Shown here: piece after piece, positions 1 through 64,000 of the stretch
Numbering within the stretch: position 1 is the stretch's first letter
How the letters are laid out: each line of letters starts with the position of its first letter
Assembly (NCBI GenBank): GCA_963665235.2
Contig: CAXXLX010000002.1
Coordinates: forward strand, 96,001 to 160,000
Reading direction: 5' to 3'
DNA: 64,000 bases
DNA from: Candidatus Poribacteria bacterium
Lineage (GTDB): Bacteria > Poribacteria > WGA-4E > WGA-3G
The notes under the pieces: model-generated
The model's input: only the letters and a program-made list of their open reading frames with translations
The model's database searches: none
What the model was told of the DNA's origin: nothing
Made by a program: the position numbers and the translations under genes

Positions 1-3000
1 ACGGTGAGTATGTCAAGTGCTACCGCCACCGTCACAGCCATCAGCGGCGGGAATGCCACGATAACCGTCACTGCAACTGACCCCGACGGATTAACCGGAA
101 CCCAAACCTTTTCTATCCATGTACCAACGCCGATTCCAGATCAACTCTTGCAACTCGATGGAAGCGGGGTCTCCATTAACCTGAGTCTATACTTCAGTTG
201 GTATTTGGGCTTTAACTTAGATGCAACTAACACTAATTCCGATGTAGTGGGGATAACCCTTCACCGTACCGACCCCCCTCGAATAAGTCTCACACCGAAA
301 GCAGCGGGGACCGCAACTATTACTGTAACGTTGAATCACAACTCAAAGAGTTTCGACGTTAAGGTGAACAAAGCCCCTGAGGCAAACGGCACAATTCCCG
401 ACGGTTCGCCAGGCATCGGCGGCGACGCATACAGTGTAGACGTGAGCTCCTACTTCACCGACGCAAACGGCGACCCGTTGACATATACGGCTGTCTCTTC
501 CGATACCACCAAAGCAACTGTGAGTGTGTCAAATTCGACGGTAACCGTCACAGGCTTGGTAGTAGGGACCGCCACGATAACCGTCACTGCAACAGACCCC
601 CACAATACGTCTGGAACATCGACCTTCACGGCGAATGTATATCAACCCAACCGCGCACCTGTCGCCGAGGGCACGATTGCCGACCAAAAGGTAAAACTTA
701 GCGCGAGCACTACCACAGTTGACGTGAGTAGTTATTTCAGTGATGCAGATGGGGATACGTTGACATACGCGGTTACCTCCTCGGATACGGGTGTTGCAAC
801 CGTGAGCATCTCAAACACCACGGTCACTATCACGCTGGTAGCAACAGGCACCTCCGCTATAACCGTCACTGCAACAGACCCCGCCGGGACATCTGCCACA
901 CAGACCTTCGACGCAAAGGTCTTCGATGGCCCCATTACTGTCGGGACAATTCCCGATAAGTCACTCATAGCTGCTGATGGCTCTGACCCTAACTATATAG
1001 GCAGTCCTGTGAATCTGGCCGCTTACTTCGATGCTGTTGACGCTTTGACCTATACGGCTGTCTCCTCCGATACCAGCAAAGTCACCGTGAGCCTTTCTGG
1101 TACAGCGGTAACCCTCAAACCCGTGTCAGCTCTGTCAGTAGGCACAGCAACAATAACTGTCCGGGCGACTGACCCCGACGCGAAGTATGCCACACAGACG
1201 TTCACCGTGAAGGTGAAGGGAAAACCGGTCCCCAACGGCACAATTCCCAGTCAAACGATAACAATTGGTGGAAGTAGTATTACAATAAACATTGGCGGCT
1301 ACTTCATCGAGCCTGATGGACAGACCATGACTTATACGGTAAATGACTCGTTCCTCGGCGGCAACGAGCAGGTGGTGTACAGTATAAGTGGCAATATATT
1401 AACCATTACGCCTGGGTCCAATCCTTCCACGGGGACGGGGATAGTAACGATACTTGCAAAGGATCCCGATGGACTGGGTGGGGTGCAGCGATTTAGCCTA
1501 ACAGTGCAGTCGACGACGAACAACGCACCCGCAGCAAGTGGAACCATTCCCGATAGCACCAAGAAGGTTGGGCACACTGCATACAGTGTAGACCTGAGCG
1601 GTTACTTCAGCGACGATGATGGGGATACGTTGACATACACGGCGATCTCCTCCGATACCACCAAAGCCACCGTGAGCCTATCGGCTGCAACGCTTACTGT
1701 CACCCCCGTGGCAGCGGGAACACCAACAATAACCGCAACGGCAACTGACCCGAGTGGCGCGTTCGCGACACAGTCCTTCACCATGACGGTGAGACCAGCA
1801 AACCGCGCACCCGTAGTGAGTACCGAAATTCCCGACCAAAAAATAGAAAGAAGGTCTGGTTCTGGTGTAACTGTTGATCTACCCCTTGGAGATTATTTTA
1901 GCGATGCGGATGGGGATGCGTTGACATACACCGTTAAAACGACTTCAGGGCAGCATGTCGTCTGGGCGGGTTTCCATCCGACAAGGCCCTCGACCACGCT
2001 ATCTCTTGTTTCGATGCCTACAGAATCTCCGAATGATTCAGGAACAACAACAGTAACCGTCACAGCTACAGATACCGAAAGCGAAAGTGTAAGCGATTCG
2101 TTCACCGTTACCACGAGCATACCTCCAACCGCGGTGGGCACAATTCCCGACGTAACTGTGAGTCCCAATGGCGGATCCGGTACGGTGGCTTTGGCGGGTA
2201 CCTTCAGCGACGATGATGGGGATACTTTAACTTACTCGGCGAGTTCTTCCGATACCACCAAAGCAACGACCCAGATAGTGTCCCAGCCATTCTTCGGTGT
2301 TCGAATCGATGGAAAAAACGGTGGGCCAGTGACAGTAACAGTAACTGCCACAGATCCCGCCGGTTTTACAGCGTCCCATACCATAAAGGTAGCTGTAGGC
2401 AATCCGCCGACCACTGTGGGAACAATACCGAATAGAACCAGTAAGTTCGGGTGGGGGAATATCAATACGGATGTCAGCTCCTATTTCAACGAGCCTGATG
2501 GGCAGGCGTTGTCCTACTCAGCCAGCTCTTCAAATACCGGGGTAGCATCAGTGAGTGTATCGGGTTCAACTGTCACGGCTAAGCCACAGGGAACAGGGAA
2601 CTCGACGATAACTGTCACAGCCTCGGATCCGAGCGGGTTGACCGCAACCCAAACCTTTATTGTCTATATTCTGCCCGGTTTCGCAGACGCTATTCCGGGA
2701 CTGAGCAGTGAGGAGCAATTGCTACTCGGACAGTTGCTGACGTATGACACAATCATTTTCAATGAACTCCACAACAGCTCAGACGATACAAACGATTGGT
2801 TGGAACTCCGAAACGTCAGTGGTGCTGACCTTCCGCTTGATGACTGGCAACTGACTGTCCGGACAGAGAGCGGTGAGGCAGTTATCAAGTTCCCCGCAGG
2901 CACGGTTATCCCCGCAGGTGATGTCCTCCTACTCACCAACACAGCGGGAGGTCGCGAGCAAAGCTCGCTCCTACAAGAAGATGGCGAGATGGCGACAGCC

Positions 3001-3882
3001 GATGATATGTCTGTGTTATCTGTGGTTTCTGAAGCCTTTGTGTTGCCACAGGCGGCATTTGCATTGATCCTACGAAGTCCGACAGTGTTCGGTGATATAG
3101 CCGGCAACTACTTTGAAGGGGACCGCCCAGAAACCGCCCCCGCGTTCACCGTAGACACGGCATGGGACCGCACCCAGCCGGTTGCCTTCGGGTATCGCGC
3201 CGAGGCGTGGGCAAAGAGCACCTATCAAAATGGGTTGGGCACCCCCGGCTATCTGTTACCCTCTAATAGAAGCGACCTGAACAGGGATGGGGTTGTGAAC
3301 ATCTTTGATTTAGTGTTAGTCGCCTCGCAATTCGGGACGACAAGCACAACTGCCGATCTGAATGGTGACGGCACTGTCAGCATGGCAGATTTAGCGTTAG
3401 TTGCCGGGGCGTTAGGTCCCGCTATCGGTGCACCAACAGCGAGTCAGTCCACTGCCGCGGTTGTCAACAATTGGCTGAAGCTTGCGCGTCAAAACGCATC
3501 AAATGTCGTGAAAACGTCTATCCCAGAAGGGTTCTCTTACGCCCGCGGGATACAGGTGCTTGAAGACTTAGCACGTGCGTTGACACCTGATGCAACCGCG
3601 CTCTTAGCGAACTATCCGAACCCGTTCAATCCAGAGACATGGATACCGTATCAGTTATCAAAAACGGCTGACGTAACGATAACGATATATGCGTCAGATG
3701 GGAACGTTGTTCGGACGTTAGCATTAGGGCATAGGGATGCGGGCATGTATAAGACCCGTAGTCAAGCCGCGTATTGGGATGGCAAAAATGCGTTCGGCGA
3801 GTCCGTAGCCAGCGGTGTGTATTTCTACACCCTCACCGCCGGTGACTTCTCCGCCACGCGCAAAATGCTCATCCTCAAATAA
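1..3882 (+). CDS. Large surface/secreted protein (5' truncated by window): about 9 Ig/cadherin-like repeats, lamin-tail domain, dockerin-like domain, C-terminal FlgD/T9SS-like domain
   Basis: Frame is open from base 1, inside a repeat. About 90-aa repeats NxAPxxxGTIP..D.S.YF.D.DGD.LTY..TITVTATD; IIFNELHN..DWLELRN (LTD); DLNRDGVVNIFDLV..DLNGDGTV (dockerin); LLANYPNPFNPETWIPYQL..SGVYFY..RKMLILK. Confidence 0.9.
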   Translation, partial: TVSMSSATATVTAISGGNATITVTATDPDGLTGTQTFSIHVPTPIPDQLLQLDGSGVSINLSLYFSWYLGFNLDATNTNSDVVGITLHRTDPPRISLTPKAAGTATITVTLNHNSKSFDVKVNKAPEANGTIPDGSPGIGGDAYSVDVSSYFTDANGDPLTYTAVSSDTTKATVSVSNSTVTVTGLVVGTATITVTATDPHNTSGTSTFTANVYQPNRAPVAEGTIADQKVKLSASTTTVDVSSYFSDADGDTLTYAVTSSDTGVATVSISNTTVTITLVATGTSAITVTATDPAGTSATQTFDAKVFDGPITVGTIPDKSLIAADGSDPNYIGSPVNLAAYFDAVDALTYTAVSSDTSKVTVSLSGTAVTLKPVSALSVGTATITVRATDPDAKYATQTFTVKVKGKPVPNGTIPSQTITIGGSSITINIGGYFIEPDGQTMTYTVNDSFLGGNEQVVYSISGNILTITPGSNPSTGTGIVTILAKDPDGLGGVQRFSLTVQSTTNNAPAASGTIPDSTKKVGHTAYSVDLSGYFSDDDGDTLTYTAISSDTTKATVSLSAATLTVTPVAAGTPTITATATDPSGAFATQSFTMTVRPANRAPVVSTEIPDQKIERRSGSGVTVDLPLGDYFSDADGDALTYTVKTTSGQHVVWAGFHPTRPSTTLSLVSMPTESPNDSGTTTVTVTATDTESESVSDSFTVTTSIPPTAVGTIPDVTVSPNGGSGTVALAGTFSDDDGDTLTYSASSSDTTKATTQIVSQPFFGVRIDGKNGGPVTVTVTATDPAGFTASHTIKVAVGNPPTTVGTIPNRTSKFGWGNINTDVSSYFNEPDGQALSYSASSSNTGVASVSVSGSTVTAKPQGTGNSTITVTASDPSGLTATQTFIVYILPGFADAIPGLSSEEQLLLGQLLTYDTIIFNELHNSSDDTNDWLELRNVSGADLPLDDWQLTVRTESGEAVIKFPAGTVIPAGDVLLLTNTAGGREQSSLLQEDGEMATADDMSVLSVVSEAFVLPQAAFALILRSPTVFGDIAGNYFEGDRPETAPAFTVDTAWDRTQPVAFGYRAEAWAKSTYQNGLGTPGYLLPSNRSDLNRDGVVNIFDLVLVASQFGTTSTTADLNGDGTVSMADLALVAGALGPAIGAPTASQSTAAVVNNWLKLARQNASNVVKTSIPEGFSYARGIQVLEDLARALTPDATALLANYPNPFNPETWIPYQLSKTADVTITIYASDGNVVRTLALGHRDAGMYKTRSQAAYWDGKNAFGESVASGVYFYTLTAGDFSATRKMLILK

Positions 3883-4077
3883 TTATTATTTGTCAGAATC
3901 GCGGAAAACACAGAGGACACAGAGGACACGGAAAGAAGAGGTTGTTTGCTAACCTGTCCGCATTTGTGAAGGGGAACTGAAATGCACAAAAGTCCCTTCC
4001 GCGTTTTCCGCGCATTCCGCGATTCAGACACAAAAGAGAGCAGAAGTTTAATAAATTTATTTAAGGAGAACATAATA

Positions 4078-7000
4078 ATGTTACGACAATGGAAAATCCT
4101 AATTATTTCTTTAGCATTAATCATCGTAGGTTCCGTTTTCATGCTAGGCGTTGACGAGGCATTCGCCGCGCCAAATCCGCCAAGCTCTTTCAGTGTATCC
4201 AACGTGACCAGTAAAGGCTTTAAAATCAGCTGGTCGGGTGGCCCGGGCTTTGGATGGTACGCTGACAAGTGGAACTTCCGACACCGAAAAAAGGGCGACA
4301 CAGACTGGACGGAGCAAGGTGAAGGTGGCTATGATTCAATTTCGATTTCTGGTCTAAAGGCAGCCACCACTTATGAATACCAAGTGAAGACTCTGGCCGG
4401 AACTTTTGGTTTTTTTAAGAAATGGACCAGCTGGTCGTCAACACAGGAGGCAACGACGAACAGTCCTCCACAGACGAAAGGGACCATGCCCAACAAAACG
4501 CTCAAAGTTGAGACTAACACGACAATAGATGTGAGCGGTTATTTCACCGATGCCGACAACGATACACTCACCTATGCGGCATCCGTAGAGAATACCGATG
4601 CAAACGTCAGCGTGAGCCTATCAGAGGCAACGTTAACCCTCACACCGGGCGCGAGTGTCGGGACAGCCACAGTCACGGTGACCGCCAGTGATGTGGACAG
4701 CACCGCCACGCAGACCTTCACGGCAACGGTGACTCCAAATCAGGCACCGCAGCCGGTGGGGACAATTCCGGACCAAACACTAAAGGTCGGTGGTACTGAC
4801 CATCTCGGACCTCTGGCAGTCGTTATAATTAATAATATAAGGTTCTATTTCAGCGACTCTGATGACCATACGTTAACCTATAGTGCAACCTCATCCGATA
4901 CGAGCATAGCCACAGTGAGTGTTGCAGAATCAACCTTTATGACCCAATTACTCACCAGGGCTGTAGGTGAGGGGTCGGCGACAATCACCGTCACAGCAAC
5001 GGATAGCCTCGGTGCCACCGCCACACAGACCTTCACGGCAACTGTGCAGCCAAACTCCGCACCGACCACGGTGGGCTCTATTCCTGCCCAAACGGTATCT
5101 TTGAGTGGATCCGCTGAGACAGTAGATGTGAGTAGTTACTTCAGCGATGCCGATAATAATCCGCTAACCTACACTGCAACCCCATCAGATACGAGCACAG
5201 CCACAGTGAATATCGTGGTGTCAGACGCAACGCTCACCATCATCCCAGTAGTTGCAGGGTCGGCGACAATCACCGTCACCGCAACGGATACCGCCAACGC
5301 AACTGCGACACAGACTATCTCTGTCACGGTCGTTACAAACCGAGCACCGGTGCCGGAGGGAACTATTCCAACCCAAACCTTGGGTGTCGGCGGCACAGCT
5401 GCGACAGTGGATATGAGTCCCTACTTCAGCGACCCCGATGGGAATTCACTAACCTATGTTGCAAGACCAGCCGATACGAGCATCGTCACAGTGACCCGGT
5501 CAGGGTCAACGTTCACCATCACACCCGTGGCTGCGGGCACGACGACAATCACCGCGCAGGCGAGTGATGACAGCAACGCATCCGTTACGCAGACCTTCTC
5601 TGTCACAGTCGTTTCAAATAGAACCCCGATCAAGGTGGGTACAATTTCGAGCCAATTGGCGAGAGTCGGTAGCACTGCTGTGACACTTGATGTGAGTCCC
5701 TACTTCAGCGACCGCGATGGACATACATTAACCTATAGCGCAACCTCATCTAGCACAAGCAGAGCTACAGTAAGCCTGTCAGGATCAACCGTAACCATCA
5801 CCGCAGTGGCTGCGGGGTGGTCAACAATAAGAGTGAAAGCCACAGACATCCACAACGCAAGTACCACACAGAGTTTCTCGGTCAAGGTCGTTGCAAGCGA
5901 CGCGGTGGTCCGTGTGGGTACAATTCCGGCACAAACGGTGGCACTGAGTGGAACTGGCGTTGCGACAGTGGATGTAAGTAATTACTTCAGCGGTCCCGAT
6001 GGCGATACGTTAACCTATAGTGCAACCTCATCCAGTACGAGCAGAGCCACAGTGAGCGTGTCAGACGCAACGGTAACCATCACCGGCGTAGCTGCGGGGT
6101 GGTCGACAATAAGGGTGACCGCGACAAATAGCAGCAACGCATCCGCTACACAGAGTTTCTCTACCAGGGTCTATGCAAACCGCGCACCGACCAAGGTGGG
6201 CACAATTCCGACGCTCAATACTGCTCAGACTTGGAATGAGCAGTTCGGCGTTAGCAGCTATTTCAGCGACCCCGATGGCAATACATTGACCTACGCCGCA
6301 AGCTCCTCTGATGACACTATAGCCGAGGCAGGCATTAGTAGCACGGATAGTTCGGCGGTGTATGTCTTCGGAAATGGTGTGGGAACAGCGACAATTACGG
6401 TAACGGCAACAGATCCAAGCAGTGCGACTGCTACGCAGACCTTCTCCGTTGAAGTCGCTGCCGAGGTACACCAGGTTGATGCCGTGCCGGGTCTCAGCAG
6501 CCAAGAAATATCGCAACTCGCGGCATTGCTCACATACAATACGGTTATCATCAATGAACTCCACAACGGTTCTGTTGATGCCACCGACTGGCTGGAACTC
6601 CGAAATGTCAGTGGTGCAGCACTTCCGTTGGACGACTATCAACTCACGATTCGAACGAGCAGAGGGAATGTGATCGTCCCGTTCCCCGCTGGCACGGTTA
6701 TCCCCGCAGGTGATGTCCTCCTACTCACCAACACAGCGGGAGGTCGCGAGCAAAGCTCGCTCCTACAAGAAGATGGCGAGATGGCAACAGCGGATGATAT
6801 GTCCGTGTTATCTGTGGTTTCTGAAAAGTTTGTGTTGCCACAAGCACCGTTTGCCTTAATCCTACGAAGTCCGACAGTGTTCGGTGATATCGCAGGGAAT
6901 TACGTTCAAGGCGAAGCCGTAGCACCGACCCCCGCATTCACCGTAGACACGGCATGGGACCGCACGCAGCCGGTTGGATTCGGGTATCGCGCCGAGGCGT

Positions 7001-7674
7001 GGGCAAAGAGCACGTATCAAAATGGACTCGGCTCCCCAGGCTATCATCCTATGATGCCATCAACGGATTTGAATAACGATGGGGTTGTGAACATCTTCGA
7101 TTTGGTGTTAGTCGCCTCACAGTTCGGGACGACAAGTGCAACCGCCGATTTGAATGGTGATGGCACTGTCAACATGGCAGATTTAGCGTTAGTTGCTGAT
7201 GCGTTAGGGCCCGCTATCGGTGCACCGACAGCGAATCGGTCTGCTGCCGCTGTCGTCAACAATTGGCTGCGTCTCGCACGTCAAAGCGAATCAAAAATTG
7301 TCAAAACCGCTATGCCAAAAGGTTTTTCCTACAGACGCGGGATACAGGTACTTGAAGAGTTAGCACGCGCGCTAACACCGGGGACAACCGCACTCTTAGC
7401 GAACTATCCGAACCCGTTCAATCCGGAGACATGGATACCGTATCAGTTATCAAAAACGGCTGACGTGACGGTAACCATCTATGCCTCGGATGGGAACGTT
7501 GTTCGGACGTTAGCATTAGGGCATAGGGATGCGGGCATGTATAAGACCCGTAGTCAAGCCGCGTATTGGGATGGCAAAAACGAGATAGGCGAGTCCGTAG
7601 CCAGCGGTGTGTATTTCTACACCCTCACCGCCGGTGACTTCTCCGCCACCCGCAAAATGCTCATCCTCAAATAA
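4078..7674 (+). CDS. Secreted FN3 + Ig-like repeat protein with LTD, dockerin-like and C-terminal sorting-like domain
   Basis: RBS AAGGAG before ATG 4078 (MLRQWKILIISLALII.., signal peptide); N-terminal FN3 (..GLKAATTYEYQV); Ig repeats; same C-terminal cassette. Confidence 0.9.
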   Translation: MLRQWKILIISLALIIVGSVFMLGVDEAFAAPNPPSSFSVSNVTSKGFKISWSGGPGFGWYADKWNFRHRKKGDTDWTEQGEGGYDSISISGLKAATTYEYQVKTLAGTFGFFKKWTSWSSTQEATTNSPPQTKGTMPNKTLKVETNTTIDVSGYFTDADNDTLTYAASVENTDANVSVSLSEATLTLTPGASVGTATVTVTASDVDSTATQTFTATVTPNQAPQPVGTIPDQTLKVGGTDHLGPLAVVIINNIRFYFSDSDDHTLTYSATSSDTSIATVSVAESTFMTQLLTRAVGEGSATITVTATDSLGATATQTFTATVQPNSAPTTVGSIPAQTVSLSGSAETVDVSSYFSDADNNPLTYTATPSDTSTATVNIVVSDATLTIIPVVAGSATITVTATDTANATATQTISVTVVTNRAPVPEGTIPTQTLGVGGTAATVDMSPYFSDPDGNSLTYVARPADTSIVTVTRSGSTFTITPVAAGTTTITAQASDDSNASVTQTFSVTVVSNRTPIKVGTISSQLARVGSTAVTLDVSPYFSDRDGHTLTYSATSSSTSRATVSLSGSTVTITAVAAGWSTIRVKATDIHNASTTQSFSVKVVASDAVVRVGTIPAQTVALSGTGVATVDVSNYFSGPDGDTLTYSATSSSTSRATVSVSDATVTITGVAAGWSTIRVTATNSSNASATQSFSTRVYANRAPTKVGTIPTLNTAQTWNEQFGVSSYFSDPDGNTLTYAASSSDDTIAEAGISSTDSSAVYVFGNGVGTATITVTATDPSSATATQTFSVEVAAEVHQVDAVPGLSSQEISQLAALLTYNTVIINELHNGSVDATDWLELRNVSGAALPLDDYQLTIRTSRGNVIVPFPAGTVIPAGDVLLLTNTAGGREQSSLLQEDGEMATADDMSVLSVVSEKFVLPQAPFALILRSPTVFGDIAGNYVQGEAVAPTPAFTVDTAWDRTQPVGFGYRAEAWAKSTYQNGLGSPGYHPMMPSTDLNNDGVVNIFDLVLVASQFGTTSATADLNGDGTVNMADLALVADALGPAIGAPTANRSAAAVVNNWLRLARQSESKIVKTAMPKGFSYRRGIQVLEELARALTPGTTALLANYPNPFNPETWIPYQLSKTADVTVTIYASDGNVVRTLALGHRDAGMYKTRSQAAYWDGKNEIGESVASGVYFYTLTAGDFSATRKMLILK

Positions 7675-7695
7675 TGTACTTAATCGGCGAGGTTT

Positions 7696-7725
7696 TGCGG
7701 CGTACTCGCCCAAATGCGACGTGCA
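7696..7725. repeat. 30-bp micro-insertion TGCGGCGTACTCGCCCAAATGCGACGTGCA (identical copies at 20802-20831, 33904-33933, 36390-36419)
   Basis: Four identical copies, each preceded by TT and followed by TTCA, lying inside two different host repeats. Confidence 0.85.
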
Positions 7726-7935
7726 TTCACAACCTCGCCAGCAATCGAGAGGGCGTAAATCCTAGCTATAACGCTAGCCTGAACTTTAAATATTAACCTA
7801 AGTTGCCACATAGTAGCATAATCTTCCAGATTGTGCATATGTGCCACATAGTAGCATAATCTTCATGAAGATTAAGAAATTAATTCGGTAATTTCTGTTT
7901 TTATGTTATCCTATTGTCCCAGGAGGTATTGTCTT

Positions 7936-9020
7936 ATGTCAAAACGCCATGAACTTGAACTCAGTAAAGATGAACGCCAAAGACTGATTGAACTCCGCGA
8001 TACAGGGGAACCCGCTTATCTTCGGGAACGTGCGGCTGCCCTGCTAAAGATAGCCGCGGGAACTTCTCCACACCGAGATCCGGACACTGTTTATGCCTGG
8101 CTTCGCCGATACCAAGAAGAGGGCATTCAAGGATTGTTTCATAGACCGGGCCGTGGCCGCAAACCCGCGTTCGCCCCCAAATCCCCCGAAGAAGCAGAAA
8201 CCGAGGCGTTGACGGCTATAGGACAAGACCCGGGACAAGTCAAGGCACATCAAACGCGCTGGACGCTTCGCACGGTTGGCGAGGTTGTGCCGTGGCTTGC
8301 TAATATCTCTGTGCCGGGTATCCATCAAATCTTCTCACGCCTGGGCATCAGCTATAAGCGTGCTAGACTGTATTTGCAGAGTCCGGATACAGACTATGCC
8401 AAGAAAATCGAACGGATACAGCAAGTTTTAGAAGAGACCCATCAAAACCCACGAACACGGCTGTGCTTTATCAAGATGAGTTCTCATTTTACCGAAACCC
8501 CACTATAGCAAAAGACTGGGCACAGACAGGGACAAAAACGCCATTAGCCCATCAGAATCAATCGGATAAAACTATTTATGGTATCGGTGCTATGAACCCC
8601 CATACAGGAGACGTTGTTTATCAGCAAGTGCCAAGCTGCACAGTTGTAGCCCTCCATACATTTTATACCGAGATTTGCCAACGCTATCCCGACAAGCAAC
8701 GGATTTATCTTATCCAAGATAATCGGGCGATACATTTTCACGCCAATTTGATGGAGGCACTGCTGCCGCAATCGGTCTCCTTTGTGAAACCGACCCCGCC
8801 GAATTGGACCGGAAAACTTTCCGAGAAAATCGGTGAACTGACAAAACTCCCGATTGAAATAGTGCAGCTGCCGACTTATGCGCCGTGGACAAATCCGATT
8901 GAGAAGTTATGGCGATGCGGCAATCGGTTCTGCATATCCATCGCCTCTGCGATGAGTGGGAGACCCTCAAAGACAAGGTGCTTGACTTTATGACACAGTT
9001 TAGAGGCGGCTCACAAGCAT
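7936..9020 (+). pseudogene. IS630-family transposase, frameshifted and 3' truncated
   Basis: HTH (..TVYAWLRRY..GRKP..RWTL), then LYQDE, LIQDN and LPTYAPWTNPIEKLW DDE motifs, spread over three frames. Confidence 0.85.
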
Positions 9021-9230
9021 TGCCACATAGTAGCATAATCTTCCAGATTGTGCATATTTGTGTGCCACATAGTAGCATAATCTTCCAGATTGTGCATATT
9101 TGTGTGCCACATAGTAGCATAATCTTCCAGATTGTGCATATTTGTGTGCCACATAGTAGCATAATCTTCCAGATTGTGCATATTTGTGTGCCACATAGTA
9201 GCATAATCTTCCAGATTGTGCATATTTGTG
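9021..9230. repeat. Tandem repeat 5 x 42 bp (TGCCACATAGTAGCATAATCTTCCAGATTGTGCATATTTGTG) containing a GTAG-hairpin
   Basis: Five perfect copies read directly; partial copies at 7804-7864. Confidence 0.95.
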
Positions 9231-9351
9231 TGCAAATTGGAAGTGAACCGGACAAATATTAGCTAATTATCAGCATATTTTCATTAAAGACGGTGTTTCC
9301 AGGTCTAAAAACTTATAAGTAGCAACTTGGGTAATATTACAAGGAGACATA

Positions 9352-12108
9352 ATGCTTTTTTTCAAGAGAATGACAATTCTATTCTGCCTTATCCTCGTCG
9401 GCAGTCCTGTCTATGCAAACACAAACACGTTTCTATTCAAAAAAACCTTCGGATTTTGGCTCCAGGACCCTGTTATTTGGAGTGTACCTGTACCATCAAC
9501 GAACCCGCATGAGCCAGCATATTATAAGGGGACTGTCAGTGAAATCTTCATTGTGAATGCGCCTGAACGTCTCTGGGTCTCCATTCGTAAATCCGACATA
9601 CAAACTGGCGGGAGTATCCGTTTACTACCCCTTGGCAATGCGTTGAACAATGTCACAGAGAGCACCGCCGCGAATCAGGACCTCGTTATCGAGGCAAAGG
9701 ATAACAGTAACCAGTGGGTGGCAGTCGGAAATGAGGATGAAGATAGTTTTATCCTCATTGAGAACGCCCACACTTTACCAACGGCCAAAGATAACCCTGG
9801 ACGCATAATCCTTCGTGTATCGCTCGACACAATAAGCAGGGATTTGACACCAATGGCAACAGGACTTTCCGTGCGTATTCACAAACCTGATGGTTTTGTC
9901 GCACATAGCGCGGCACATTGGATACGTTACACAGTCTCACAATCCGTTTTTGATAGAGATGCGGATGGCGATGTAGACCAAGCCGATGTAGATGCGGGTG
10001 CCTTGGATTTTGACGAAGATGGCAATACAGATGATCCACAAGATAGAACTTTGCACCAGGGGGCACGGGATGCATACGGCACACCGCGCGCCGTGGGGAC
10101 AATTCCCGCTCAGTTATTGACAAAGCCTGAGAATCAGGGGAAGACCGCCACGATTGATGTGAGTCCTTACTTCAGGGACCCCGAGAGCAATACCTTGACC
10201 TACACCGCAAGCTCCTCGGATACCACGATAGCGACAGTGAGTGTGTCTAGTGCCACACTAACGCTCACCGCAGGGGCAAGCGGAACCGCAACCATAACCG
10301 TGACAGCAACAGACCCCGACAGTTTGAGCACTACCCAGACATTTTCTGTCAAGACCGAAGTGATAGTAGCACCAGCACCCACTGCTCTGAAGCGCGACGA
10401 CGGGTACCACGGTGCTACCTATTTTCCAATAAGGTGGACAGCACCTAGCACGTTGCGAATGGTCACAGGGTATGATGTCCAGTACCGTGTGAAAGGGACA
10501 TCCGATTTCACAGATGCCGGCCACACAGGGACAGAGAGCACTTTTCGGGTCAGTGGATTGACACCGGAAACTACCTATCAAGTTCGCGTCCGGGCACGCC
10601 TCACGAATGATTTCAGTTCCTGGTCAAGTCTTTTGGAAGTTTCAACAAGGGTTAGGCCGCCTACCAATGTAACTGTATCCGATATAAGCAATGTCCCTGG
10701 TACGGCAGACTGGAGAGCTACGATAAGTTGGACAGCACCGAGGAGCAACAGCAACATTATCAAGTACAGGGTGATTTACACTGGGGGGGGCACCACGGCG
10801 CTCGTTGAACCCACAACCACGAGTGTTACCTTAACAGGGTTGACGGCGAGCACTTCTTATTCTGGCAACATAGCAGCAGTAGTAGGCTCTAACAGCGATG
10901 ACTATGGTGAAACTGTTACTTTCCAATTCCAGACGGTACAATCTGGAACCGCGGATGCTATATCAGAACTCAGCAGTCAAGAACTCTCACAATTGGTTAC
11001 CTTGTTCACTTACGACACGCTTATCTTCAACGAACTGCACAACGGGTCTGACGATGCAAACGACTGGTTGGAGCTCCGAAATGTCAGTGATGCTGACCTC
11101 CCGTTAGACGATTGGGAACTCACCATCCGGACAGCGGATAGTAATGTCGTTGCGCCGTTCCCCACAGGCACGGCTATCCCCGCAGGTGAAGTTCTTTTAC
11201 TCACGAACACAGAGATGGCATCAGCAGATGATATGTCTGTGTTATCTGTCGTTTCTGAAGCATTTGTGTTGCCACAGGAAGATTTTGCCTTAATTCTGCG
11301 AAGTCCGACAGTGTTAGGGGACCTTGCAGGGAATTACGTCCAAGGCGAACCCCTATCAACAACCCCTCCGCTCACTGTGGATAAGGTGTGGGAACGAACG
11401 CAGCCAATCGTTTTTGGCTATCGTTCCGAGGCGTGGGCAGTGAGCACATACCAAAATGGACTCGGCTCCCCAGGCTATCATCCTCTGGCTCCATCAACGG
11501 ATGTCAATAACGATGGTCTTGTGAACATTTTTGACTTGGTGTTAGTCGCCTCACAGTTCGGGACAACAAGCACAACCGCCGATCTGAATAGGGACGGCAC
11601 CGTCAACATAGCGGATTTGGCTTTAGTTGCCGGTGCGTTAGGTTCTGCTATTGGCGCACCGACAGCAAATCAGTCCGATGCAGCGGTCGTCAACACTTGG
11701 CTCAAACTTGCACGTGAAAACGCCGCAAACGTCGTTAAATCCTCCATTCCGGAAGGATTTTCCTACGAACGCGGGATTCAGGTGCTTGAAGACTTAGCAC
11801 GCGCATTGACACCAAATGCAACCGCGCTCTTGGCAAACTATCCGAACCCGTTCAATCCAGAGACATGGATACCGTATCAGTTGTCAAAAGCAGCAGATGT
11901 CACAATAACCATCTATGCCTCAGATGGCAACCTTGTTCGGACGTTAGCAATAGGGCATCGAGATGTGGGCATGTATAAAACCCGCAGTCAAGCCGCGTAT
12001 TGGGATGGCAAAAACGAAATGGGTGAGTCCGTAGCGAGCGGTGTATATTTCTATACGCTCACGGCAGGCGATTTTTCTGCCACGCGCAAGATGCTCATCC
12101 TCAAATAA
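9352..12108 (+). CDS. Secreted protein: unknown N-terminal domain, acidic EF-hand-like loop, one Ig repeat, two FN3, LTD, dockerin-like, C-terminal sorting-like domain
   Basis: RBS AAGGAG; signal peptide; DRDADGDVDQAD; GLTPETTYQVRVRA; shared C-terminal cassette. Confidence 0.9.
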   Translation: MLFFKRMTILFCLILVGSPVYANTNTFLFKKTFGFWLQDPVIWSVPVPSTNPHEPAYYKGTVSEIFIVNAPERLWVSIRKSDIQTGGSIRLLPLGNALNNVTESTAANQDLVIEAKDNSNQWVAVGNEDEDSFILIENAHTLPTAKDNPGRIILRVSLDTISRDLTPMATGLSVRIHKPDGFVAHSAAHWIRYTVSQSVFDRDADGDVDQADVDAGALDFDEDGNTDDPQDRTLHQGARDAYGTPRAVGTIPAQLLTKPENQGKTATIDVSPYFRDPESNTLTYTASSSDTTIATVSVSSATLTLTAGASGTATITVTATDPDSLSTTQTFSVKTEVIVAPAPTALKRDDGYHGATYFPIRWTAPSTLRMVTGYDVQYRVKGTSDFTDAGHTGTESTFRVSGLTPETTYQVRVRARLTNDFSSWSSLLEVSTRVRPPTNVTVSDISNVPGTADWRATISWTAPRSNSNIIKYRVIYTGGGTTALVEPTTTSVTLTGLTASTSYSGNIAAVVGSNSDDYGETVTFQFQTVQSGTADAISELSSQELSQLVTLFTYDTLIFNELHNGSDDANDWLELRNVSDADLPLDDWELTIRTADSNVVAPFPTGTAIPAGEVLLLTNTEMASADDMSVLSVVSEAFVLPQEDFALILRSPTVLGDLAGNYVQGEPLSTTPPLTVDKVWERTQPIVFGYRSEAWAVSTYQNGLGSPGYHPLAPSTDVNNDGLVNIFDLVLVASQFGTTSTTADLNRDGTVNIADLALVAGALGSAIGAPTANQSDAAVVNTWLKLARENAANVVKSSIPEGFSYERGIQVLEDLARALTPNATALLANYPNPFNPETWIPYQLSKAADVTITIYASDGNLVRTLAIGHRDVGMYKTRSQAAYWDGKNEMGESVASGVYFYTLTAGDFSATRKMLILK

Positions 12109-12249
12109 CGTGCTTTAGGACTTCCGCCTTCCCCCCGCTTAAGAGCGGGCTGCTTGCCCGAATACTGGGGGGATAAAGGGGGGGTAAACAGCGATAAATA
12201 ATGTTTAATCGGCGAGGTTTTGACACCTCGCCACAACCTATTATCTTTT

Positions 12250-12820
12250 GTATCACAAACTTCCCAGTTTGTATCTTTTGTAGCATAAACTTCGAGTTTG
12301 TGCGGGCATTTTTGTAGCATAAACTTTCGAGTTTGTGCGGGCATTTTTGTAGCATAAACTTTCGAGTTTGTGCGGGCATTTTTGTAGCATAAACTTCGAG
12401 TTTGTGCGGGCATTTTTGTAGCATAAACTTCGAGTTTGTGCGGGCATTTTTGTAGCATAAACTTCGAGTTTGTGCGGGCATTTTTGTAGCATAAACTTCG
12501 AGTTTGTGCGGGCATTTTTGTAGCATAAACTTCGAGTTTGTGCGGGCATTTTTGTAGCATAAACTTCGAGTTTGTGCGGTGTATTTTGTAGCATAAACTT
12601 TCGAGTTTGTGCGGGCATTTTTGTAGCATAAACTTCGAGTTTGTGCGGTGTATTTTGTAGCATAAACTTCGAGTTTGTGCGGTGTATTTTGTAGCATAAA
12701 CTTTCGAGTTTGTGCGGGCATTTTTGTAGCATAAACTTCGAGTTTGTGCGGTGTATTTTGTAGCATAAACTTCGAGTTTGTGCGGTGTATTTTGTAGCAT
12801 AAACTTCCAGTTTGTGCGGG
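12250..12820. repeat. Tandem REP-like array, 16 units of 34-35 bp plus one degenerate unit (TTTGTAGCATAAACTT(T)CGAGTTTGTGCGG-GCATT/TGTAT)
   Basis: Units counted by eye; core is GTAG + hairpin GCATAAACT-loop-AGTTTGTGC. Confidence 0.95.
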
Positions 12821-12990
12821 GTGTAAAGTTTTTGGCATAGAGGCCCAAACTTTTGTTCTCTTTAGTCCCATAGGGACGCTATATTTATAGACAAGCGTTG
12901 CCTCGCCTCTCTTTAGTCCCATAGGGACGATATATTTATAGATTGAAAAAAAGCACATGCTTAATCACAAAACCTTAAGGAGAAAATGAA

Positions 12991-15900
12991 ATGTTAAAAA
13001 GATTGACAAAAACAAACATATTTCTAATTCTGCTCTTGGCAGTTTCCGTTTACATATCAGGAATTGCCGAGGCGAACAACGCACCGGTCGTCTCAACTAC
13101 AATTCCCGATCAGACGGTGCACGTTGGCGGAAGTAGTATCACAATTTCCATAGGCTCGTACTTCAGCGATCCCGATGGCGATGCGTTGATAATCGCGCAG
13201 GTTGCCGTAGATAGCGGCCCCGGGCCCTCAGAAAAATTACGAACTGTTACCAGCCTGACCTCTGTAGAGCTAAAACCCATAGCCGCAGGGACAGCAACCG
13301 TAAGGATCACAGTGAAAGACCCTGGGGGTTTAACTGCTGAGCAATCCTTCGGCGTTAAAATAAACCAAGCTCCCGCGGCAAGCGGCACCATTCCCGGCAG
13401 CACAATAGAGGTCGGTGGGACTGGCTATAGTGTGAATGTGAGTAATTATTTCACCGATGCCAATAACGATACCTTAACCTACACGGCCGCCTCCTCCGAT
13501 ACCGCCATAGCAACGGTGAGTGTATCAGAATCCACGGTAACCGTCACGGGGGTAGCCGCGGGGAGTCCCACGATAACTGTCACAGCCACAGATACCAGCA
13601 ACACAACCGCAACCCAGACCTTCTCTGTGACCGTCAAGTACAAAGGCACCCCTACCGCTGTAGGGACAATTGCCAATCAGAATATGAATAGGGATTTTGA
13701 TCCTATCACAGTTGACGTGAGTTCCAACTTCAGCGACCCCGATGGCGATACCTTGACATACACCGCTACCTCCTCCGATACCACTAAAGTGACAGTGAGT
13801 GTATCGAGTGCCACGCTTACCCTCACCCAATTAGCAACCGGCACCGTGACGATAACTGTCACAGCGACTGACCCCGGTGGGCTGAGCGTGAACCAGACCT
13901 TCTCTGTGACGGTGAGCCAACCCACCCAGCCGAGGACTGTCGGATCAATCCCCAATCACACGTTGAAAATTGGCAAAACACTTGTCATCGAAGCGAGGCA
14001 GTACTTCAACGATCCGGATGGTTCGTTCCGTTATACGAATAGTGTATCTAGCTCCGGACCCACCGTAGGCTCCAGCATTTCGGGGACACTAGCAACCTAT
14101 AATGCCGTGGGGGGAACAGGGAACGTGACGGCTACTATCATAGCGAGTGGGAAAGGGCCAACGCTTCCGGTACCGCATGCCATACAGACCTTCACCATAA
14201 CGATAGTCCAAGCCAACCGAGCACCCAGCACAGTAGGCACAATTTCAGATCAATCCTTGATTCTGGGGACGAGTAGTGACCCCACAATCGATGTGAGTAG
14301 CTACTTCAGTGATGCCGATGGGGATACCTTGACTTACACCGCTACCTCCTCTGATACCGCCGCGGTCACTGTCAGCTTGTCGGATACAACGCTTACCGTC
14401 ACCCCTGTGGCTGCGGGGGGAACCACCACCATAACCGTCACAGCCACAGACACCAGCAGCACAACCGCAACCCAGACCTTCTCTGTCGGTGTCAAAGGGC
14501 CCCCGGTCACTGTGGGCACAATTCCCCTGCAAAAGTTGGAAGTCGGCGGGGCTTCTATCAGCTTTCACGTGTTTGATCTTTACTTCGATGAACCAGATGG
14601 CAATATGACCGGTAGTGGCATGAGCCATCCTAACACCGCTGTCGCTACAATCGGGATTAATCCCTTTAACAACCACTTGCTAACTATCAACCCGGTAGGA
14701 AAGGGCACCGATAGCGTCCGAATCACAATGATAGACCCGGAAGGCACCGCCACACAGCAGCTTAACGTTAGGGTGTACAGCGGGCCCGTCCCTAACGGTA
14801 CAATTCCGAATGTTTCCGTAAATGTCGGTGGAAGCAGCACAGATGTCGACGTGAGTGCTTACTTCGACGCAAGTACTGGGAACACCTTAACCTATACAGC
14901 TGTCTCCTCTGATACAGGCAAAGCGACTGTGAGCATATCGGATGCAACGTTGACCGTCACACCCGTGGCAGCGGGGACTGCAACCATAACGGCAAGGGCA
15001 ATAGATTCCTCTGGTAAGTCTGCCACACAGACGTTCACTGCAACTGTCGTGCAACCCAACCAGAGCCCGGTCGCCGTGGGAACGATTCCTTCCGATCAGT
15101 CGATAAAAATTGGCGGGGCTGCTATCACAATTGATGTGAAACCCTACTTCAGTGACCCGGATGGCGATGCTTTGACATATCATCTGTGGCGAACGAGTGG
15201 CAGCGGGTCCATAATATTCTCCTTTGTAGACGGCGTGTTAACCGTAAATACCAACGGTTACCAAACAGGGACCCCGCAGTTTAGGGCCGTCGCCAGAGAT
15301 CCGGACAGTGCCTGGGCGGAACAGCGATTCTCCATAACAGTGAAGCCTGCAAACCGCGCACCCACCGCAAACGGCACCATTCCCAACAGCACTAAGAAGA
15401 TTGGGCACAGTGCATACAGTGTGGACCTGAGCAGCTACTTCACCGATGCGGATGAAGATACACTAACCTACTTGGCGGTTTCCTCTGATACCAGCAAAGC
15501 GACCGTGAGCCTATCGGATGCAACGTTAAGCGTTACGCCCGTGGCAGTCGGGACAGCAACAATAACCACAACGGCGACTGACCCGAATGGCACGTTTGCA
15601 ACACAGATCTTCACCATCACGGTGAAGCAGGCGAACCGCGCACCCGTAGCGAGTACGACAATTCCCGACCAAACAATAGAAAGGACATATAGCGGGTCTA
15701 ATCTTAAAACAAATGTCCATATAGGGCTTAGCGATAAATTCAGCGATGCGGATGGGGATGCGTTGACTTATACCGCTACCGTGGCAATTACGTCTGCTGG
15801 ATACTTCGTCCACGTCGACTTCCGTATGGGGGCAAGCACCCTAACCATCACTGCGCCTCAAGCAGACGTTGGGGGCTCAGGAACTACAACGGTAACCGTA

Positions 15901-17688
15901 ACGGCAACAGATACCGACAGCGAAAGCGTGAGCCAGACGTTCTCCGTTACCACGAGCAGACGACCAACCACGGTGGGCGCGATTACCGAGCCGTTCTCTG
16001 TGACGCGCGGGGGAACCAGTACTCTTACGAATGTACCCAGTTACTTCAGCGATCCTGACGGAGATACGCTCACCTACTCGGCGAGCTCCTCTGATACAAA
16101 CCAAATGAATGTCAGTGTATCGGGGAACAATCAGACGCTATCTCTATCAGGAACCACTCACGCGAATGTAACGATAACCTTAACGGCGACCGACCCCATC
16201 GGACTGACTGCCAGCCGTTCATTTAACGCAATTGTCGGAAGTCCACCGACAACTGTCGGAACAATCTCCAATATAAGCGCAAGAGTCGGGTGGGGTGCGG
16301 TCAACGTTAATGTCAGTTCCTACTTCAATGAGCCCGATGGAGACGCGTTAACCTACTCAGCGAGCTCCTCTAATACAAGTATAGCGAGTGTGGATGTGTC
16401 GGGGTCAACTGTCTCGGTTACGGCAAATAATGGAGGGGACGCTAGAATAACCGTCAAAGCCACGGATCCAGGCGGTTCGAGCGCAACCCAAACCTTTACT
16501 GCCAGTGTTCCCAACTACTTCATCGGTGAAGCAGACGCTATTCCGGGACTGAGCAGTGCGGAGCAACGGCTACTTGGACAGTTGCTCACTTATGATACCC
16601 TCATTTTCAACGAATTGTACAACAGCTCCAACGACACCAACGATTGGCTGGAACTCCGAAACGTCAGTAACGTCGATATCCCGCTCGATAACTGGAAGCT
16701 CACTATCCAGACAGGCGGTGGCAGTGTCATCATTCCGTTCCCCACGGGTACCGCTATTCCCACAGGTGAAGTGCTCTTACTTAAAAACACGGCGATGGCA
16801 TCAACAGATGCCGCACATATCGTTATTGACTCTTTCGCATTGCCACAATCGGATTTTGCGTTGATCCTGCGAAGCCCGACGGCATTCGGTGACCTTGCTG
16901 GCAATTACTTCCAAGATGCAAGTCAACGCCCGGAAACCGCACCTGAGTTTGCCTTAGGGATAGTGTATGACCGCGTGCAGACAACAGTCTCTGGGTATCG
17001 CGCCGAGGCGTGGGCAATGAGCACGTACCGAAACGGACTCGGTTCACCGGGTTATCAACCATCAGTCTTAGTGGGTGATGTCAATAACGATGGTGTCGTG
17101 AACATCTTAGACCTGGTGATGGTCGCATCAAAGTTCGGGACAACGGGACATACAGCAGCGGATCTGAATGGGGATAACACTGTAAACATTCAAGACCTGG
17201 TCCTGGTTGCGAATGCACTAAATGACATTAGTGCCGCGCCGACTCCAAACCAGTCCGCTGCCGCGGTCGTCAACAATTGGCTCAAACTTGCCCGTCAAAA
17301 CGAAGCAAACCTTGTTGCAACATCAATCCCGGAAGGTTTTTCATACCAGCGCGGTATTGAGGTACTTGAGCAGTTAGTCCGTGCGTTGACACCGGATACA
17401 ACCGCCTTATTGGCGAACTATCCGAACCCGTTCAATCCCGAAACATGGATACCGTATCAGTTGGCAAAAGCCGCCGATGTCACGGTAACGATATATGCGT
17501 CAGATGGCAACGTCGTTCGGACGTTAGCAATAGGGCATCGGGATGCGGGCATGTATAAAACCCGCAGCCAAGCCGTCTATTGGGATGGCAAAAATGCGTT
17601 CGGCGAGTCCGTAGCGAGTGGTGTGTATTTCTACACCCTCACCGCCGGTGACTTCTCCGCCACGCGCAAGATGCTCATCCTCAAATAA
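12991..17688 (+). CDS. Secreted Ig/cadherin-like repeat protein (about 12 repeats) with LTD, dockerin-like and C-terminal sorting-like domain
   Basis: RBS AAGGAG; signal peptide ending ..IAEA; repeats; shared cassette. Confidence 0.9.
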   Translation: MLKRLTKTNIFLILLLAVSVYISGIAEANNAPVVSTTIPDQTVHVGGSSITISIGSYFSDPDGDALIIAQVAVDSGPGPSEKLRTVTSLTSVELKPIAAGTATVRITVKDPGGLTAEQSFGVKINQAPAASGTIPGSTIEVGGTGYSVNVSNYFTDANNDTLTYTAASSDTAIATVSVSESTVTVTGVAAGSPTITVTATDTSNTTATQTFSVTVKYKGTPTAVGTIANQNMNRDFDPITVDVSSNFSDPDGDTLTYTATSSDTTKVTVSVSSATLTLTQLATGTVTITVTATDPGGLSVNQTFSVTVSQPTQPRTVGSIPNHTLKIGKTLVIEARQYFNDPDGSFRYTNSVSSSGPTVGSSISGTLATYNAVGGTGNVTATIIASGKGPTLPVPHAIQTFTITIVQANRAPSTVGTISDQSLILGTSSDPTIDVSSYFSDADGDTLTYTATSSDTAAVTVSLSDTTLTVTPVAAGGTTTITVTATDTSSTTATQTFSVGVKGPPVTVGTIPLQKLEVGGASISFHVFDLYFDEPDGNMTGSGMSHPNTAVATIGINPFNNHLLTINPVGKGTDSVRITMIDPEGTATQQLNVRVYSGPVPNGTIPNVSVNVGGSSTDVDVSAYFDASTGNTLTYTAVSSDTGKATVSISDATLTVTPVAAGTATITARAIDSSGKSATQTFTATVVQPNQSPVAVGTIPSDQSIKIGGAAITIDVKPYFSDPDGDALTYHLWRTSGSGSIIFSFVDGVLTVNTNGYQTGTPQFRAVARDPDSAWAEQRFSITVKPANRAPTANGTIPNSTKKIGHSAYSVDLSSYFTDADEDTLTYLAVSSDTSKATVSLSDATLSVTPVAVGTATITTTATDPNGTFATQIFTITVKQANRAPVASTTIPDQTIERTYSGSNLKTNVHIGLSDKFSDADGDALTYTATVAITSAGYFVHVDFRMGASTLTITAPQADVGGSGTTTVTVTATDTDSESVSQTFSVTTSRRPTTVGAITEPFSVTRGGTSTLTNVPSYFSDPDGDTLTYSASSSDTNQMNVSVSGNNQTLSLSGTTHANVTITLTATDPIGLTASRSFNAIVGSPPTTVGTISNISARVGWGAVNVNVSSYFNEPDGDALTYSASSSNTSIASVDVSGSTVSVTANNGGDARITVKATDPGGSSATQTFTASVPNYFIGEADAIPGLSSAEQRLLGQLLTYDTLIFNELYNSSNDTNDWLELRNVSNVDIPLDNWKLTIQTGGGSVIIPFPTGTAIPTGEVLLLKNTAMASTDAAHIVIDSFALPQSDFALILRSPTAFGDLAGNYFQDASQRPETAPEFALGIVYDRVQTTVSGYRAEAWAMSTYRNGLGSPGYQPSVLVGDVNNDGVVNILDLVMVASKFGTTGHTAADLNGDNTVNIQDLVLVANALNDISAAPTPNQSAAAVVNNWLKLARQNEANLVATSIPEGFSYQRGIEVLEQLVRALTPDTTALLANYPNPFNPETWIPYQLAKAADVTVTIYASDGNVVRTLAIGHRDAGMYKTRSQAVYWDGKNAFGESVASGVYFYTLTAGDFSATRKMLILK

Positions 17689-17697
17689 CGTGCTTTA

Positions 17698-17848
17698 ATG
17701 CGAGTTTGAAAAAAGTTTTGACCTAGAGCGTTCTGTGGTAGTTTTAGCCAAAAACAGCACAAACTAGGAAGTTTATGCTACAATTATACCGCTTTTTTCG
17801 CGATGAAAAAGGTTTAGAGCAAACGGATATTTATTATCAAGCTCACGT
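17698..17848. mobile_element. MITE family B (A(T/C)G(C/T)GAG(T/C)TTGA ends; IS982-like ends by inference)
   Basis: TIRs ATGCGAGTTTGA / TCAAGCTCACGT; TTTA on both flanks; right part is the reverse complement of 36785-36850. Confidence 0.7.
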
Positions 17849-17917
17849 TTTAATAGGCGAGGTTGTGAAACCTCGCCACAACCTTTTTTCTGGCACAAGG
17901 AGAATAAACAAACCATC

Positions 17918-20695
17918 ATGATTAACAAAATAAGAAGCGGGGCGGTCGCTGCATTGCTGTTCTTATTTTTGCTGCCCCTTGCACCAGCCCAAATCACACC
18001 AAACCTCTGGAAGGAATTCATCGGAGAACCGGTACTCCTGGTTACACCCGGCCTTATCGACCACTCTTATGCAGGCTATAAAAATGGTGCGGAGGCGATA
18101 CCCGACACCTTTACGCAGCCAGTCTACAATGTGAACGATTACGGTGCCGCGCCGAATGACAACGCATCGGATACCGCAGGCATCAAAGCTGCGCTGAGTG
18201 CTGCGAATGCCAATAGCCAGGGCGGTATTGTGTTTTTCGCGGCGGGACAATATGATATCTTTCTTGACGGTGAAACGGCCTCACCATTCAACATATCAAG
18301 AGACAATGTCATCATTCGAGGCAGCGGTGCCGAAGGTGCCGGCAACGGTGGGACCACCCTCAAAATGCACAACAACCTAAACGATTGGTTGTTCCGTACC
18401 GGCTGGCGTTCAAACGGGCAAGGTTCGGCAACAAAAGTTAAAGGCACTTTCATAAGGGGAACAAAGCATTTTGATGTGGAGAATGTAAGCTCCCTTAACA
18501 ACCGGAGGTTTATCGAAATCCGATCAAACGGAATCCTCGGTACCGATTGGAGCCTACATTCTTCTCGGCTGAGAGCCGACATGCCTACGTCATATACAAG
18601 CATCCGGAACGGCATAAATATATACGAAATTCATGAAATTGACTACATAGATGGAGACCGCGTTTATGTAAAGGCACCTGTGCTCACCCCTCTCAATTCA
18701 AGCTTCACTGTCAATTGGCGAGATTTGACGGTGGGGGTCGGTTTTGAAAATCTGCACATAGATTGCAACTTCCAGCAAACCTACCGACATCTCGTTCAAA
18801 AAGGCCGGCGGGGTATCTTGCTTTGGCATACGGCGCATTCATGGATCCGCCAATGTCGATTCTCAAACGCCATCGATTCATTCAATCACCACGTTTCTTA
18901 CAGCAACTCGGCACTTGGAATTATCATAGATGGTAGAGCTGGACACCACCCCGGAAGTGTGTCTCATTCAACATACTGTTTTATCGGGCTGTTAGACGAT
19001 AATACCGACACCGGTGTGTGGCACGGCATCACTGTTTCTGCCACTTCCGCAGGAACTGTCGCTTGGGAAATTGGCGGAGCAACAATGAAAGGACCGGATA
19101 CGCACGGCGCGCAGCCCCGCTGGACCCTGTTCGATAATTACGACAGCGTCAATCATCATTCTAGCGGGGGCTCGGTAGCAAACTTACCGCACCATCTCGA
19201 TGGGTACACACGTTGGAACAACGAAGTCGATGCCAGCAGCACCTTTGACCTATGGGCACCCGGTGGATACAGTTTCGCTGTCACGCAAGCAAACCTGATC
19301 GGATACAACCCAGCGGGAGGGTCCAGTCCCGTCGATGCCTACGTCGAGGGATTCGGAAGCCGCGTCACGCCTGACTCACTTTACGAGGCACAACTACAAC
19401 GGCGATTAGGCTCACTGCCCGCATGGGTAAACGCTGCAAAAACCAAGCATACCACGTTAATTGGAAATATTTCAGGGCAATCCGCAAGCACAGCTGATGC
19501 CGTGCCGGGGCTCAGCAGCACTGAACAGTTGCTGCTCGGACAGCTGCTTACTTATGATACGCTCATTTTCAACGAACTCCACAACGCGGCTGATGATACA
19601 AACGACTGGCTGGAACTGCGTAATGTGAGTGAGGCAGACATCTCTCTTGACAAGTGGCAACTCACTATTCGCGCGAGCAGTAGTAATGCGCTCGTCCCGT
19701 TCCCTGCAAGCACGGTTATTCCCGCGGGTGAAGTCCTCTTAATCACTAACACAGAGGAAGGTCACGAGCAAAGCTCGCTCCTACAAGAAGATGCCGAAAT
19801 GGCACCGATAGATGCGTCTATTTCAGTTGTGGTTGCTGAAACGTTTGCATTGCCACAAACCGATTTTGCGTTGATCTTGCGCAGCCCGACAGCCTTCGGC
19901 GATCTTGCAGGCAATTACTTCCAAGATTCAAGTAAACGTCCAGAAACGGCACCCGCATTCACTGTAGGCACGGTATGGGAGCGCGTACAGATGACAGGCT
20001 CTGGGTATCGCGCCGAGGCGTGGGCAGCCAGCACTTATCGAAACGGACTCGGCTCACCGGGGTATCAACCCTCCGCTCTAACAGGCGATGTGAATAACGA
20101 TGGTGTTGTGAACATTTTGGACCTCGTGCTGGTCGCCTCAAAATTCGGCACAACAAGTCCAATTGCGGACCTGAACAGTGATGGCACTGTAAACATCCAA
20201 GACCTGGTCCTGGTTGCGAATGCGCTAAATAACGTTAGTGCCGCACCGACTGCCAAACAGTCCACCGCCGCGGTCGTTAACAATTGGTTGAAACTTGCGC
20301 GGCAAAACGAATCAAAAATTGTTAAATCCTCCATTCCGGAAGGATTTTCATACACACGCGGGATTGAGGTGCTTAAAGAATTAGTCCGTGCACTAACCCC
20401 CGATACAACGGCACTCTTGGCGAACTATCCGAACCCGTTCAACCCTGAAACATGGATACCGTATCAGTTAGCAAAAGCAGCAGATGTAACCCTAACGATA
20501 TATGCCTCGGATGGCAACCTTGTTCGGACGTTAGCATTAGGGCATCGGGATGTTGGCATGTATAAAACCCGCAGCCAAGCCGTCTATTGGGATGGCAAAA
20601 ATGCGTTCGGCGAGTCCGTAGCGAGTGGTGTGTATTTCTACACCCTCACCGCCGGTGACTTCTCCGCCACGCGCAAGATGCTCATCCTCAAATAG
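17918..20695 (+). CDS. Secreted beta-helix (pectin-lyase fold, DUF4955-like) protein with LTD, dockerin-like and C-terminal sorting-like domain
   Basis: DHSYAGY..VYNVNDYGAAPND..DTAGIKAAL..GGIVFFAAGQY (pectate_lyase_3-type start); LPHHL..WN..SLYEAQLQRRLG; shared cassette. Confidence 0.8.
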   Translation: MINKIRSGAVAALLFLFLLPLAPAQITPNLWKEFIGEPVLLVTPGLIDHSYAGYKNGAEAIPDTFTQPVYNVNDYGAAPNDNASDTAGIKAALSAANANSQGGIVFFAAGQYDIFLDGETASPFNISRDNVIIRGSGAEGAGNGGTTLKMHNNLNDWLFRTGWRSNGQGSATKVKGTFIRGTKHFDVENVSSLNNRRFIEIRSNGILGTDWSLHSSRLRADMPTSYTSIRNGINIYEIHEIDYIDGDRVYVKAPVLTPLNSSFTVNWRDLTVGVGFENLHIDCNFQQTYRHLVQKGRRGILLWHTAHSWIRQCRFSNAIDSFNHHVSYSNSALGIIIDGRAGHHPGSVSHSTYCFIGLLDDNTDTGVWHGITVSATSAGTVAWEIGGATMKGPDTHGAQPRWTLFDNYDSVNHHSSGGSVANLPHHLDGYTRWNNEVDASSTFDLWAPGGYSFAVTQANLIGYNPAGGSSPVDAYVEGFGSRVTPDSLYEAQLQRRLGSLPAWVNAAKTKHTTLIGNISGQSASTADAVPGLSSTEQLLLGQLLTYDTLIFNELHNAADDTNDWLELRNVSEADISLDKWQLTIRASSSNALVPFPASTVIPAGEVLLITNTEEGHEQSSLLQEDAEMAPIDASISVVVAETFALPQTDFALILRSPTAFGDLAGNYFQDSSKRPETAPAFTVGTVWERVQMTGSGYRAEAWAASTYRNGLGSPGYQPSALTGDVNNDGVVNILDLVLVASKFGTTSPIADLNSDGTVNIQDLVLVANALNNVSAAPTAKQSTAAVVNNWLKLARQNESKIVKSSIPEGFSYTRGIEVLKELVRALTPDTTALLANYPNPFNPETWIPYQLAKAADVTLTIYASDGNLVRTLALGHRDVGMYKTRSQAVYWDGKNAFGESVASGVYFYTLTAGDFSATRKMLILK

Positions 20696-21123
20696 GCCCG
20701 AGCTGTGCCCACGCCTCTTATGTAGGAGCGTGCTGTGCACGCGACCTCTTATGTCCGAGCGTGCTGTGCACGCGATAAATGCTATTTAATCGGCGGGGTT
20801 TTGCGGCGTACTCGCCCAAATGCGACGTGCATTCACAACCTCGCCACAACCTATGTCCGTATCAGAAAATGCTCCTACTTTTAATCTTTAGGAGTTGCTT
20901 GTTTCTCATGAATTCTGATACAATACTGGATAAGTGTGAATCCGAAAAAAGCAACTCGCTTTTTAGGTTCAAATAGGGGGTGATTTCCCCTATTTACTTT
21001 ACCTGATATTATATCAATCTTGGGCACTTTGAACAAGCTAAAAACCTAATAAACACAAGCGTTTAAGGCGATTTAACAAATTTGCTCAAGTCCAAAACGA
21101 CTTATTCCGAAGGAGAAAATGAA

Positions 21124-24100
21124 ATGTTACAACGATTGACAAACTTAAACATATTTCTAACCTTGCTCTTAGCAGTTACCCTTTTCACCTCCGGCGTTGC
21201 CGTGGTAGACGCACAGAACGACCCCGGAAATGACCCCGGAAACCTGCCTCCAACAAACCAGGCCCCAAAGGCTAATGGTACAATCCCTGGCTTCACCTTG
21301 ACTGTGGATGGAGTGTCTGGCACAGTTAACGTGGGGACCTACTTCAGCGATCCCGAGGGCGAAACCTTGACTTATACGGCTACATCCTCGAATACCAATA
21401 TTGCAACCGTCAGTATATCACCAACCAACGTGCTAACTGTCACGGCAGTCGCAGCAGGGACAGCAACGATTACTATCATTGCTAGAGACCCCGGCAATTT
21501 GACAGCAGAACAGCAATTCTCTGTCACGGTGACACAATCTAACCAAGCACCCACCACCGTTGGCACAATTGCTGCCCAAACATTGACTGTAGGTGGGCCC
21601 GCTGCCACCGTTGACGTGAGTAGCAACTTCACCGATGCCGATGGCGATACCTTGACATACACCGCCAGTTCCTCGGATACCGCAGTAGCAACCGTGAGTG
21701 TGTCAGACTCCACGGTAACGATTACCCCCGTGGCAGCGGGTACCGCCACGATAACCGTCACGGCAACAGATCCCAATAGTGCGACCGCTACACAAGACAT
21801 CTCCGTCACGGTGGAAGCGAACAGTGCACCGACAACCGTTGGCACAATAGCTGCCCAGACGTTGAGTGTAGGTGGGACGGCTGGCACCGTTGACGTGAGT
21901 GGTAGCTTCAGCGATGCGAATGGCGATACACTAACTTATACCGCCAGTTCCTCGGATACCGCAGTAGCAACCGTGAGTGTCTCAAGTGCCACGGTCACTA
22001 TCACGGCAGTCGCAGCAGGCACCGCCACGGTAACCGTCACAGCGACAGACCCCAGCAGTGCGACCGCTACACAAGACATCTCGGTGACGGTGGAAGCGAA
22101 CAGTGCACCGACAACCGTTGGCACAATAGCTGCCCAGACGTTGAGTGTAGGTGGGACGGCTGGCACCGTTGACGTGAGTGGTAACTTCAGCGATGCGAAT
22201 GGCGATACGTTGACCTACACCGCCAGTTCCTCGGATACCGCAGTAGCGACCGTGAGTGTCTCAGAGTCCACGGTAACGATTACCGCCGTGGCAGCAGGCA
22301 CCGCCACGATAACCGTCACGGCGACAGACCCCGGCAATCTAACCGCTACCCAAACATTTTCTGTCACGACCAAAGCGGGACCACCGGCACCCACCAATCT
22401 ATCTGTCCTTTACACATGGTCTACCTCTGTTTTAGTGAATTGGACGGCTCCTACCACGAGTCTAACGATTACAGGGTATGATGTAGAGTACCGGGTGAAA
22501 GGTACAACCGATTTCACCGATGCCGGCCACACAGGGACAGGCACCATTTTTAAGGTCACCGGATTGACATCGGAAACTACCTATCAGATTCGCGTCCGGG
22601 CAAACGCCACAAATGATTCTGGCATCTGGTCAAGTCTTGTGGAAACCACAACGCTGCTTAGTCCGCCCACCGACGTGACTGTATCTGATATAAAAAGCGA
22701 CGCTGCGACTATTAGCTGGACAGCACCGAGCGCACCGAGCGGCACCATTGACAAGTACGTGGTGCTTTACCAAGACCGAAGTCAGCAGCCGGTAAACTAC
22801 ACTGAGGCTGAGACCACAACGACCAGTATTACACTAACAGGACTCAGTCCAGCCACCAGTTATGGGGTCCTCGTAGCAGCAAAGGTAGGCACTGAAATAG
22901 GTGAATATGCCGGCCCTACCAATTTCTGGACAAAATTACTAGCTAGTCCGGCAGATGTTGTTCCGAGCCTCAGCAGTCAAGAACTATCACTGCTAGGTAA
23001 ATTGTTAACCTTTGATACCCTCATCTTCAATGAACTGTCCAACGGCTCTGACGATGCTAAAGACTGGTTGGAGCTTCGCAACGTGAGTGCAGAGAATCTG
23101 CTACTTGACGACTATCAACTCACTATCCTAACGGATAAAGGGAGTAGTGTCGTCCCGTTCCCCGCAGGCACGGCCATCCCCGCAGGGGATGTCCTTTTAC
23201 TCACAAACACAGAGATGGCATCGGTGGATATGACCGTTCTGTCTGTGGTTTCTGAAACGTTCACATTGCCGCAAGCCGATTTCGCGCTAATTCTACGAAG
23301 TCCAACAGCATTCAGTGATCTTGCCGGTAATTATTTTCAAGGCGAAGCAGAACGCCCGGCAACAGCACCCGCACTCACAGTGGACACGGTGTGGGACCGC
23401 ACACAGCCGATTGTTTCCGGCTATCGCGCCGAGGCGTGGGCAAAAAGCACGTATCAAAATGGACTCGGCTCCCCAGGCTATCAACCTCAGGGGCCATCAA
23501 CGGATGGCAATGACGATGGTGTTGTGATTGATACGGATATTAATAACGATGGTGTTGTGAACATCTTTGATTTGGTGTTAGTCGCCTCACAGTTCGGAAC
23601 AACAAGCACAACCGCTGATGTGAATGGTGATGGCATTATCAACATTCAAGACCTGGTCCTGGTTGCAAATGCGTTAAATAACGTTGGTGCCGCGCCGACA
23701 GCGAATCAGTCCGCTGCAGCCGTCGTCAACAATTGGCTGCGTCTTGCGCGTCAAAACGAAGCAAACATCGTTGCAACTGCTATCCCGGAAGGATTTTCCT
23801 ACGAACGCGGCATTCGGGTGCTTGAAGAGTTAGCACGCGCGTTGACACCGAACGCAACGGCACTTTTGGCAAACTACCCGAACCCGTTCAACCCAGAGAC
23901 ATGGATACCGTATCAGTTGGCAAAAGCCGCCGATGTCACGGTGACTATCTATGCCTCGGATGGGAACGTCGTTCGGACATTAGCGTTGGGGCATCGGGAT
24001 GCGGGCATGTATAAGACCCGTACCCAAGCGGCATATTGGGATGGCAAAAATGCGTTAGGCGAGTCCGTAGCCAGCGGTGTGTATTTCTACACCCTCACCG

Positions 24101-24144
24101 CAGGCAATTTCTCTGCCACGCGCAAAATGCTCATCCTCAAATAA
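21124..24144 (+). CDS. Secreted Ig-repeat + 2 FN3 protein with LTD, dockerin-like and C-terminal sorting-like domain
   Basis: Start context GGAGAAAATGAAATG is the same as for the 12991 gene; signal peptide; 4 Ig repeats; FN3 similar to the 9352 gene. Confidence 0.9.
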   Translation: MLQRLTNLNIFLTLLLAVTLFTSGVAVVDAQNDPGNDPGNLPPTNQAPKANGTIPGFTLTVDGVSGTVNVGTYFSDPEGETLTYTATSSNTNIATVSISPTNVLTVTAVAAGTATITIIARDPGNLTAEQQFSVTVTQSNQAPTTVGTIAAQTLTVGGPAATVDVSSNFTDADGDTLTYTASSSDTAVATVSVSDSTVTITPVAAGTATITVTATDPNSATATQDISVTVEANSAPTTVGTIAAQTLSVGGTAGTVDVSGSFSDANGDTLTYTASSSDTAVATVSVSSATVTITAVAAGTATVTVTATDPSSATATQDISVTVEANSAPTTVGTIAAQTLSVGGTAGTVDVSGNFSDANGDTLTYTASSSDTAVATVSVSESTVTITAVAAGTATITVTATDPGNLTATQTFSVTTKAGPPAPTNLSVLYTWSTSVLVNWTAPTTSLTITGYDVEYRVKGTTDFTDAGHTGTGTIFKVTGLTSETTYQIRVRANATNDSGIWSSLVETTTLLSPPTDVTVSDIKSDAATISWTAPSAPSGTIDKYVVLYQDRSQQPVNYTEAETTTTSITLTGLSPATSYGVLVAAKVGTEIGEYAGPTNFWTKLLASPADVVPSLSSQELSLLGKLLTFDTLIFNELSNGSDDAKDWLELRNVSAENLLLDDYQLTILTDKGSSVVPFPAGTAIPAGDVLLLTNTEMASVDMTVLSVVSETFTLPQADFALILRSPTAFSDLAGNYFQGEAERPATAPALTVDTVWDRTQPIVSGYRAEAWAKSTYQNGLGSPGYQPQGPSTDGNDDGVVIDTDINNDGVVNIFDLVLVASQFGTTSTTADVNGDGIINIQDLVLVANALNNVGAAPTANQSAAAVVNNWLRLARQNEANIVATAIPEGFSYERGIRVLEELARALTPNATALLANYPNPFNPETWIPYQLAKAADVTVTIYASDGNVVRTLALGHRDAGMYKTRTQAAYWDGKNALGESVASGVYFYTLTAGNFSATRKMLILK

Positions 24145-24377
24145 CGTTAGGTCAGGCGAGGTGTCACAACCTCGCCATAGATAAATATTTCGGTAATCGG
24201 CGGGCAATGAATTGCTGCTACTACAAGCCTAATTGTTTGTAGTAAGGCGATTTATCGCCCGTTTCTCTTTTCAGCGAGAAACGCGAAACCTCTAATCAAC
24301 GTGAGTTTGAAAAAAGTTTTGACCCAGTATGAGGAGCGGACTGTGCGCCCGAATACTGGGCAAAAAGTTCCCTGCAT

Positions 24378-24615
24378 CTTAGTCCCGTAGGGACGATATC
24401 TTTATAGAAGCAGCCGTTTCCACCCCGCATCTTAGTCCCGTAGGGACGATATCTTTATAGAAGCAGCCGTTAAGGCCAAAGTTCTTAGTCCCGTAGGGAC
24501 GATATATTTGAAAAAGAGGTTTCCATCCTAATTCTTAGCCCAGTATGGGCGTTATTTTTATAGGGTGACACACCATCTCCCCTCTTAGCCCAGTATGGGC
24601 GTTATGTTTATAGCG
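24378..24615. repeat. Cluster of CTTAG(T)CCC-loop-GGG(A)CG-ATATCTTTATAG hairpin repeats (also 12862-12940, 36562-36695, 36870-37090)
   Basis: Three near-identical copies plus two variants read directly. Confidence 0.8.
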
Positions 24616-24801
24616 AGCCGAGACCGCCCCGCTACTATATTTCTGGTTTCCAATCGCCAATCGCTAATAAGGGTGTGATACTTCCGCCGCCACCCCGCGA
24701 TATTTTTTCTGAAGAAAAATCAAACAGTTCGCAACTAATACCATTTTTATTAATTATTCTATCATTACCGGTTGTTAGAAATGAAACGGAGAACGGAAGA
24801 C

Positions 24802-25508
24802 CCAAACTAAAAGTTTATGCTACGATAAAGAGCACAAACTGGAAGTTTATGCTACAAGACCGCACAAACTGGAAGTTTATGCTACGATAAAGGGCACAAA
24901 CTGGAAGTTTATGCTACAAGACCGCACAAACTGGAAGTTTATGCTACAAGACCGCACAAACTGGAAGTTTATGCTACGATAAAGAGCACAAACTGGAAGT
25001 TTATGCTACGATAAAGGGCACAAACTGGAAGTTTATGCTACGATAAAGGGCACAAACTGGAAGTTTATGCTACAAGACCGCACAAACTGGAAGTTTATGC
25101 TACAAGACCGCACAAACTGGAAGTTTATGCTACAAGACCGCACAAACTGGAAGTTTATGCTACGATAAAGGGCACAAACTGGAAGTTTATGCTACAAGAA
25201 CGCACAAACTGGAAGTTTATGCTACAAGAACGCACACAAACTGGAAGTTTATGCTACAAGAACGCACAAACTGGAAGTTTATGCTACAAGACCGCACAAA
25301 CTGGAAGTTTATGCTACAAGAACGCACACAAACTGGAAGTTTATGCTACAAGAACGCACACAAACTGGAAGTTTATGCTACGATAAAGGGCACAAACTGG
25401 AAGTTTATGCTACAAGAACGCACAAACTGGAAGTTTATGCTACAAGAACGCACACAAACTGGAAGTTTATGCTACAAGAACGCACACAAACTGGAAGTTT
25501 ATGCTACA
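24802..25508. repeat. Tandem REP-like array, 23 units of 30/32 bp: core CACAAACTGGAAGTTTATGCTAC with a few recurring linkers
   Basis: Core is the reverse complement of GTAGCATAAACTTCCAGTTTGTG; linkers AAGACCG, AAGAACG(CA), GATAAAG(A/G)G. Confidence 0.95.
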
Positions 25509-25749
25509 ATAAAGAGACATTTTCAATTAGAAATGGTATAACATAACAGAAAACCAAAACATTTTTGGGAGGAAAACGGCACCGTTTGCAACTCACCTGA
25601 CCAGACATCGATAGCGTGTGTCGAAAAGTGTAACATTTACACACAAACCGCACAAAAAATGCAGACATGTTAGCAAAAACCTCTTTTTCCGTGTTCTCTG
25701 CGTTCTCTGTGTCCTCCGCGATTCTGACAGTTGTACAAAAACTTTACAC

Positions 25750-25883
25750 CAGGGCCATTTAGTTTTCGATATTTTCCGCCGGTTTTTTCAACAAACCTCT
25801 TATAGTATTCGGTGCGAAGTGCCGCTCCTACAGAGGAACATATACACATATATAAAGTAAATCTTTAAAACTAAATGGACCTG
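25750..25883. mobile_element. ISAs1-derived miniature element
   Basis: TIRs CAGGGCCATTTAGTTTT / AAAACTAAATGGACCTG match the ISAs1 ends at 49557 and 52399; no target duplication seen. Confidence 0.7.
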
Positions 25884-25999
25884 CTCGTTTGTGTTATCTT
25901 TTGTAGCATAAACTTTCGAGTTTGTGCTATAATAATATTAGAATCACAACCTCTTGCCAATAGCTAATTGCTAATCGCTAACAAAGAAAGGGACATAAT

Positions 26000-28900
26000 A
26001 TGTCAAAAACATTTTTCAATTCAATAATATGCATAATTGCCGTCCTGTGCCTAACGGTAAGTATAGCAAATGCACAAGACTTCACAGATGGCGATATTGT
26101 TCACATGGAAGATAGCGGCACACTAACAGATGCGAACCTTGTTGAGGTCGGCAATACAAGTAGTTCCACAACGCTTAACCTCTTTTTTCGGGTATCCATT
26201 GATGCCAGCGTTCAAGCCGATACAAAGATTGAAGCCACTGCACTTGTACCAACAGGCGGAACTGCCCCAATACCGACTTTCTCCTACAAAGACGGCCAGC
26301 AGCAGTGGAAAGACCTACAAACAACCACGAACGAGGATACCGTCAGCATAGCGTATAGTGTGCTTGAAGGTATCGCTACCGCGCAAGGCACGACTGATGT
26401 TCAAGTACGGGCAAACTTTACAACTGTACCGTCCACGCGGTTTCAGCTGGAACTCAATACAACCACACTCGATCGAGTATACTTCGATTGTCAACCTGGA
26501 GCTGTGTCACGGGCAGTTTATGACGTGACGAATGATGGGAAAATTGACGCTCTAGATATTCAAGCTGTAGCTGTTGCAATGATCAACAATTCGCTCACCG
26601 GTGATGTGAGTGAAGATGGCAATATTAACTATGTTGACTTCGATCTCGTTACATTCGCTGTGAGATTAGGTTTTAGTTTACCACCACCGACTACAAACCG
26701 TGCCCCAACAAAGGTGGGAACTATTCCCAACCAAACGGTAAATGTCGGGGCAACCGCCACCGTTGACGTAAGTGCTTACTTCACCGACCCCGATGGTGAC
26801 ACGCTAACCTATACCGCCAGTTCCTCGGATACGGCAAAAGCCACAGTTTCCGTATCGAGTGCCACGTTGACCCTCACAGGTGTCGCAGTAGGCACCGCCA
26901 CGATTACCGTCACGGCAACAGACCCCGACAGCTTGAGTGTAAACCAGACGTTCACTGCAACAGTTGTGCAGCCCAACCGTGCCCCGACCACCGTGGGGAC
27001 TATTCCGAACCAAACCGTAAATGTAGGTGAGGATGTCACCGTTGATGTGAGTAGTTATTTCAGTGATCCGGATGGAGATCCATTGAGTTACGCCTTCGAT
27101 TTTTCTGATCCGAGTAAAGTGAACGCTAGCACAACCGGCTCCACGGTTCTTTTAACCGGAGTAGCAGCGGGAACATTAACGGTAACCGTGACAGCGACCG
27201 ACACCGGTAATTTGACTGCCACTCAAACCTTCACGGTGACCGTTGTGCAGTCGAACCGTGCCCCGACCGCCGTGGGGTCTATTCCGGATCAAACGGTGAA
27301 TGTAGGTGGGACCGCCACAGTTGATGTGAGTAGTTATTTCACCGATGCGGATGGCGATACGCTAGTCTACACCGCTAGTTCCTCGGATACGGCTAAAGCC
27401 ACGGTTTCAGTATCGAGTGCCACGATAACCCTCACAGGTGTCGCGGTAGGCACCGCTACGATTACCGTCACGGCAACAGACCCCGACAGTTTGAGTGTAA
27501 ACCAGACGTTCACTGCAACAGTTGTGCAGCCCAACCGTGCCCCGACCACCGTGGGGACTATTCCGAACCAAACCGTAAATGTGGGGGCAGATGTCACCGT
27601 TGACGTGAGTAGTTATTTCAGCGATCCGGATGGAGATCCATTGCGTTACACCTTCGATTTTTCTGATCCGAGTAAAGTGAACGCTAGCGCAACCGGCTCC
27701 ACGGTTCTTTTAACCGGGGTAGCAGCGGGAACATTAACGGTAACCGTGACAGCGACCGACACCGGTAATTTGACTGCCACTCAAACCTTCACGGTGACCG
27801 TTGTGCAATCGAACCGTGCCCCGACCGCCGTGGGGTCTATTCCGGATCAAACGGTGGGAGCCACTACCGTTACAGTTGATGTCAGTACCTACTTCAGCGA
27901 TCCGGATGGTGATACGTTGAGCTATGCTGCTGTCTCCTCGGATACCACCAAAGTAACCGTCAGTGTGTCGAATGCAACGGTGAGCATCACACGAGCAGCT
28001 TTATCAGCAACAGGCACCGCCACGATAACCGTCACAGCGACTGACCCGGGCGGGTTAAGTGCTACCCAGACCTTCACTGCTAATGTTGGGCAGATTTACA
28101 GTCCACCAGTGGCAGAAGGCACCATTCCGAACCAAACACTGACTGTCGGTGGACCTGCTGGCACGGTTGATGTGACTAATTACTTCAGTGATGCCGGTAA
28201 CAATATATTAACCTACACCGCTGTCTCCTCTGATACAAGCAAAGTCACAGTGAGTGTGTCAAATGCAACGGTAACCCTCACACCAGTTGCAGTGGGGACA
28301 TCGACGATAACCGTTACAGCCACAAACCCCAATAATTTGAGTGCTACTCAAACCTTCACGGTGACCGTCGTGCCGCCCAACCGCGCACCACAACCAACCG
28401 ACAGCGACATTCCGGACCAAACGGTGAATGTCGGTGCAACTGCCACGGTTGATGTGAGTAATCACTTCAGTGACCCGGACGGTGATACCCTCACCTATAC
28501 CGCCGCCTCTTCGGATACCGCTAAAGCCACGGTTTCAGTCTCAAGTGCCACGGTAACCACCACAGGGGTAGCAGCTGGAACCGCAACCATAACCGTCACA
28601 GCGACTGACCCCGGCGGGTTGTCCGCTAACAAAACCTTCACTGTGACTGTCGTGCAGCCCAACCGCGCACCGGTGGCTGTAGGAACGATAGCGGATCGGA
28701 CATCTAGTCCCGGCTGGACTATCACATTTAACGTGAGTAGCAATTTTAGGGACCCTGATGGCGATACATTAACATATACCGCTAGCTCCGCTGATACCAC
28801 GATAGCAACCGTCAGTATCTCGGCAGCAGAGGTAAGCCTCAAGATGATCGCAGCGGGAACTGCAACCATAACCATCACAGCGACTGACCCCGGGGGATTG

Positions 28901-31900
28901 ACCGCTACGCAGACCTTTTCTGCAATTGTCGTGCAGCCGAACCGCGCACCGGTAGCAGTGGGGACTATTCCAAACCAGACTGTGACTCTGAGTGGAACCT
29001 CTGGGGGAACCCCTGTTACAGTTGATGTGAGCGGTTATTTCAGCGATCCCGATGGGGATACCCTCACCTATACCGCTGCATCATCGGATACAACCAAAGC
29101 AACGGTCAGTGTGTCAAGTGCCACGATAACCCTAACTGGTGTCGCAGCGGGAACCGCAACCATAACTGTCACTGCGACTGACCCCAGCGGGTTGTCCGTT
29201 AACCAGACCTTCACGGTGACCGTTGTGCAGCCGAATCGTACACCGGTTGTCTCGGCGACCATGCCGGATCTAACGCTGAACGTTGGTGAAACTACCGATT
29301 CAATTGATGCAAGTAATTACTTCAGTGATCCCGACGGCGATGGACTTTTCATGAGTGGACTTCTCATATCCGATGGGACCGTAGTCACAACGCATTCGGT
29401 GACGAATCCTTCTACGTTCAGACTCACCGGAGCGGCAGTGGGGAACACCACGATCACCGTGAGTGTTATAGACCCCGATGGGTTGAGTGCTACACAGAAC
29501 TTCACCGTGACTGTCGTGCTGGCGAATAGCACGCCAACAATCACAAACACAATTCCGGACATACAAATTTGGAACAGTTTCACCTACGATGTGTACGCAC
29601 ACGATTATTTCAGTGACCCTGATGGGGATGCGTTGACCTACACCGCAACCACTACCGATAGCAGCATCGCCCAGGTAGGCGTGGGGGGTGTGGGTAATTC
29701 TACGGTATCTATCCTCGCCAATGCTTTGGGGACAGTGACAATCACGATTACAGTCACAGATACCGGCGGGGCAACCGCCTCACAATCCTTTACTGCCACA
29801 GTCGTGCAATGGCCTCCGACCACGGTAGGCACCATTCCCGACCAAACCGTCATTGTGGGTGGGACTGCTACTATAGATGATGTGAGCAGCTACTTCAGGG
29901 CCCCAGATAACAAACCCCTCACTTACACCGCTGCATCATCTGATACAACCAAAGCAACGGTGAGTGTATCAAACGCCGGGGTAACCGTCACAGGGGTAGC
30001 AGGCGGAACCGCAACAATCACCGTCACAGCAACTGAACCCGCAGGGTTGTCGGCTGACCAGACCTTCACGGTGACTGTCCTGACGAACCGGGCACCAGTC
30101 ATCACTGACGCTATCCCAGACGTAAGTATTGAGAACAGTCGAGTTTATGGTATCTACGCACACGATCATTTCAGCGACCCCGATGGGGATGCGTTGACCT
30201 ACACCGCTACCACTACCGATAGTGCCATCGCCTCCGTAACCATAGGCGGCCCAGGTAATTCTACGGTATCTATCCTCGCCAATGCTTTGGGAACAGTGAC
30301 AATCACAATCACAGTCACAGACCCGAGCGGGGCAACCGCCTCACAGGCCTTCTCAGCCACGGTAGTCCAATCTAACCGGAAACCGACCCCCGTCGGCACA
30401 ATCTCGGACATAACGATGGGCTTGGGCACGACTGCCAGGCAGCTAGAAGTCAGCAGCTATTTCAGGGACCCTGATGGTGATACCCTCACCTACACAGCGA
30501 GCTCCGCTAATACAGCCTATGCAACAGTGAGTGTGTCCGATTCAACCTTAACCATCGCCAACGTCTCTGTGGGCGCAGCGGCTATAACCGTGACCGCCAA
30601 AGATCCCAAGGGTACAAGTGCTACACAGACGTTCACGGTAACCGTCAGGGCAAACACCGCACCGAGACGGACTGGCGGCCTCCCGGATTACTCTATTCGA
30701 GTACCCAATTCGGTCTCTTTCGATCTTAACACAATTTTCACCGACGACGATGGAGATCCATTGACCTATAGGGTCACCTCCGAGACGAAACCCTGGGGGA
30801 CAGCCACCATATCGGGTTCAACCCTCACCGCAACTACCGAGCGGACTGGTGCCGTACCATCAGCGGAAACAGGACGATGGGATATATCTGTCGCCGCCAA
30901 TGATGGAGTCGCAGACGCAACCAACAACGACTATCGAGTCTGGAGAATAACCGTGTGGCAACGCGGCTCAACGCAGTGGAATATACCAAACGCGGCACCC
31001 CAAACGGTTGGCACCATCTCCGCGAAAACCATCAACATAAACCAGCAGATTACCCTAGACACCAGCACCTACTTTAGTGAGGCTGATGGAGATGTCATGA
31101 TGTACGCGGCCAGCTCGGACACAACCACCGTAGCAACCGCAAGCATCTCAGGGACTACTGTAACCGTCACCGGTGTCGCCTTGGGCTCAGCGACAATAAC
31201 CGTCGTCGCTGACGATGGACAAAACACAAGAGCCAACCAGACATTCACTGTCACCGTGGCTAACACTAACAACAACGCACCGACAGCCTCGGGAACTATT
31301 CCCGCTCAAACGGTAAATGTCGGTAGCACTGGCACCGTTGACGTAAGCAGTTATTTCAGCGATGCGGATGGCGATGCGTTAACCTACACTGCAAGCTCTT
31401 CGTCTACTGGCACAGCAACCGTCAGTGTATCAAATGCCACGGTCACCATCACCGCAGTCGCAGCGGGAACAGCCACCATAACCGTCACAGCGACTGACAC
31501 CAGCGGGTTGACCGCTACCCAGACCATTTCTGTGACTGTTCCAACGCCAAATAGCGCACCGACAACCGTGGGAACTATTCCCAACCAAACGGTGGAAGTG
31601 GGTGGCACTGGCACAGTTGACGTAAGCGGCTACTTCAGCGACCCCAATAGCGATACCCTAATCTACACTGTGTCCTCTTCGTCTACTGGCACAGCAACCG
31701 TCAGTGTATCAGGTGCCACCGTCACCATCACGGGTGTCACAGCCGCAACCTCAGGTGTAACCATAAGTGTCACCGCGACAGACCCTGGCGGCTTGAGTGC
31801 TACGCAGACCTTCACAGTAAGCGTGAAACTGCAGAACAGAGCACCGACCGTATCGAATCAGATACCCGACATAACCTTTGATCCGGGTATAGACGTGGTT

Positions 31901-33265
31901 ATGTTTCCTTTGACAAATTTCAGCGATGCGGATGGCGATATCCTAACCTACACTGCAAGCTCTTCTGATACAAGCCTAGTCACGCTCAGGAGGGATGGGA
32001 CTAGACTGTACCTTACGCCAGTCGCAGCGGGGACAGCCACAATCACCATCACGGTGTCCGACCCAGGTGGATTGACCGCTACGCAGACCTTCACTGCCAC
32101 TGTGCCAGTGCCAAATAGTGCACCCACAACTGTGGGAACTATTCCCGCTCAAACGGTAAATGTGGGTGGGACTGCCACAGTTGACGTAAGCAGCTACTTC
32201 AGCGATGCGGATGGGGATACCTTAACCTACACTGCGGTCTCTTCGGCTACTGCCACAGCAACCGTCAGTGTATCAAATGCAACCGTCACCATCACAGGTG
32301 TCGCGGGAGGGACAGCCACAATAACCGTCACGGCGACTGACCCCGGCGGTTTGAGTGCTACACAGACTATCTCTCTTACTGTTAATAGTGCCCCCGCAAC
32401 CGTAGGAACTATTCCCGCCCAAACGGTAAATCTCGGTAGCACTGCCACAGTTGACGTAAGCAGCTACTTCAGTGATGCCGATGGTGATACCCTAACCTAC
32501 ACTGCGGTCTCTTCGGCTACTGCCACAGCAACCGTCAGTGTATCAAATGCCACCGTCACCATCACCGCAGTCGCAGCCGGCACCGCAACGGTAACCGTCA
32601 CGGCGACTGACCCCGGCGGTTTGAGTGCTACACAGACTATCAGTGTTACGGTAGCCAACCCAGCAGACGTGAATAGCGATGGCGTTGTTAACATCTACGA
32701 CTTGGTGTTAGTTGCCTCACAGTTTGGGACCTCAAACTCAGCTGCGGATGTGAACGGTGATGGCACTGTAAACACACAAGATCTGGTCCGGGTCTCAAGT
32801 GCATTAGGAAGCGCGCCGACTGCAAATCAGTCTGCAGCAGCAGTCGCCAACAATTGGCTCAAACTTGCGCGTCAAAACGCATCAAACGTAGATAAAACTG
32901 CCATTCCAGCAGGATTTTCCTACGAACGTGGCATTCAGGTCCTTGAAGAGTTGGCACGTGCGTTGACACCGAATGCAACCGCACTCTTAGCGAACTATCC
33001 GAACCCGTTCAACCCAGAGACGTGGATACCGTATCAGTTAGCGAAAGCCGCTGATGTCACGGTAACCATCTACGCCTCGGATGGCAACATTGTTCGGACG
33101 TTAGCAATAGGGCATCGGGATGCGGGCATGTATCACAACCGGAGCCAAGCCGCATATTGGGATGGTAAAAACGAGATGAGCGAATCCGTAGCGAGCGGAA
33201 TCTATTTCTACACCCTCACCGCAGGGAACTTCTCCGCCACGCGCAAGATGCTCATCCTCAAATAG
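26000..33265 (+). CDS. Giant (2421 aa) secreted Ig/cadherin-like repeat protein with N- and C-terminal dockerin-like motifs and C-terminal sorting-like domain; no LTD
   Basis: Signal peptide; DVTNDGKIDALD..GDVSEDGNINYVD near the N-terminus; about 21 Ig repeats; DVNSDGVVNIYDL; NYPNPFNPETW tail. Confidence 0.9.
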   Translation: MSKTFFNSIICIIAVLCLTVSIANAQDFTDGDIVHMEDSGTLTDANLVEVGNTSSSTTLNLFFRVSIDASVQADTKIEATALVPTGGTAPIPTFSYKDGQQQWKDLQTTTNEDTVSIAYSVLEGIATAQGTTDVQVRANFTTVPSTRFQLELNTTTLDRVYFDCQPGAVSRAVYDVTNDGKIDALDIQAVAVAMINNSLTGDVSEDGNINYVDFDLVTFAVRLGFSLPPPTTNRAPTKVGTIPNQTVNVGATATVDVSAYFTDPDGDTLTYTASSSDTAKATVSVSSATLTLTGVAVGTATITVTATDPDSLSVNQTFTATVVQPNRAPTTVGTIPNQTVNVGEDVTVDVSSYFSDPDGDPLSYAFDFSDPSKVNASTTGSTVLLTGVAAGTLTVTVTATDTGNLTATQTFTVTVVQSNRAPTAVGSIPDQTVNVGGTATVDVSSYFTDADGDTLVYTASSSDTAKATVSVSSATITLTGVAVGTATITVTATDPDSLSVNQTFTATVVQPNRAPTTVGTIPNQTVNVGADVTVDVSSYFSDPDGDPLRYTFDFSDPSKVNASATGSTVLLTGVAAGTLTVTVTATDTGNLTATQTFTVTVVQSNRAPTAVGSIPDQTVGATTVTVDVSTYFSDPDGDTLSYAAVSSDTTKVTVSVSNATVSITRAALSATGTATITVTATDPGGLSATQTFTANVGQIYSPPVAEGTIPNQTLTVGGPAGTVDVTNYFSDAGNNILTYTAVSSDTSKVTVSVSNATVTLTPVAVGTSTITVTATNPNNLSATQTFTVTVVPPNRAPQPTDSDIPDQTVNVGATATVDVSNHFSDPDGDTLTYTAASSDTAKATVSVSSATVTTTGVAAGTATITVTATDPGGLSANKTFTVTVVQPNRAPVAVGTIADRTSSPGWTITFNVSSNFRDPDGDTLTYTASSADTTIATVSISAAEVSLKMIAAGTATITITATDPGGLTATQTFSAIVVQPNRAPVAVGTIPNQTVTLSGTSGGTPVTVDVSGYFSDPDGDTLTYTAASSDTTKATVSVSSATITLTGVAAGTATITVTATDPSGLSVNQTFTVTVVQPNRTPVVSATMPDLTLNVGETTDSIDASNYFSDPDGDGLFMSGLLISDGTVVTTHSVTNPSTFRLTGAAVGNTTITVSVIDPDGLSATQNFTVTVVLANSTPTITNTIPDIQIWNSFTYDVYAHDYFSDPDGDALTYTATTTDSSIAQVGVGGVGNSTVSILANALGTVTITITVTDTGGATASQSFTATVVQWPPTTVGTIPDQTVIVGGTATIDDVSSYFRAPDNKPLTYTAASSDTTKATVSVSNAGVTVTGVAGGTATITVTATEPAGLSADQTFTVTVLTNRAPVITDAIPDVSIENSRVYGIYAHDHFSDPDGDALTYTATTTDSAIASVTIGGPGNSTVSILANALGTVTITITVTDPSGATASQAFSATVVQSNRKPTPVGTISDITMGLGTTARQLEVSSYFRDPDGDTLTYTASSANTAYATVSVSDSTLTIANVSVGAAAITVTAKDPKGTSATQTFTVTVRANTAPRRTGGLPDYSIRVPNSVSFDLNTIFTDDDGDPLTYRVTSETKPWGTATISGSTLTATTERTGAVPSAETGRWDISVAANDGVADATNNDYRVWRITVWQRGSTQWNIPNAAPQTVGTISAKTININQQITLDTSTYFSEADGDVMMYAASSDTTTVATASISGTTVTVTGVALGSATITVVADDGQNTRANQTFTVTVANTNNNAPTASGTIPAQTVNVGSTGTVDVSSYFSDADGDALTYTASSSSTGTATVSVSNATVTITAVAAGTATITVTATDTSGLTATQTISVTVPTPNSAPTTVGTIPNQTVEVGGTGTVDVSGYFSDPNSDTLIYTVSSSSTGTATVSVSGATVTITGVTAATSGVTISVTATDPGGLSATQTFTVSVKLQNRAPTVSNQIPDITFDPGIDVVMFPLTNFSDADGDILTYTASSSDTSLVTLRRDGTRLYLTPVAAGTATITITVSDPGGLTATQTFTATVPVPNSAPTTVGTIPAQTVNVGGTATVDVSSYFSDADGDTLTYTAVSSATATATVSVSNATVTITGVAGGTATITVTATDPGGLSATQTISLTVNSAPATVGTIPAQTVNLGSTATVDVSSYFSDADGDTLTYTAVSSATATATVSVSNATVTITAVAAGTATVTVTATDPGGLSATQTISVTVANPADVNSDGVVNIYDLVLVASQFGTSNSAADVNGDGTVNTQDLVRVSSALGSAPTANQSAAAVANNWLKLARQNASNVDKTAIPAGFSYERGIQVLEELARALTPNATALLANYPNPFNPETWIPYQLAKAADVTVTIYASDGNIVRTLAIGHRDAGMYHNRSQAAYWDGKNEMSESVASGIYFYTLTAGNFSATRKMLILK

Positions 33266-33269
33266 GAGT

Positions 33270-33532
33270 GAGCGTTGCTCGTTCTATTCTTCAGTAGGAG
33301 CGTGCTGTGCACGCGATAAAGCGAGCGTTGCTCGTTCTATTCTTCAGTAGGAGCGTGCTGTGCACGCGATAAAGCGAGCGTTGCTCGTTCTATTCTTCAG
33401 TAGGAGCGTGCTGTGCACGCGATAAAGCGAGCGTTGCTCGTTCTATTCTTCAGTAGGAGCGTGCTGTGCACGCGATAAAGCGAGCGTTGCTCGTTCTATT
33501 CTTCAGTAGGAGCGTGCTGTGCACGCGATAAA
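33270..33532. repeat. BIME-like tandem repeat, 5 x 53 bp with two hairpins (GCGAGC-GTT-GCTCG; GTAGGAGCGTGC-TGT-GCACGC)
   Basis: Five copies immediately after the stop codon; related units at 20700-20777 and 43950-44045. Confidence 0.9.
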
Positions 33533-34031
33533 TAATGTTTAATCGGCGAGGTTTTTCATAACCTCGCCCCAACCTAACATGGACAGTTTGTGCTATCTTT
33601 TGTAGCATAAACTGTCCAGTTTTTTCCAAAGAGTGTAAAGTTTTAGCACACCCGTTCAGTATTCGGGCAAACGGTTTCCCGCTCCTATAGTAGGGTGATT
33701 TATCACCCGTAGTGTTGTTAGTAGTAGGGTGATTTATCGCTTGTTCCCCTTTTCGGAATGCAGAAAAAACGCAAAACCCATAATCCCAAACCTTCGATTG
33801 TTACGTCTCTTAATTCCGTGTTCTCCGCGTCCTCCGCGCCTTCCGCGATTCAGACCCCTCTTAAATTCCGCGTCCTCCGCGTTCTCCGCGTTAATCCGCG
33901 ATTTGCGGCGTACTCGCCCAAATGCGACGTGCATTCAAACAACTTCTTCCCCTTCCATTCTTCCTGTTCCCCTTTTTCCGCCTGTTCGGACAGCGAGTTC
34001 GCCTTCCATTCTTCCATTCTTCCATTCCAAC

Positions 34032-34832
34032 TTAAGCATCCAAAATCGGACGATTCAATCGAGAATGATACGGCGGCTCCATCACCGCCCGCTGCCGTTC
34101 ATTTGCCCACTCCGGAATAGGATAAGCCGGAACATACGCCATATTTCCAGCCGTATATCGCGTCAAAATTGAGCGCCGCGGATGCTCCGCCTTCCACGGT
34201 AGCGTCCCGTGCGTCACAGCCTCCGTAAAAATCACAACATCCCCAGCGTCACACACCAACTGCCGAATATGTTCCTGATGTTTCTGATACAACCGCATCT
34301 CTTGCGGGCATGGGTAATTACTCTTATGGCTACCCGGTATAACGATTAAACCCCCCGCCCCTGGCGGCACATCCGTTAGTTGAAACGTCACAACAGTCAA
34401 CCCGTTATGCATTCTACCATCACGGAAAACATAGTATTGATTCGGATCGAAACCGGGCCCCGATGACCCGTGAAAAATAAAACCTTCTGCCCCTTTATCC
34501 ATAGAAAGTAGAAACATCTGGTGGTCCATACGGAACCCCTTTCCCAATATCACATTCAGATACGGGACAATTGTCGGATGTGCAAGCATGTGTCGAAACG
34601 GATTGCACCAGGGCTCCTCCCATCCGAGCATCCCACCGAGTTCACCTCTACCCTGTTCCCCCTTCAGCTCAGCCGAGCCGCCATCAAGCGTCTGCTCACG
34701 GGGCCGAATTCGGGCATGTTCACTATGTTTATCAATCGCCTCGTTCGCCAATGTCACCTCTTCAGGTGTGAGAACACCCTTAATAACAAGGTAACCGTTC
34801 AGATCAAACAGATATTTTTCGTCAGCATTCAT
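34032..34832 (-). CDS. Phytanoyl-CoA dioxygenase (PhyH) family protein
   Basis: FDLNGYLVIKGVL..GGLIVIPGSHK..AGDVVIFTEAVTHGT..RR. Confidence 0.85.
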   Translation of the reverse strand: MNADEKYLFDLNGYLVIKGVLTPEEVTLANEAIDKHSEHARIRPREQTLDGGSAELKGEQGRGELGGMLGWEEPWCNPFRHMLAHPTIVPYLNVILGKGFRMDHQMFLLSMDKGAEGFIFHGSSGPGFDPNQYYVFRDGRMHNGLTVVTFQLTDVPPGAGGLIVIPGSHKSNYPCPQEMRLYQKHQEHIRQLVCDAGDVVIFTEAVTHGTLPWKAEHPRRSILTRYTAGNMAYVPAYPIPEWANERQRAVMEPPYHSRLNRPILDA

Positions 34833-34871
34833 GTATTATCTCCTAGATTGGTTTATGGTTTATGGTTTATA

Positions 34872-35023
34872 ACCCAAGTTGCTACTTATAAGTTTTTAGA
34901 CCTGGAACCACCGGCTTTAATGAAAATATGCTGATAATTAGCTAATATTTGTCCGGTTCACTTCCAATTTGCACACAAATATGCACAATCTGGAAGATTA
35001 TGCTACTATGTGGCAACTTAGGT
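34872..35023. mobile_element. 152-bp MITE family A
   Basis: TIRs ACCCAAGTTGCTAC / GTGGCAACTTAGGT; 7-bp direct repeat GTTTATA on both sides; near reverse complement of the ends of 7796-9332. Confidence 0.9.
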
Positions 35024-35105
35024 GTTTATAGCAAAAGATTCTGATGCACTTCAGAGATATGATTATAATCACAAACTCTTGCCAATAGCCAATAGCCAAT
35101 AACCA

Positions 35106-36233
35106 CTACACCGCATAAGCCACGGAACCGTCCTCGCGTAAAGGTGTCGTACCGGTATTCATCGGTCGATACGGTGTCTCTGCAATTAAACTATCGTCAA
35201 GTTCTACCCCCAAGCCGGGGGCTTCAGGAATTGGAATATATCCGCCCTCCCGTTCGTATGCCACCTTATACACAGCATAATCTGGCGACTCATCACCTTT
35301 CGTGTATTCCTGCGTAATAAAATTCGGAATACTCGTATCCAGATGCAGCGACGCAGCCGTAATAAGCGGCCCAAGAAAATTATGCGTCACAACCGCACTG
35401 TGATAAGCTTCAGCGATCGCCGCAATTTTCTTACAATGCGTTAACCCCCCAGCCAAACCGACATCCGGCCGTACGTATTGCGGACCGCCTGCCTCCAGCA
35501 GTTCACGAAATTCCCAGATAGTCGTCAACCGTTCCCCATTACCCACCGGGCTCGTCATCCGCTTCGCCAGCTCCGCTTGTGTTTTGATTGTATCTATCTG
35601 AATCGGATCCTCAATAAAATACAGATTAAACGGTGCCAACGCCGCCTCCAATACGATGCTATTCATCGGTGTCAGTTTCCGATGCACCTCCACAATCAGA
35701 TCCAGATCCGGGCCACCGCCTTCTCGTGCTGCAGCAACCAGGTCCCGCGCTGTCTTCACCAGTCTATCCACAGTCATATCCTGAAAATTCCCAACCAACG
35801 GATCGAACTTAAGTGCAGTAAAACCCTCAGCAACAGCTGATTTCGCCGCCTCAAACATTGTCTCCGGAGTACCGGCACCGCCGAGAAGGTGCAACCGGAT
35901 TTTATCACGGCAGTTTCCCCCCAACAGCTCCCAAATCGGCACCCCCAAGTGTTTACCCTTAATATCCCACAACGCAATATCCACCGCACTTATAGCCCCA
36001 CTCAGCGCAGTCCCTTTAAACGGACCCATCCGATAAAGATATTGCCAGTGATGCTCAATTCGCAGCGGATTCTGCCCGATGAGATATTTCTCAAACGTAT
36101 TAACGATTTTCTCAACCGCCTCCGGATAGCCCCAGCAAGCAGTCTGTCCTACACCGCTGATACCTGTATCGGTATATATCCGAAGCACGTAGCCATTCCC
36201 GATAAAAAACGATTCAATTTTATCTATTTTCAT
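35106..36233 (-). CDS. Mandelate racemase/muconate lactonizing family enzyme (galactonate dehydratase-like)
   Basis: AISAVDIALWDIKGKHLGVPIWELLGG, FIEDP, GE, HN and PGLGVELD motifs. Confidence 0.9.
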   Translation of the reverse strand: MKIDKIESFFIGNGYVLRIYTDTGISGVGQTACWGYPEAVEKIVNTFEKYLIGQNPLRIEHHWQYLYRMGPFKGTALSGAISAVDIALWDIKGKHLGVPIWELLGGNCRDKIRLHLLGGAGTPETMFEAAKSAVAEGFTALKFDPLVGNFQDMTVDRLVKTARDLVAAAREGGGPDLDLIVEVHRKLTPMNSIVLEAALAPFNLYFIEDPIQIDTIKTQAELAKRMTSPVGNGERLTTIWEFRELLEAGGPQYVRPDVGLAGGLTHCKKIAAIAEAYHSAVVTHNFLGPLITAASLHLDTSIPNFITQEYTKGDESPDYAVYKVAYEREGGYIPIPEAPGLGVELDDSLIAETPYRPMNTGTTPLREDGSVAYAV

Positions 36234-36784
36234 ACATCGCTCCCCTAAGAAATTATTTTCATCTTACATCACTGCATTATATCACAAACCTCCGAATCCA
36301 TCAAAGTTAAAAAAACGCAAAACCTGTAATCACAAACCTTTGATTGTTACGCATCTTAAACTCCTCGTTCTCCGCGCTAATCCGCGATTTGCGGCGTACT
36401 CGCCCAAATGCGACGTGCATTCAGACAACTTCCCCCGCTTCCATCCTTCCATCCATCTTTTGTACAGAAACTTTACACCCCCCCTATAATGGGTGTGTAA
36501 AGTTTTTGTACAAGTAGGACGGACGCATTCCCCTCCGCTCCTCTACTAGCGGGATATCGGTATTAGTCCCAGTATTCGGGCAAGCAGCCCGCTCTTTAAG
36601 GACGATATCTTTATAGAAGCACAAAACGCACACCCTCTCTTAGTCCCAGTATTCGGGCAAGCAGCCCGCTCTTCAAGGACGATATCTTTATAGAATGAAA
36701 AAAATGTTGTGGATTATTACCATTTATTGCCCATCGCAGCCCTGATTCTCGTAGAAAAACGCATCGCGCATCACAACCCTATAC

Positions 36785-37164
36785 ACGCGAGCTTGATAAT
36801 AAATATCCATTTTCTCTAAACATTTTTGAGGTTCTCCGAAAAAAGCGGAATTGGAGCAGAAACCGCTGCTTCTATAAAGAATCGTCCTTGGAGAGCGGGA
36901 AACCGTTTGCCCGAATACTGGGACTAAGCGGGCAGAAACGGCTGCTTCTATAAAGATATCGTCCTTCGGGCTATTTCCCGAATACTGGGACTAAGAATCG
37001 GGGCGGAAACGGTTTTCTATAAAGATATCGTCCCTACGGGACTAAGAGGCGGGCAGAAACCGAGATGCCTATAAACATATCGTCCCTAAGGAGCGGGCTT
37101 CTCGCCCAGTATTCGAGCAACCAGCCCGCTCCTCATACTAGGGGAAAATTTTTCAAACTCACGT
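36785..37164. mobile_element. MITE family B copy (380 bp) filled with nested hairpin repeats
   Basis: TIRs ACGCGAGCTTGA / TCAAACTCACGT; 5-bp direct repeat TATAC on both sides. Confidence 0.75.
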
Positions 37165-37366
37165 TATACGACACGATGGGCGATGAATCGCCCTACTACA
37201 AACGGGTGTACAAAAACTTTAAACACCCCTATAATTTTTCATTTGACTTTTTTTTAAAAATGTGCTACAATATATTCAATAAAATCGTGACACCGACAAA
37301 ATAATACCTCATGCGGAGCCACGAGAGACAGTATTCGGGCAAACAGCCCGCTAGAGGAGGGACAAA

Positions 37367-37834
37367 ATGAGCATAGAAATAGGCGGTAAAACATTTCCAA
37401 CCGTAAAGGATGTGCAAACGCATGTCTACCAGATTTTAAAGGAAGCCCCCGTAGACCAACCGATTATGTCTTCGGATGCCGAACTCATACAAGAGCTTTT
37501 CTTACACCATCCAGAAGTAGAAGAAAAGCAAGGACTCGGCATATCTTACTTCAAGGTTGGCAGACATCCAGTAGCAAATGCCCGCGCATTTTGTGTCGTA
37601 CGTATAGACGGTACCGCTGAAACATTCAGTATAAAAAAGTGTTTTACGAGATGGAGAATGAAAACAACTACCTCGCAAAGCAAAGGAAAAACCGCAAAAA
37701 CTGCTACGACAGGAAAGCTTGGAGGAAAGATCGATCCCGCGCAACTTCAAAAGCGATTTGACAAAGTCGCCGAACTCTATAGCGAACTCGGAAAAGAAAT
37801 CGATCAGATACACAAGCTCCTAATCGTAAAATAA
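37367..37834 (+). CDS. DCL/DUF3223 family protein
   Basis: RBS GGAGG; HHPEVEEKQGLGISYFKV..F.VVR.DGT.ETFSIKKC resembles the DUF3223 pattern; C-terminal coiled coil. Confidence 0.75.
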   Translation: MSIEIGGKTFPTVKDVQTHVYQILKEAPVDQPIMSSDAELIQELFLHHPEVEEKQGLGISYFKVGRHPVANARAFCVVRIDGTAETFSIKKCFTRWRMKTTTSQSKGKTAKTATTGKLGGKIDPAQLQKRFDKVAELYSELGKEIDQIHKLLIVK

Positions 37835-38004
37835 CGGATACGGGAGGAATACCAGACTCCCACCACAACTGCTATCTCACCAGATACAGCAGGGTAGGAA
37901 TCGACACCTATATAATAGTCGAAGTCTATCCTAATTCCTCTTAGTGGTTCACTCGCCGGATATTTATGTTTATCAGAAACCCGGCGAGTGTGTAAAGTTT
38001 TGAT

Positions 38005-38125
38005 CTCCCCGTTCGTAGTAGGGCAATTTATTGTCTGTCGGAGCCCCGTTTGTAGTAGGCCAATTTATTGCCCGTCGGAGCCGTTGGAGCCCCGTTCATA
38101 GTAGGGCAATTTATTGCCCATCGGA
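38005..38125. repeat. Three GTAG-REP hairpins (GTAGTAGGGCAATTTATTGCCC)
   Basis: Read directly; related copies at 33688-33740. Confidence 0.75.
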
Positions 38126-38171
38126 GTGATGTTTAGTAGAGGAGCAGGCAGCCCGCTCCTCAAGATTAGAT

Positions 38172-38290
38172 TAGGACTTACGCAAATTTAGCAGAAACCT
38201 CGTAGGGGCGGGGTCCCCCCGCCCGCAGGTCTAGGTCTGCCTCTAAATCCCACTATCATTAGGGTTTATCAACGCGCTGCGTAAGTGTTG
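38172..38290. mobile_element. 119-bp MITE family C containing a GTAG-REP
   Basis: TIRs TAGGACTTACGCA / TGCGTAAGTGTTG; TAGAT direct repeat at 38167-38171 and 38291-38295. Confidence 0.7.
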
Positions 38291-38366
38291 TAGATAAAAA
38301 ACATTTGATTTTTATTTCAATTTTTGCTAAACTCTTTTCAAATTCCACAGCCGAAGGCAGGAAAAT

Positions 38367-38684
38367 ATGCAAACACAAGCCGAACTTTACGATATTGCGC
38401 TAACACATTTCGCAGAAAACGATTTAGAAGCCGCCGTCAACGCTTTCAAACAACTTATTGCTACATATCCCGACTACATCGAGGGATACCTCGGACTCGG
38501 ACATGCCTATGAACGGCTCGGTTTATACGATGAAGCAATTGATGCCGTAAAAAAAGCCATCGACATTAACCCCGAAGACCCGCTTGCATATACCAGCTTA
38601 TCTATCTGTTATCAGCGAAAAGGCATGATTCAGGAAGCCGAAGACGCAATGGCAAAATCACAATTACTGCAACGTTCACCCTAG
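38367..38684 (+). CDS. Small tetratricopeptide repeat protein
   Basis: TPR pattern (YLGLGHAYERLGLYDEAIDAVKKAIDINPEDPLAYTSL). Confidence 0.9.
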   Translation: MQTQAELYDIALTHFAENDLEAAVNAFKQLIATYPDYIEGYLGLGHAYERLGLYDEAIDAVKKAIDINPEDPLAYTSLSICYQRKGMIQEAEDAMAKSQLLQRSP

Positions 38685-38772
38685 TGCCCTAGACGTTAAT
38701 CACAACATCTTGCTAATTGCCTCGCTGGCTAATGACTATTAGCTTATGGCTTATGGCAAGAACAAGAGGGGT

Positions 38773-38801
38773 TTGACGCGCGGCAAAAATCTGATTATAA
38801 T
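38773..38801 (+). promoter_or_regulatory. sigma70-type promoter upstream of the PhyH-PhyH-TPP-LamG genes
   Basis: TTGACG-N17-TATAAT, ending about 58 bp before ATG 38860. Confidence 0.6.
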
Positions 38802-38859
38802 CACAAAATCTTGCCAATTGCCAATCGCCAATTGCTAATCGCCAATAAAGGAGACAAAT

Positions 38860-39672
38860 ATGCTTACGCAAACCCAGGTCGACACCTTTCGTCAGAAAGG
38901 TTTTCTGCTCGGAAACCGTGTAATAACCGACGAACAGGTCGATGAATTGCGCACAGAACTAGCACGTGTCATCGACGCCTATGAAAAAACCGATGTCCCG
39001 CAGCCCGTCCGAATTGCCAACCTTGGCGGACGCGAAAAAAATCCTGTCTGGCAAATTGTTAATATTTGGGAAGCAAGCCACGCTTACAACCAGCTGATTT
39101 ACAACCCGATTATTGTCCAAGAAATCGCACAACTCACATCCGCAACAGAATTGCGTGTCTGGCACGACCAAATACAATACAAACCCCCACAAATCGGCGG
39201 AATCAATAAATGGCATCAAGATTCACCTCTCTGGGGAATTCTTATGCCAAAAACCAGTCAAGTAACCGCATGGGTCGCCTTAGACGACGTTGATGAAACC
39301 AACGGATGTATGCGTATGGTACCAGGCTCCTATCACTGGGGACCGCAAATGCGATTCCTCGGCAGCGTCGGAGACATCCATTCAATGCATGACCACTTTG
39401 AAGACCATCCGCTCTCCGTCGAACTCTGTCCCGTACCGAAAGGCCATGTCCATTACCATCACTCCTTGACATGGCACGGTTCGCATGACAACAACAGCAG
39501 CGGTCCGAGACGTGCAATCGCTGTCCATTATATGACAAGCGAAACCCGATACGATGGCAATGGCAATCACCTCATGAAACAGTTCGTCACCGTCAACGAT
39601 GGCGACAAATTAGCAGGAGAACATTTCCCACTCGTCATGGAAGCCGGCGTACCGACACCCCACACCCCATGA
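38860..39672 (+). CDS. PhyH family dioxygenase, paralog 1
   Basis: WHQD, VTAWVALDD, NGCMRMVPGSYHW, HGS..RRA. Confidence 0.9.
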   Translation: MLTQTQVDTFRQKGFLLGNRVITDEQVDELRTELARVIDAYEKTDVPQPVRIANLGGREKNPVWQIVNIWEASHAYNQLIYNPIIVQEIAQLTSATELRVWHDQIQYKPPQIGGINKWHQDSPLWGILMPKTSQVTAWVALDDVDETNGCMRMVPGSYHWGPQMRFLGSVGDIHSMHDHFEDHPLSVELCPVPKGHVHYHHSLTWHGSHDNNSSGPRRAIAVHYMTSETRYDGNGNHLMKQFVTVNDGDKLAGEHFPLVMEAGVPTPHTP

Positions 39673-39686
39673 ACCGGAGGCAGCTC

Positions 39687-39778
39687 GTAGGGGCGAGGTC
39701 TCCTCGCCCGCGTGCGTTCCGTAGGGTCGTGGTTTCCCCGCCCGCGTGCGTATCGTAGGGGCGAGGTCTCCTCGCCCG
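39687..39778. repeat. Three tandem GTAG-REPs (GTAGGGGCGAGGTCTCCTCGCCC type)
   Basis: Read directly; same family as the cas3 insertion. Confidence 0.85.
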
Positions 39779-39815
39779 CCAATAGCCAATAGCCAATTGC
39801 CACCAGGAGACAAAC

Positions 39816-40622
39816 ATGCTCAATCAAACTCAGGTCGATACATTCCTTCAAAAAGGTTTCCTACTCGGGAGCCGTGTCTTAAATGATGCACAAGTAGAAG
39901 AATTACAAACAGAATTAGCACGCGTCATTGACGACTACAAAAAAGACGACATCCCACAACCGGTTCACATAGCAAACCTCGGCGGTCGAGAAGAAACCCC
40001 AGTCTGGCAAATTGTTAATATTTGGGAAGCAAGCCACGCCTACAACCAGCTGATTTACAACCCGATTATTGTCCAAGAAATCGCACAACTCACATCCGCA
40101 ACAGAAGTACGCGTCTGGCACGACCAAATCCAATACAAACCCCCTGAAATCGGCGGCGTTAACATGTGGCACCAGGATTCACCCTACTGGCCAATTCTTA
40201 CACCGAAAACCAGCCAAGTGACCGCCTGGGTCGCCCTAGACGATGTCGATGAAGCCAACGGGTGTATGCGTATGGTCCCGGGCTCTTACCACTGGGGCAA
40301 TCAAATTTCGTTCCTCCATTCCGTCAAAGACATTCACTCAATGCCCACCCGATTTGAAGAGAACGAACTAGATGTCGAACTCTGTCCCGTACCGAAAGGC
40401 CATGTCCATTACCATCACTCCTTAACTTGGCACGGCTCCCATGACAACAGCAGTGGTCAGCCCCGGCGTGCAATCGCAGTCCATTATATGACAGGCGAAA
40501 CCCGCTACGATGCCAGCGGAAACCACGTGATGAAACAGTTCGTCACCGTCCAGGATGGCGATAAATTAGCAGGAGATAGCTTCCCACTTGTCATGCAAGC
40601 GGGAACGCCAACGCGCCCGTAA
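39816..40622 (+). CDS. PhyH family dioxygenase, paralog 2
   Basis: Highly similar to the 38860 gene, same motifs. Confidence 0.9.
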   Translation: MLNQTQVDTFLQKGFLLGSRVLNDAQVEELQTELARVIDDYKKDDIPQPVHIANLGGREETPVWQIVNIWEASHAYNQLIYNPIIVQEIAQLTSATEVRVWHDQIQYKPPEIGGVNMWHQDSPYWPILTPKTSQVTAWVALDDVDEANGCMRMVPGSYHWGNQISFLHSVKDIHSMPTRFEENELDVELCPVPKGHVHYHHSLTWHGSHDNSSGQPRRAIAVHYMTGETRYDASGNHVMKQFVTVQDGDKLAGDSFPLVMQAGTPTRP

Positions 40623-40644
40623 AAATCAAGTACAGGAGATATTT

Positions 40645-42279
40645 ATGAAAGTCGTTGATGCCATTGCAAAAGTCCTTAAAGCAGAGGGCGTGGAATACCT
40701 TTTTGCATATCCGGTTAACCCCATCATCGAAGCAGCAGCCAAAATCGATATCCGGCCCATCATCGTCCGGCAGGAACGTATCGGGTTACACATGGCAGAC
40801 GCAATCAGCCGAATGACCTCCGGCCAACAAATTGGCGTATTCTGCATGCAAAGCGGCCCCGGCTCCGAAAACGCATTCGGCGGCGTTGCCCAAGCCTACG
40901 GCGATTCCGCACCCATTGTCGTTTTACCCATGGGATATGCGCGACCGCTGTCCCAAATCCAACCCAACTTCAATTCCGCCCTGAACTATCGGCACGTAAC
41001 AAAGTCGTGCGAACAACTCACAGTACCAGAGGCACTGCCAGAAGTGATGCGGCGCGCCTTCACACAGGTCCGAAACGGTAGACCCAGACCTGCCCTTGTA
41101 GAAATTCCCGGCGACCTCATGTCGCAGGAAATTCCTGAACCCTTTGAACCCACACCGGTACCCAGAGTCCGATACGCACCCGACACCGCAGAAATTGAAG
41201 CAGTCGCAGACGCTTTAGTCAACGCAGAGCGGCCAGTTATCTATGCCGGGCAAGGTGTCCATTACGCCCAAGCATGGAACGCACTCAAAGAATTGGCGGA
41301 GCTCCTTGCAGCCCCTGTCACAACAAGTCTCGGCGGAAAAAGTGCTTTTCCGGAAGAACATCCCTTAGCCCTCGGCTCAGGCGGACGTTCTGTTCCGAAA
41401 CCGGTACATCACTTCCTCCAAAACACCGACCTCCTTTTCGGTATCGGTTGCAGTTTCAGTAGAACAAACTTCGGCGTTAGAATCCCGCAAGGCACACCTG
41501 TCATCCATGCAACGTTAGACCCGGCAGATATCAACAAAGATGTCCCAGTCGAAGCCGCACTCGTCGGCGATGCCCGGTTAACCTTAGAGGGGCTCCTTGA
41601 AGCCGTTCGCGAACGGACCACCGGCACAACCCATAGCCGAACTGCTATTGTCACCGAAGAAATTCGTAATGTCAAAGCCGAATGGCTCCAACAGTGGATG
41701 CCCAAACTCACCTCCGATGAAGTGCCGATGACACCCTATCGCGTCATCTGGGACCTCCTACACACCGTCGACGTTAAAAACACCATTATCACACATGATG
41801 CGGGGAGCCCACGTGACCAACTTTCGCCATTTTGGCACTGTATCACGCCACTCTCCTATATCGGTTGGGGAAAAACAACGCAGCTTGGCTACGGACTTGG
41901 GCTAGCGATGGGCGCGAAACTTGCAAAACCCGACGCGCTCTGCATTAACGTCTGGGGCGATGCCGCCATCGGTTTCACAGGCATGGACTTCGAAACCGCC
42001 GTCCGAGAACGCATCCCCATCCTCTCAATCCTTTTCAACAATTTCTCCATGGCAATCGAAATTCCCATTATGCCCATCTCCACCGAAAAATACCGGTCCA
42101 CAGATATATCCGGCAACTACGCAGACATGGCAAAAGCCTTCGGCGGTTACGGCGAACGCGTCGAAACACCCGACCAAATCATACCCGCCATCCAGCGCGG
42201 CATTCAAAAAACCCAAGAAGGTACACCAGCACTGCTTGAATTCCTCACGGCAAAAGAAATTGAGATTTCCAAATTCTAA
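40645..42279 (+). CDS. Thiamine pyrophosphate-dependent enzyme (acetolactate synthase-like superfamily)
   Basis: RBS AGGAG before MKVVDA; VRQERIGLHMADA, SGPG, and GDAA..NN TPP motif. Confidence 0.9.
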   Translation: MKVVDAIAKVLKAEGVEYLFAYPVNPIIEAAAKIDIRPIIVRQERIGLHMADAISRMTSGQQIGVFCMQSGPGSENAFGGVAQAYGDSAPIVVLPMGYARPLSQIQPNFNSALNYRHVTKSCEQLTVPEALPEVMRRAFTQVRNGRPRPALVEIPGDLMSQEIPEPFEPTPVPRVRYAPDTAEIEAVADALVNAERPVIYAGQGVHYAQAWNALKELAELLAAPVTTSLGGKSAFPEEHPLALGSGGRSVPKPVHHFLQNTDLLFGIGCSFSRTNFGVRIPQGTPVIHATLDPADINKDVPVEAALVGDARLTLEGLLEAVRERTTGTTHSRTAIVTEEIRNVKAEWLQQWMPKLTSDEVPMTPYRVIWDLLHTVDVKNTIITHDAGSPRDQLSPFWHCITPLSYIGWGKTTQLGYGLGLAMGAKLAKPDALCINVWGDAAIGFTGMDFETAVRERIPILSILFNNFSMAIEIPIMPISTEKYRSTDISGNYADMAKAFGGYGERVETPDQIIPAIQRGIQKTQEGTPALLEFLTAKEIEISKF

Positions 42280-42293
42280 AAAGGAGTTTTCAA

Positions 42294-43088
42294 ATGAAAC
42301 ATCTTATAACTCTTCTCCTTATCGTTCTAACCCTCAGCTTCAACGCCTGGGCAATCAACAACGACAAGGCGCTCATGCTATACCTCCCATTTGACGAAGG
42401 CAACGGAGACACAGCCAAAGATGCAAGTGGGAATAACCTCGAAGCCAAACTTCACGGCGCAACCTGGTCTGACGAAGGCAAAATAGGCGGTTGCATACAC
42501 CTTCCGGATACTGCAAAGTATTTGGAAATCGAATCCGTACCTGAACTCGACATTACAGACGAAATCACAATCCAAGCCTGGTTTTTCCCAGAACAGAACC
42601 AAGGCGACTCTAACCTAATGGGACGTAGAACAGCAGCCAACCTCGGAGGGTATTGTCTTCAGTGGAGTTCAAATCCCACCGGATTCCCACAAATTGAGAC
42701 ATGGATGAACGTCGGGGGTGGATGGCAGGGTTCACGAAACAAACAGACCATTAAGCCTGCGTTGAACGAGTGGCATCATGTCTCCTCCACCTTTGATGGC
42801 GACATGATTCGACAATATATAGATGGCGAATTGGATGTAGAATTTAAACCACCTGGTAAAAACATCCACAGCGTCGACATCGTCTTCCGCATCGGCAAAT
42901 CCCAGACAGGACTTGCTGGCACAGTATGCCGTATTGATGAGGTCGCCATTTACAACCGTGCCCTCTCCGCCGATGAAATTAACCAAGACATGAATAAAGG
43001 CGTGACCTTTGCCGTATCCCCCGGTGACAAACTCGCCACAACCTGGGGCAATTTAAAACTCGTAGGGGCTGGGTCTCCCCGTCCGTAG
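42294..43088 (+). CDS. Secreted LamG-like jellyroll protein
   Basis: Signal peptide; YLPFDEG..DAS..WHHV...IDEVAIYNRALS; tail AVSPGDKLATTWGNLK. Confidence 0.85.
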   Translation: MKHLITLLLIVLTLSFNAWAINNDKALMLYLPFDEGNGDTAKDASGNNLEAKLHGATWSDEGKIGGCIHLPDTAKYLEIESVPELDITDEITIQAWFFPEQNQGDSNLMGRRTAANLGGYCLQWSSNPTGFPQIETWMNVGGGWQGSRNKQTIKPALNEWHHVSSTFDGDMIRQYIDGELDVEFKPPGKNIHSVDIVFRIGKSQTGLAGTVCRIDEVAIYNRALSADEINQDMNKGVTFAVSPGDKLATTWGNLKLVGAGSPRP

Positions 43089-43165
43089 GGGCTTATAACA
43101 CGACGGGCCTCCGGACCCGTCTATCCTCTAAACCTGTTAAGCTTCTTCCTAAGGAGGAAACATTC

Positions 43166-43954
43166 ATGAAAACCTACACGCTCATGATACTCACTATTTT
43201 TCTAAGCTTCACTTTCTGCCCAACAGGATTCACCGCAGGCGGAAAAGGGAACGTAAAACAACTTGGCGAAAAACTCTATATCTGGCATTTCGACGAAGGT
43301 GCTGGAAAAGAGACCGAAGACTCCACCGCCGGCTTAGTCGGTCAATTCCATGGCGATGTGACGTGGACTGAAGGCGTTGCGAACAGAGCCGTCCAAATGG
43401 CAGGCACAGCAGGCGATGCCGCCTTTATAGAGATACCTCATTCCGATGAAATTGATATAGACGAAGCCATTACCATGATGGCGTGGATTTACCTAGACGA
43501 ACTGCCCGCCGGTGGGCAGGAGAACAAAGGCACCATCTTCTACAAAAACACCTACTATTTACAAGTTGAACCAGGGGCAGGGCAACTCGCCTACTACTTC
43601 TACGACACCGACAACCCCGGCTACCATATTTCCGATGGCAGGTTAAAGGCGAAGGAGTGGACACATGTTGCTGTTGTTTGGAACGGAACAGAAGCCCGGT
43701 TCTATATCAACGGCGAGCATGATGGCAAAGTCATCCCTCAAAAAGGGGTTGGCAGAAGTTCACCGAATAAAACCCTGCGACTTGGCGGTGAGAACAATGC
43801 GTGTTGTCCCCGGTTCTTCCAGGGCCGCATGGATGAGGTCATGTTAGCCAACTATCCGTTGTCTGAAGCCGACATCCAAAAAATCGTCAAAGAGACACTT
43901 GATGTTTCCGCCCGTGGCAAATTAGCACTTACCTGGGCCCATCTAAAATTGTAG
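43166..43954 (+). CDS. Secreted LamG-like jellyroll protein
   Basis: Signal peptide; WHFDEG..WTHVAVVW..GRMDEV; tail DVSARGKLALTWAHLK. Confidence 0.85.
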   Translation: MKTYTLMILTIFLSFTFCPTGFTAGGKGNVKQLGEKLYIWHFDEGAGKETEDSTAGLVGQFHGDVTWTEGVANRAVQMAGTAGDAAFIEIPHSDEIDIDEAITMMAWIYLDELPAGGQENKGTIFYKNTYYLQVEPGAGQLAYYFYDTDNPGYHISDGRLKAKEWTHVAVVWNGTEARFYINGEHDGKVIPQKGVGRSSPNKTLRLGGENNACCPRFFQGRMDEVMLANYPLSEADIQKIVKETLDVSARGKLALTWAHLKL

Positions 43955-46260
43955 GGTTGTGCTGTTCCCGCGATGTTTTTCTTCTGTAGGAGCGTGCTGT
44001 TCCCGCGATGTTTTTCTTCTGTAGGAGCGTGCTTCGCACGCGATATTCTTTCTCTTCTGATGAATTTTGACGTTCAAGTTGGGTATTCGTAGGGGCGTGG
44101 TCTCCATGCCCGAGCTACAGAAACTCGCAAACCAAGCAGGTTGGGGAGCCCAACCCCTACGTATCCAATTACCGATTTTGATTGTCAAATTTGATTAGAC
44201 GAGATCCCTCCCCCATTATCCTCTGTTCGGAAAATATAAGAAAACACAATATCGTAGGGGCTAGGTCCCCTCGCCTGCTATCCTTTGTCCGGAAAATATA
44301 GGAAAACGCAATTCTGACAAAAAATGCGTAGATGTTAGCAACATCCCTCTTTTTCCGCGTCCTCTGCGTTCTCCGTGCTAATCCGCGATACAGACAAAAA
44401 AGATGTAGCATAAGCACAAAAACTTTACGCACTATTCCAAACTGGTTCGATTAAAAGATTTTGGGGTTAAGTGCTATAACCTCGTTTAGAATTGTTTCTA
44501 TTCCAAACTGGTTCGATTAAAAGACGCGGTCTCCTCCGTGGCGCGAACCTGATACGGGTTTCTATTCCAAACTGGTTCGATTAAAACGAGAAATATGATG
44601 CATTATCGCGTGTTTCTAGAAGCCACTGGTTCGACGTAAAAGGTGAGAACACGCTAATTACAGTGATAAAAAAACAAAGTTTCTATTCCAAACTGGTTCG
44701 ATTAAAAGGAAACCTATCCAAGCTGCCGTTAAAAAAGCAGTTACGTTTCTATTCCAAACTGGTTCGATTAAAAGTGATTCGTGATGCACGTGACCGCCAT
44801 AGATACGCGTATATGTTTCTATTCCAAACTGGTTCGATTAAAAGCACAATCGATTCAGGCGTTTTTCTTGATGGCAGGACGACGTTTCTATTCCAAACTG
44901 GTTCGATTAAAAGTGACGGATACCCAGACACGCCGAGGTGAAGTGCAATAGTTTCTATTCCAAACTGGTTCGATTAAAAGTCTGCAATCATTGCGAGGCG
45001 ATAAATGTGTGTTCCGGTTTCTATTCCAAACTGGTTCGATTAAAAGTCATCAAACTGAATAAAACCTCTAACACCATGCCCGTTTCTATTCCAAACTGGT
45101 TCGATTAAAAGGTTTTGTGACTCGTTAACCCCCAAGGGCCGTGTAATCAGTTTCTATTCCAAACTGGTTCGATTAAAAGATGACACACTTGTTATCCAAT
45201 CTGTCGCTGCGGAGTTTCTATTCCAAACTGGTTCGATTAAAAGTAAGAAATCGCGGCTTCAGTTGGGTTCGTTGATAGGCGTTTCTATTCCAAACTGGTT
45301 CGATTAAAAGATTATCCGAGTGGCACGATTCGGTATATATCTTTATAGTTTCTATTCCAAACTGGTTCGATTAAAAGTCCATGGCTTGAAAGACGCGTTG
45401 AATAATTTCTTCAGTTTCTATTCCAAACTGGTTCGATTAAAAGCAAGACTTAGCCCCCGCCACCAGCAGCATGCATTCTTGGTTTCTATTCCAAACTGGT
45501 TCGATTAAAAGTCGAGAAAGGACATTGGAGTTGGCAAATGCTCGCACTAGTTTCTATTCCAAACTGGTTCGATTAAAAGTGAGGAGAAAGTTTTAGAGAA
45601 ATGTCGTCAACTCATAAGTTTCTATTCCAAACTGGTTCGATTAAAAGTCGAAGAGCTTGAAAACCTCCTCGACGAATGGATTCGTTTCTATTCCAAACTG
45701 GTTCGATTAAAAGTAACACCAGCAACCGACCTGGACACGTCCCTAAACTGTCGTTTCTATTCCAAACTGGTTCGATTAAAAGGTATAGCGTTCCGAAACT
45801 TATTCTAAAACCATGAGTTTCTATTCCAAACTGGTTCGATTAAAAGTCAGTTGATGACACCTATCAGAGATAAACAGGCGCGTTTCTATTCCAAACTGGT
45901 TCGATTAAAAGTCAACTTCAAACTCGTTGAGTATTAGAGACCTTATCAAGTTTCTATTCCAAACTGGTTCGATTAAAAGTTTGCGGGCACTGCACAGCAA
46001 ACACCCCCGCCTCCAGGTTTCTATTCCAAACTGGTTCGATTAAAAGATATACTCAATTCATCACATAACTCCGATTTTAACACGTTTCTATTCCAAACTG
46101 GTTCGATTAAAAGATACTGCCCCGTAACCCTGATATGGTAGCACTTGCCGAGTTTCTATTCCAAACTGGTTCGATTAAAAGAAAGCTTTAGAAAAAGCAA
46201 AAGCACTTGAAGCACTGTTTCTATTCCAAACTGGTTCGATTAAAAGCGCCAGAGGAGCTA

Positions 46261-47491
46261 GTGCTAGGTCATGCGGTAATTGACGGGTAAAGTTTTTTGA
46301 GTTTTATACGTGCATCGTCAGTTGTAAACCGCCAACTTATATCGGCACGTTGTTCGTTTCTTCGGTCTTGCCACGCCCGTATCTCCTTCTTTAGGGTCTC
46401 TTGGTCAGCGATCCGCTTTGAAAGACAGCCGCGGGATAGCACCGATAGTTCAATCTCCGCCATATTCAACCAACTGCCATGCTTCGGGGTATAGTGAAAC
46501 TCAAGTCTTTTCGCAATACGCCGGGCTTCAGCCGGTTCAAAAGCTTTATACAGCGAAGCGGTTTTATGTGTGTTGAGATTGTCACAAACGAGTGTAATCT
46601 TTTCAGCCTCCGGAAAATGGACATCCACTAGGTCTCGGCAAATGAAGGCAAAGTCAATGCTTGTGCGTCTGTCGGTTACCTCAACGTGCCGAAATCCGTC
46701 AAAGGGTGCGAAAATCATGAACAGATTACTCACACCATTTCGCTGGTATTGATAATCATATCGGAGCGGAGCCCCTTCAACCATGGGTAAAGGGCTTCGG
46801 GTTTCTTTGATGTGTTGTTTACTTGTTTCATCAACACAAACTACAGGATTTTTGGTATCTTGTGGACGCTGATAGACTTCGAGAACATCCTCCATCGCTG
46901 CAACGAACTCCGCATTTGATTCGGGAGGAATACACCATTGCTTTTTTAGCCAAGGTCTAAGTTCGTTTTTTTTAGGACCCGGCGTATGGTCTCGTGAGAT
47001 ATGCTATCAAAATGTTCCAACTCCACCATCTTTTCCGCTAACAGCCGAAGCGTCCATCTCGCACACCCCTCTGGCGGTTCCGAGCAAACTAAAGCGATAA
47101 GATGTGCTTCTTTTTCACCATCAAACTTTTTGCCTGGGGTGTCTGAACGCTTTTTCGGGTTGAGTGCGGCTGTGAGGTTTTCAAGCACAAAGGCTTTACG
47201 GGTTCTCTCAATAGTCGGTATTGAAACTTCAACAGCCTCTTTTATTTTATCATCGGTGTAGGCGGGTCCGAACTCGCCTTCATCGGCTTTCAATAGGATC
47301 CGGGCACGGGTAAGTTTGCGTGCCGATTCTTTCCCAGAAGATATCAGAGTAATGAGATAATCTCGTTGGGACTGATCAAGAATGACTTGATATTGTTTTG
47401 CTGCCATAATAGACTCCAAGTTATGAATAATCACTTGAGTCTCATTATACCATTTTTATCAATAACTATCAAGCAGCTGTTGACTAAACAC
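46261..47491 (-). mobile_element. IS630-family element inserted in a CRISPR spacer
   Basis: TA duplication (46259-46260, 47492-47493); TIRs GTGCTAGGTCA / TGACTAAACAC; removing it restores a 36-bp spacer. Confidence 0.92.
46269..47407 (-). CDS. IS630 transposase in two ORFs (HTH ORF 46946-47407/47434; DDE ORF 46269-46895), probably joined by frameshift
   Basis: RARILLKAD..RWTLRLLA; CVDE, VCDNLNTH, YTPKHGSWLNMAEIE; A7 run at the junction. Confidence 0.85.
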
Positions 47492-49292
47492 TAGGCGACA
47501 GATACAACCATTTGCGTTTCTATTCCAAACTGGTTCGATTAAAAGGCAATGAATCTCATTATCTCGCTTGCCATATTTTCGGTTTCTATTCCAAACTGGT
47601 TCGATTAAAAGGTCTCCGTCCCCGTTCGCTGTCCGCTACGACGCGCGGTTTCTATTCCAAACTGGTTCGATTAAAAGTCACACGCACATCTAAACTCTGT
47701 GCAGGTATATCCGCGTTTCTATTCCAAACTGGTTCGATTAAAAGTGTTTCCATCTGTGGGAAGCCTCTCGTAGATGCTCCGTTTCTATTCCAAACTGGTT
47801 CGATTAAAAGCTTGCAATTGGGTTCACAAGCTGCGTTTAGTATAAGTTTCTATTCCAAACTGGTTCGATTAAAAGGGGACATGAAGACGATTTGTATGCG
47901 GACTGGCAAAATGGTTTCTATTCCAAACTGGTTCGATTAAAAGTTGTGGTCGTTTCTTTGACGAGGACGTAGCGGATCGTTTCTATTCCAAACTGGTTCG
48001 ATTAAAAGCTTGCTGGAGGTGGTGCCCGGAGGTGTGCGATGTTGCCGTTTCTATTCCAAACTGGTTCGATTAAAAGCTCTGTCCTCCTATACCTGTTTCT
48101 CGGATATATTGAGTTTCTATTCCAAACTGGTTCGATTAAAAGGCTTCATCTATGAAAAAGATTACCAAAGCGAATCTGCTTGGTTTCTATTCCAAACTGG
48201 TTCGATTAAAAGTTGTTTCCTGTGACTGGGTATTCCTTGCTGGGGTTACCGTTTCTATTCCAAACTGGTTCGATTAAAAGTCATCGTTAAACAAAGCACG
48301 TGAATTGTTAATAGAGTTTCTATTCCAAACTGGTTCGATTAAAAGGGTGTGATACTTGTAGCTATTTTACAGCTTATTTTCTGAGTTTCTATTCCAAACT
48401 GGTTCGATTAAAAGTCTTTGCGTTGCTGCTCTGTGATTTCCGTATCACCTTGTTTCTATTCCAAACTGGTTCGATTAAAAGGATACTCACACCGAATAAA
48501 ATCGTGATTCACTAATTCTGTTTCTATTCCAAACTGGTTCGATTAAAAGACTGTTGAGTATTGCATTAAATGAGATTGTATTCCGTTTCTATTCCAAACT
48601 GGTTCGATTAAAAGAATTGAGATGGCAGCAACACACGTTCGGGATGCAAAGTTTCTATTCCAAACTGGTTCGATTAAAAGGGAGGTTTGGAAATGGGTTT
48701 TTACACAGTGGACACAGGTTTCTATTCCAAACTGGTTCGATTAAAAGTCGTGGCCAACGGGGCCACAATCGTGTCAGGCAGAAGAGTTTCTATTCCAAAC
48801 TGGTTCGATTAAAAGCAATGTGATGATACGCAGTATCAATGCAATGTGGCGTTTCTATTCCAAACTGGTTCGATTAAAAGGAATGCTCGTCCTCGTAAGG
48901 TGCCTGCGTATAAGAAGTTTCTATTCCAAACTGGTTCGATTAAAAGGAATATCGCTGCTATGGAGAATAATCTAAAGTTGTGTTTCTATTCCAAACTGGT
49001 TCGATTAAAAGTCCTCCTCCGGGTCTGGGGCTGGCACGCCTACGTGTATGTTTCTATTCCAAACTGGTTCGATTAAAAGTCTACGGACAACTGAAACCGC
49101 CATCCCTTAATGGCGCGTTTCTATTCCAAACTGGTTCGATTAAAAGTCAATTCCGCCTATGGTAACCACTATGGACATCGCAGTATGTTTCTATTCCAAA
49201 CTGGTTCGATTAAAAGGTAAGGAACTAGCGAAAGTTTCCAGAACGTGACGCATAGAAATCCGCGTTTCTATTCCAAACTGGTTCGATTAAAA

Positions 49293-49557
49293 CCGATGTT
49301 GAAACATCACGCGGCCTACCATTGGACGATAGAAAACAAATCACACTGGGTTCGTGATGTCGTTTTAGGAGAGGATGCCTCAAAAGTGAGAACAGGCAGT
49401 ATCCCCCAAGTCATGGCAGCTTTACGCAACACCGCACTGGCGGTCTTACGATTTGCTGGGTATACCAAAATCTCCGAGACAATACGATCTTTCGCCGCAA
49501 AACCTAAACTCGCAGTTAACCTCATCACATGAAAATTCTTAAAACTAAATGGCCCTG
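49293..49557 (+). mobile_element. ISAs1-family transposase 3' fragment with right TIR, inside the array
   Basis: HWTIENKSHWVRDVVLGED..LRNTAL motif; ends AAAACTAAATGGCCCTG. Confidence 0.85.
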
Positions 49558-51330
49558 TGGTAACCACTATGGACATCGCAGGAACACGTGACGCAGAAAT
49601 CCGCGTTTCTATTCCAAACTGGTTCGATTAAAAGTGACTGGGTAGCGATTCACACGGAACATGTTGAGGTTTCTATTCCAAACTGGTTCGATTAAAAGGG
49701 AGAAGCCTGCATTGCGAAGCGCATCGTTGAAAGCGTTTCTATTCCAAACTGGTTCGATTAAAAGCAAAGGTAAACATGCCCTTCTACGTCCAGTCTGAGA
49801 AGTTTCTATTCCAAACTGGTTCGATTAAAAGGTGAGGTCATACTAGAGCGGTATCGTGCGTTTGTGTATGTTTCTATTCCAAACTGGTTCGATTAAAAGT
49901 TTACAGAATTTCCAGCATAGCGTCGTAATGAAAACGGTTTCTATTCCAAACTGGTTCGATTAAAAGCGAATTACCCCACGTGATTTATGAATTAGAATCC
50001 ATGGTTTCTATTCCAAACTGGTTCGATTAAAAGACATTCACGACTGACAGCAAAAAAGGGACAGGCGAAGTTTCTATTCCAAACTGGTTCGATTAAAAGC
50101 GCGGATAGCGATGCTTATGACGCTATCCGCGCGAATGGTTTCTATTCCAAACTGGTTCGATTAAAAGAAATACGAGATTGTCGGTGCGCCAGCGACGCAA
50201 AGTCGTTTCTATTCCAAACTGGTTCGATTAAAAGGTAATTTTTCTCCCCTTTTTGCATCAGGGGGCCGCCGAGTTTCTATTCCAAACTGGTTCGATTAAA
50301 AGTTTTTCGCGTAATCTCTGTATAGAGTGTTAAAAGTGCGTTTCTATTCCAAACTGGTTCGATTAAAAGTGGGCTCGCTGGACAAGACGGTATAGATGGG
50401 TCGCCGTTTCTATTCCAAACTGGTTCGATTAAAAGAAGTGGGGGACATCATTTTTATCCATCGGTCAAAGTTTCTATTCCAAACTGGTTCGATTAAAAGG
50501 GGAAAATTTACTATGTTTATAACCATTCGGACGCAGTTTCTATTCCAAACTGGTTCGATTAAAAGTTCGATGCCACACCAAACTGGTTCGATTAAAAGCT
50601 TTTCGTTCCTCCTTAGTAGCGATTACGCGGGATGTAGTTTCTATTCCAAACTGGTTCGATTAAAAGGTATTTGGCATTAAACTTACGCATATAAAAGTCT
50701 ATGGTTTCTATTCCAAACTGGTTCGATTAAAAGATTAAGTAGGATAATCCGTACCGAGTTTTGTTTTGCCGGTTTCTATTCCAAACTGGTTCGATTAAAA
50801 GCGCGTTTCTCAGCCGCTTGACACGCGACATAAGTTTGTTTCTATTCCAAACTGGTTCGATTAAAAGAAGGCACACCGGATCAGAATATTACAGAGATTA
50901 CTGCGTTTCTATTCCAAACTGGTTCGATTAAAAGATTACTCAGTCGGCAACAAAGAAAACCCCAGCGGTGTTTCTATTCCAAACTGGTTCGATTAAAAGC
51001 ACCTGCACCATAAGACCTTACAAACTGAGCAGCATCGTTTCTATTCCAAACTGGTTCGATTAAAAGGAACAATTTCGACATGGAGTGAAAATCGTTAACC
51101 GCGGTTTCTATTCCAAACTGGTTCGATTAAAAGACAGGCATGGCACGGCTCACTTCACTGCCCTTTACGAGTTTCTATTCCAAACTGGTTCGATTAAAAG
51201 GGCCGCAACACCGGCAAAACACCCGCCTCCCGCGCAGGTTTCTATTCCAAACTGGTTCGATTAAAAGTGTTGCATGCGTTTGCTGCGTGCGGTTATCTTT
51301 GCTGGTTTCTATTCCAAACTGGTTCGATTA

Positions 51331-52236
51331 TAGTAGATTTTAGAATTACGTATACATATTGATAATCTCGGTGAGTGACTTATCTGCGTTATATTTCCGG
51401 AGCCGCTTAATGTTGGCGAAGTCCTGTTCAATCGGATTGTAGTCCGGAGAATACGGGGGCAAAAACAAAAGGGTTGCCCCTGTTGCTTCTATCAGTTCTC
51501 TACTTCGCGCCGTTTTGTGAAAAGTCGCATTGTCCATTATCACTGTGTGCGATGCTGTGAGATGCGGGCATAAGTCTTTTGATAACCAAGTGTTGAAACG
51601 CTCGGCATTGCAGCTGCCTTTGAATAAGGTGTGTGCCGCAAACTTCCCCTCTATTCGTGCAGCTATCATATTCGTTTTGGGATGTTTTTGACCGGTAACT
51701 AATGCACGAACAGGGACACCTATAGGGGCATACCCATAAGGTCTAAAAGTCTCTGGCATAAAACTGCATTCGTCCACAAAAACTAAGGACTTCCCGTTCT
51801 GTTGTTCTATTTGCAACTGTTTTTGATAGGTTTGACGCTTTTGAGGGCAGTGCTCCTTATACCCTATTGTTTTTTTTTTCGCGTAAAACCCATTTTTTTC
51901 AATGTATACCAAATACAGAAGGTGGATACCTCGAAGTGATTTGCCCGCTCTGCTAGTGTTTGATCTGGAAAATCGGTAGCGTGTTTTCGGAGTGCCTCAA
52001 CAGAGAGTGCCCGGGGGCCTCGGGGGCCCGGTTTTTCATAAGTGAAAGGGTCTTCGGCAGAGAGCCACCGGTAAATGATAGTGCGGGAAACAGAAAAGCG
52101 TTTCGATGCTTCTGTTTTACTGCCACCTGCTTCAATAAAATCTAAGACGCGTTTACGTAAATCCTTGGAATATCTCATAATATATGAAGTATACCAAATG
52201 CAGAAAAAAATGTCAACGTATTTCCATAATCTACTA
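51331..52236 (-). mobile_element. IS630-family element (ORFs 51864-52178 and 51346-51912) inserted at the TA of a CRISPR repeat
   Basis: Repeat split as ..GTTCGATTA | IS | TAAAAG; TIRs TAGTAGATTTTAGAA / TTCCATAATCTACTA; MRYSKDLRKRVL, FVDE, IMDNATFH, LPPYSPDYNPIE. Confidence 0.92.
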
Positions 52237-52242
52237 TAAAAG

Positions 52243-52399
52243 TTCGAGACAATGCCTCAAAAGCAAGAACAGGCAGCATCCCCCAAGTCTCTTAACAAAC
52301 TGGCAGTCTTACGATTACGAAAAAAACGATCTTTCGCCTCAAAACCTAAACTCGCAGTTAACCTCATCACATGAAAATTCTTAAAACTAAATGGCCCTG
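52243..52399 (+). mobile_element. Heavily deleted second ISAs1 right-end fragment
   Basis: Collinear with 49370-49557 but with many short deletions; the terminal ~60 bp are identical. Confidence 0.75.
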
Positions 52400-55300
52400 T
52401 ACCCCGAGTTTCTATTCCAAACTGGTTCGATTAAAAGCTTAGATTTCAGGAGGCGGTAAACGAGGCGAATGACGGTTTCTATTCCAAACTGGTTCGATTA
52501 AAAGAACAAACAATTAGCTGACACCCTCAAGGAGATAGATAGTTTCTATTCCAAACTGGTTCGATTAAAAGTGAATACAATAGTCCGACAAGCGTACCCA
52601 AAAAAAGTGTTTCTATTCCAAACTGGTTCGATTAAAAGTCTGTATTCGTAGAGAGACTGCCCCCCTCCGCGGGGGTTTCTATTCCAAACTGGTTCGATTA
52701 AAAGTGTACGTTTCCATACCAAGAGAGCGCGTGACTCAGTTTCTATTCCAAACTGGTTCGATTAAAAGTCATTTTCGAGTAAGATGGAGCCGTCTGTGAA
52801 CACAAGTTTCTATTCCAAACTGGTTCGATTAAAAGGCTGCTTGTCAGGAAACATTTTGACAATCTTTAGCGTTTCTATTCCAAACTGGTTCGATTAAAAG
52901 TTGCGTCGACCTTGTTCTTTTCGTCGCGTGCATGCGTTTCTATTCCAAACTGGTTCGATTAAAAGCGCGGCCTTGATTTTTACCTGAACATTCCGACCAT
53001 GTTTCTATTCCAAACTGGTTCGATTAAAAGGTGGTTGTATAGGTCAGGATGTTCTTACTTGTGATAGTTTCTATTCCAAACTGGTTCGATTAAAAGCATC
53101 TCAATCCCTGCAATCATCGTAGGCGAATGTGGGAGGTTTCTATTCCAAACTGGTTCGATTAAAAGAAAAAGAGAACCAACGAGGCAGAAGTGGGGAAGTC
53201 AAGTTTCTATTCCAAACTGGTTCGATTAAAAGCAACTGCTGAAACAAAAGTGGAAGCTTATAAAATAGGTTTCTATTCCAAACTGGTTCGATTAAAAGTC
53301 GCGCGGGCATCAGAGCCCCCCGAAAAAATTTTAGGTTTCTATTCCAAACTGGTTCGATTAAAAGATAAATACAGGTGATAATGTGTGTATAACACTACCG
53401 CCGTTTCTATTCCAAACTGGTTCGATTAAAAGGACACATCGGGGGATATTCATCGTTATCCCAAAAATGTTTCTATTCCAAACTGGTTCGATTAAAAGCA
53501 ATTGGGTATGCCTTTTCGGTTTCTCCTCCTTAGAGGTTTCTATTCCAAACTGGTTCGATTAAAAGAAGGGGAGAAAAATGATAGGTGAAAAAACCTTAGC
53601 GAATGTTTCTATTCCAAACTGGTTCGATTAAAAGATGGGAATGCCAGATGGGCACTTGGACATAAACCAGGTTTCTATTCCAAACTGGTTCGATTAAAAG
53701 CCAAGGCGGCTACAGATTACCCGGTTGGCAAGGTGTTTCTATTCCAAACTGGTTCGATTAAAAGGTGGACATTTCATTCTCCTTTCCAGATTCACTGGAA
53801 TGTTTCTATTCCAAACTGGTTCGATTAAAAGGGATACGGTTCAACCGTTGATGGCGTTGTTGAGAATGTTTCTATTCCAAACTGGTTCGATTAAAAGTTT
53901 CAATAACATCGCTCCTTGAGGATGTTATTGACAAGTTTCTATTCCAAACTGGTTCGATTAAAAGGCTGCAAAAATAAACCTTATGGCATACCACGGTTGG
54001 GGTTTCTATTCCAAACTGGTTCGATTAAAAGGAGTTTTGCCAGCGCCACCCGCTGGGCGGAGAGGAAGTTTCTATTCCAAACTGGTTCGATTAAAAGGTA
54101 TGCTGTGGATGCATCTTTAACAATTTATAATGGTTTCTATTCCAAACTGGTTCGATTAAAAGTTAACCGCGTATTACTTCCAAACGCGGAAGACGTACGT
54201 GTTTCTATTCCAAACTGGTTCGATTAAAAGGAACACACCATGGGGTCTCGTTCGACCGACTGAAGAAAGTTTCTATTCCAAACTGGTTCGATTAAAAGTC
54301 AACCTCCACCACAACAGGCACCACAACAGGCACGTTTCTATTCCAAACTGGTTCGATTAAAAGGATAGAGATTTGTTTGATTTGCCTGATAAAAAAGCAC
54401 GTTTCTATTCCAAACTGGTTCGATTAAAAGGAATATCGAGGAATATTTATTATCCCTCGGAAGTTCAGGTTTCTATTCCAAACTGGTTCGATTAAAAGTT
54501 GATGCGAACAATTACCCATACCACCGCGAGAAAGGTTTCTATTCCAAACTGGTTCGATTAAAAGTGTCCAACAAAATTAATCGTAATGGTGTTCAGGTAA
54601 GTTTCTATTCCAAACTGGTTCGATTAAAAGGATGGCAGCTACGCACTTCAGCAACTAAAACATCTAAGTTTCTATTCCAAACTGGTTCGATTAAAAGCAG
54701 AGGATTTTTACGCAATTCAGGTGCCGCCTATTTTTGAGTTTCTATTCCAAACTGGTTCGATTAAAAGGGCGGTTGTTCCTGTCTCTCCTGTGCCTATAGA
54801 CGCGTTTCTATTCCAAACTGGTTCGATTAAAAGTCAAATGCCCTTAGCACCCCAATCGGTACATCCGTATGTTTCTATTCCAAACTGGTTCGATTAAAAG
54901 GCGGTTGTTCCTGTCTCTCCTGTGCCTATAGACGCGTTTCTATTCCAAACTGGTTCGATTAAAAGTTGCCGATGCTAACAACGCTCTTTACATCAACGAA
55001 AAGGTTTCTATTCCAAACTGGTTCGATTAAAAGGAAATTGGGATACTCATTAACGATATTGAACGTAGTTTCTATTCCAAACTGGTTCGATTAAAAGTCG
55101 CACGTAATCGAGACTGCCGCCATTTTTTTAGAAAGGTTTCTATTCCAAACTGGTTCGATTAAAAGTTAAAAAATAGTTTTTTAAGGAGGTGAGAAACCTA
55201 AGTTTCTATTCCAAACTGGTTCGATTAAAAGTGCCCGATAGGGTTTATTGCAAATTGTTTTCTTCGAAGTTTCTATTCCAAACTGGTTCGATTAAAAGCG

Positions 55301-58300
55301 AAAGCATGACATCCCAACTTTCTTTTAGAATGAAGTTTCTATTCCAAACTGGTTCGATTAAAAGCGTCTGAATAGCATGCGAGTATCCGATTTTTACCAA
55401 AGTTTCTATTCCAAACTGGTTCGATTAAAAGAAATGTTCCAGCATGAAGCACGCAAATAGCAACCCAACGTTTCTATTCCAAACTGGTTCGATTAAAAGA
55501 CAGATAAAAGGAGACTAAGGTCACAGCATACCGGGCGTTTCTATTCCAAACTGGTTCGATTAAAAGAGAAACGCTTTGTTGCCCTTTTGCCTCCCTTTGT
55601 ATGTTTCTATTCCAAACTGGTTCGATTAAAAGTGCCATTCCGAGTTTGTTCGCTGTGGGTTTTCAGACCGCGGTTTCTATTCCAAACTGGTTCGATTAAA
55701 AGGTCTTGGTTGTAGAAACGAGGACGCTATCGTCTAACGTTTCTATTCCAAACTGGTTCGATTAAAAGCTCATAATTGAATGCAAATGTTAGCGAGGTTC
55801 CGATTAGTTTCTATTCCAAACTGGTTCGATTAAAAGACCGTTATCAGCGGAGACTTTCCAACCTGGACAGGTTTCTATTCCAAACTGGTTCGATTAAAAG
55901 CTGTTTTCGGGGTGTGGGTCCCAGGTGTCGGCTGTTCCGTTTCTATTCCAAACTGGTTCGATTAAAAGTATCCTTACAGCCTTTCTTCACACAGCATAGT
56001 TCGGTTTCTATTCCAAACTGGTTCGATTAAAAGGGTGTACAAGCACTTATAGATGACCTCACCGCACGGGTTTCTATTCCAAACTGGTTCGATTAAAAGG
56101 AGTGTTCCGAAGTATGCCATACCTTCCTGTAGTGTGTGTTTCTATTCCAAACTGGTTCGATTAAAAGCAGTGGTCGGCACAGGCGGGCCACATATTGAAT
56201 TGCAGAGTTTCTATTCCAAACTGGTTCGATTAAAAGGAAGGTCCCGGTGCGGTTGTCGCTGTTCCGGGTGCGTTTCTATTCCAAACTGGTTCGATTAAAA
56301 GGTCAAGTCTTTTGAGTCCATCCATTTCAGCAGACAGGTTTCTATTCCAAACTGGTTCGATTAAAAGGGTGAACGAGACACACGTTCACCCACAAGGGGG
56401 CTGGGTTTCTATTCCAAACTGGTTCGATTAAAAGGAACAACGTGACGTTCTTACCTCGGTACTTGCTGCAATGTTTCTATTCCAAACTGGTTCGATTAAA
56501 AGTGAAGTTGCATTTTAAGATGGGTTGTCAGGAGTTCGTTTCTATTCCAAACTGGTTCGATTAAAAGGACGGTAAAGGCTTCAAGGTTTTTGAAAAGACT
56601 AAGTTTCTATTCCAAACTGGTTCGATTAAAAGGTGCCAAAAGTTAGACCCGATAAAATCTTTGTTCTTACGTTTCTATTCCAAACTGGTTCGATTAAAAG
56701 TCGGATTCGCAGGCACTCGTGAAAAAATTAGCGACGTTTCTATTCCAAACTGGTTCGATTAAAAGTCTGTTGCAAAAAAATAAACCTGGTGGCATGCACG
56801 TTCGTTTCTATTCCAAACTGGTTCGATTAAAAGGATATTTGCAGACAGAATGAGTCGGTACCTCTATGGTGTTTCTATTCCAAACTGGTTCGATTAAAAG
56901 CGGCATGCGAATGAAGTCAATCAACGCCGCTGGCAAGAGTTTCTATTCCAAACTGGTTCGATTAAAAGTCCAAACCTTTATCGGTGCGCTCACCCTGACC
57001 CTTACGTTTCTATTCCAAACTGGTTCGATTAAAAGTCAGCAGAATCGGACACAAACGACACCCCTAAATCTGTGTTTCTATTCCAAACTGGTTCGATTAA
57101 AAGCCGCATTTAAGTCTGTTCGGATGCAACTTCTCGGTTTCGTTTCTATTCCAAACTGGTTCGATTAAAAGGTTTGTAGTTGTCTATTAGACGATTTGCG
57201 CGTGCAAAGTTTCTATTCCAAACTGGTTCGATTAAAAGACAATTGTAATTTCTGTCCATTGATGTTGTTTCTGCAGTTTCTATTCCAAACTGGTTCGATT
57301 AAAAGAAATTTTTCCAGATTTGAAACGTGAATATCTTCAGCCGTTTCTATTCCAAACTGGTTCGATTAAAAGGCTTGAGATTTCCAATCCGCCGCAATCC
57401 CTTGCATCGTTTCTATTCCAAACTGGTTCGATTAAAAGAACGGTCACGCCAGTAATTTCTCAACCACGCTTCGTAGTTTCTATTCCAAACTGGTTCGATT
57501 AAAAGAAGATAAAAAGTGATTAAAGAAGTGATAAGGCGGGTGCGTTTCTATTCCAAACTGGTTCGATTAAAAGAGTTCCTCCAGCAACAGTACCCGGAGA
57601 GATGGGCCGAGTTTCTATTCCAAACTGGTTCGATTAAAAGACCGACACAAGGCACACCGACACAAGGCACACCGACTACGTTTCTATTCCAAACTGGTTC
57701 GATTAAAAGGTTGATTACCATCTGGGATCATGAAGTTGCAATAAAGTTTCTATTCCAAACTGGTTCGATTAAAAGAAACTCGTGGCCTTGAGGCAGATAT
57801 TGTGATACTGAATGGTTTCTATTCCAAACTGGTTCGATTAAAAGCTACAGACGCTCGAACTGGAGCGACAACAACTGAAGGTTTCTATTCCAAACTGGTT
57901 CGATTAAAAGTGAACAAACAGCAGTGTCTGCTGTTGTGCTGCAAAGGTTTCTATTCCAAACTGGTTCGATTAAAAGCGCGGAACTAAACGATTTAGTTAA
58001 AGCACTCAAATCAAGTTTCTATTCCAAACTGGTTCGATTAAAAGACGGGGGTTGTTGGGTGAAGATGTTGTACTACTTGACAAGTTTCTATTCCAAACTG
58101 GTTCGATTAAAAGGGGGCGATGTTCATCAATTCTGAACGGTTTACAACTTTGTTTCTATTCCAAACTGGTTCGATTAAAAGCAAACGCTACCATCAAAGT
58201 CGAGAGCGGACGCAACAATGTTTCTATTCCAAACTGGTTCGATTAAAAGAAATCCGCTTTAGACAACTGGATGTGGTTTTTAAAAGTTTCTATTCCAAAC

Positions 58301-60189
58301 TGGTTCGATTAAAAGGCTATGAAGCCGCATTTTGTGGAGCACAGCCGATTTATCGTTTCTATTCCAAACTGGTTCGATTAAAAGGCAAACAACCCACGCT
58401 TAGATTAACCCCGCAACCGAGTTTCTATTCCAAACTGGTTCGATTAAAAGATCGCTTATTAGCAGGCTGTCCATTCACGAGTGTTGTTTCTATTCCAAAC
58501 TGGTTCGATTAAAAGCTACGGGTGTCATATTAAATATCCGAGATTTAATTACGCGTTTCTATTCCAAACTGGTTCGATTAAAAGGTATCCAAGCAGCAAA
58601 AAAAGGACAACGCCGTAAACGTTTCTATTCCAAACTGGTTCGATTAAAAGTAGCACTCTTAGAAAATGAGAACACAAAAGACACGTTTCTATTCCAAACT
58701 GGTTCGATTAAAAGGCTGCACCGCCTTTTCTTGCTTGAGTGCCGATTTCTGTGTTTCTATTCCAAACTGGTTCGATTAAAAGGCTGATTCGGTTTTGCCC
58801 AAAACAAAATTTCATCATGTTTCTATTCCAAACTGGTTCGATTAAAAGTCCTCGTCGGTTTCGGGTGCGGTTTCGGGTGCGGTTTCGGTGTTTCTATTCC
58901 AAACTGGTTCGATTAAAAGGGGATGCAATTTATAGTCGACGGACTTTAACCGTAAGTTTCTATTCCAAACTGGTTCGATTAAAAGAAATCGCCCACACGC
59001 GACGTAACACCGAAATGGGAGAGTTTCTATTCCAAACTGGTTCGATTAAAAGGACGGAGGTAACAACATGAAACGTTTTCGTTTGTGGGTTTCTATTCCA
59101 AACTGGTTCGATTAAAAGGCGTGCTGTCTGGCAAAATATCGGATAAAATATCCTCGGTTTCTATTCCAAACTGGTTCGATTAAAAGGCCTGGAATTGTGA
59201 TTTCCCGCCATCAATTTTTATAGTTTCTATTCCAAACTGGTTCGATTAAAAGGGTAGGGGGGCTCGATGGCATCATTCAGGAGATTCAGTTTCTATTCCA
59301 AACTGGTTCGATTAAAAGAGACAAGCAACAGCTGGAAGAAGCCCTCCGAATCACCCGTTTCTATTCCAAACTGGTTCGATTAAAAGGAACCCCAACCCCA
59401 ACCCCAAATGTTCAAAGACGCAACAGTTTCTATTCCAAACTGGTTCGATTAAAAGGATGAGATATTATTACGGAAAACTAATTAAAGCAAGTTTCTATTC
59501 CAAACTGGTTCGATTAAAAGCACCCCACATATCGCCTATACCCTCGTCCCCCTCTCACGGTTTCTATTCCAAACTGGTTCGATTAAAAGTATGAACTTGT
59601 GGAACCCTCTAAAGTGTGTGAGTCCGGTTTCTATTCCAAACTGGTTCGATTAAAAGGCACGACATTGCGTTGACAGCAAAGTGCATGCTACTTTCGTTTC
59701 TATTCCAAACTGGTTCGATTAAAAGTGAACTCGCGTGTGATAGCAATAGCAACAAAACGAGCGAGTTTCTATTCCAAACTGGTTCGATTAAAAGGGTTGC
59801 ACTGAGCATTTTTAGCTGTTCGACAACATGTTTCTATTCCAAACTGGTTCGATTAAAAGTTCCAACCAATAGAAAAGTTTTCAGAAGTAATAGCGTTTCT
59901 ATTCCAAACTGGTTCGATTAAAAGCGCCATTGATGGACATGTAAAACAACCGTTTGCTAGGGTTTCTATTCCAAACTGGTTCGATTAAAAGCCATACTTG
60001 GGACAAGATAAATTGTCCCCGGCGTGTTTCTATTCCAAACTGGTTCGATTAAAAGGTTCTTCGGACAATTTGATAACCCATGGCTCCCACGAGTTTCTAT
60101 TCCAAACTGGTTCGATTAAAAGTGAGACGGAGCGCGGTGAAACATTTTTCATCAAGGCGGTTTCTATTCCAAACTGGTTCGATTAAAAG

Positions 60190-60445
60190 GCTTCGCTCAG
60201 CCAGCATTAATATTATACTACATCCTTATACTGTTTGTCAAGTTTATTTTAATTTTTTTTCGTTTAGCAGGCAAATTTTTGTCGACCTCCGGTAATGCAA
60301 ATTTCCTAGGAGGTTGACGGATCCTTGTGTGACAAGAGATTATCCCGTTTTTTTACGGAATTCGTTGGTGAGACAAGCACGGAAACTGCTTATTGCAGCG
60401 CGGTCGACAGCAGCATTTATAAGCAGTTTTCCGCACAAGCGTTGT
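60190..60445 (-). promoter_or_regulatory. CRISPR leader with consensus promoter TTGACA(60241-60236)-N18-TATAAT(60217-60212)
   Basis: Sequence between cas2 and the first repeat, AT-rich near the repeat; perfect -35/-10 on the minus strand. Confidence 0.85.
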
Positions 60446-60709
60446 CTATAACAGGTTCGTGGCGGGATTTTTGTCCACACCCATGATCTCTTTGTTCATC
60501 CATCTGGCATCGCGCAATTGGTAGATGATGACAGAGTCTTTTTCAGGATCGGTGATTGCTGCGAGACCGGATTTAACACGGGAGAATTGGGCCTTCGTCA
60601 ATTGTCCCTCAAAAACCGAGTTTTGAACCCAATTGAGATGTTGTCGAAGATATTTACATACCTTTGCAACACGTTCAACCCCAATATCGTAAACGAGAAT
60701 GATATACAT
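60446..60709 (-). CDS. cas2: CRISPR-associated endonuclease Cas2
   Basis: MYIILVYDI..RVAKVCK.LRQHLNWVQNSVFEG..DSVIIY; RBS AGGAGG. Confidence 0.95.
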   Translation of the reverse strand: MYIILVYDIGVERVAKVCKYLRQHLNWVQNSVFEGQLTKAQFSRVKSGLAAITDPEKDSVIIYQLRDARWMNKEIMGVDKNPATNLL

Positions 60710-60734
60710 TAGTATATGCCTCCTTTGAAAAAGG

Positions 60735-61168
60735 TTACCACCAAGGCCGTAATGCCTGATACGTCTCCATGCCAACGAGGTGTTTGATGAGTTTGTAACA
60801 TTCTAAGCGGATAAGGCGTTGATAAGAAACCTTGCGCTTGAGTTGTCGATGCGATACGGTCTGCTTAAGTTGTTCATCAAATTCCGCGATGAAACTTTTT
60901 CGTCCCTGCTCGTTGAGATAACAGGCACCGACATCTTTTTCAAAATGTTTCGTTTCGTTGAGTTGCCCTCTGTTAAACATTCGGAAAATAATCCGATCGA
61001 TGATGAGAGGTTTGAAAATCTCAGCGAGGTCAAGCGAGAGCGAGAAACGTCTGTCGCCGGGCTCATGAAGAAAGCTGATCGTTGGATTGAGCTGCGTTCG
61101 GTAGATCTCCGTGAGACAGGCGGCATACATCAACGAGTTGCCGAAGGAGATGGCGGCGTTGATAGGAT
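60735..61168 (-). pseudogene. cas1: Cas1 (type I-B-like) C-terminal fragment; N-terminal part missing
   Basis: NPINAAISFGNSLMY..FLHEP..RFSLSLDLAEIFKPLIID..CYKLIKHL; upstream it joins directly to a CRISPR repeat. Confidence 0.9.
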
Positions 61169-61328
61169 TATTCCAAACTGGTTCGATTAAAAGACAACTT
61201 CCCCTGAACACTATAAAAGAGGTTGTTCATAGTTTCTATTCCAAACTGGTTCGATTAAAAGGCCCAGCGTAGTAGCCGTAGTAGTTGAACACATGGAAGT
61301 TTCTATTCCAAACTGGTTCGATTAAAAG
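61169..61328 (-). CRISPR. Mini-array: 2 full repeats, 1 truncated repeat, 2 spacers
   Basis: Repeats at 61299-61328, 61232-61261 and 61169-61193 (lacks terminal GAAAC). Confidence 0.92.
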
Positions 61329-61540
61329 GCTTTGCTCAGCCAGCATTGATATTATACTACATCCTTATACTGTGTGTCAAATTTATTTTTTTCGTTTAGC
61401 AGGCAAATTTCTGTCGACTGCCGGTAACGCAAATTTCTTGGGAGGTTGACGGATCGTTGTGTGACAAGGGATTATCCCGTTTTTTTACGGAATTCGTGAG
61501 TGAGACAAGCACGGAAACTGCTCATCGCAGCGAGGTCGAC
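61329..61540 (-). promoter_or_regulatory. Second, diverged copy of the CRISPR leader with the same TTGACA-N18-TATAAT promoter
   Basis: Collinear with 60190-60408, with scattered substitutions and one deletion. Confidence 0.9.
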
Positions 61541-61560
61541 GTATTCGGAGGTGTGCTCCA

Positions 61561-61623
61561 TTTGCAGACATAGAGATAGTTAACGGCGATGCCGGTGATG
61601 TTGGTGTTGTCACGGTTTTGCAT
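61561..61623 (-). pseudogene. cas4: Cas4 N-terminal remnant (21 codons)
   Basis: Hand translation after RBS AAGGAG: MQNRDNTNITGIAVNYLYVCK, matching the Cas4 start motif ITGxxxxYxxxC; it then runs into the leader copy. Confidence 0.75.
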
Positions 61624-61652
61624 TTGTCGTTTCTCCTTTTTCGTGATAAAAA

Positions 61653-64000
61653 CTATAAGCGGTTGGTGCTGTGTTCATCTATGAGCAACCCGAGTGTTTC
61701 ATCGTAGCGAACCTTTATGAACCACTGTGCAAACTTTCCAAAGCGTTTACGTTCATACAGCTGGCCATCTCGACGCAGTCTTGCAAATTGACGGTCGCTA
61801 ATTTGGGCAATATAGGCTCTGGCTTCATAGTACTGGCGTTCTTCAATTTTCGCCCAGAAGGCTTCTTCATAAGATTCGGGCACAACTTCAACACTCTTAA
61901 AGAGTTCATTAAATTCCTTGCGCCCTTCAGAATCTTCGATAAATGGAACAATGCCTTCTAGGTGCCGTTCAAATAATTGTTTCGCCCTATTAAATTTCTC
62001 GGTTTCTTTTTCATTGTAACCATCACAATAGACTTTATCGATAAGACCTTGGATTTCCGATTCGTGCAGAGTCTCTACAGGTGCGAACGCATCTTTAGTA
62101 CGTTCCACCTTCTCGGAGGAGTAGATAAAGTGATCGTTTTCTCCACCTTCCTGGCAAATATGTACATCACAGATACCTTTTTCACCTTTCCTATTGATCC
62201 GCCCGAAACGCTGAATAAGGGCATCTATCGGTGCTGGTTCTGAAAAGAGGCAATCAAAATCAATGTCAAGCGAAACCTCAACCGCTTGCGTACCGACAAG
62301 GAGATCGGCGTTTTCAAGTTCCTGTTCAATACGCTCTCGATCGCGAAGGATAAATCGACTGTGAAGGAGTTTAGCATTTTCAGTTACGTCTCGTAATTGT
62401 TCGAACACACTTTGTGCCTGCTTAACGGTATTACAAACAACCATGACCCGCTCACCTTGCGCGAGTCGTTCTACAATCATGTGGATTGCATCGTGGATGT
62501 CGCCATCAAGTAAACGGACGCGGTGTCGCGTGAATTTGTTCCGTTCTTCCGGTTCCATTTCAACCAGTGCAAGTTCCCCGATTGCCTCGTTAATCTTCTG
62601 TTTAAGAAACTTTGGCATTGTAGCAGTCATAATGCAGAATTTTGCATCGTAGTCTTTACGCAGTCGTTCTACCATCGTCAAAATAAGCGCGGTTGTGTGC
62701 GGATCATAGGCGTGGATTTCATCAAAGATAAAAAGCCCTTTGGACATCTCAGCCATCTGCATCTCAAACCCGCGTATACCAAAAAACGCCTTCAGCAGTT
62801 GAAAAGGCGTTAGCACCTTGTACGGACGACAGATCTTCCGAGTGAGATTGAGATTCTGACTGGCTAACGCGGCTGCATCTTGAGGTGTATACTTCTTATC
62901 AACGCGTGCTTGATTCCCCGTAGGGGCGAGGTTTCCTCGCCCTCCCGCAGCAGTATAATCTTTATCAACGAGTGCTTGATTCTCCGTAGGGGCGAGGTTT
63001 CCTCGCCCTCCCGCAGCAGTATAATCTTTATCAACGAGTGCTTGATACATAAAATAGGCAGCCTTACCATGCAGCATACCGATTTTATCGTCAGATACGA
63101 GTTCCTTCAGCCGATTATACATAGCGTTTATACTGGCGGTGTAGGGTAAAACATAAAAGACCCGGTTGCCAAGTGTTTCACATTGGTTGTTGTCTGACCA
63201 GAGCAAAGCCGCTTCAGTTTTGCCGGAACCGGTGGGCGCGGAGAGCATGAGTTGTCCGGTTGTTTCGCCTGAGGCTTTTTGAAAAGGTTGCCATCCGTGA
63301 AATTGTCGTTTTTTTTCTTCTGCCTTCTCTTTAACATGTTGTGTCAGTTCTGCTTCAAAGTTATCAAGTGCGGCCTGGATCTCATTTTTGCCAGCAGAAG
63401 CGAGGTGGTCACAGGCAATCATGCATCCGCGCATAAGCATGCCATAGGTGCTGTGCAACGGAGTTAATTCACCGTCTTCGAAGTCATTCCAATAGGGAGC
63501 CAGAAATTCTCGGTAACCGCTAATAAGCTCATCTCTCGAGATGACAGGTGTCCATAAGCACTCCTCAGTAGGACACCACTGAGACACCTGTTCCTGAATT
63601 TTCATTAAAGCATCCCAATTCGGCGCGAGTTCTGCAATTCGTCCTTGCCATTCCTCGTAACCCTCTTTATTTTCTTGCCAGGCCGGATGTCTCTCCACTA
63701 GGGTCTCAATATCCTTGTGATGTGTTAAAATCGCGAGCGCGATCGCTTGTTTGACTGGTTCTGGGTATTGAAGCGTGACAACAAATCCAGTCGACAAGAT
63801 CTCGTGGCGATAGTTCCATCGCGTGTCATCTATGAGTTGTTTTTGAAAACCGATTGCTGCCTTTCCGAAATCGTGAAGTGCGACAGCGTAAAAGAGATGC
63901 TCAAAGAAATCGGGCTCTTTGGCAACATCAGCTAAAAATGGCATCCGTTTTCGAAGACTATCATACACCGCGAGGCAATTTTCGGTGTGGTCAAAAAGTG
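61653..64000 (-). CDS. cas3: Cas3 HD nuclease-helicase (true start lies beyond the window)
   Basis: Frame is open to the window edge (..LFDHTENCLAVYD); LHDFGKA, APTGSGKTEA, FDEIH, MTAT, QRFGRINR. Confidence 0.95.
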   Translation of the reverse strand, partial: LFDHTENCLAVYDSLRKRMPFLADVAKEPDFFEHLFYAVALHDFGKAAIGFQKQLIDDTRWNYRHEILSTGFVVTLQYPEPVKQAIALAILTHHKDIETLVERHPAWQENKEGYEEWQGRIAELAPNWDALMKIQEQVSQWCPTEECLWTPVISRDELISGYREFLAPYWNDFEDGELTPLHSTYGMLMRGCMIACDHLASAGKNEIQAALDNFEAELTQHVKEKAEEKKRQFHGWQPFQKASGETTGQLMLSAPTGSGKTEAALLWSDNNQCETLGNRVFYVLPYTASINAMYNRLKELVSDDKIGMLHGKAAYFMYQALVDKDYTAAGGRGNLAPTENQALVDKDYTAAGGRGNLAPTGNQARVDKKYTPQDAAALASQNLNLTRKICRPYKVLTPFQLLKAFFGIRGFEMQMAEMSKGLFIFDEIHAYDPHTTALILTMVERLRKDYDAKFCIMTATMPKFLKQKINEAIGELALVEMEPEERNKFTRHRVRLLDGDIHDAIHMIVERLAQGERVMVVCNTVKQAQSVFEQLRDVTENAKLLHSRFILRDRERIEQELENADLLVGTQAVEVSLDIDFDCLFSEPAPIDALIQRFGRINRKGEKGICDVHICQEGGENDHFIYSSEKVERTKDAFAPVETLHESEIQGLIDKVYCDGYNEKETEKFNRAKQLFERHLEGIVPFIEDSEGRKEFNELFKSVEVVPESYEEAFWAKIEERQYYEARAYIAQISDRQFARLRRDGQLYERKRFGKFAQWFIKVRYDETLGLLIDEHSTNRL
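62887..63046. repeat. In-frame tandem insertion in cas3: 2 x 66-bp units (28-bp cas3 segment + 38-bp REP), plus a third copy of the 28-bp segment
   Basis: GTAGGGGCGAGGTTTCCTCGCCC occurs twice; protein reads QALVDKDYTAAGGRGNLAPT(E/G)N x2. Confidence 0.9.

Follow-up and report, generated by a model that had tools for sequence, protein, structure and literature searches.

The 64-kb window considered here is the whole stretch of DNA that was analysed (positions 96001-160000 of contig C2 of a Poribacteria genome of 5.31 Mb in four contigs, designated G000), and it holds four copies of a repeat that is probably best explained as a lineage-specific, non-coding and non-autonomous micro-element of 32 nt, 5'-TGCGGCGTACTCGCCCAAATGCGACGTGCA-TT-3', which inserts as a unit by what would be HUH-type chemistry acting in trans. 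Comparisons of filled and empty sites make it very probable that the element is an independent insertion unit, and its resemblance to known transposition systems gives tentative grounds for proposing a single-strand HUH/Y1 mechanism. Its occurrence is restricted to one group of Poribacteria-type genomes, and its amplification is recent, as 33 copies in G000 are identical.

Copies and empty sites in the window

The first-pass annotation had reported the 30-mer TGCGGCGTACTCGCCCAAATGCGACGTGCA four times without mismatch, and exact copies were indeed recovered at positions 7696, 20802, 33904 and 36390, all on the + strand. No further copy was found in the window at up to three mismatches, and the chance expectation is a mean of 0.00 matches in 100 dinucleotide-preserving shuffles. 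Two of the four copies lie directly 3' of stop codons in the context GGCG(A/G)GGTTT[30]TTCACAACCTCGCC, where [30] stands for the 30-mer, and the other two in the context ..CCGCGATT[30]TTCA(A/G)AC.., in agreement with the two hairpin-loop and two repeat contexts described originally. Both kinds of host also occur unoccupied (here and below, a caret marks the insertion point):

7696..7727, + strand: micro-element copy 1 (30-mer plus 3' TT, 32 nt), exact match, in the loop of a post-stop-codon hairpin; flanks GGCGAGGTTT^..^CACAACCTCGCC
7686..7739, + strand: host hairpin GGCGAGG..CCTCGCC around copy 1, 12 nt past the stop of the ORF at 3982..7674
20802..20833, + strand: micro-element copy 2, in the loop of hairpin GGCGGGG..CCTCGCC (20792-20845)
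33904..33935, + strand: micro-element copy 3, in host repeat ..TCCGCGTTAATCCGCGATT^..^CAAACAAC..
36390..36421, + strand: micro-element copy 4, in host repeat ..CGCTAATCCGCGATT^..^CAGACAAC..
4017..4029, + strand: unoccupied host-repeat target (CCGCGATT^CAGAC), which belongs to the 173 empty sites of the genome
33843..33855, + strand: second unoccupied host-repeat target; filled copy 3 follows 61 nt downstream
24155..24176, + strand: unoccupied hairpin of the family that hosts copies 1 and 2 (GGCGAGGTGTCACAACCTCGCC)
33545..33568, + strand: another empty hairpin of this family, whose TTTTTC loop is a potential target

At 4017 and 33843 the empty form of the host repeat reads CCGCGATTCAGAC. The hairpin at 24155 is one base off the predicted pre-insertion form GGTTTCACAACC (G for T), and hairpins related to GGCGAGGTGTCACAACCTCGCC occur at 12211, 17856 and 33545; the empty forms noted earlier, in the repeat (4017, 33843) and in the hairpins (24155, 12211, 33545), were thus all found. 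The region of the copy-1 host hairpin has a predicted RNA fold of -27 kcal/mol (z -2.9), and no Rfam family matched within the window. The earlier statement that the window holds no mobilising gene is likewise supported. Contigs from four public short-read runs that cover the region have ends that fall within the element (at 33908 and 36395, among others); these contigs revealed no polymorphism between filled and empty sites, an outcome that speaks neither for nor against mobility.

Filled and empty host sites across the genome

A search of G000 returned 77 copies of the 30-mer at up to three mismatches, with 0 for a reversed-pattern control, and 79 copies at up to four mismatches, 33 of them exact. 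The description of the element as invariant is therefore accurate for the window, where all four copies are identical, and does not extend to the genome. The left arm CCGCGATT or a close variant precedes 77 of the 79 copies, the remaining two being the hairpin copies of the window. This host repeat is mosaic and abundant (..TCCGCG-9-mers..CCGCGATT^CAGACAA..), and its site CYGYGATTCWGAC is unoccupied 173 times and filled 77 times; no other insert was ever found at this site in G000. The copies are singlets, and the few close pairs are direct (e.g. C1:4355128/4355238).

Seventy of the 79 copies are extragenic and nine were called inside crude ORFs. The extragenic copies are depleted between convergent genes (5/70), and copies in G000 show no fixed orientation or distance relative to genes. 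Some lie just upstream of ribosome-binding sites (C2:75725, 88066 and 95149).

Two sets of paralogues capture the presence and absence of the element within otherwise similar DNA. A composite repeat of ~250 bp is filled at C1:2512897 and empty at C1:2705157, and the two versions share ~96% identity and differ by a single exact indel of 32 nt; a second set with a 32-nt difference comprises the filled sites C1:1546498, C2:205950 and C2:519960 and the empty site C1:818758. Filled and empty hosts also share their sub-variants, since TTCAGACA is filled 51 times and empty 119 times, TTCTGACA is filled 20 times and empty 48 times, and left-arm variants are likewise common to both. The filled copies do not, therefore, form one clade of the host repeat.

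These observations bear on the possibility that the element is a passive passenger, which entered the host repeat or a REP hairpin once or a few times, was spread afterwards by copying of the host, and is immobile today. Its confinement in G000 to one host repeat (77 copies) and one hairpin family (two copies) is what such passive spread would leave, and near-identical composite duplicates with flanks of 95-100% identity (C1:1101231/C1:1266032 and C1:4337442/C2:878485) point the same way. With the G000 copies confined to two contexts, part of their number must be due to co-amplification with the host repeat. However, the shared sub-variant spectrum of filled and empty hosts and the exact 32-nt differences between ~96% identical paralogues argue against passive spread, as does the conservation of the 30-mer itself, which is identical in 33 of 79 copies where flanks beyond ~10 nt are far less conserved. 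Further evidence on this reading comes from related genomes.

Distribution of the element

G000 and 40 relatives were searched, and 12 of these 41 genomes carry the element, all of them within one family (f1). Within f1 the carriers comprise all nine genomes of genus g6, the one genome of g4, one of two genomes of g5 (with no more than one degenerate copy) and the genus to which the window belongs; the element was found in none of 12 genomes of genera g2 and g3 and in none of 16 genomes of three sister families. A scan with one genome per prokaryote species gave at least 106 stretches, with ~980 estimated in all, and among the matches listed 78 of 80 titles name Candidatus or uncultured Poribacteria, the other two reading 'uncultured bacterium'. 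No viral contig was found to carry the element, and a full-text literature search returned nothing relevant on Poribacteria with REP, MITE or RAYT. The search of the genome and its relatives suggested by the first-pass annotation yielded 79 copies in G000 and, among the 41 genomes, a set of carriers limited to f1.

Strand distribution was considered in two genomes. GC skew in G000 is flat. Among the 36 copies listed for G012, 19 lie on the + strand and one on the - strand below 2.5 Mb, and three on the + strand and 13 on the - strand above it; dnaA is located at 0.56 Mb, and twenty 20-kb samples revealed no skew or gene-strand pattern. Because the host hairpins are themselves strand-biased (48:11) and there is no usable skew or gene-strand signal, we draw no conclusion on strand bias in G012.

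Extent, target and polarity

The difference between filled and empty sites in G000 is 32 nt with TT at both sides, which is readable as 30 nt plus a TT duplication, as the first-pass annotation had proposed. Of 254 copies, 204 are of a CAAAT type and 42 of a CAGAT type at positions 16-20. The two bases that follow the 30-mer are TT in 202 of 204 CAAAT copies, the left flank of which is TT in 171 and TC in 29, and TC in 41 of 42 CAGAT copies, the left flank of which is TT in all 42. Over both types together (246 copies), 213 have TT and 29 have TC on the left, and left TC is found where the empty host reads TTC. In the related genome G003, the filled site L031, CCCCCGCTTT^30-mer+TC^GCGGGGG, can be compared with the empty site L032, CCCCCGCTTTGCGGGGG, and the two differ by 32 nt with no duplication. 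The T-run lies 5' of the element in all 254 copies examined, and none is reversed.

Given that the 3' dinucleotide tracks an internal variant and that the L031/L032 pair displays an insert of 30+TC, the most economical reading of these alignments is that the element would be a polar unit of 32 nt ending in T(T/C), located 3' of TT, TTT or TTC and without target duplication. The apparent TT duplication would then arise because the element itself ends in TT. Of the original proposal, the difference of 32 nt between filled and empty sites therefore stands and the duplication does not; similarly, insertion at a T-run is borne out, and the strict target TT^CA gives way to nTT^C, TTT^ or TTC^. The opposite assignment, in which the left TT is part of the element, is less likely, as it needs an extra substitution at the L031/L032 pair and an altered target for one variant, and the paralogue comparison opposes it.

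The same data weigh on a reading as a conventional miniature transposon of 30 bp moved by a DDE transposase, with the TGC..GCA ends and the 2-bp TT duplication that the first-pass annotation described. All copies in G000 have TT to their left and right, empty sites hold a single TT, and the empty and filled forms of one hairpin family (hairpin B; GGTTTCC and GGTTT[30]TTCC, respectively) fit a TT duplication as well. Nonetheless, we consider a DDE transposon most improbable. The right dinucleotide follows the variant rather than the target, being TC in 41 of 42 CAGAT copies with left TT; left TC is combined with right TT in 29 of 204 CAAAT copies; and the L031/L032 pair has no duplication. In addition, the inverted ends amount to just 3 nt, the fixed orientation of 254 of 254 copies is not accounted for by a staggered 2-bp cut in a short site alone, and no longer element with these ends is present in G000. 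Core-dinucleotide recombination in the style of IS110 or serine recombinases was rejected on the grounds that the two sides differ, with left TT and right TC in 41 of 42 CAGAT copies.

Contexts in relatives and nesting

In the related genera the element occupies at least five other contexts, and at least six context classes occur across genomes. These include REP-like hairpins that hold the element in their loops, GGTAGG-TKCGGTT-T^..^C(C)TAACCGMAC and GCTGGCGAGGTTT^..^CCTAACCTCGCC; hairpins of the form GTAGTAG-YGCRAT..ATYGCRC, with the empty forms AATTCATT and AATTTATT; the context ..ACAG(T/A/G)TT^..^(A/G)YGCTAC..; and the same CCGCGATT^CAGAC repeat as in G000. Copies in G003 are mostly at unique sites. 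A rough sort by context of 175 distinct copies from relatives assigned 53 to a hairpin B type, 39 to a hairpin A type, 12 to the ACAGTTT type, 11 to the host-repeat type and eight to head-to-tail arrangements, and left 52 as 'other', of which by eye ~20 are also of the ACAGTTT type.

Empty counterparts of these hosts are plentiful. Hairpin loops GGTAGGTKCGGTTT^..^C(C)TAACCGMAC, which are filled in relatives, occur empty 59 to 147 times in each of four g6 genomes and three times in G003. Searches with patterns for hairpin B (e.g. GGTAGGTTCGGTTTCCTAACCGAAC) and hairpin A (GTAGTAGCGCAATT(C/T)ATTGCGC) gave the following numbers of empty hairpins:

G009: hairpin B 110, hairpin A 25
G012: hairpin B 59, hairpin A 11
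G014: hairpin B 147, hairpin A 26
G024: hairpin B 137, hairpin A 17

In a further g6 genome (G044), an orthologous intergenic flank is present without the element, and the junction holds 11 unrelated bases; as the junction is unclean, this comparison demonstrates the absence of the element and not its precise boundary.

The element is also nested in itself and interrupted by other small inserts. In G003, the TATT^C loop of one copy holds a second copy (L023, L038), and copies of the CAGAT type are found head-to-tail, directly after the first T of the resident copy. The right-end motif occurs 259 times in G003, compared with 26 full copies, and many of the copies in this genome are either interrupted by other small inserts that bear hairpins or have a loop one base longer. 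In G016 and G012, a further element of ~35-107 nt lies between the two hairpins of the 32-mer, which is itself in a REP loop.

The first-pass annotation had held that confinement of all copies to two host contexts would indicate passive copying with the host. G000 does display that confinement in the literal sense (77 and two of 79 copies), and its relatives do not. Some observations in relatives remain in keeping with an immobile passenger, in that many g6 copies have the same hairpin-A or hairpin-B flanks and copies occur within the RAYT-adjoining REP arrays of G016. Against these stand the six or more context classes, which include unique sites in G003, and the insertion of the element into its own copies. 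Purely passive copying is thus opposed both by the other contexts in relatives and by the sub-variants that filled and empty hosts share, and we regard it as unlikely. The earlier view of a recently amplified, very short, non-autonomous and repeat-nested element is upheld by the filled and empty paralogues, the independent contexts in relatives and the nesting.

Predicted folding and sequence conservation

As single-stranded DNA, the 30-mer is predicted to fold into two hairpins, GGCG-TACT-CGCC (hairpin 1) and TGC-GACGT-GCA (hairpin 2), and in context this DNA fold has -10.7 kcal/mol (z -2.5). Among 78 distinct 32-mers, the pair between positions 6 and 13 is C-G in 67, T-A in five and T-G in three, where T-A defines a GGTG..CACC sublineage with many copies in G009 and G024. 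The variable columns (8-11, 18, 24-27 and 32) correspond to the predicted loops, linker and 3' end. The RNA minimum-energy alternative holds the internal TCGC/GCGA stem that the first-pass annotation had favoured, and it includes non-standard pairs in 15 of 78 (positions 10-26) and 21 of 78 (positions 11-24) sequences. Its pair 13-22 breaks in the GGTG..CACC sublineage, in which a compensatory change keeps GGCG/CGCC paired, and the TCGC/GCGA stem is accordingly not supported.

This covariation lends moderate support to the predicted stem GGCG/CGCC over TCGC/GCGA, the strength being limited to that level because it stems from one covarying pair and probably from one evolutionary event. Hairpin 1 is not strictly required, given that copies of a G.A-mismatched form (..CTCGACC..) have multiplied in G012. 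Hairpin 2 is invariant across the 78 sequences, which says nothing for or against pairing. The inverted termini of the element consist of TGC..GCA alone (3 nt).

Conservation of this kind could instead reflect a selected functional module, either a site bound by a protein or a structural signal in RNA or DNA, that is spread by gene conversion. Strong conservation, seen in three or more genera and accompanied by a compensatory stem change, would suit such a module, as would the extragenic location of the copies, their depletion between convergent genes and the placement of some just upstream of ribosome-binding sites. On the other hand, orientation and distance to genes vary, the contexts are very diverse and include the element's own copies, and copies are split by other inserts. 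Gene conversion moreover needs flanking homology, of which the unique sites in G003 and the hairpin loops have at most 2-4 nt, and the window lacks an Rfam match. A functional module consequently appears quite improbable, and we retain the reading as an insertion unit.

Proposed mechanism and candidate enzymes

In the reading favoured here, the 32-nt unit inserts directly behind a short T-run (..TT^, ..TTT^ or ..TTC^), with the same orientation every time, and its preferred targets are places prone to be single-stranded, comprising the loops of REP-like hairpins, the abundant mosaic repeat that predominates in G000, and the loop or edge of other copies. Mobilisation could proceed by single-strand 'peel and paste', catalysed in trans by an HUH/Y1 enzyme (an IS200/IS605 TnpA or a RAYT). 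The case for this chemistry is drawn from the lack of inverted repeats and of target duplication, the polarity, the insertion 3' of an oligonucleotide, the hairpin ends and the tiny size. Polar, duplication-free insertion of hairpin-ended DNA is the pattern of HUH Y1 transposition in IS200/IS605 and REP/RAYT systems. A double-stranded circle of 32 bp is sterically implausible, and a single-stranded circle of 32 nt is plausible. By analogy, then, an HUH/Y1 mechanism is a possibility that we favour with reserve.

Template-directed insertion, in which a reverse transcriptase or polymerase would copy a small template onto a TT-ending 3' end in a telomerase-like manner, would also yield a fixed 32-nt unit, polarity, the lack of a duplication and a 3' dinucleotide linked to the variant. 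Cyanobacterial SDR elements were reportedly discussed along these lines by Elhai et al. in 2008. For the element described here such a process strikes us as very improbable, in view of the lack of a template locus or longer source copy in G000 and of the fact that nothing in the data requires it.

Candidate enzymes for the HUH/Y1 reading were sought among the Y1 genes of G000, where 13 Y1_Tnp matches fall into four groups. Two are IS200/IS605 groups with ends of their own that are unrelated to those of the element (hairpins CCCCC..GCTTTAGC..GGGGG-like), and they were rejected as its source. A RAYT-like gene of class D is surrounded by ~25 GTAGGAGCGTGCTGTGCACGCGA REPs, and one of class C (C1:1178425-1178895) has flanks that carry TTCTATAAATATATCGTCCCTACGGGACTA units; all of the Y1 classes in G000 are already accompanied by hairpins distinct from the element. 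The element was not found within 1.5 kb of eight Y1 genes in G000, nor at 20 of 21 Y1 loci in five relatives; at the exception (L094) it is merely a passenger inside the REPs of that RAYT. In G016, copies of the element lie inside REP arrays that adjoin a RAYT. The flanks of the class C gene in G003 are without the element and hold other REPs.

Phyletic profiles of the class C and class D RAYT-like genes were not discriminating. The class C gene is present in 10 of 12 element-bearing genomes and also in 13 of the 29 genomes that lack the element; it was not found in G008, which has one degenerate copy of the element, or in G014, an assembly of 400 contigs. The class D gene is present in seven of 12 element-bearing genomes; G003, whose population of the element is the richest, is among those in which it was not found. 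The first-pass annotation had suggested a search for longer elements with the same ends beside an enzyme gene; none exists in G000, where solo half-sites bound no longer element, and a 7% sample of G012 contained only split or chance half-sites. No Y1 gene is linked to the element, and the class C RAYT-like gene is the least-excluded candidate and no more.

A wider interpretation, which we put forward as a speculative possibility, is that these genomes harbour an ecosystem of hairpin 'nano-transposons' of ~30-40 nt that lack inverted ends and make no duplications, insert into REP loops, into each other and into themselves while single-stranded, and that are served in trans. Their helper might be a RAYT-like enzyme that acts on DNA other than its GTAG REPs, or a so far unrecognised enzyme. 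If this interpretation is true, the 32-mer would rank as the smallest mobile DNA of bacteria for which a target rule is defined, and would provide a sequence-defined system with which to settle the movement of very small mobile repeats of the SDR type. Its size is below the usual limit for miniature transposons, and how such repeats move has been an open question since the very small repeats of cyanobacteria. The target rule, the variant-linked 3' end, the many empty sites and the layered nesting lend themselves to the design of oligonucleotide substrates for HUH and RAYT enzymes. In practical terms, the element and its hosts break short-read assemblies and remodel gene-adjacent regions, and the element marks a lineage of bacteria of the sponge-symbiont type.

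Comparison with known systems

REP/REPIN-RAYT systems resemble the element in several respects, as both involve imperfect hairpins of ~30 nt that are extragenic and non-coding, reach tens to hundreds of copies and presumably move as single strands in trans. REP/RAYT systems have a conserved GTAG tetranucleotide beside the hairpin, and the same genomes hold classical RAYT genes flanked by their own GTAG-type REP arrays. Unlike the genuine REPs here, which have GTAG, the 32-mer lacks it on either strand; furthermore, the element does not flank a Y1 gene as a cognate repeat, its copies are singlets rather than the inverted doublets of REPINs, and it occupies REP loops instead of being a REP.

With IS200/IS605 elements and their miniature derivatives (PATEs), the element shares the lack of terminal inverted repeats and of a duplication, and polar insertion 3' of a short oligonucleotide. 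It has two small predicted hairpins near both ends, with one covarying pair in the first, and these are dissimilar to each other, unlike the two end hairpins of IS608, which are alike. PATEs are usually ~100 nt or more, compared with 32 nt here, no autonomous copy in G000 shares the ends of the element, and its target is merely a T-run. MITEs of the DDE type differ in having inverted repeats of ~10 nt or more and a target duplication, both of which the element lacks. A preference for the loops of REP-like hairpins is shared with IS1397/ISKpn1 and the IS110/IS1111 group; these, however, are kilobase-sized and encode their own transposase, and IS110-type elements are bordered left and right by one and the same core dinucleotide, a pattern from which 41 of 42 CAGAT copies depart.

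A closer parallel is provided by the small dispersed repeats SDR4-6 of the cyanobacterium Nostoc, which are said, in the work of Elhai et al. in 2008, to nest mutually and in short tandem repeats and to share a hairpin. To our knowledge, no enzyme has been assigned to SDR elements. SDR4-6 have been described as 21-27 nt long and as behaving like mobile elements (PMC5861425). Nesting is seen here as well, with copies of the element inside one another and inside other micro-repeats, and in G000 it lies beside tandem TCCGCG 9-mers. It differs from SDR4-6 in belonging to another phylum, and in that a target rule and a variant-linked 3' dinucleotide can be defined. The element is among the smallest bacterial insertion elements and belongs with the very small structured mobile repeats, as a real, lineage-wide and recently active member; judged by descriptions of their behaviour, the cyanobacterial SDR elements would appear to be its closest counterparts.

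Host repeat and strand asymmetry

The mosaic repeat that holds most copies of the 32-nt micro-element (the 32-mer) in the window's own genome (G000) contains tandem 9-mers whose variants are strongly asymmetric between strands. These and an inverted pair of the same repeat are located as follows:

at each host site in the genome, 40 nt upstream (in the window, for example, 33810-33903 and 36360-36389): tandem 9-mers of the host repeat
window 3880-4035, between two co-directional genes: inverted pair of the host repeat, GTCAGAATCGCGGAAAACACAGAGGACACAGAGG ... CTTCCGCGTTTTCCGCGCATTCCGCGATTCAGAC

Genome-wide, the 9-mer variants comprise TCCGCG (521), TCCGTG (136), TCTGTG (107) and TCTGCG (42), while the opposite-strand equivalents TCCACG, TCCGCA and TCCACA total 7, the CG to TG substitution being confined to one strand. 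Judged from these base counts, the one-strand substitution points to either transcript pairing that would tolerate G.U or a putative strand-specific cytosine deamination. The inverted pair would be able to fold into a long hairpin containing G.U pairs.

Distribution of the 32-mer

The densest run in G000, which extends into the window, comprises eight copies in 57 kb (C2:75725-132419), all on the + strand. The genes between which they lie are very large, at about 900-2400 aa, and the encoded proteins finish with ..K/RMLILK, a tail resembling a sorting signal. Several of these copies lie directly upstream of AAGGAG ribosome-binding sites, and the genes there start with MLKR. On the chromosome of the relative G012, where dnaA lies at 0.56 Mb, the 36 listed copies divide into 19 + and 1 - below 2.5 Mb and 3 + and 13 - above; neither skew nor a gene-strand pattern emerged from 20 samples of this chromosome.

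Micro-elements nested in the 32-mer

The 32-mer is itself a target. A different micro-element, consisting of a GAAGTGC-ATAA-GCACTTC hairpin with the end ..TTGATTC, was found in the relatives G016 and G012:

L094 (G016:C1:2368560-2371889), positions 960-1130: GAAGTGC-ATAA-GCACTTC micro-element
L234 and L241 (loci in G012): the same element

It is inserted so that one hairpin of the 32-mer lies on either side of it, and nesting thereby reaches three levels, with this element within the 32-mer within a REP loop. In the relative G003, the 32-mer is often interrupted by inserts of ~40 nt, such as GTTGCGCGTGAAAAGCAAGCAACTTTTTTATTTCTTACTT and GGTAT..CCCCGCAAAGCGGGG..ACC units (loci L100-L119), and 259 right-end motifs compare with 26 intact copies.

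IS200/IS605 groups, REP families and RAYT-like genes

The IS200/IS605 elements of G000, about 1.8 kb long with tnpA and a second gene, fall into two groups, and the genome also carries two REP families:

G000:C1:3153021-3154830, C1:544447-546276 and paralogues: IS200/IS605 groups
window 36500-37110 and G000:C1:1178361-1179746, around the class C RAYT-like gene: TTCTATAAA(T/G)ATATCGTCCCTACGGGACTA REP family
window 33267-33535 and 20725-20790, and G000:C1:831500-833100: GTAGGAGCGTGC-TGT-GCACGCGA REP arrays

In several tnpA copies the HUH histidine is substituted (DPVHLL in place of DHVHLL). The TTCTATAAA(T/G)ATATCGTCCCTACGGGACTA family, with 312 core matches in G000, flanks the class C gene and fills the intergenic region at 36.5-37.1 kb of the window. 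The other family is a classical GTAG-type REP, arranged in the window as a tandem array of ~60-nt units; about 25 of these REPs, plus inverted copies, flank the class D RAYT-like gene (C1:831718-832188), and this gene and its flanking REPs constitute a REPtron.

Follow-up and report, generated by a model that had tools for sequence, protein, structure and literature searches.

A type I-B CRISPR-Cas locus in a Candidatus Poribacteria genome (assembly GCA_963665235.2) has had the stretch from within cas4 to the middle of cas1 replaced, inside the operon, by a second leader and a short CRISPR array. This arrangement was analysed in a window of 64,000 nucleotides (the whole stretch of DNA under study, in whose coordinates positions are given unless a contig is named), and it is very probably the scar of a rearrangement, with illegitimate joints, an old paralogous leader and a younger truncation of cas1. 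Approximately 1.05 kb that related loci possess, encoding Cas4 residues 43–169 and Cas1 residues 1–187, is gone from the window. The replacement is a 362-bp block (61530–61169) that follows a 10-bp joint and consists of leader, two canonical repeats, two spacers and a last repeat of 25 nt.

All features described here lie on the minus strand, in the order cas3, cas4 remnant, second leader, repeat-spacer-repeat-spacer, a fusion of a 25-nt repeat with cas1, cas2, main leader and main array. This is the order of parts given in the original prediction, and the coordinates, Pfam domains and repeats all agree with it. The cas3 gene (61653..64000, with its 5' end beyond the window) matches the Pfam families Cas3_HD, DEAD, Helicase_C and Cas3-like_C_2, whilst cas6, cas8b, cas7 and cas5 lie upstream of cas3, outside the window, and match the NCBIfam models for type I-B Cas6, Cas8b1/Cst1, Cas7/Cst2 and Cas5b. 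The type I-B effector set of cas6, cas8b, cas7, cas5 and cas3 (HD and helicase) is therefore present as judged by NCBIfam and Pfam, with cas8b carrying four frame breaks in this assembly. Should these breaks be real, interference would be lost as well and the mini-array would be inert. Downstream, cas2 is intact (60446..60709, 87 aa, Pfam CRISPR_Cas2), and its conservation is similar to that of its orthologues. The main leader region follows (60190..60445), with a promoter-like site matching at 12/12 positions (60241–60212) and a terminator-like hairpin (60361–60342), and then the main array of around 198 repeats (44428..60189), which is interrupted by two IS630-like elements (51335–52407 and 46247–47515) and by a 311-nt IS-derived piece (49294–49604). 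An orphan array with the same repeat is found on contig C1, where 111 repeats are accompanied by a third copy of the leader.

The remnant of cas4 (61531..61623) was delimited by aligning its DNA with cas4 from five relatives, and its residues are numbered after the intact 169-aa Cas4 of genome G003. The gene starts with an ATG at 61623, as was first predicted, but only 20 codons are intact in the alignment (codons 1–20, 61623–61564) and not the 21 that had been counted. The alignment with the five relatives then reveals an internal deletion of 34 nt (between 61564 and 61563), which shifts the frame and is followed by codons 33–42 (MEHTSEYVDL, 61561–61532). The approximately 20 bp that had been left unassigned between cas4 and the leader are thus part of the gene, as together with the first 10 nt of the leader they encode Cas4 residues 33–42. 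The left joint, J1 (61531..61540), is a 10-bp microhomology, GTCGACCTCG, common to the cas4 codons V40-D41-L42-G43 and to the 5' part of the leader; it is matched by the C1 leader at 10/10 positions and by the main leader at 9/10. Upstream of GTCGACC, the main and C1 leaders continue for 37 nt more and then reach the tail of cas2, where the mini copy has cas4 instead. A simple deletion running from cas4 to the unit's own leader is suggested here, because such an event would leave a 10-bp microhomology of this kind and would have removed the 37 nt and the tail of cas2 that are still present at the main and C1 leaders.

At the other end of the block, the last repeat retains the first 25 of its 30 nt (61169..61193), lacks GAAAC, and is joined directly to the middle of cas1 at N-P-I-N-A-A, as had been noticed from the sequence; this point corresponds to residue 188 of 331 in the G003 orthologue. 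The right joint, J2, consists of a 1-nt overlap, the A at 61169, with the cas1 codon N188. The cas1 fragment (60735..61169, residues 188–331, stop codon at 60737–60735) remains an open frame and covers positions 185–283 of the 283 in the Pfam Cas_Cas1 profile. Cas1 residues 1–187, including the N-terminal domain, are absent, and the catalytic Glu is presumably among the parts that were lost. What remains shares 88–93% amino-acid identity with 11 intact orthologues, with no excess of change. With a 10-bp microhomology between cas4 and leader and a 1-bp overlap between repeat and cas1, both joints are illegitimate.

The missing GAAAC need not indicate a break inside the repeat, as the last repeats of this family normally lose their 3' end. 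True array ends of the family keep 24–29 nt, a range into which the 25 nt of this degenerate distal repeat fall, and the trailer repeat of the main array ends in GGAATAG followed directly by TGCG. Integrase chemistry cutting the third repeat was considered and rejected, since the break lies 5 nt from the repeat end and not at the repeat boundary. A self-targeting spacer as driver of the deletion was also rejected; spacer 51 of the C1 array resembles cas1 (31/36, with two of the five mismatches at positions 1 and 2) but matches the part of the gene that was retained.

Support for both joints was sought in Logan contigs of four sequencing runs, which were compared with positions 60700–61900. Three of these runs (X1, X3 and X4) represent three samples of one study and are possibly the source of the assembly, so their contigs are not independent of the genome. 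Contigs from all three bridge each joint with 0–1 differences. A contig of 952–955 nt begins in the main leader, takes in cas2, the cas1 fragment and J2, and reaches into spacer 2 and repeat 2, with one synonymous difference (A for G at 61155), and a contig of 136–145 nt runs from the mini-leader across J1 into cas4 (61457/61466–61601) with 0 differences. The depths of the two contigs are alike, at 6.8 and 6.9 in X1, 25.6 and 32 in X3, and 18.1 and 19.8 in X4. The link from repeat 1 through spacer 1 to repeat 2 is seen in the assembly alone, with no listed contig crossing spacer 1. A minor contig, diverged by 3 differences and 1 gap over 67 nt, continues cas4 beyond 61563 with R-K-L-W-F-Y-Q-N-H; its depth is 2 in X1 (against 6.9) and 9.5 in X4 (against 19.8). 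This is read as a related strain with an intact 5' part of cas4 in the same samples, not as the same genome, and such a co-resident strain could have been a recombination partner. The fourth run, X5, comes from another study and covers only the start of cas2 and part of cas1 (60700–60796 and 60844–61154) with 0 differences; its contig ends 15 nt before J2, beside a variable site, and nothing is found from 61356 onward.

The second, or mini, leader (61329..61540, 212 nt) was identified by BLAST against the main and C1 leaders, and is 89% identical to the main leader (60408–60190) and to the C1 leader. Its promoter-like site (61351..61380) is TTGACA-18 nt-TATAAT and matches at 12/12 positions, the same score as that of the main leader, which agrees with the description first given of a diverged leader with an intact promoter. 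No terminator-like site occurs between this promoter and the end of cas2, the only one lying in the main leader, beyond cas2. Transcripts started at the mini promoter are consequently expected to run through the cas1 fragment and cas2, as the original prediction also held.

Repeats 1 (61299..61328) and 2 (61232..61261) of the mini-array are each identical to the main-array repeat (30/30). Spacer 1 (61262..61298, 37 nt) and spacer 2 (61194..61231, 38 nt) fall within the 33–41 nt range of nearly all spacers in the genome, and each is unique among 304 spacers. They had been said to differ from the leader-proximal spacers of the main array, and they are in fact distinct from all 302 other spacers found behind this repeat. 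The assembly (4 contigs, 92.6% complete) contains the mini unit and its spacers only once. With two repeats of 30/30, one of 25/30, normal spacers, a leader and a promoter, the unit is a CRISPR array with its leader. The last repeat still has the expected Cas6 cut site, which we take to lie 8 nt from the repeat 3' end in type I-B systems, and two ordinary crRNAs are still expected from the mini-array.

The three copies of the leader have diverged from one another to about the same extent (89–92% identity). In an alignment of 220 columns, 16 differences are specific to the mini-leader (7 of which form one 7-nt indel, the other 9 being substitutions), 7 to the main leader and 7 to the C1 leader. 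Among 111 other genomes of the family, the closest match to the mini-leader reaches only 72% over 134 nt, which argues for a paralogue that arose within the lineage, and the mini-leader is probably an old paralogue of the two other leaders of this genome. Across the 108 codons at which the 11 intact orthologues do not vary, the cas1 fragment, on the other hand, shows 1 change, where the orthologues themselves have 0–3 changes by the same leave-one-out count. Neutral drift over the divergence time of the leaders predicts 8.2–12.8 changes in cas1 (P ≤ 0.003), provided that evolution in the leaders is not faster than at neutral coding sites. The truncation of cas1 is in all probability much younger than the leader split, because the fragment is undecayed where 8–13 changes would be expected, and this order of events counts against a local duplication that diverged later. 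That the unit is not a fresh local copy, as was first argued, is confirmed by a leader only 89% identical to the main leader beside an undecayed cas1 fragment.

Elsewhere in the genome, cas1 occurs only once more, as an intact gene of a type III-D locus that also has a reverse transcriptase; a third CRISPR locus, on C1, has Cas3', Cas6 and Cas2 without cas1. A search with the Pfam Cas4 family gave no match anywhere in the genome (92.6% complete). Adaptation for this repeat family is most likely dead because no Cas4 match exists and the sole intact cas1 belongs to the type III-D locus with the reverse transcriptase. At the locus itself, cas4 and cas1 are not intact and cas2 is, which leaves it short of the full adaptation gene set of a type I-B locus. 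The idea that adaptation had been switched off holds, with Cas1 lacking residues 1–187, Cas4 destroyed and no Pfam Cas4 match genome-wide, and the locus can presumably no longer acquire spacers.

The orphan array on C1 is preceded by a scar of its own, in the order unrelated DNA, repeat nt 6–30, the last 17 nt of cas2, 37 nt, leader and array, in which the 37-nt stretch is homologous to the window sequence after cas2. There are therefore two joints between a repeat and an adaptation gene in one genome, repeat to cas1 in the window and repeat to cas2 tail on C1.

Among 21 related loci whose cas3 is complete and followed by 2.6 kb or more of sequence, 15 have the canonical order cas3-cas4-cas1-cas2-leader-array, and in 6 cas4-cas1-cas2 are absent within around 5 kb of cas3. 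Full-length matches to the cas1 fragment number 17, in 16 genomes, all of them within open frames of 332–391 aa. In G016, cas6 is followed by Cas1 residues 278–331 and an IS lies inside the leader, and in G015 an array of 7 repeats stands directly upstream of cas4-cas1-cas2, with an array of 24 repeats beginning 14 nt after cas2. All of the Cas3 relatives in the genome_contigs set (24/24) come from Poribacteria MAGs, and a metagenome scan with the C-terminal half of Cas3 returned one relative, which at 70% identity is too far removed to reveal the ancestral state.

A different mini-array, with two repeats and a conserved 40-nt spacer, was observed after cas3 in four related loci (L029, L045, L049 and G015/L028). 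In L029 and L049, the two loci examined, this spacer has a partial target (27–28/40) approximately 140–180 nt upstream, with mismatches at positions 6, 12, 18, 30 and 36. This arrangement fits the regulatory mini-arrays described in PMC10120712. The conserved 40-nt spacer is absent from the present genome by BLAST.

Of the two origins first put forward for the block, the fusion of two loci by deletion fits best, in view of the 10-bp joint and the C1 scar, whereas a mobile element finds no support. The block is present in a single copy, its joints are a microhomology and a 1-bp overlap with no duplication, and phage and plasmid records gave no match to 61169–61640. In the fusion as we propose it, the ancestor would have had two neighbouring paralogous units, with unit A consisting of cas6-cas8b-cas7-cas5-cas3-cas4-cas1-cas2-leader-array and unit B of cas4-cas1-cas2-leader-array. 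A first deletion would have begun at cas4 codon 43 and reached the start of the leader belonging to unit A, with loss of the 3' part of cas4, cas1 and cas2 of that unit. A second deletion would have begun where the short array of unit A ends, or at its third repeat, and extended to the middle of cas1 in unit B. No donor need be assumed under this proposal, because no copy of the mini unit or of its spacers is found elsewhere in the assembly. The complete statement, including the fusion of neighbouring paralogous units by two deletions, is given about an even chance of being right. Among the side observations that speak for such a fusion are the second scar of the same type at C1 and the similar decay in G016 and G015; against it, two deletions are needed, while a single ectopic template switch would suffice. 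The proposed ancestral arrangement of two units occurs in no genome searched, and G000 is the sole member of its genus among them.

The main competitor of the two-deletion fusion is an ectopic or foreign origin, with the block arriving by copying or recombination from another leader-array unit. Template switching in replication or repair and homology-facilitated illegitimate recombination are both general mechanisms, and either could have been involved. In the first route, replication would have switched from cas4 into another leader at GTCGACCTCG and then back into cas1. In the second, the locus would have undergone homology-facilitated illegitimate recombination with a related strain that already had the order cas3-cas4'-leader-array. 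A template switch or recombination with the co-resident strain would lead to the same arrangement as the two deletions. Such a source would account for a diverged leader and unique spacers despite the youth of the cas1 truncation, and the 10-bp microhomology at one joint and 1-bp overlap at the other also speak for it. Possible sources are also at hand, as the genome has two other leader-array units and the related strain, around 94% identical at the cas3/cas4 border, occurs in the same samples. However, the assembly (4 contigs, 92.6% complete) contains no donor for the leader or for either spacer, nothing in 111 other family genomes matches better than 72%, and phage and plasmid records yielded no match. 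This origin is accordingly considered possible but clearly less probable than the two-deletion fusion.

A broader reading would be that leader-array units have repeatedly relocated or budded in this lineage by a repeat-associated process, such as template switching, and have landed against fragments of adaptation genes, which we regard as improbable. Hints of such relocation may be seen in repeat nt 25 meeting cas1 codon 188, in the 3' end of the C1 repeat meeting the last 17 nt of cas2, and in the adaptation module that lies between arrays in G015. If it were true, a mini-array within the operon would be kept as a source of guides for a Cascade without adaptation genes of its own.

Returning to the scar itself, the mini-array could have been exapted, that is, kept for crRNAs with a non-defence role such as gene regulation or Cascade occupancy, and regulatory or competing crRNAs were indeed part of the original prediction. 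The unit has a perfect promoter and canonical repeats, its degenerate distal repeat resembles that of described mini-arrays (PMC10120712), and related loci conserve a mini-array at the same place, just after cas3, with a partial target nearby. The spacers themselves offer no support for this. Against the cas locus (C2:156000-166600), the best seed match was 11/14, where shuffled spacers gave a mean of 10.7 and a maximum of 12–13, and over the whole spacer the best match was 21, where the shuffled mean was around 21. Against the genome, the best matches were 24/37 and 25/38, with shuffled maxima of 24–26. Neither spacer thus has a match, or a partial target, in the cas locus or the genome above shuffled controls, and the predicted role is left unsupported. 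In viral_contigs, 0 exact matches were found for 29 contiguous nt of spacer 1 and for 30 of spacer 2, an exact search being one that would miss diverged protospacers. In addition, the unit is present in none of the 111 family genomes, the conserved spacer of the relatives is not found here, and the full leader is unlike the regulatory mini-arrays described in PMC10120712. Of the features expected of a regulatory mini-array, the degenerate distal repeat is present, and a partial promoter target and conservation are not. Retention of the mini-array as a source of such guides is therefore quite unlikely.

Slightly less likely still is a local tandem duplication reaching from the middle of cas1 to the third repeat of the main array, followed by a deletion from cas4 to the leader, divergence of the copies and continued turnover of the main array. 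The joint of repeat to cas1 is the expected product of such a duplication, and the same logic explains the joint of repeat to cas2 tail at C1. Set against this, the leaders are around 11% different (with the indel counted) but the cas1 fragment, which would have been useless since the duplication, has changed at 1 of 108 codons where 8–13 changes are expected, and neither mini spacer is found in the main array of around 198 repeats. An artefact in which the assembler misjoined two strains or loci at the shared repeat, which might be entertained given that repeats are identical across four array blocks, that a related strain is in the samples and that spacer 1 is unbridged by any listed contig, is scarcely credible, as both odd joints lie in unique sequence and are bridged in three runs, with similar contig depth on either side.

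The rearrangement scar offers a readable example of a CRISPR-Cas locus losing adaptation while keeping a memory of around 300 spacers, in which the truncation can be dated relative to the leader split and both breakpoints are resolved to the base. It has no bearing on any long-standing open question. For surveys of degenerate loci, however, it suggests that a mini-array within a cas operon can be the remnant of a rearrangement and is not necessarily a regulatory guide, and that simple tests (conservation, partial targets and the presence of a leader) may separate the two.

Several known systems share features with this locus. Neo-CRISPR arrays arise by off-target integration of spacers, with local sequence duplicated as the 'repeat'; they too are new small arrays in an unusual place, whereas the repeats here are canonical 30-mers and the leader is complete. 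Orphan arrays and type I-B loci that have decayed or lack adaptation similarly combine an interference module and arrays with no working cas1 or cas4, but here the lost segment has been replaced within the operon by a complete second leader and a short array, with both joints resolved to the base. No published description of a leader-bearing mini-array replacing cas4-cas1 was found, in a search that mostly stopped short of full texts. The 10-bp microhomology at the cas4/leader joint is similar to what is seen in microhomology-mediated deletion in CRISPR loci, with the difference that no self-targeting trigger is evident here; for a type I-B host, deletions generated by microhomology-mediated end joining are reported in PMC7521656. 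Mini-arrays occur in a fraction of 0.18 of I-B loci, and some have been suggested to derive from truncated arrays, according to PMC10120712. The mini-arrays of cas loci considered in that paper (cr-like regulatory RNAs, and CreA of CreTA) resemble the present one in being short type I-B arrays with a degenerate distal repeat. As described there (PMC10120712), the regulatory ones usually have two repeats and no leader, are conserved, and carry a spacer partly complementary to a cas promoter, whereas the array in this window has three repeats and a full leader, is not conserved and has no partial target. In light of these comparisons, the scar looks like ordinary decay of a locus by rearrangement, and not like a new kind of system.

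The adaptation module that is truncated in the window has been hit independently in a relative, genome G016, where locus L024 (5850–8722, reverse) reads cas6, then 155 nt, then Cas1 residues 278–331 and finally cas2, with a leader interrupted by an inserted transposase-like gene. In another relative, G015, the adaptation genes cas4-cas1-cas2 (locus L028, 8992–12932, reverse) are flanked by arrays on both sides: one of 7 repeats lies upstream of cas4, at a distance of 93 nt, and one of 24 repeats lies 14 nt past cas2. No leader could be recognised in this cas4-cas1-cas2 region. The final two spacers of the 7-repeat array are near-duplicates of each other. The cas4 gene of one further relative matches in two pieces, residues 1–29 and 20–169, which lie 39 nt apart (L037, 6501–7075), a small duplication at the spot where the cas4 of the window has its 34-nt deletion.

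The orphan array on contig C1 of the genome under study (G000) has 111 repeats and bears its own scar (G000:C1:1688740–1689050; L008, 8740–9050), in which unrelated DNA is followed by repeat nt 6–30, the last 17 nt of cas2, 37 nt and the leader. Just upstream of this scar, a transposase gene of the IS630 family is accompanied by arrays of ∼31-nt terminal repeats. Spacer 51 of the orphan array (G000:C1:1692361–1692396) has a counterpart in the cas1 fragment of the window (60887–60922), which it matches at 31/36 positions, compared with 24–30/36 for the cas1 genes of relatives, and its source seems to be a related cas1 that is absent from the G000 assembly. Two more CRISPR-Cas loci are present in G000 (C2:254188–265026 and C1:2733933–2744651), both with repeats unlike those of the window. 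One is of type III-D, with matches to Csx10, Csx7 and Csx19, a Cas6-like protein, cas2, a reverse transcriptase and the only intact cas1 of the genome, and the other encodes Cas3', Cas6 and Cas2, without cas1.

The four arrays apparent in the window are one main array of ∼198 repeats, split by two IS630-family elements (51335–52407 and 46247–47515) and by a 311-nt fragment sharing an IS end (49294–49604). One spacer of this array is duplicated, the copies (54764–54834 and 54896–54966) being two units apart and 35/35 identical.

The cas8b gene of G000 (C2:161821–163233; L006, 3821–5233; minus strand) contains four frame breaks, arranged as two compensating pairs, and its frame-shifted segments share 53–78% identity with the Cas8b of a relative. 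Either real, recent frameshifts or indels of the assembly could account for these breaks; the latter are hinted at by a gene for an S41 peptidase (C1; L008, 5143–6677) that is likewise split into two ORFs. At window position 61155, the assembly has G where all contigs from X1, X3 and X4, public runs from three samples of one study, have A, a synonymous difference (Ala) in the cas1 fragment.

In the cas3 of the window, 44 aa are inserted in frame between motifs I (GSGKT) and II (DEIH) of the helicase. The insertion is made of two extra 66-bp tandem units (62901–63040, within tandem units 62887–63084, minus strand) and is not present in the Cas3 of genomes G008 and G017. Each unit contains the GC-rich palindrome GGGCGAGGAAACCTCGCCCC, which resembles small palindromic elements dispersed through the G000 genome.

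Directly past cas3, related type I-B loci have a conserved 2-repeat mini-array (L049, 2864–2958; L045, 6889–6984; L029, 9888–9987; L028 of G015, ∼15888–15987), in which the distal repeat is degenerate and one and the same 40-nt spacer is common to the loci. For L049 and L029, a match to this spacer at 27–28/40 positions lies on the opposite strand, ∼140–180 nt upstream; its mismatches fall at positions 6, 12, 18, 30 and 36, the pattern that Cascade pairing would be expected to give. Nearby is a small ORF that has a strong ribosome-binding site. The arrangement could be a regulatory module, or one resembling CreTA.
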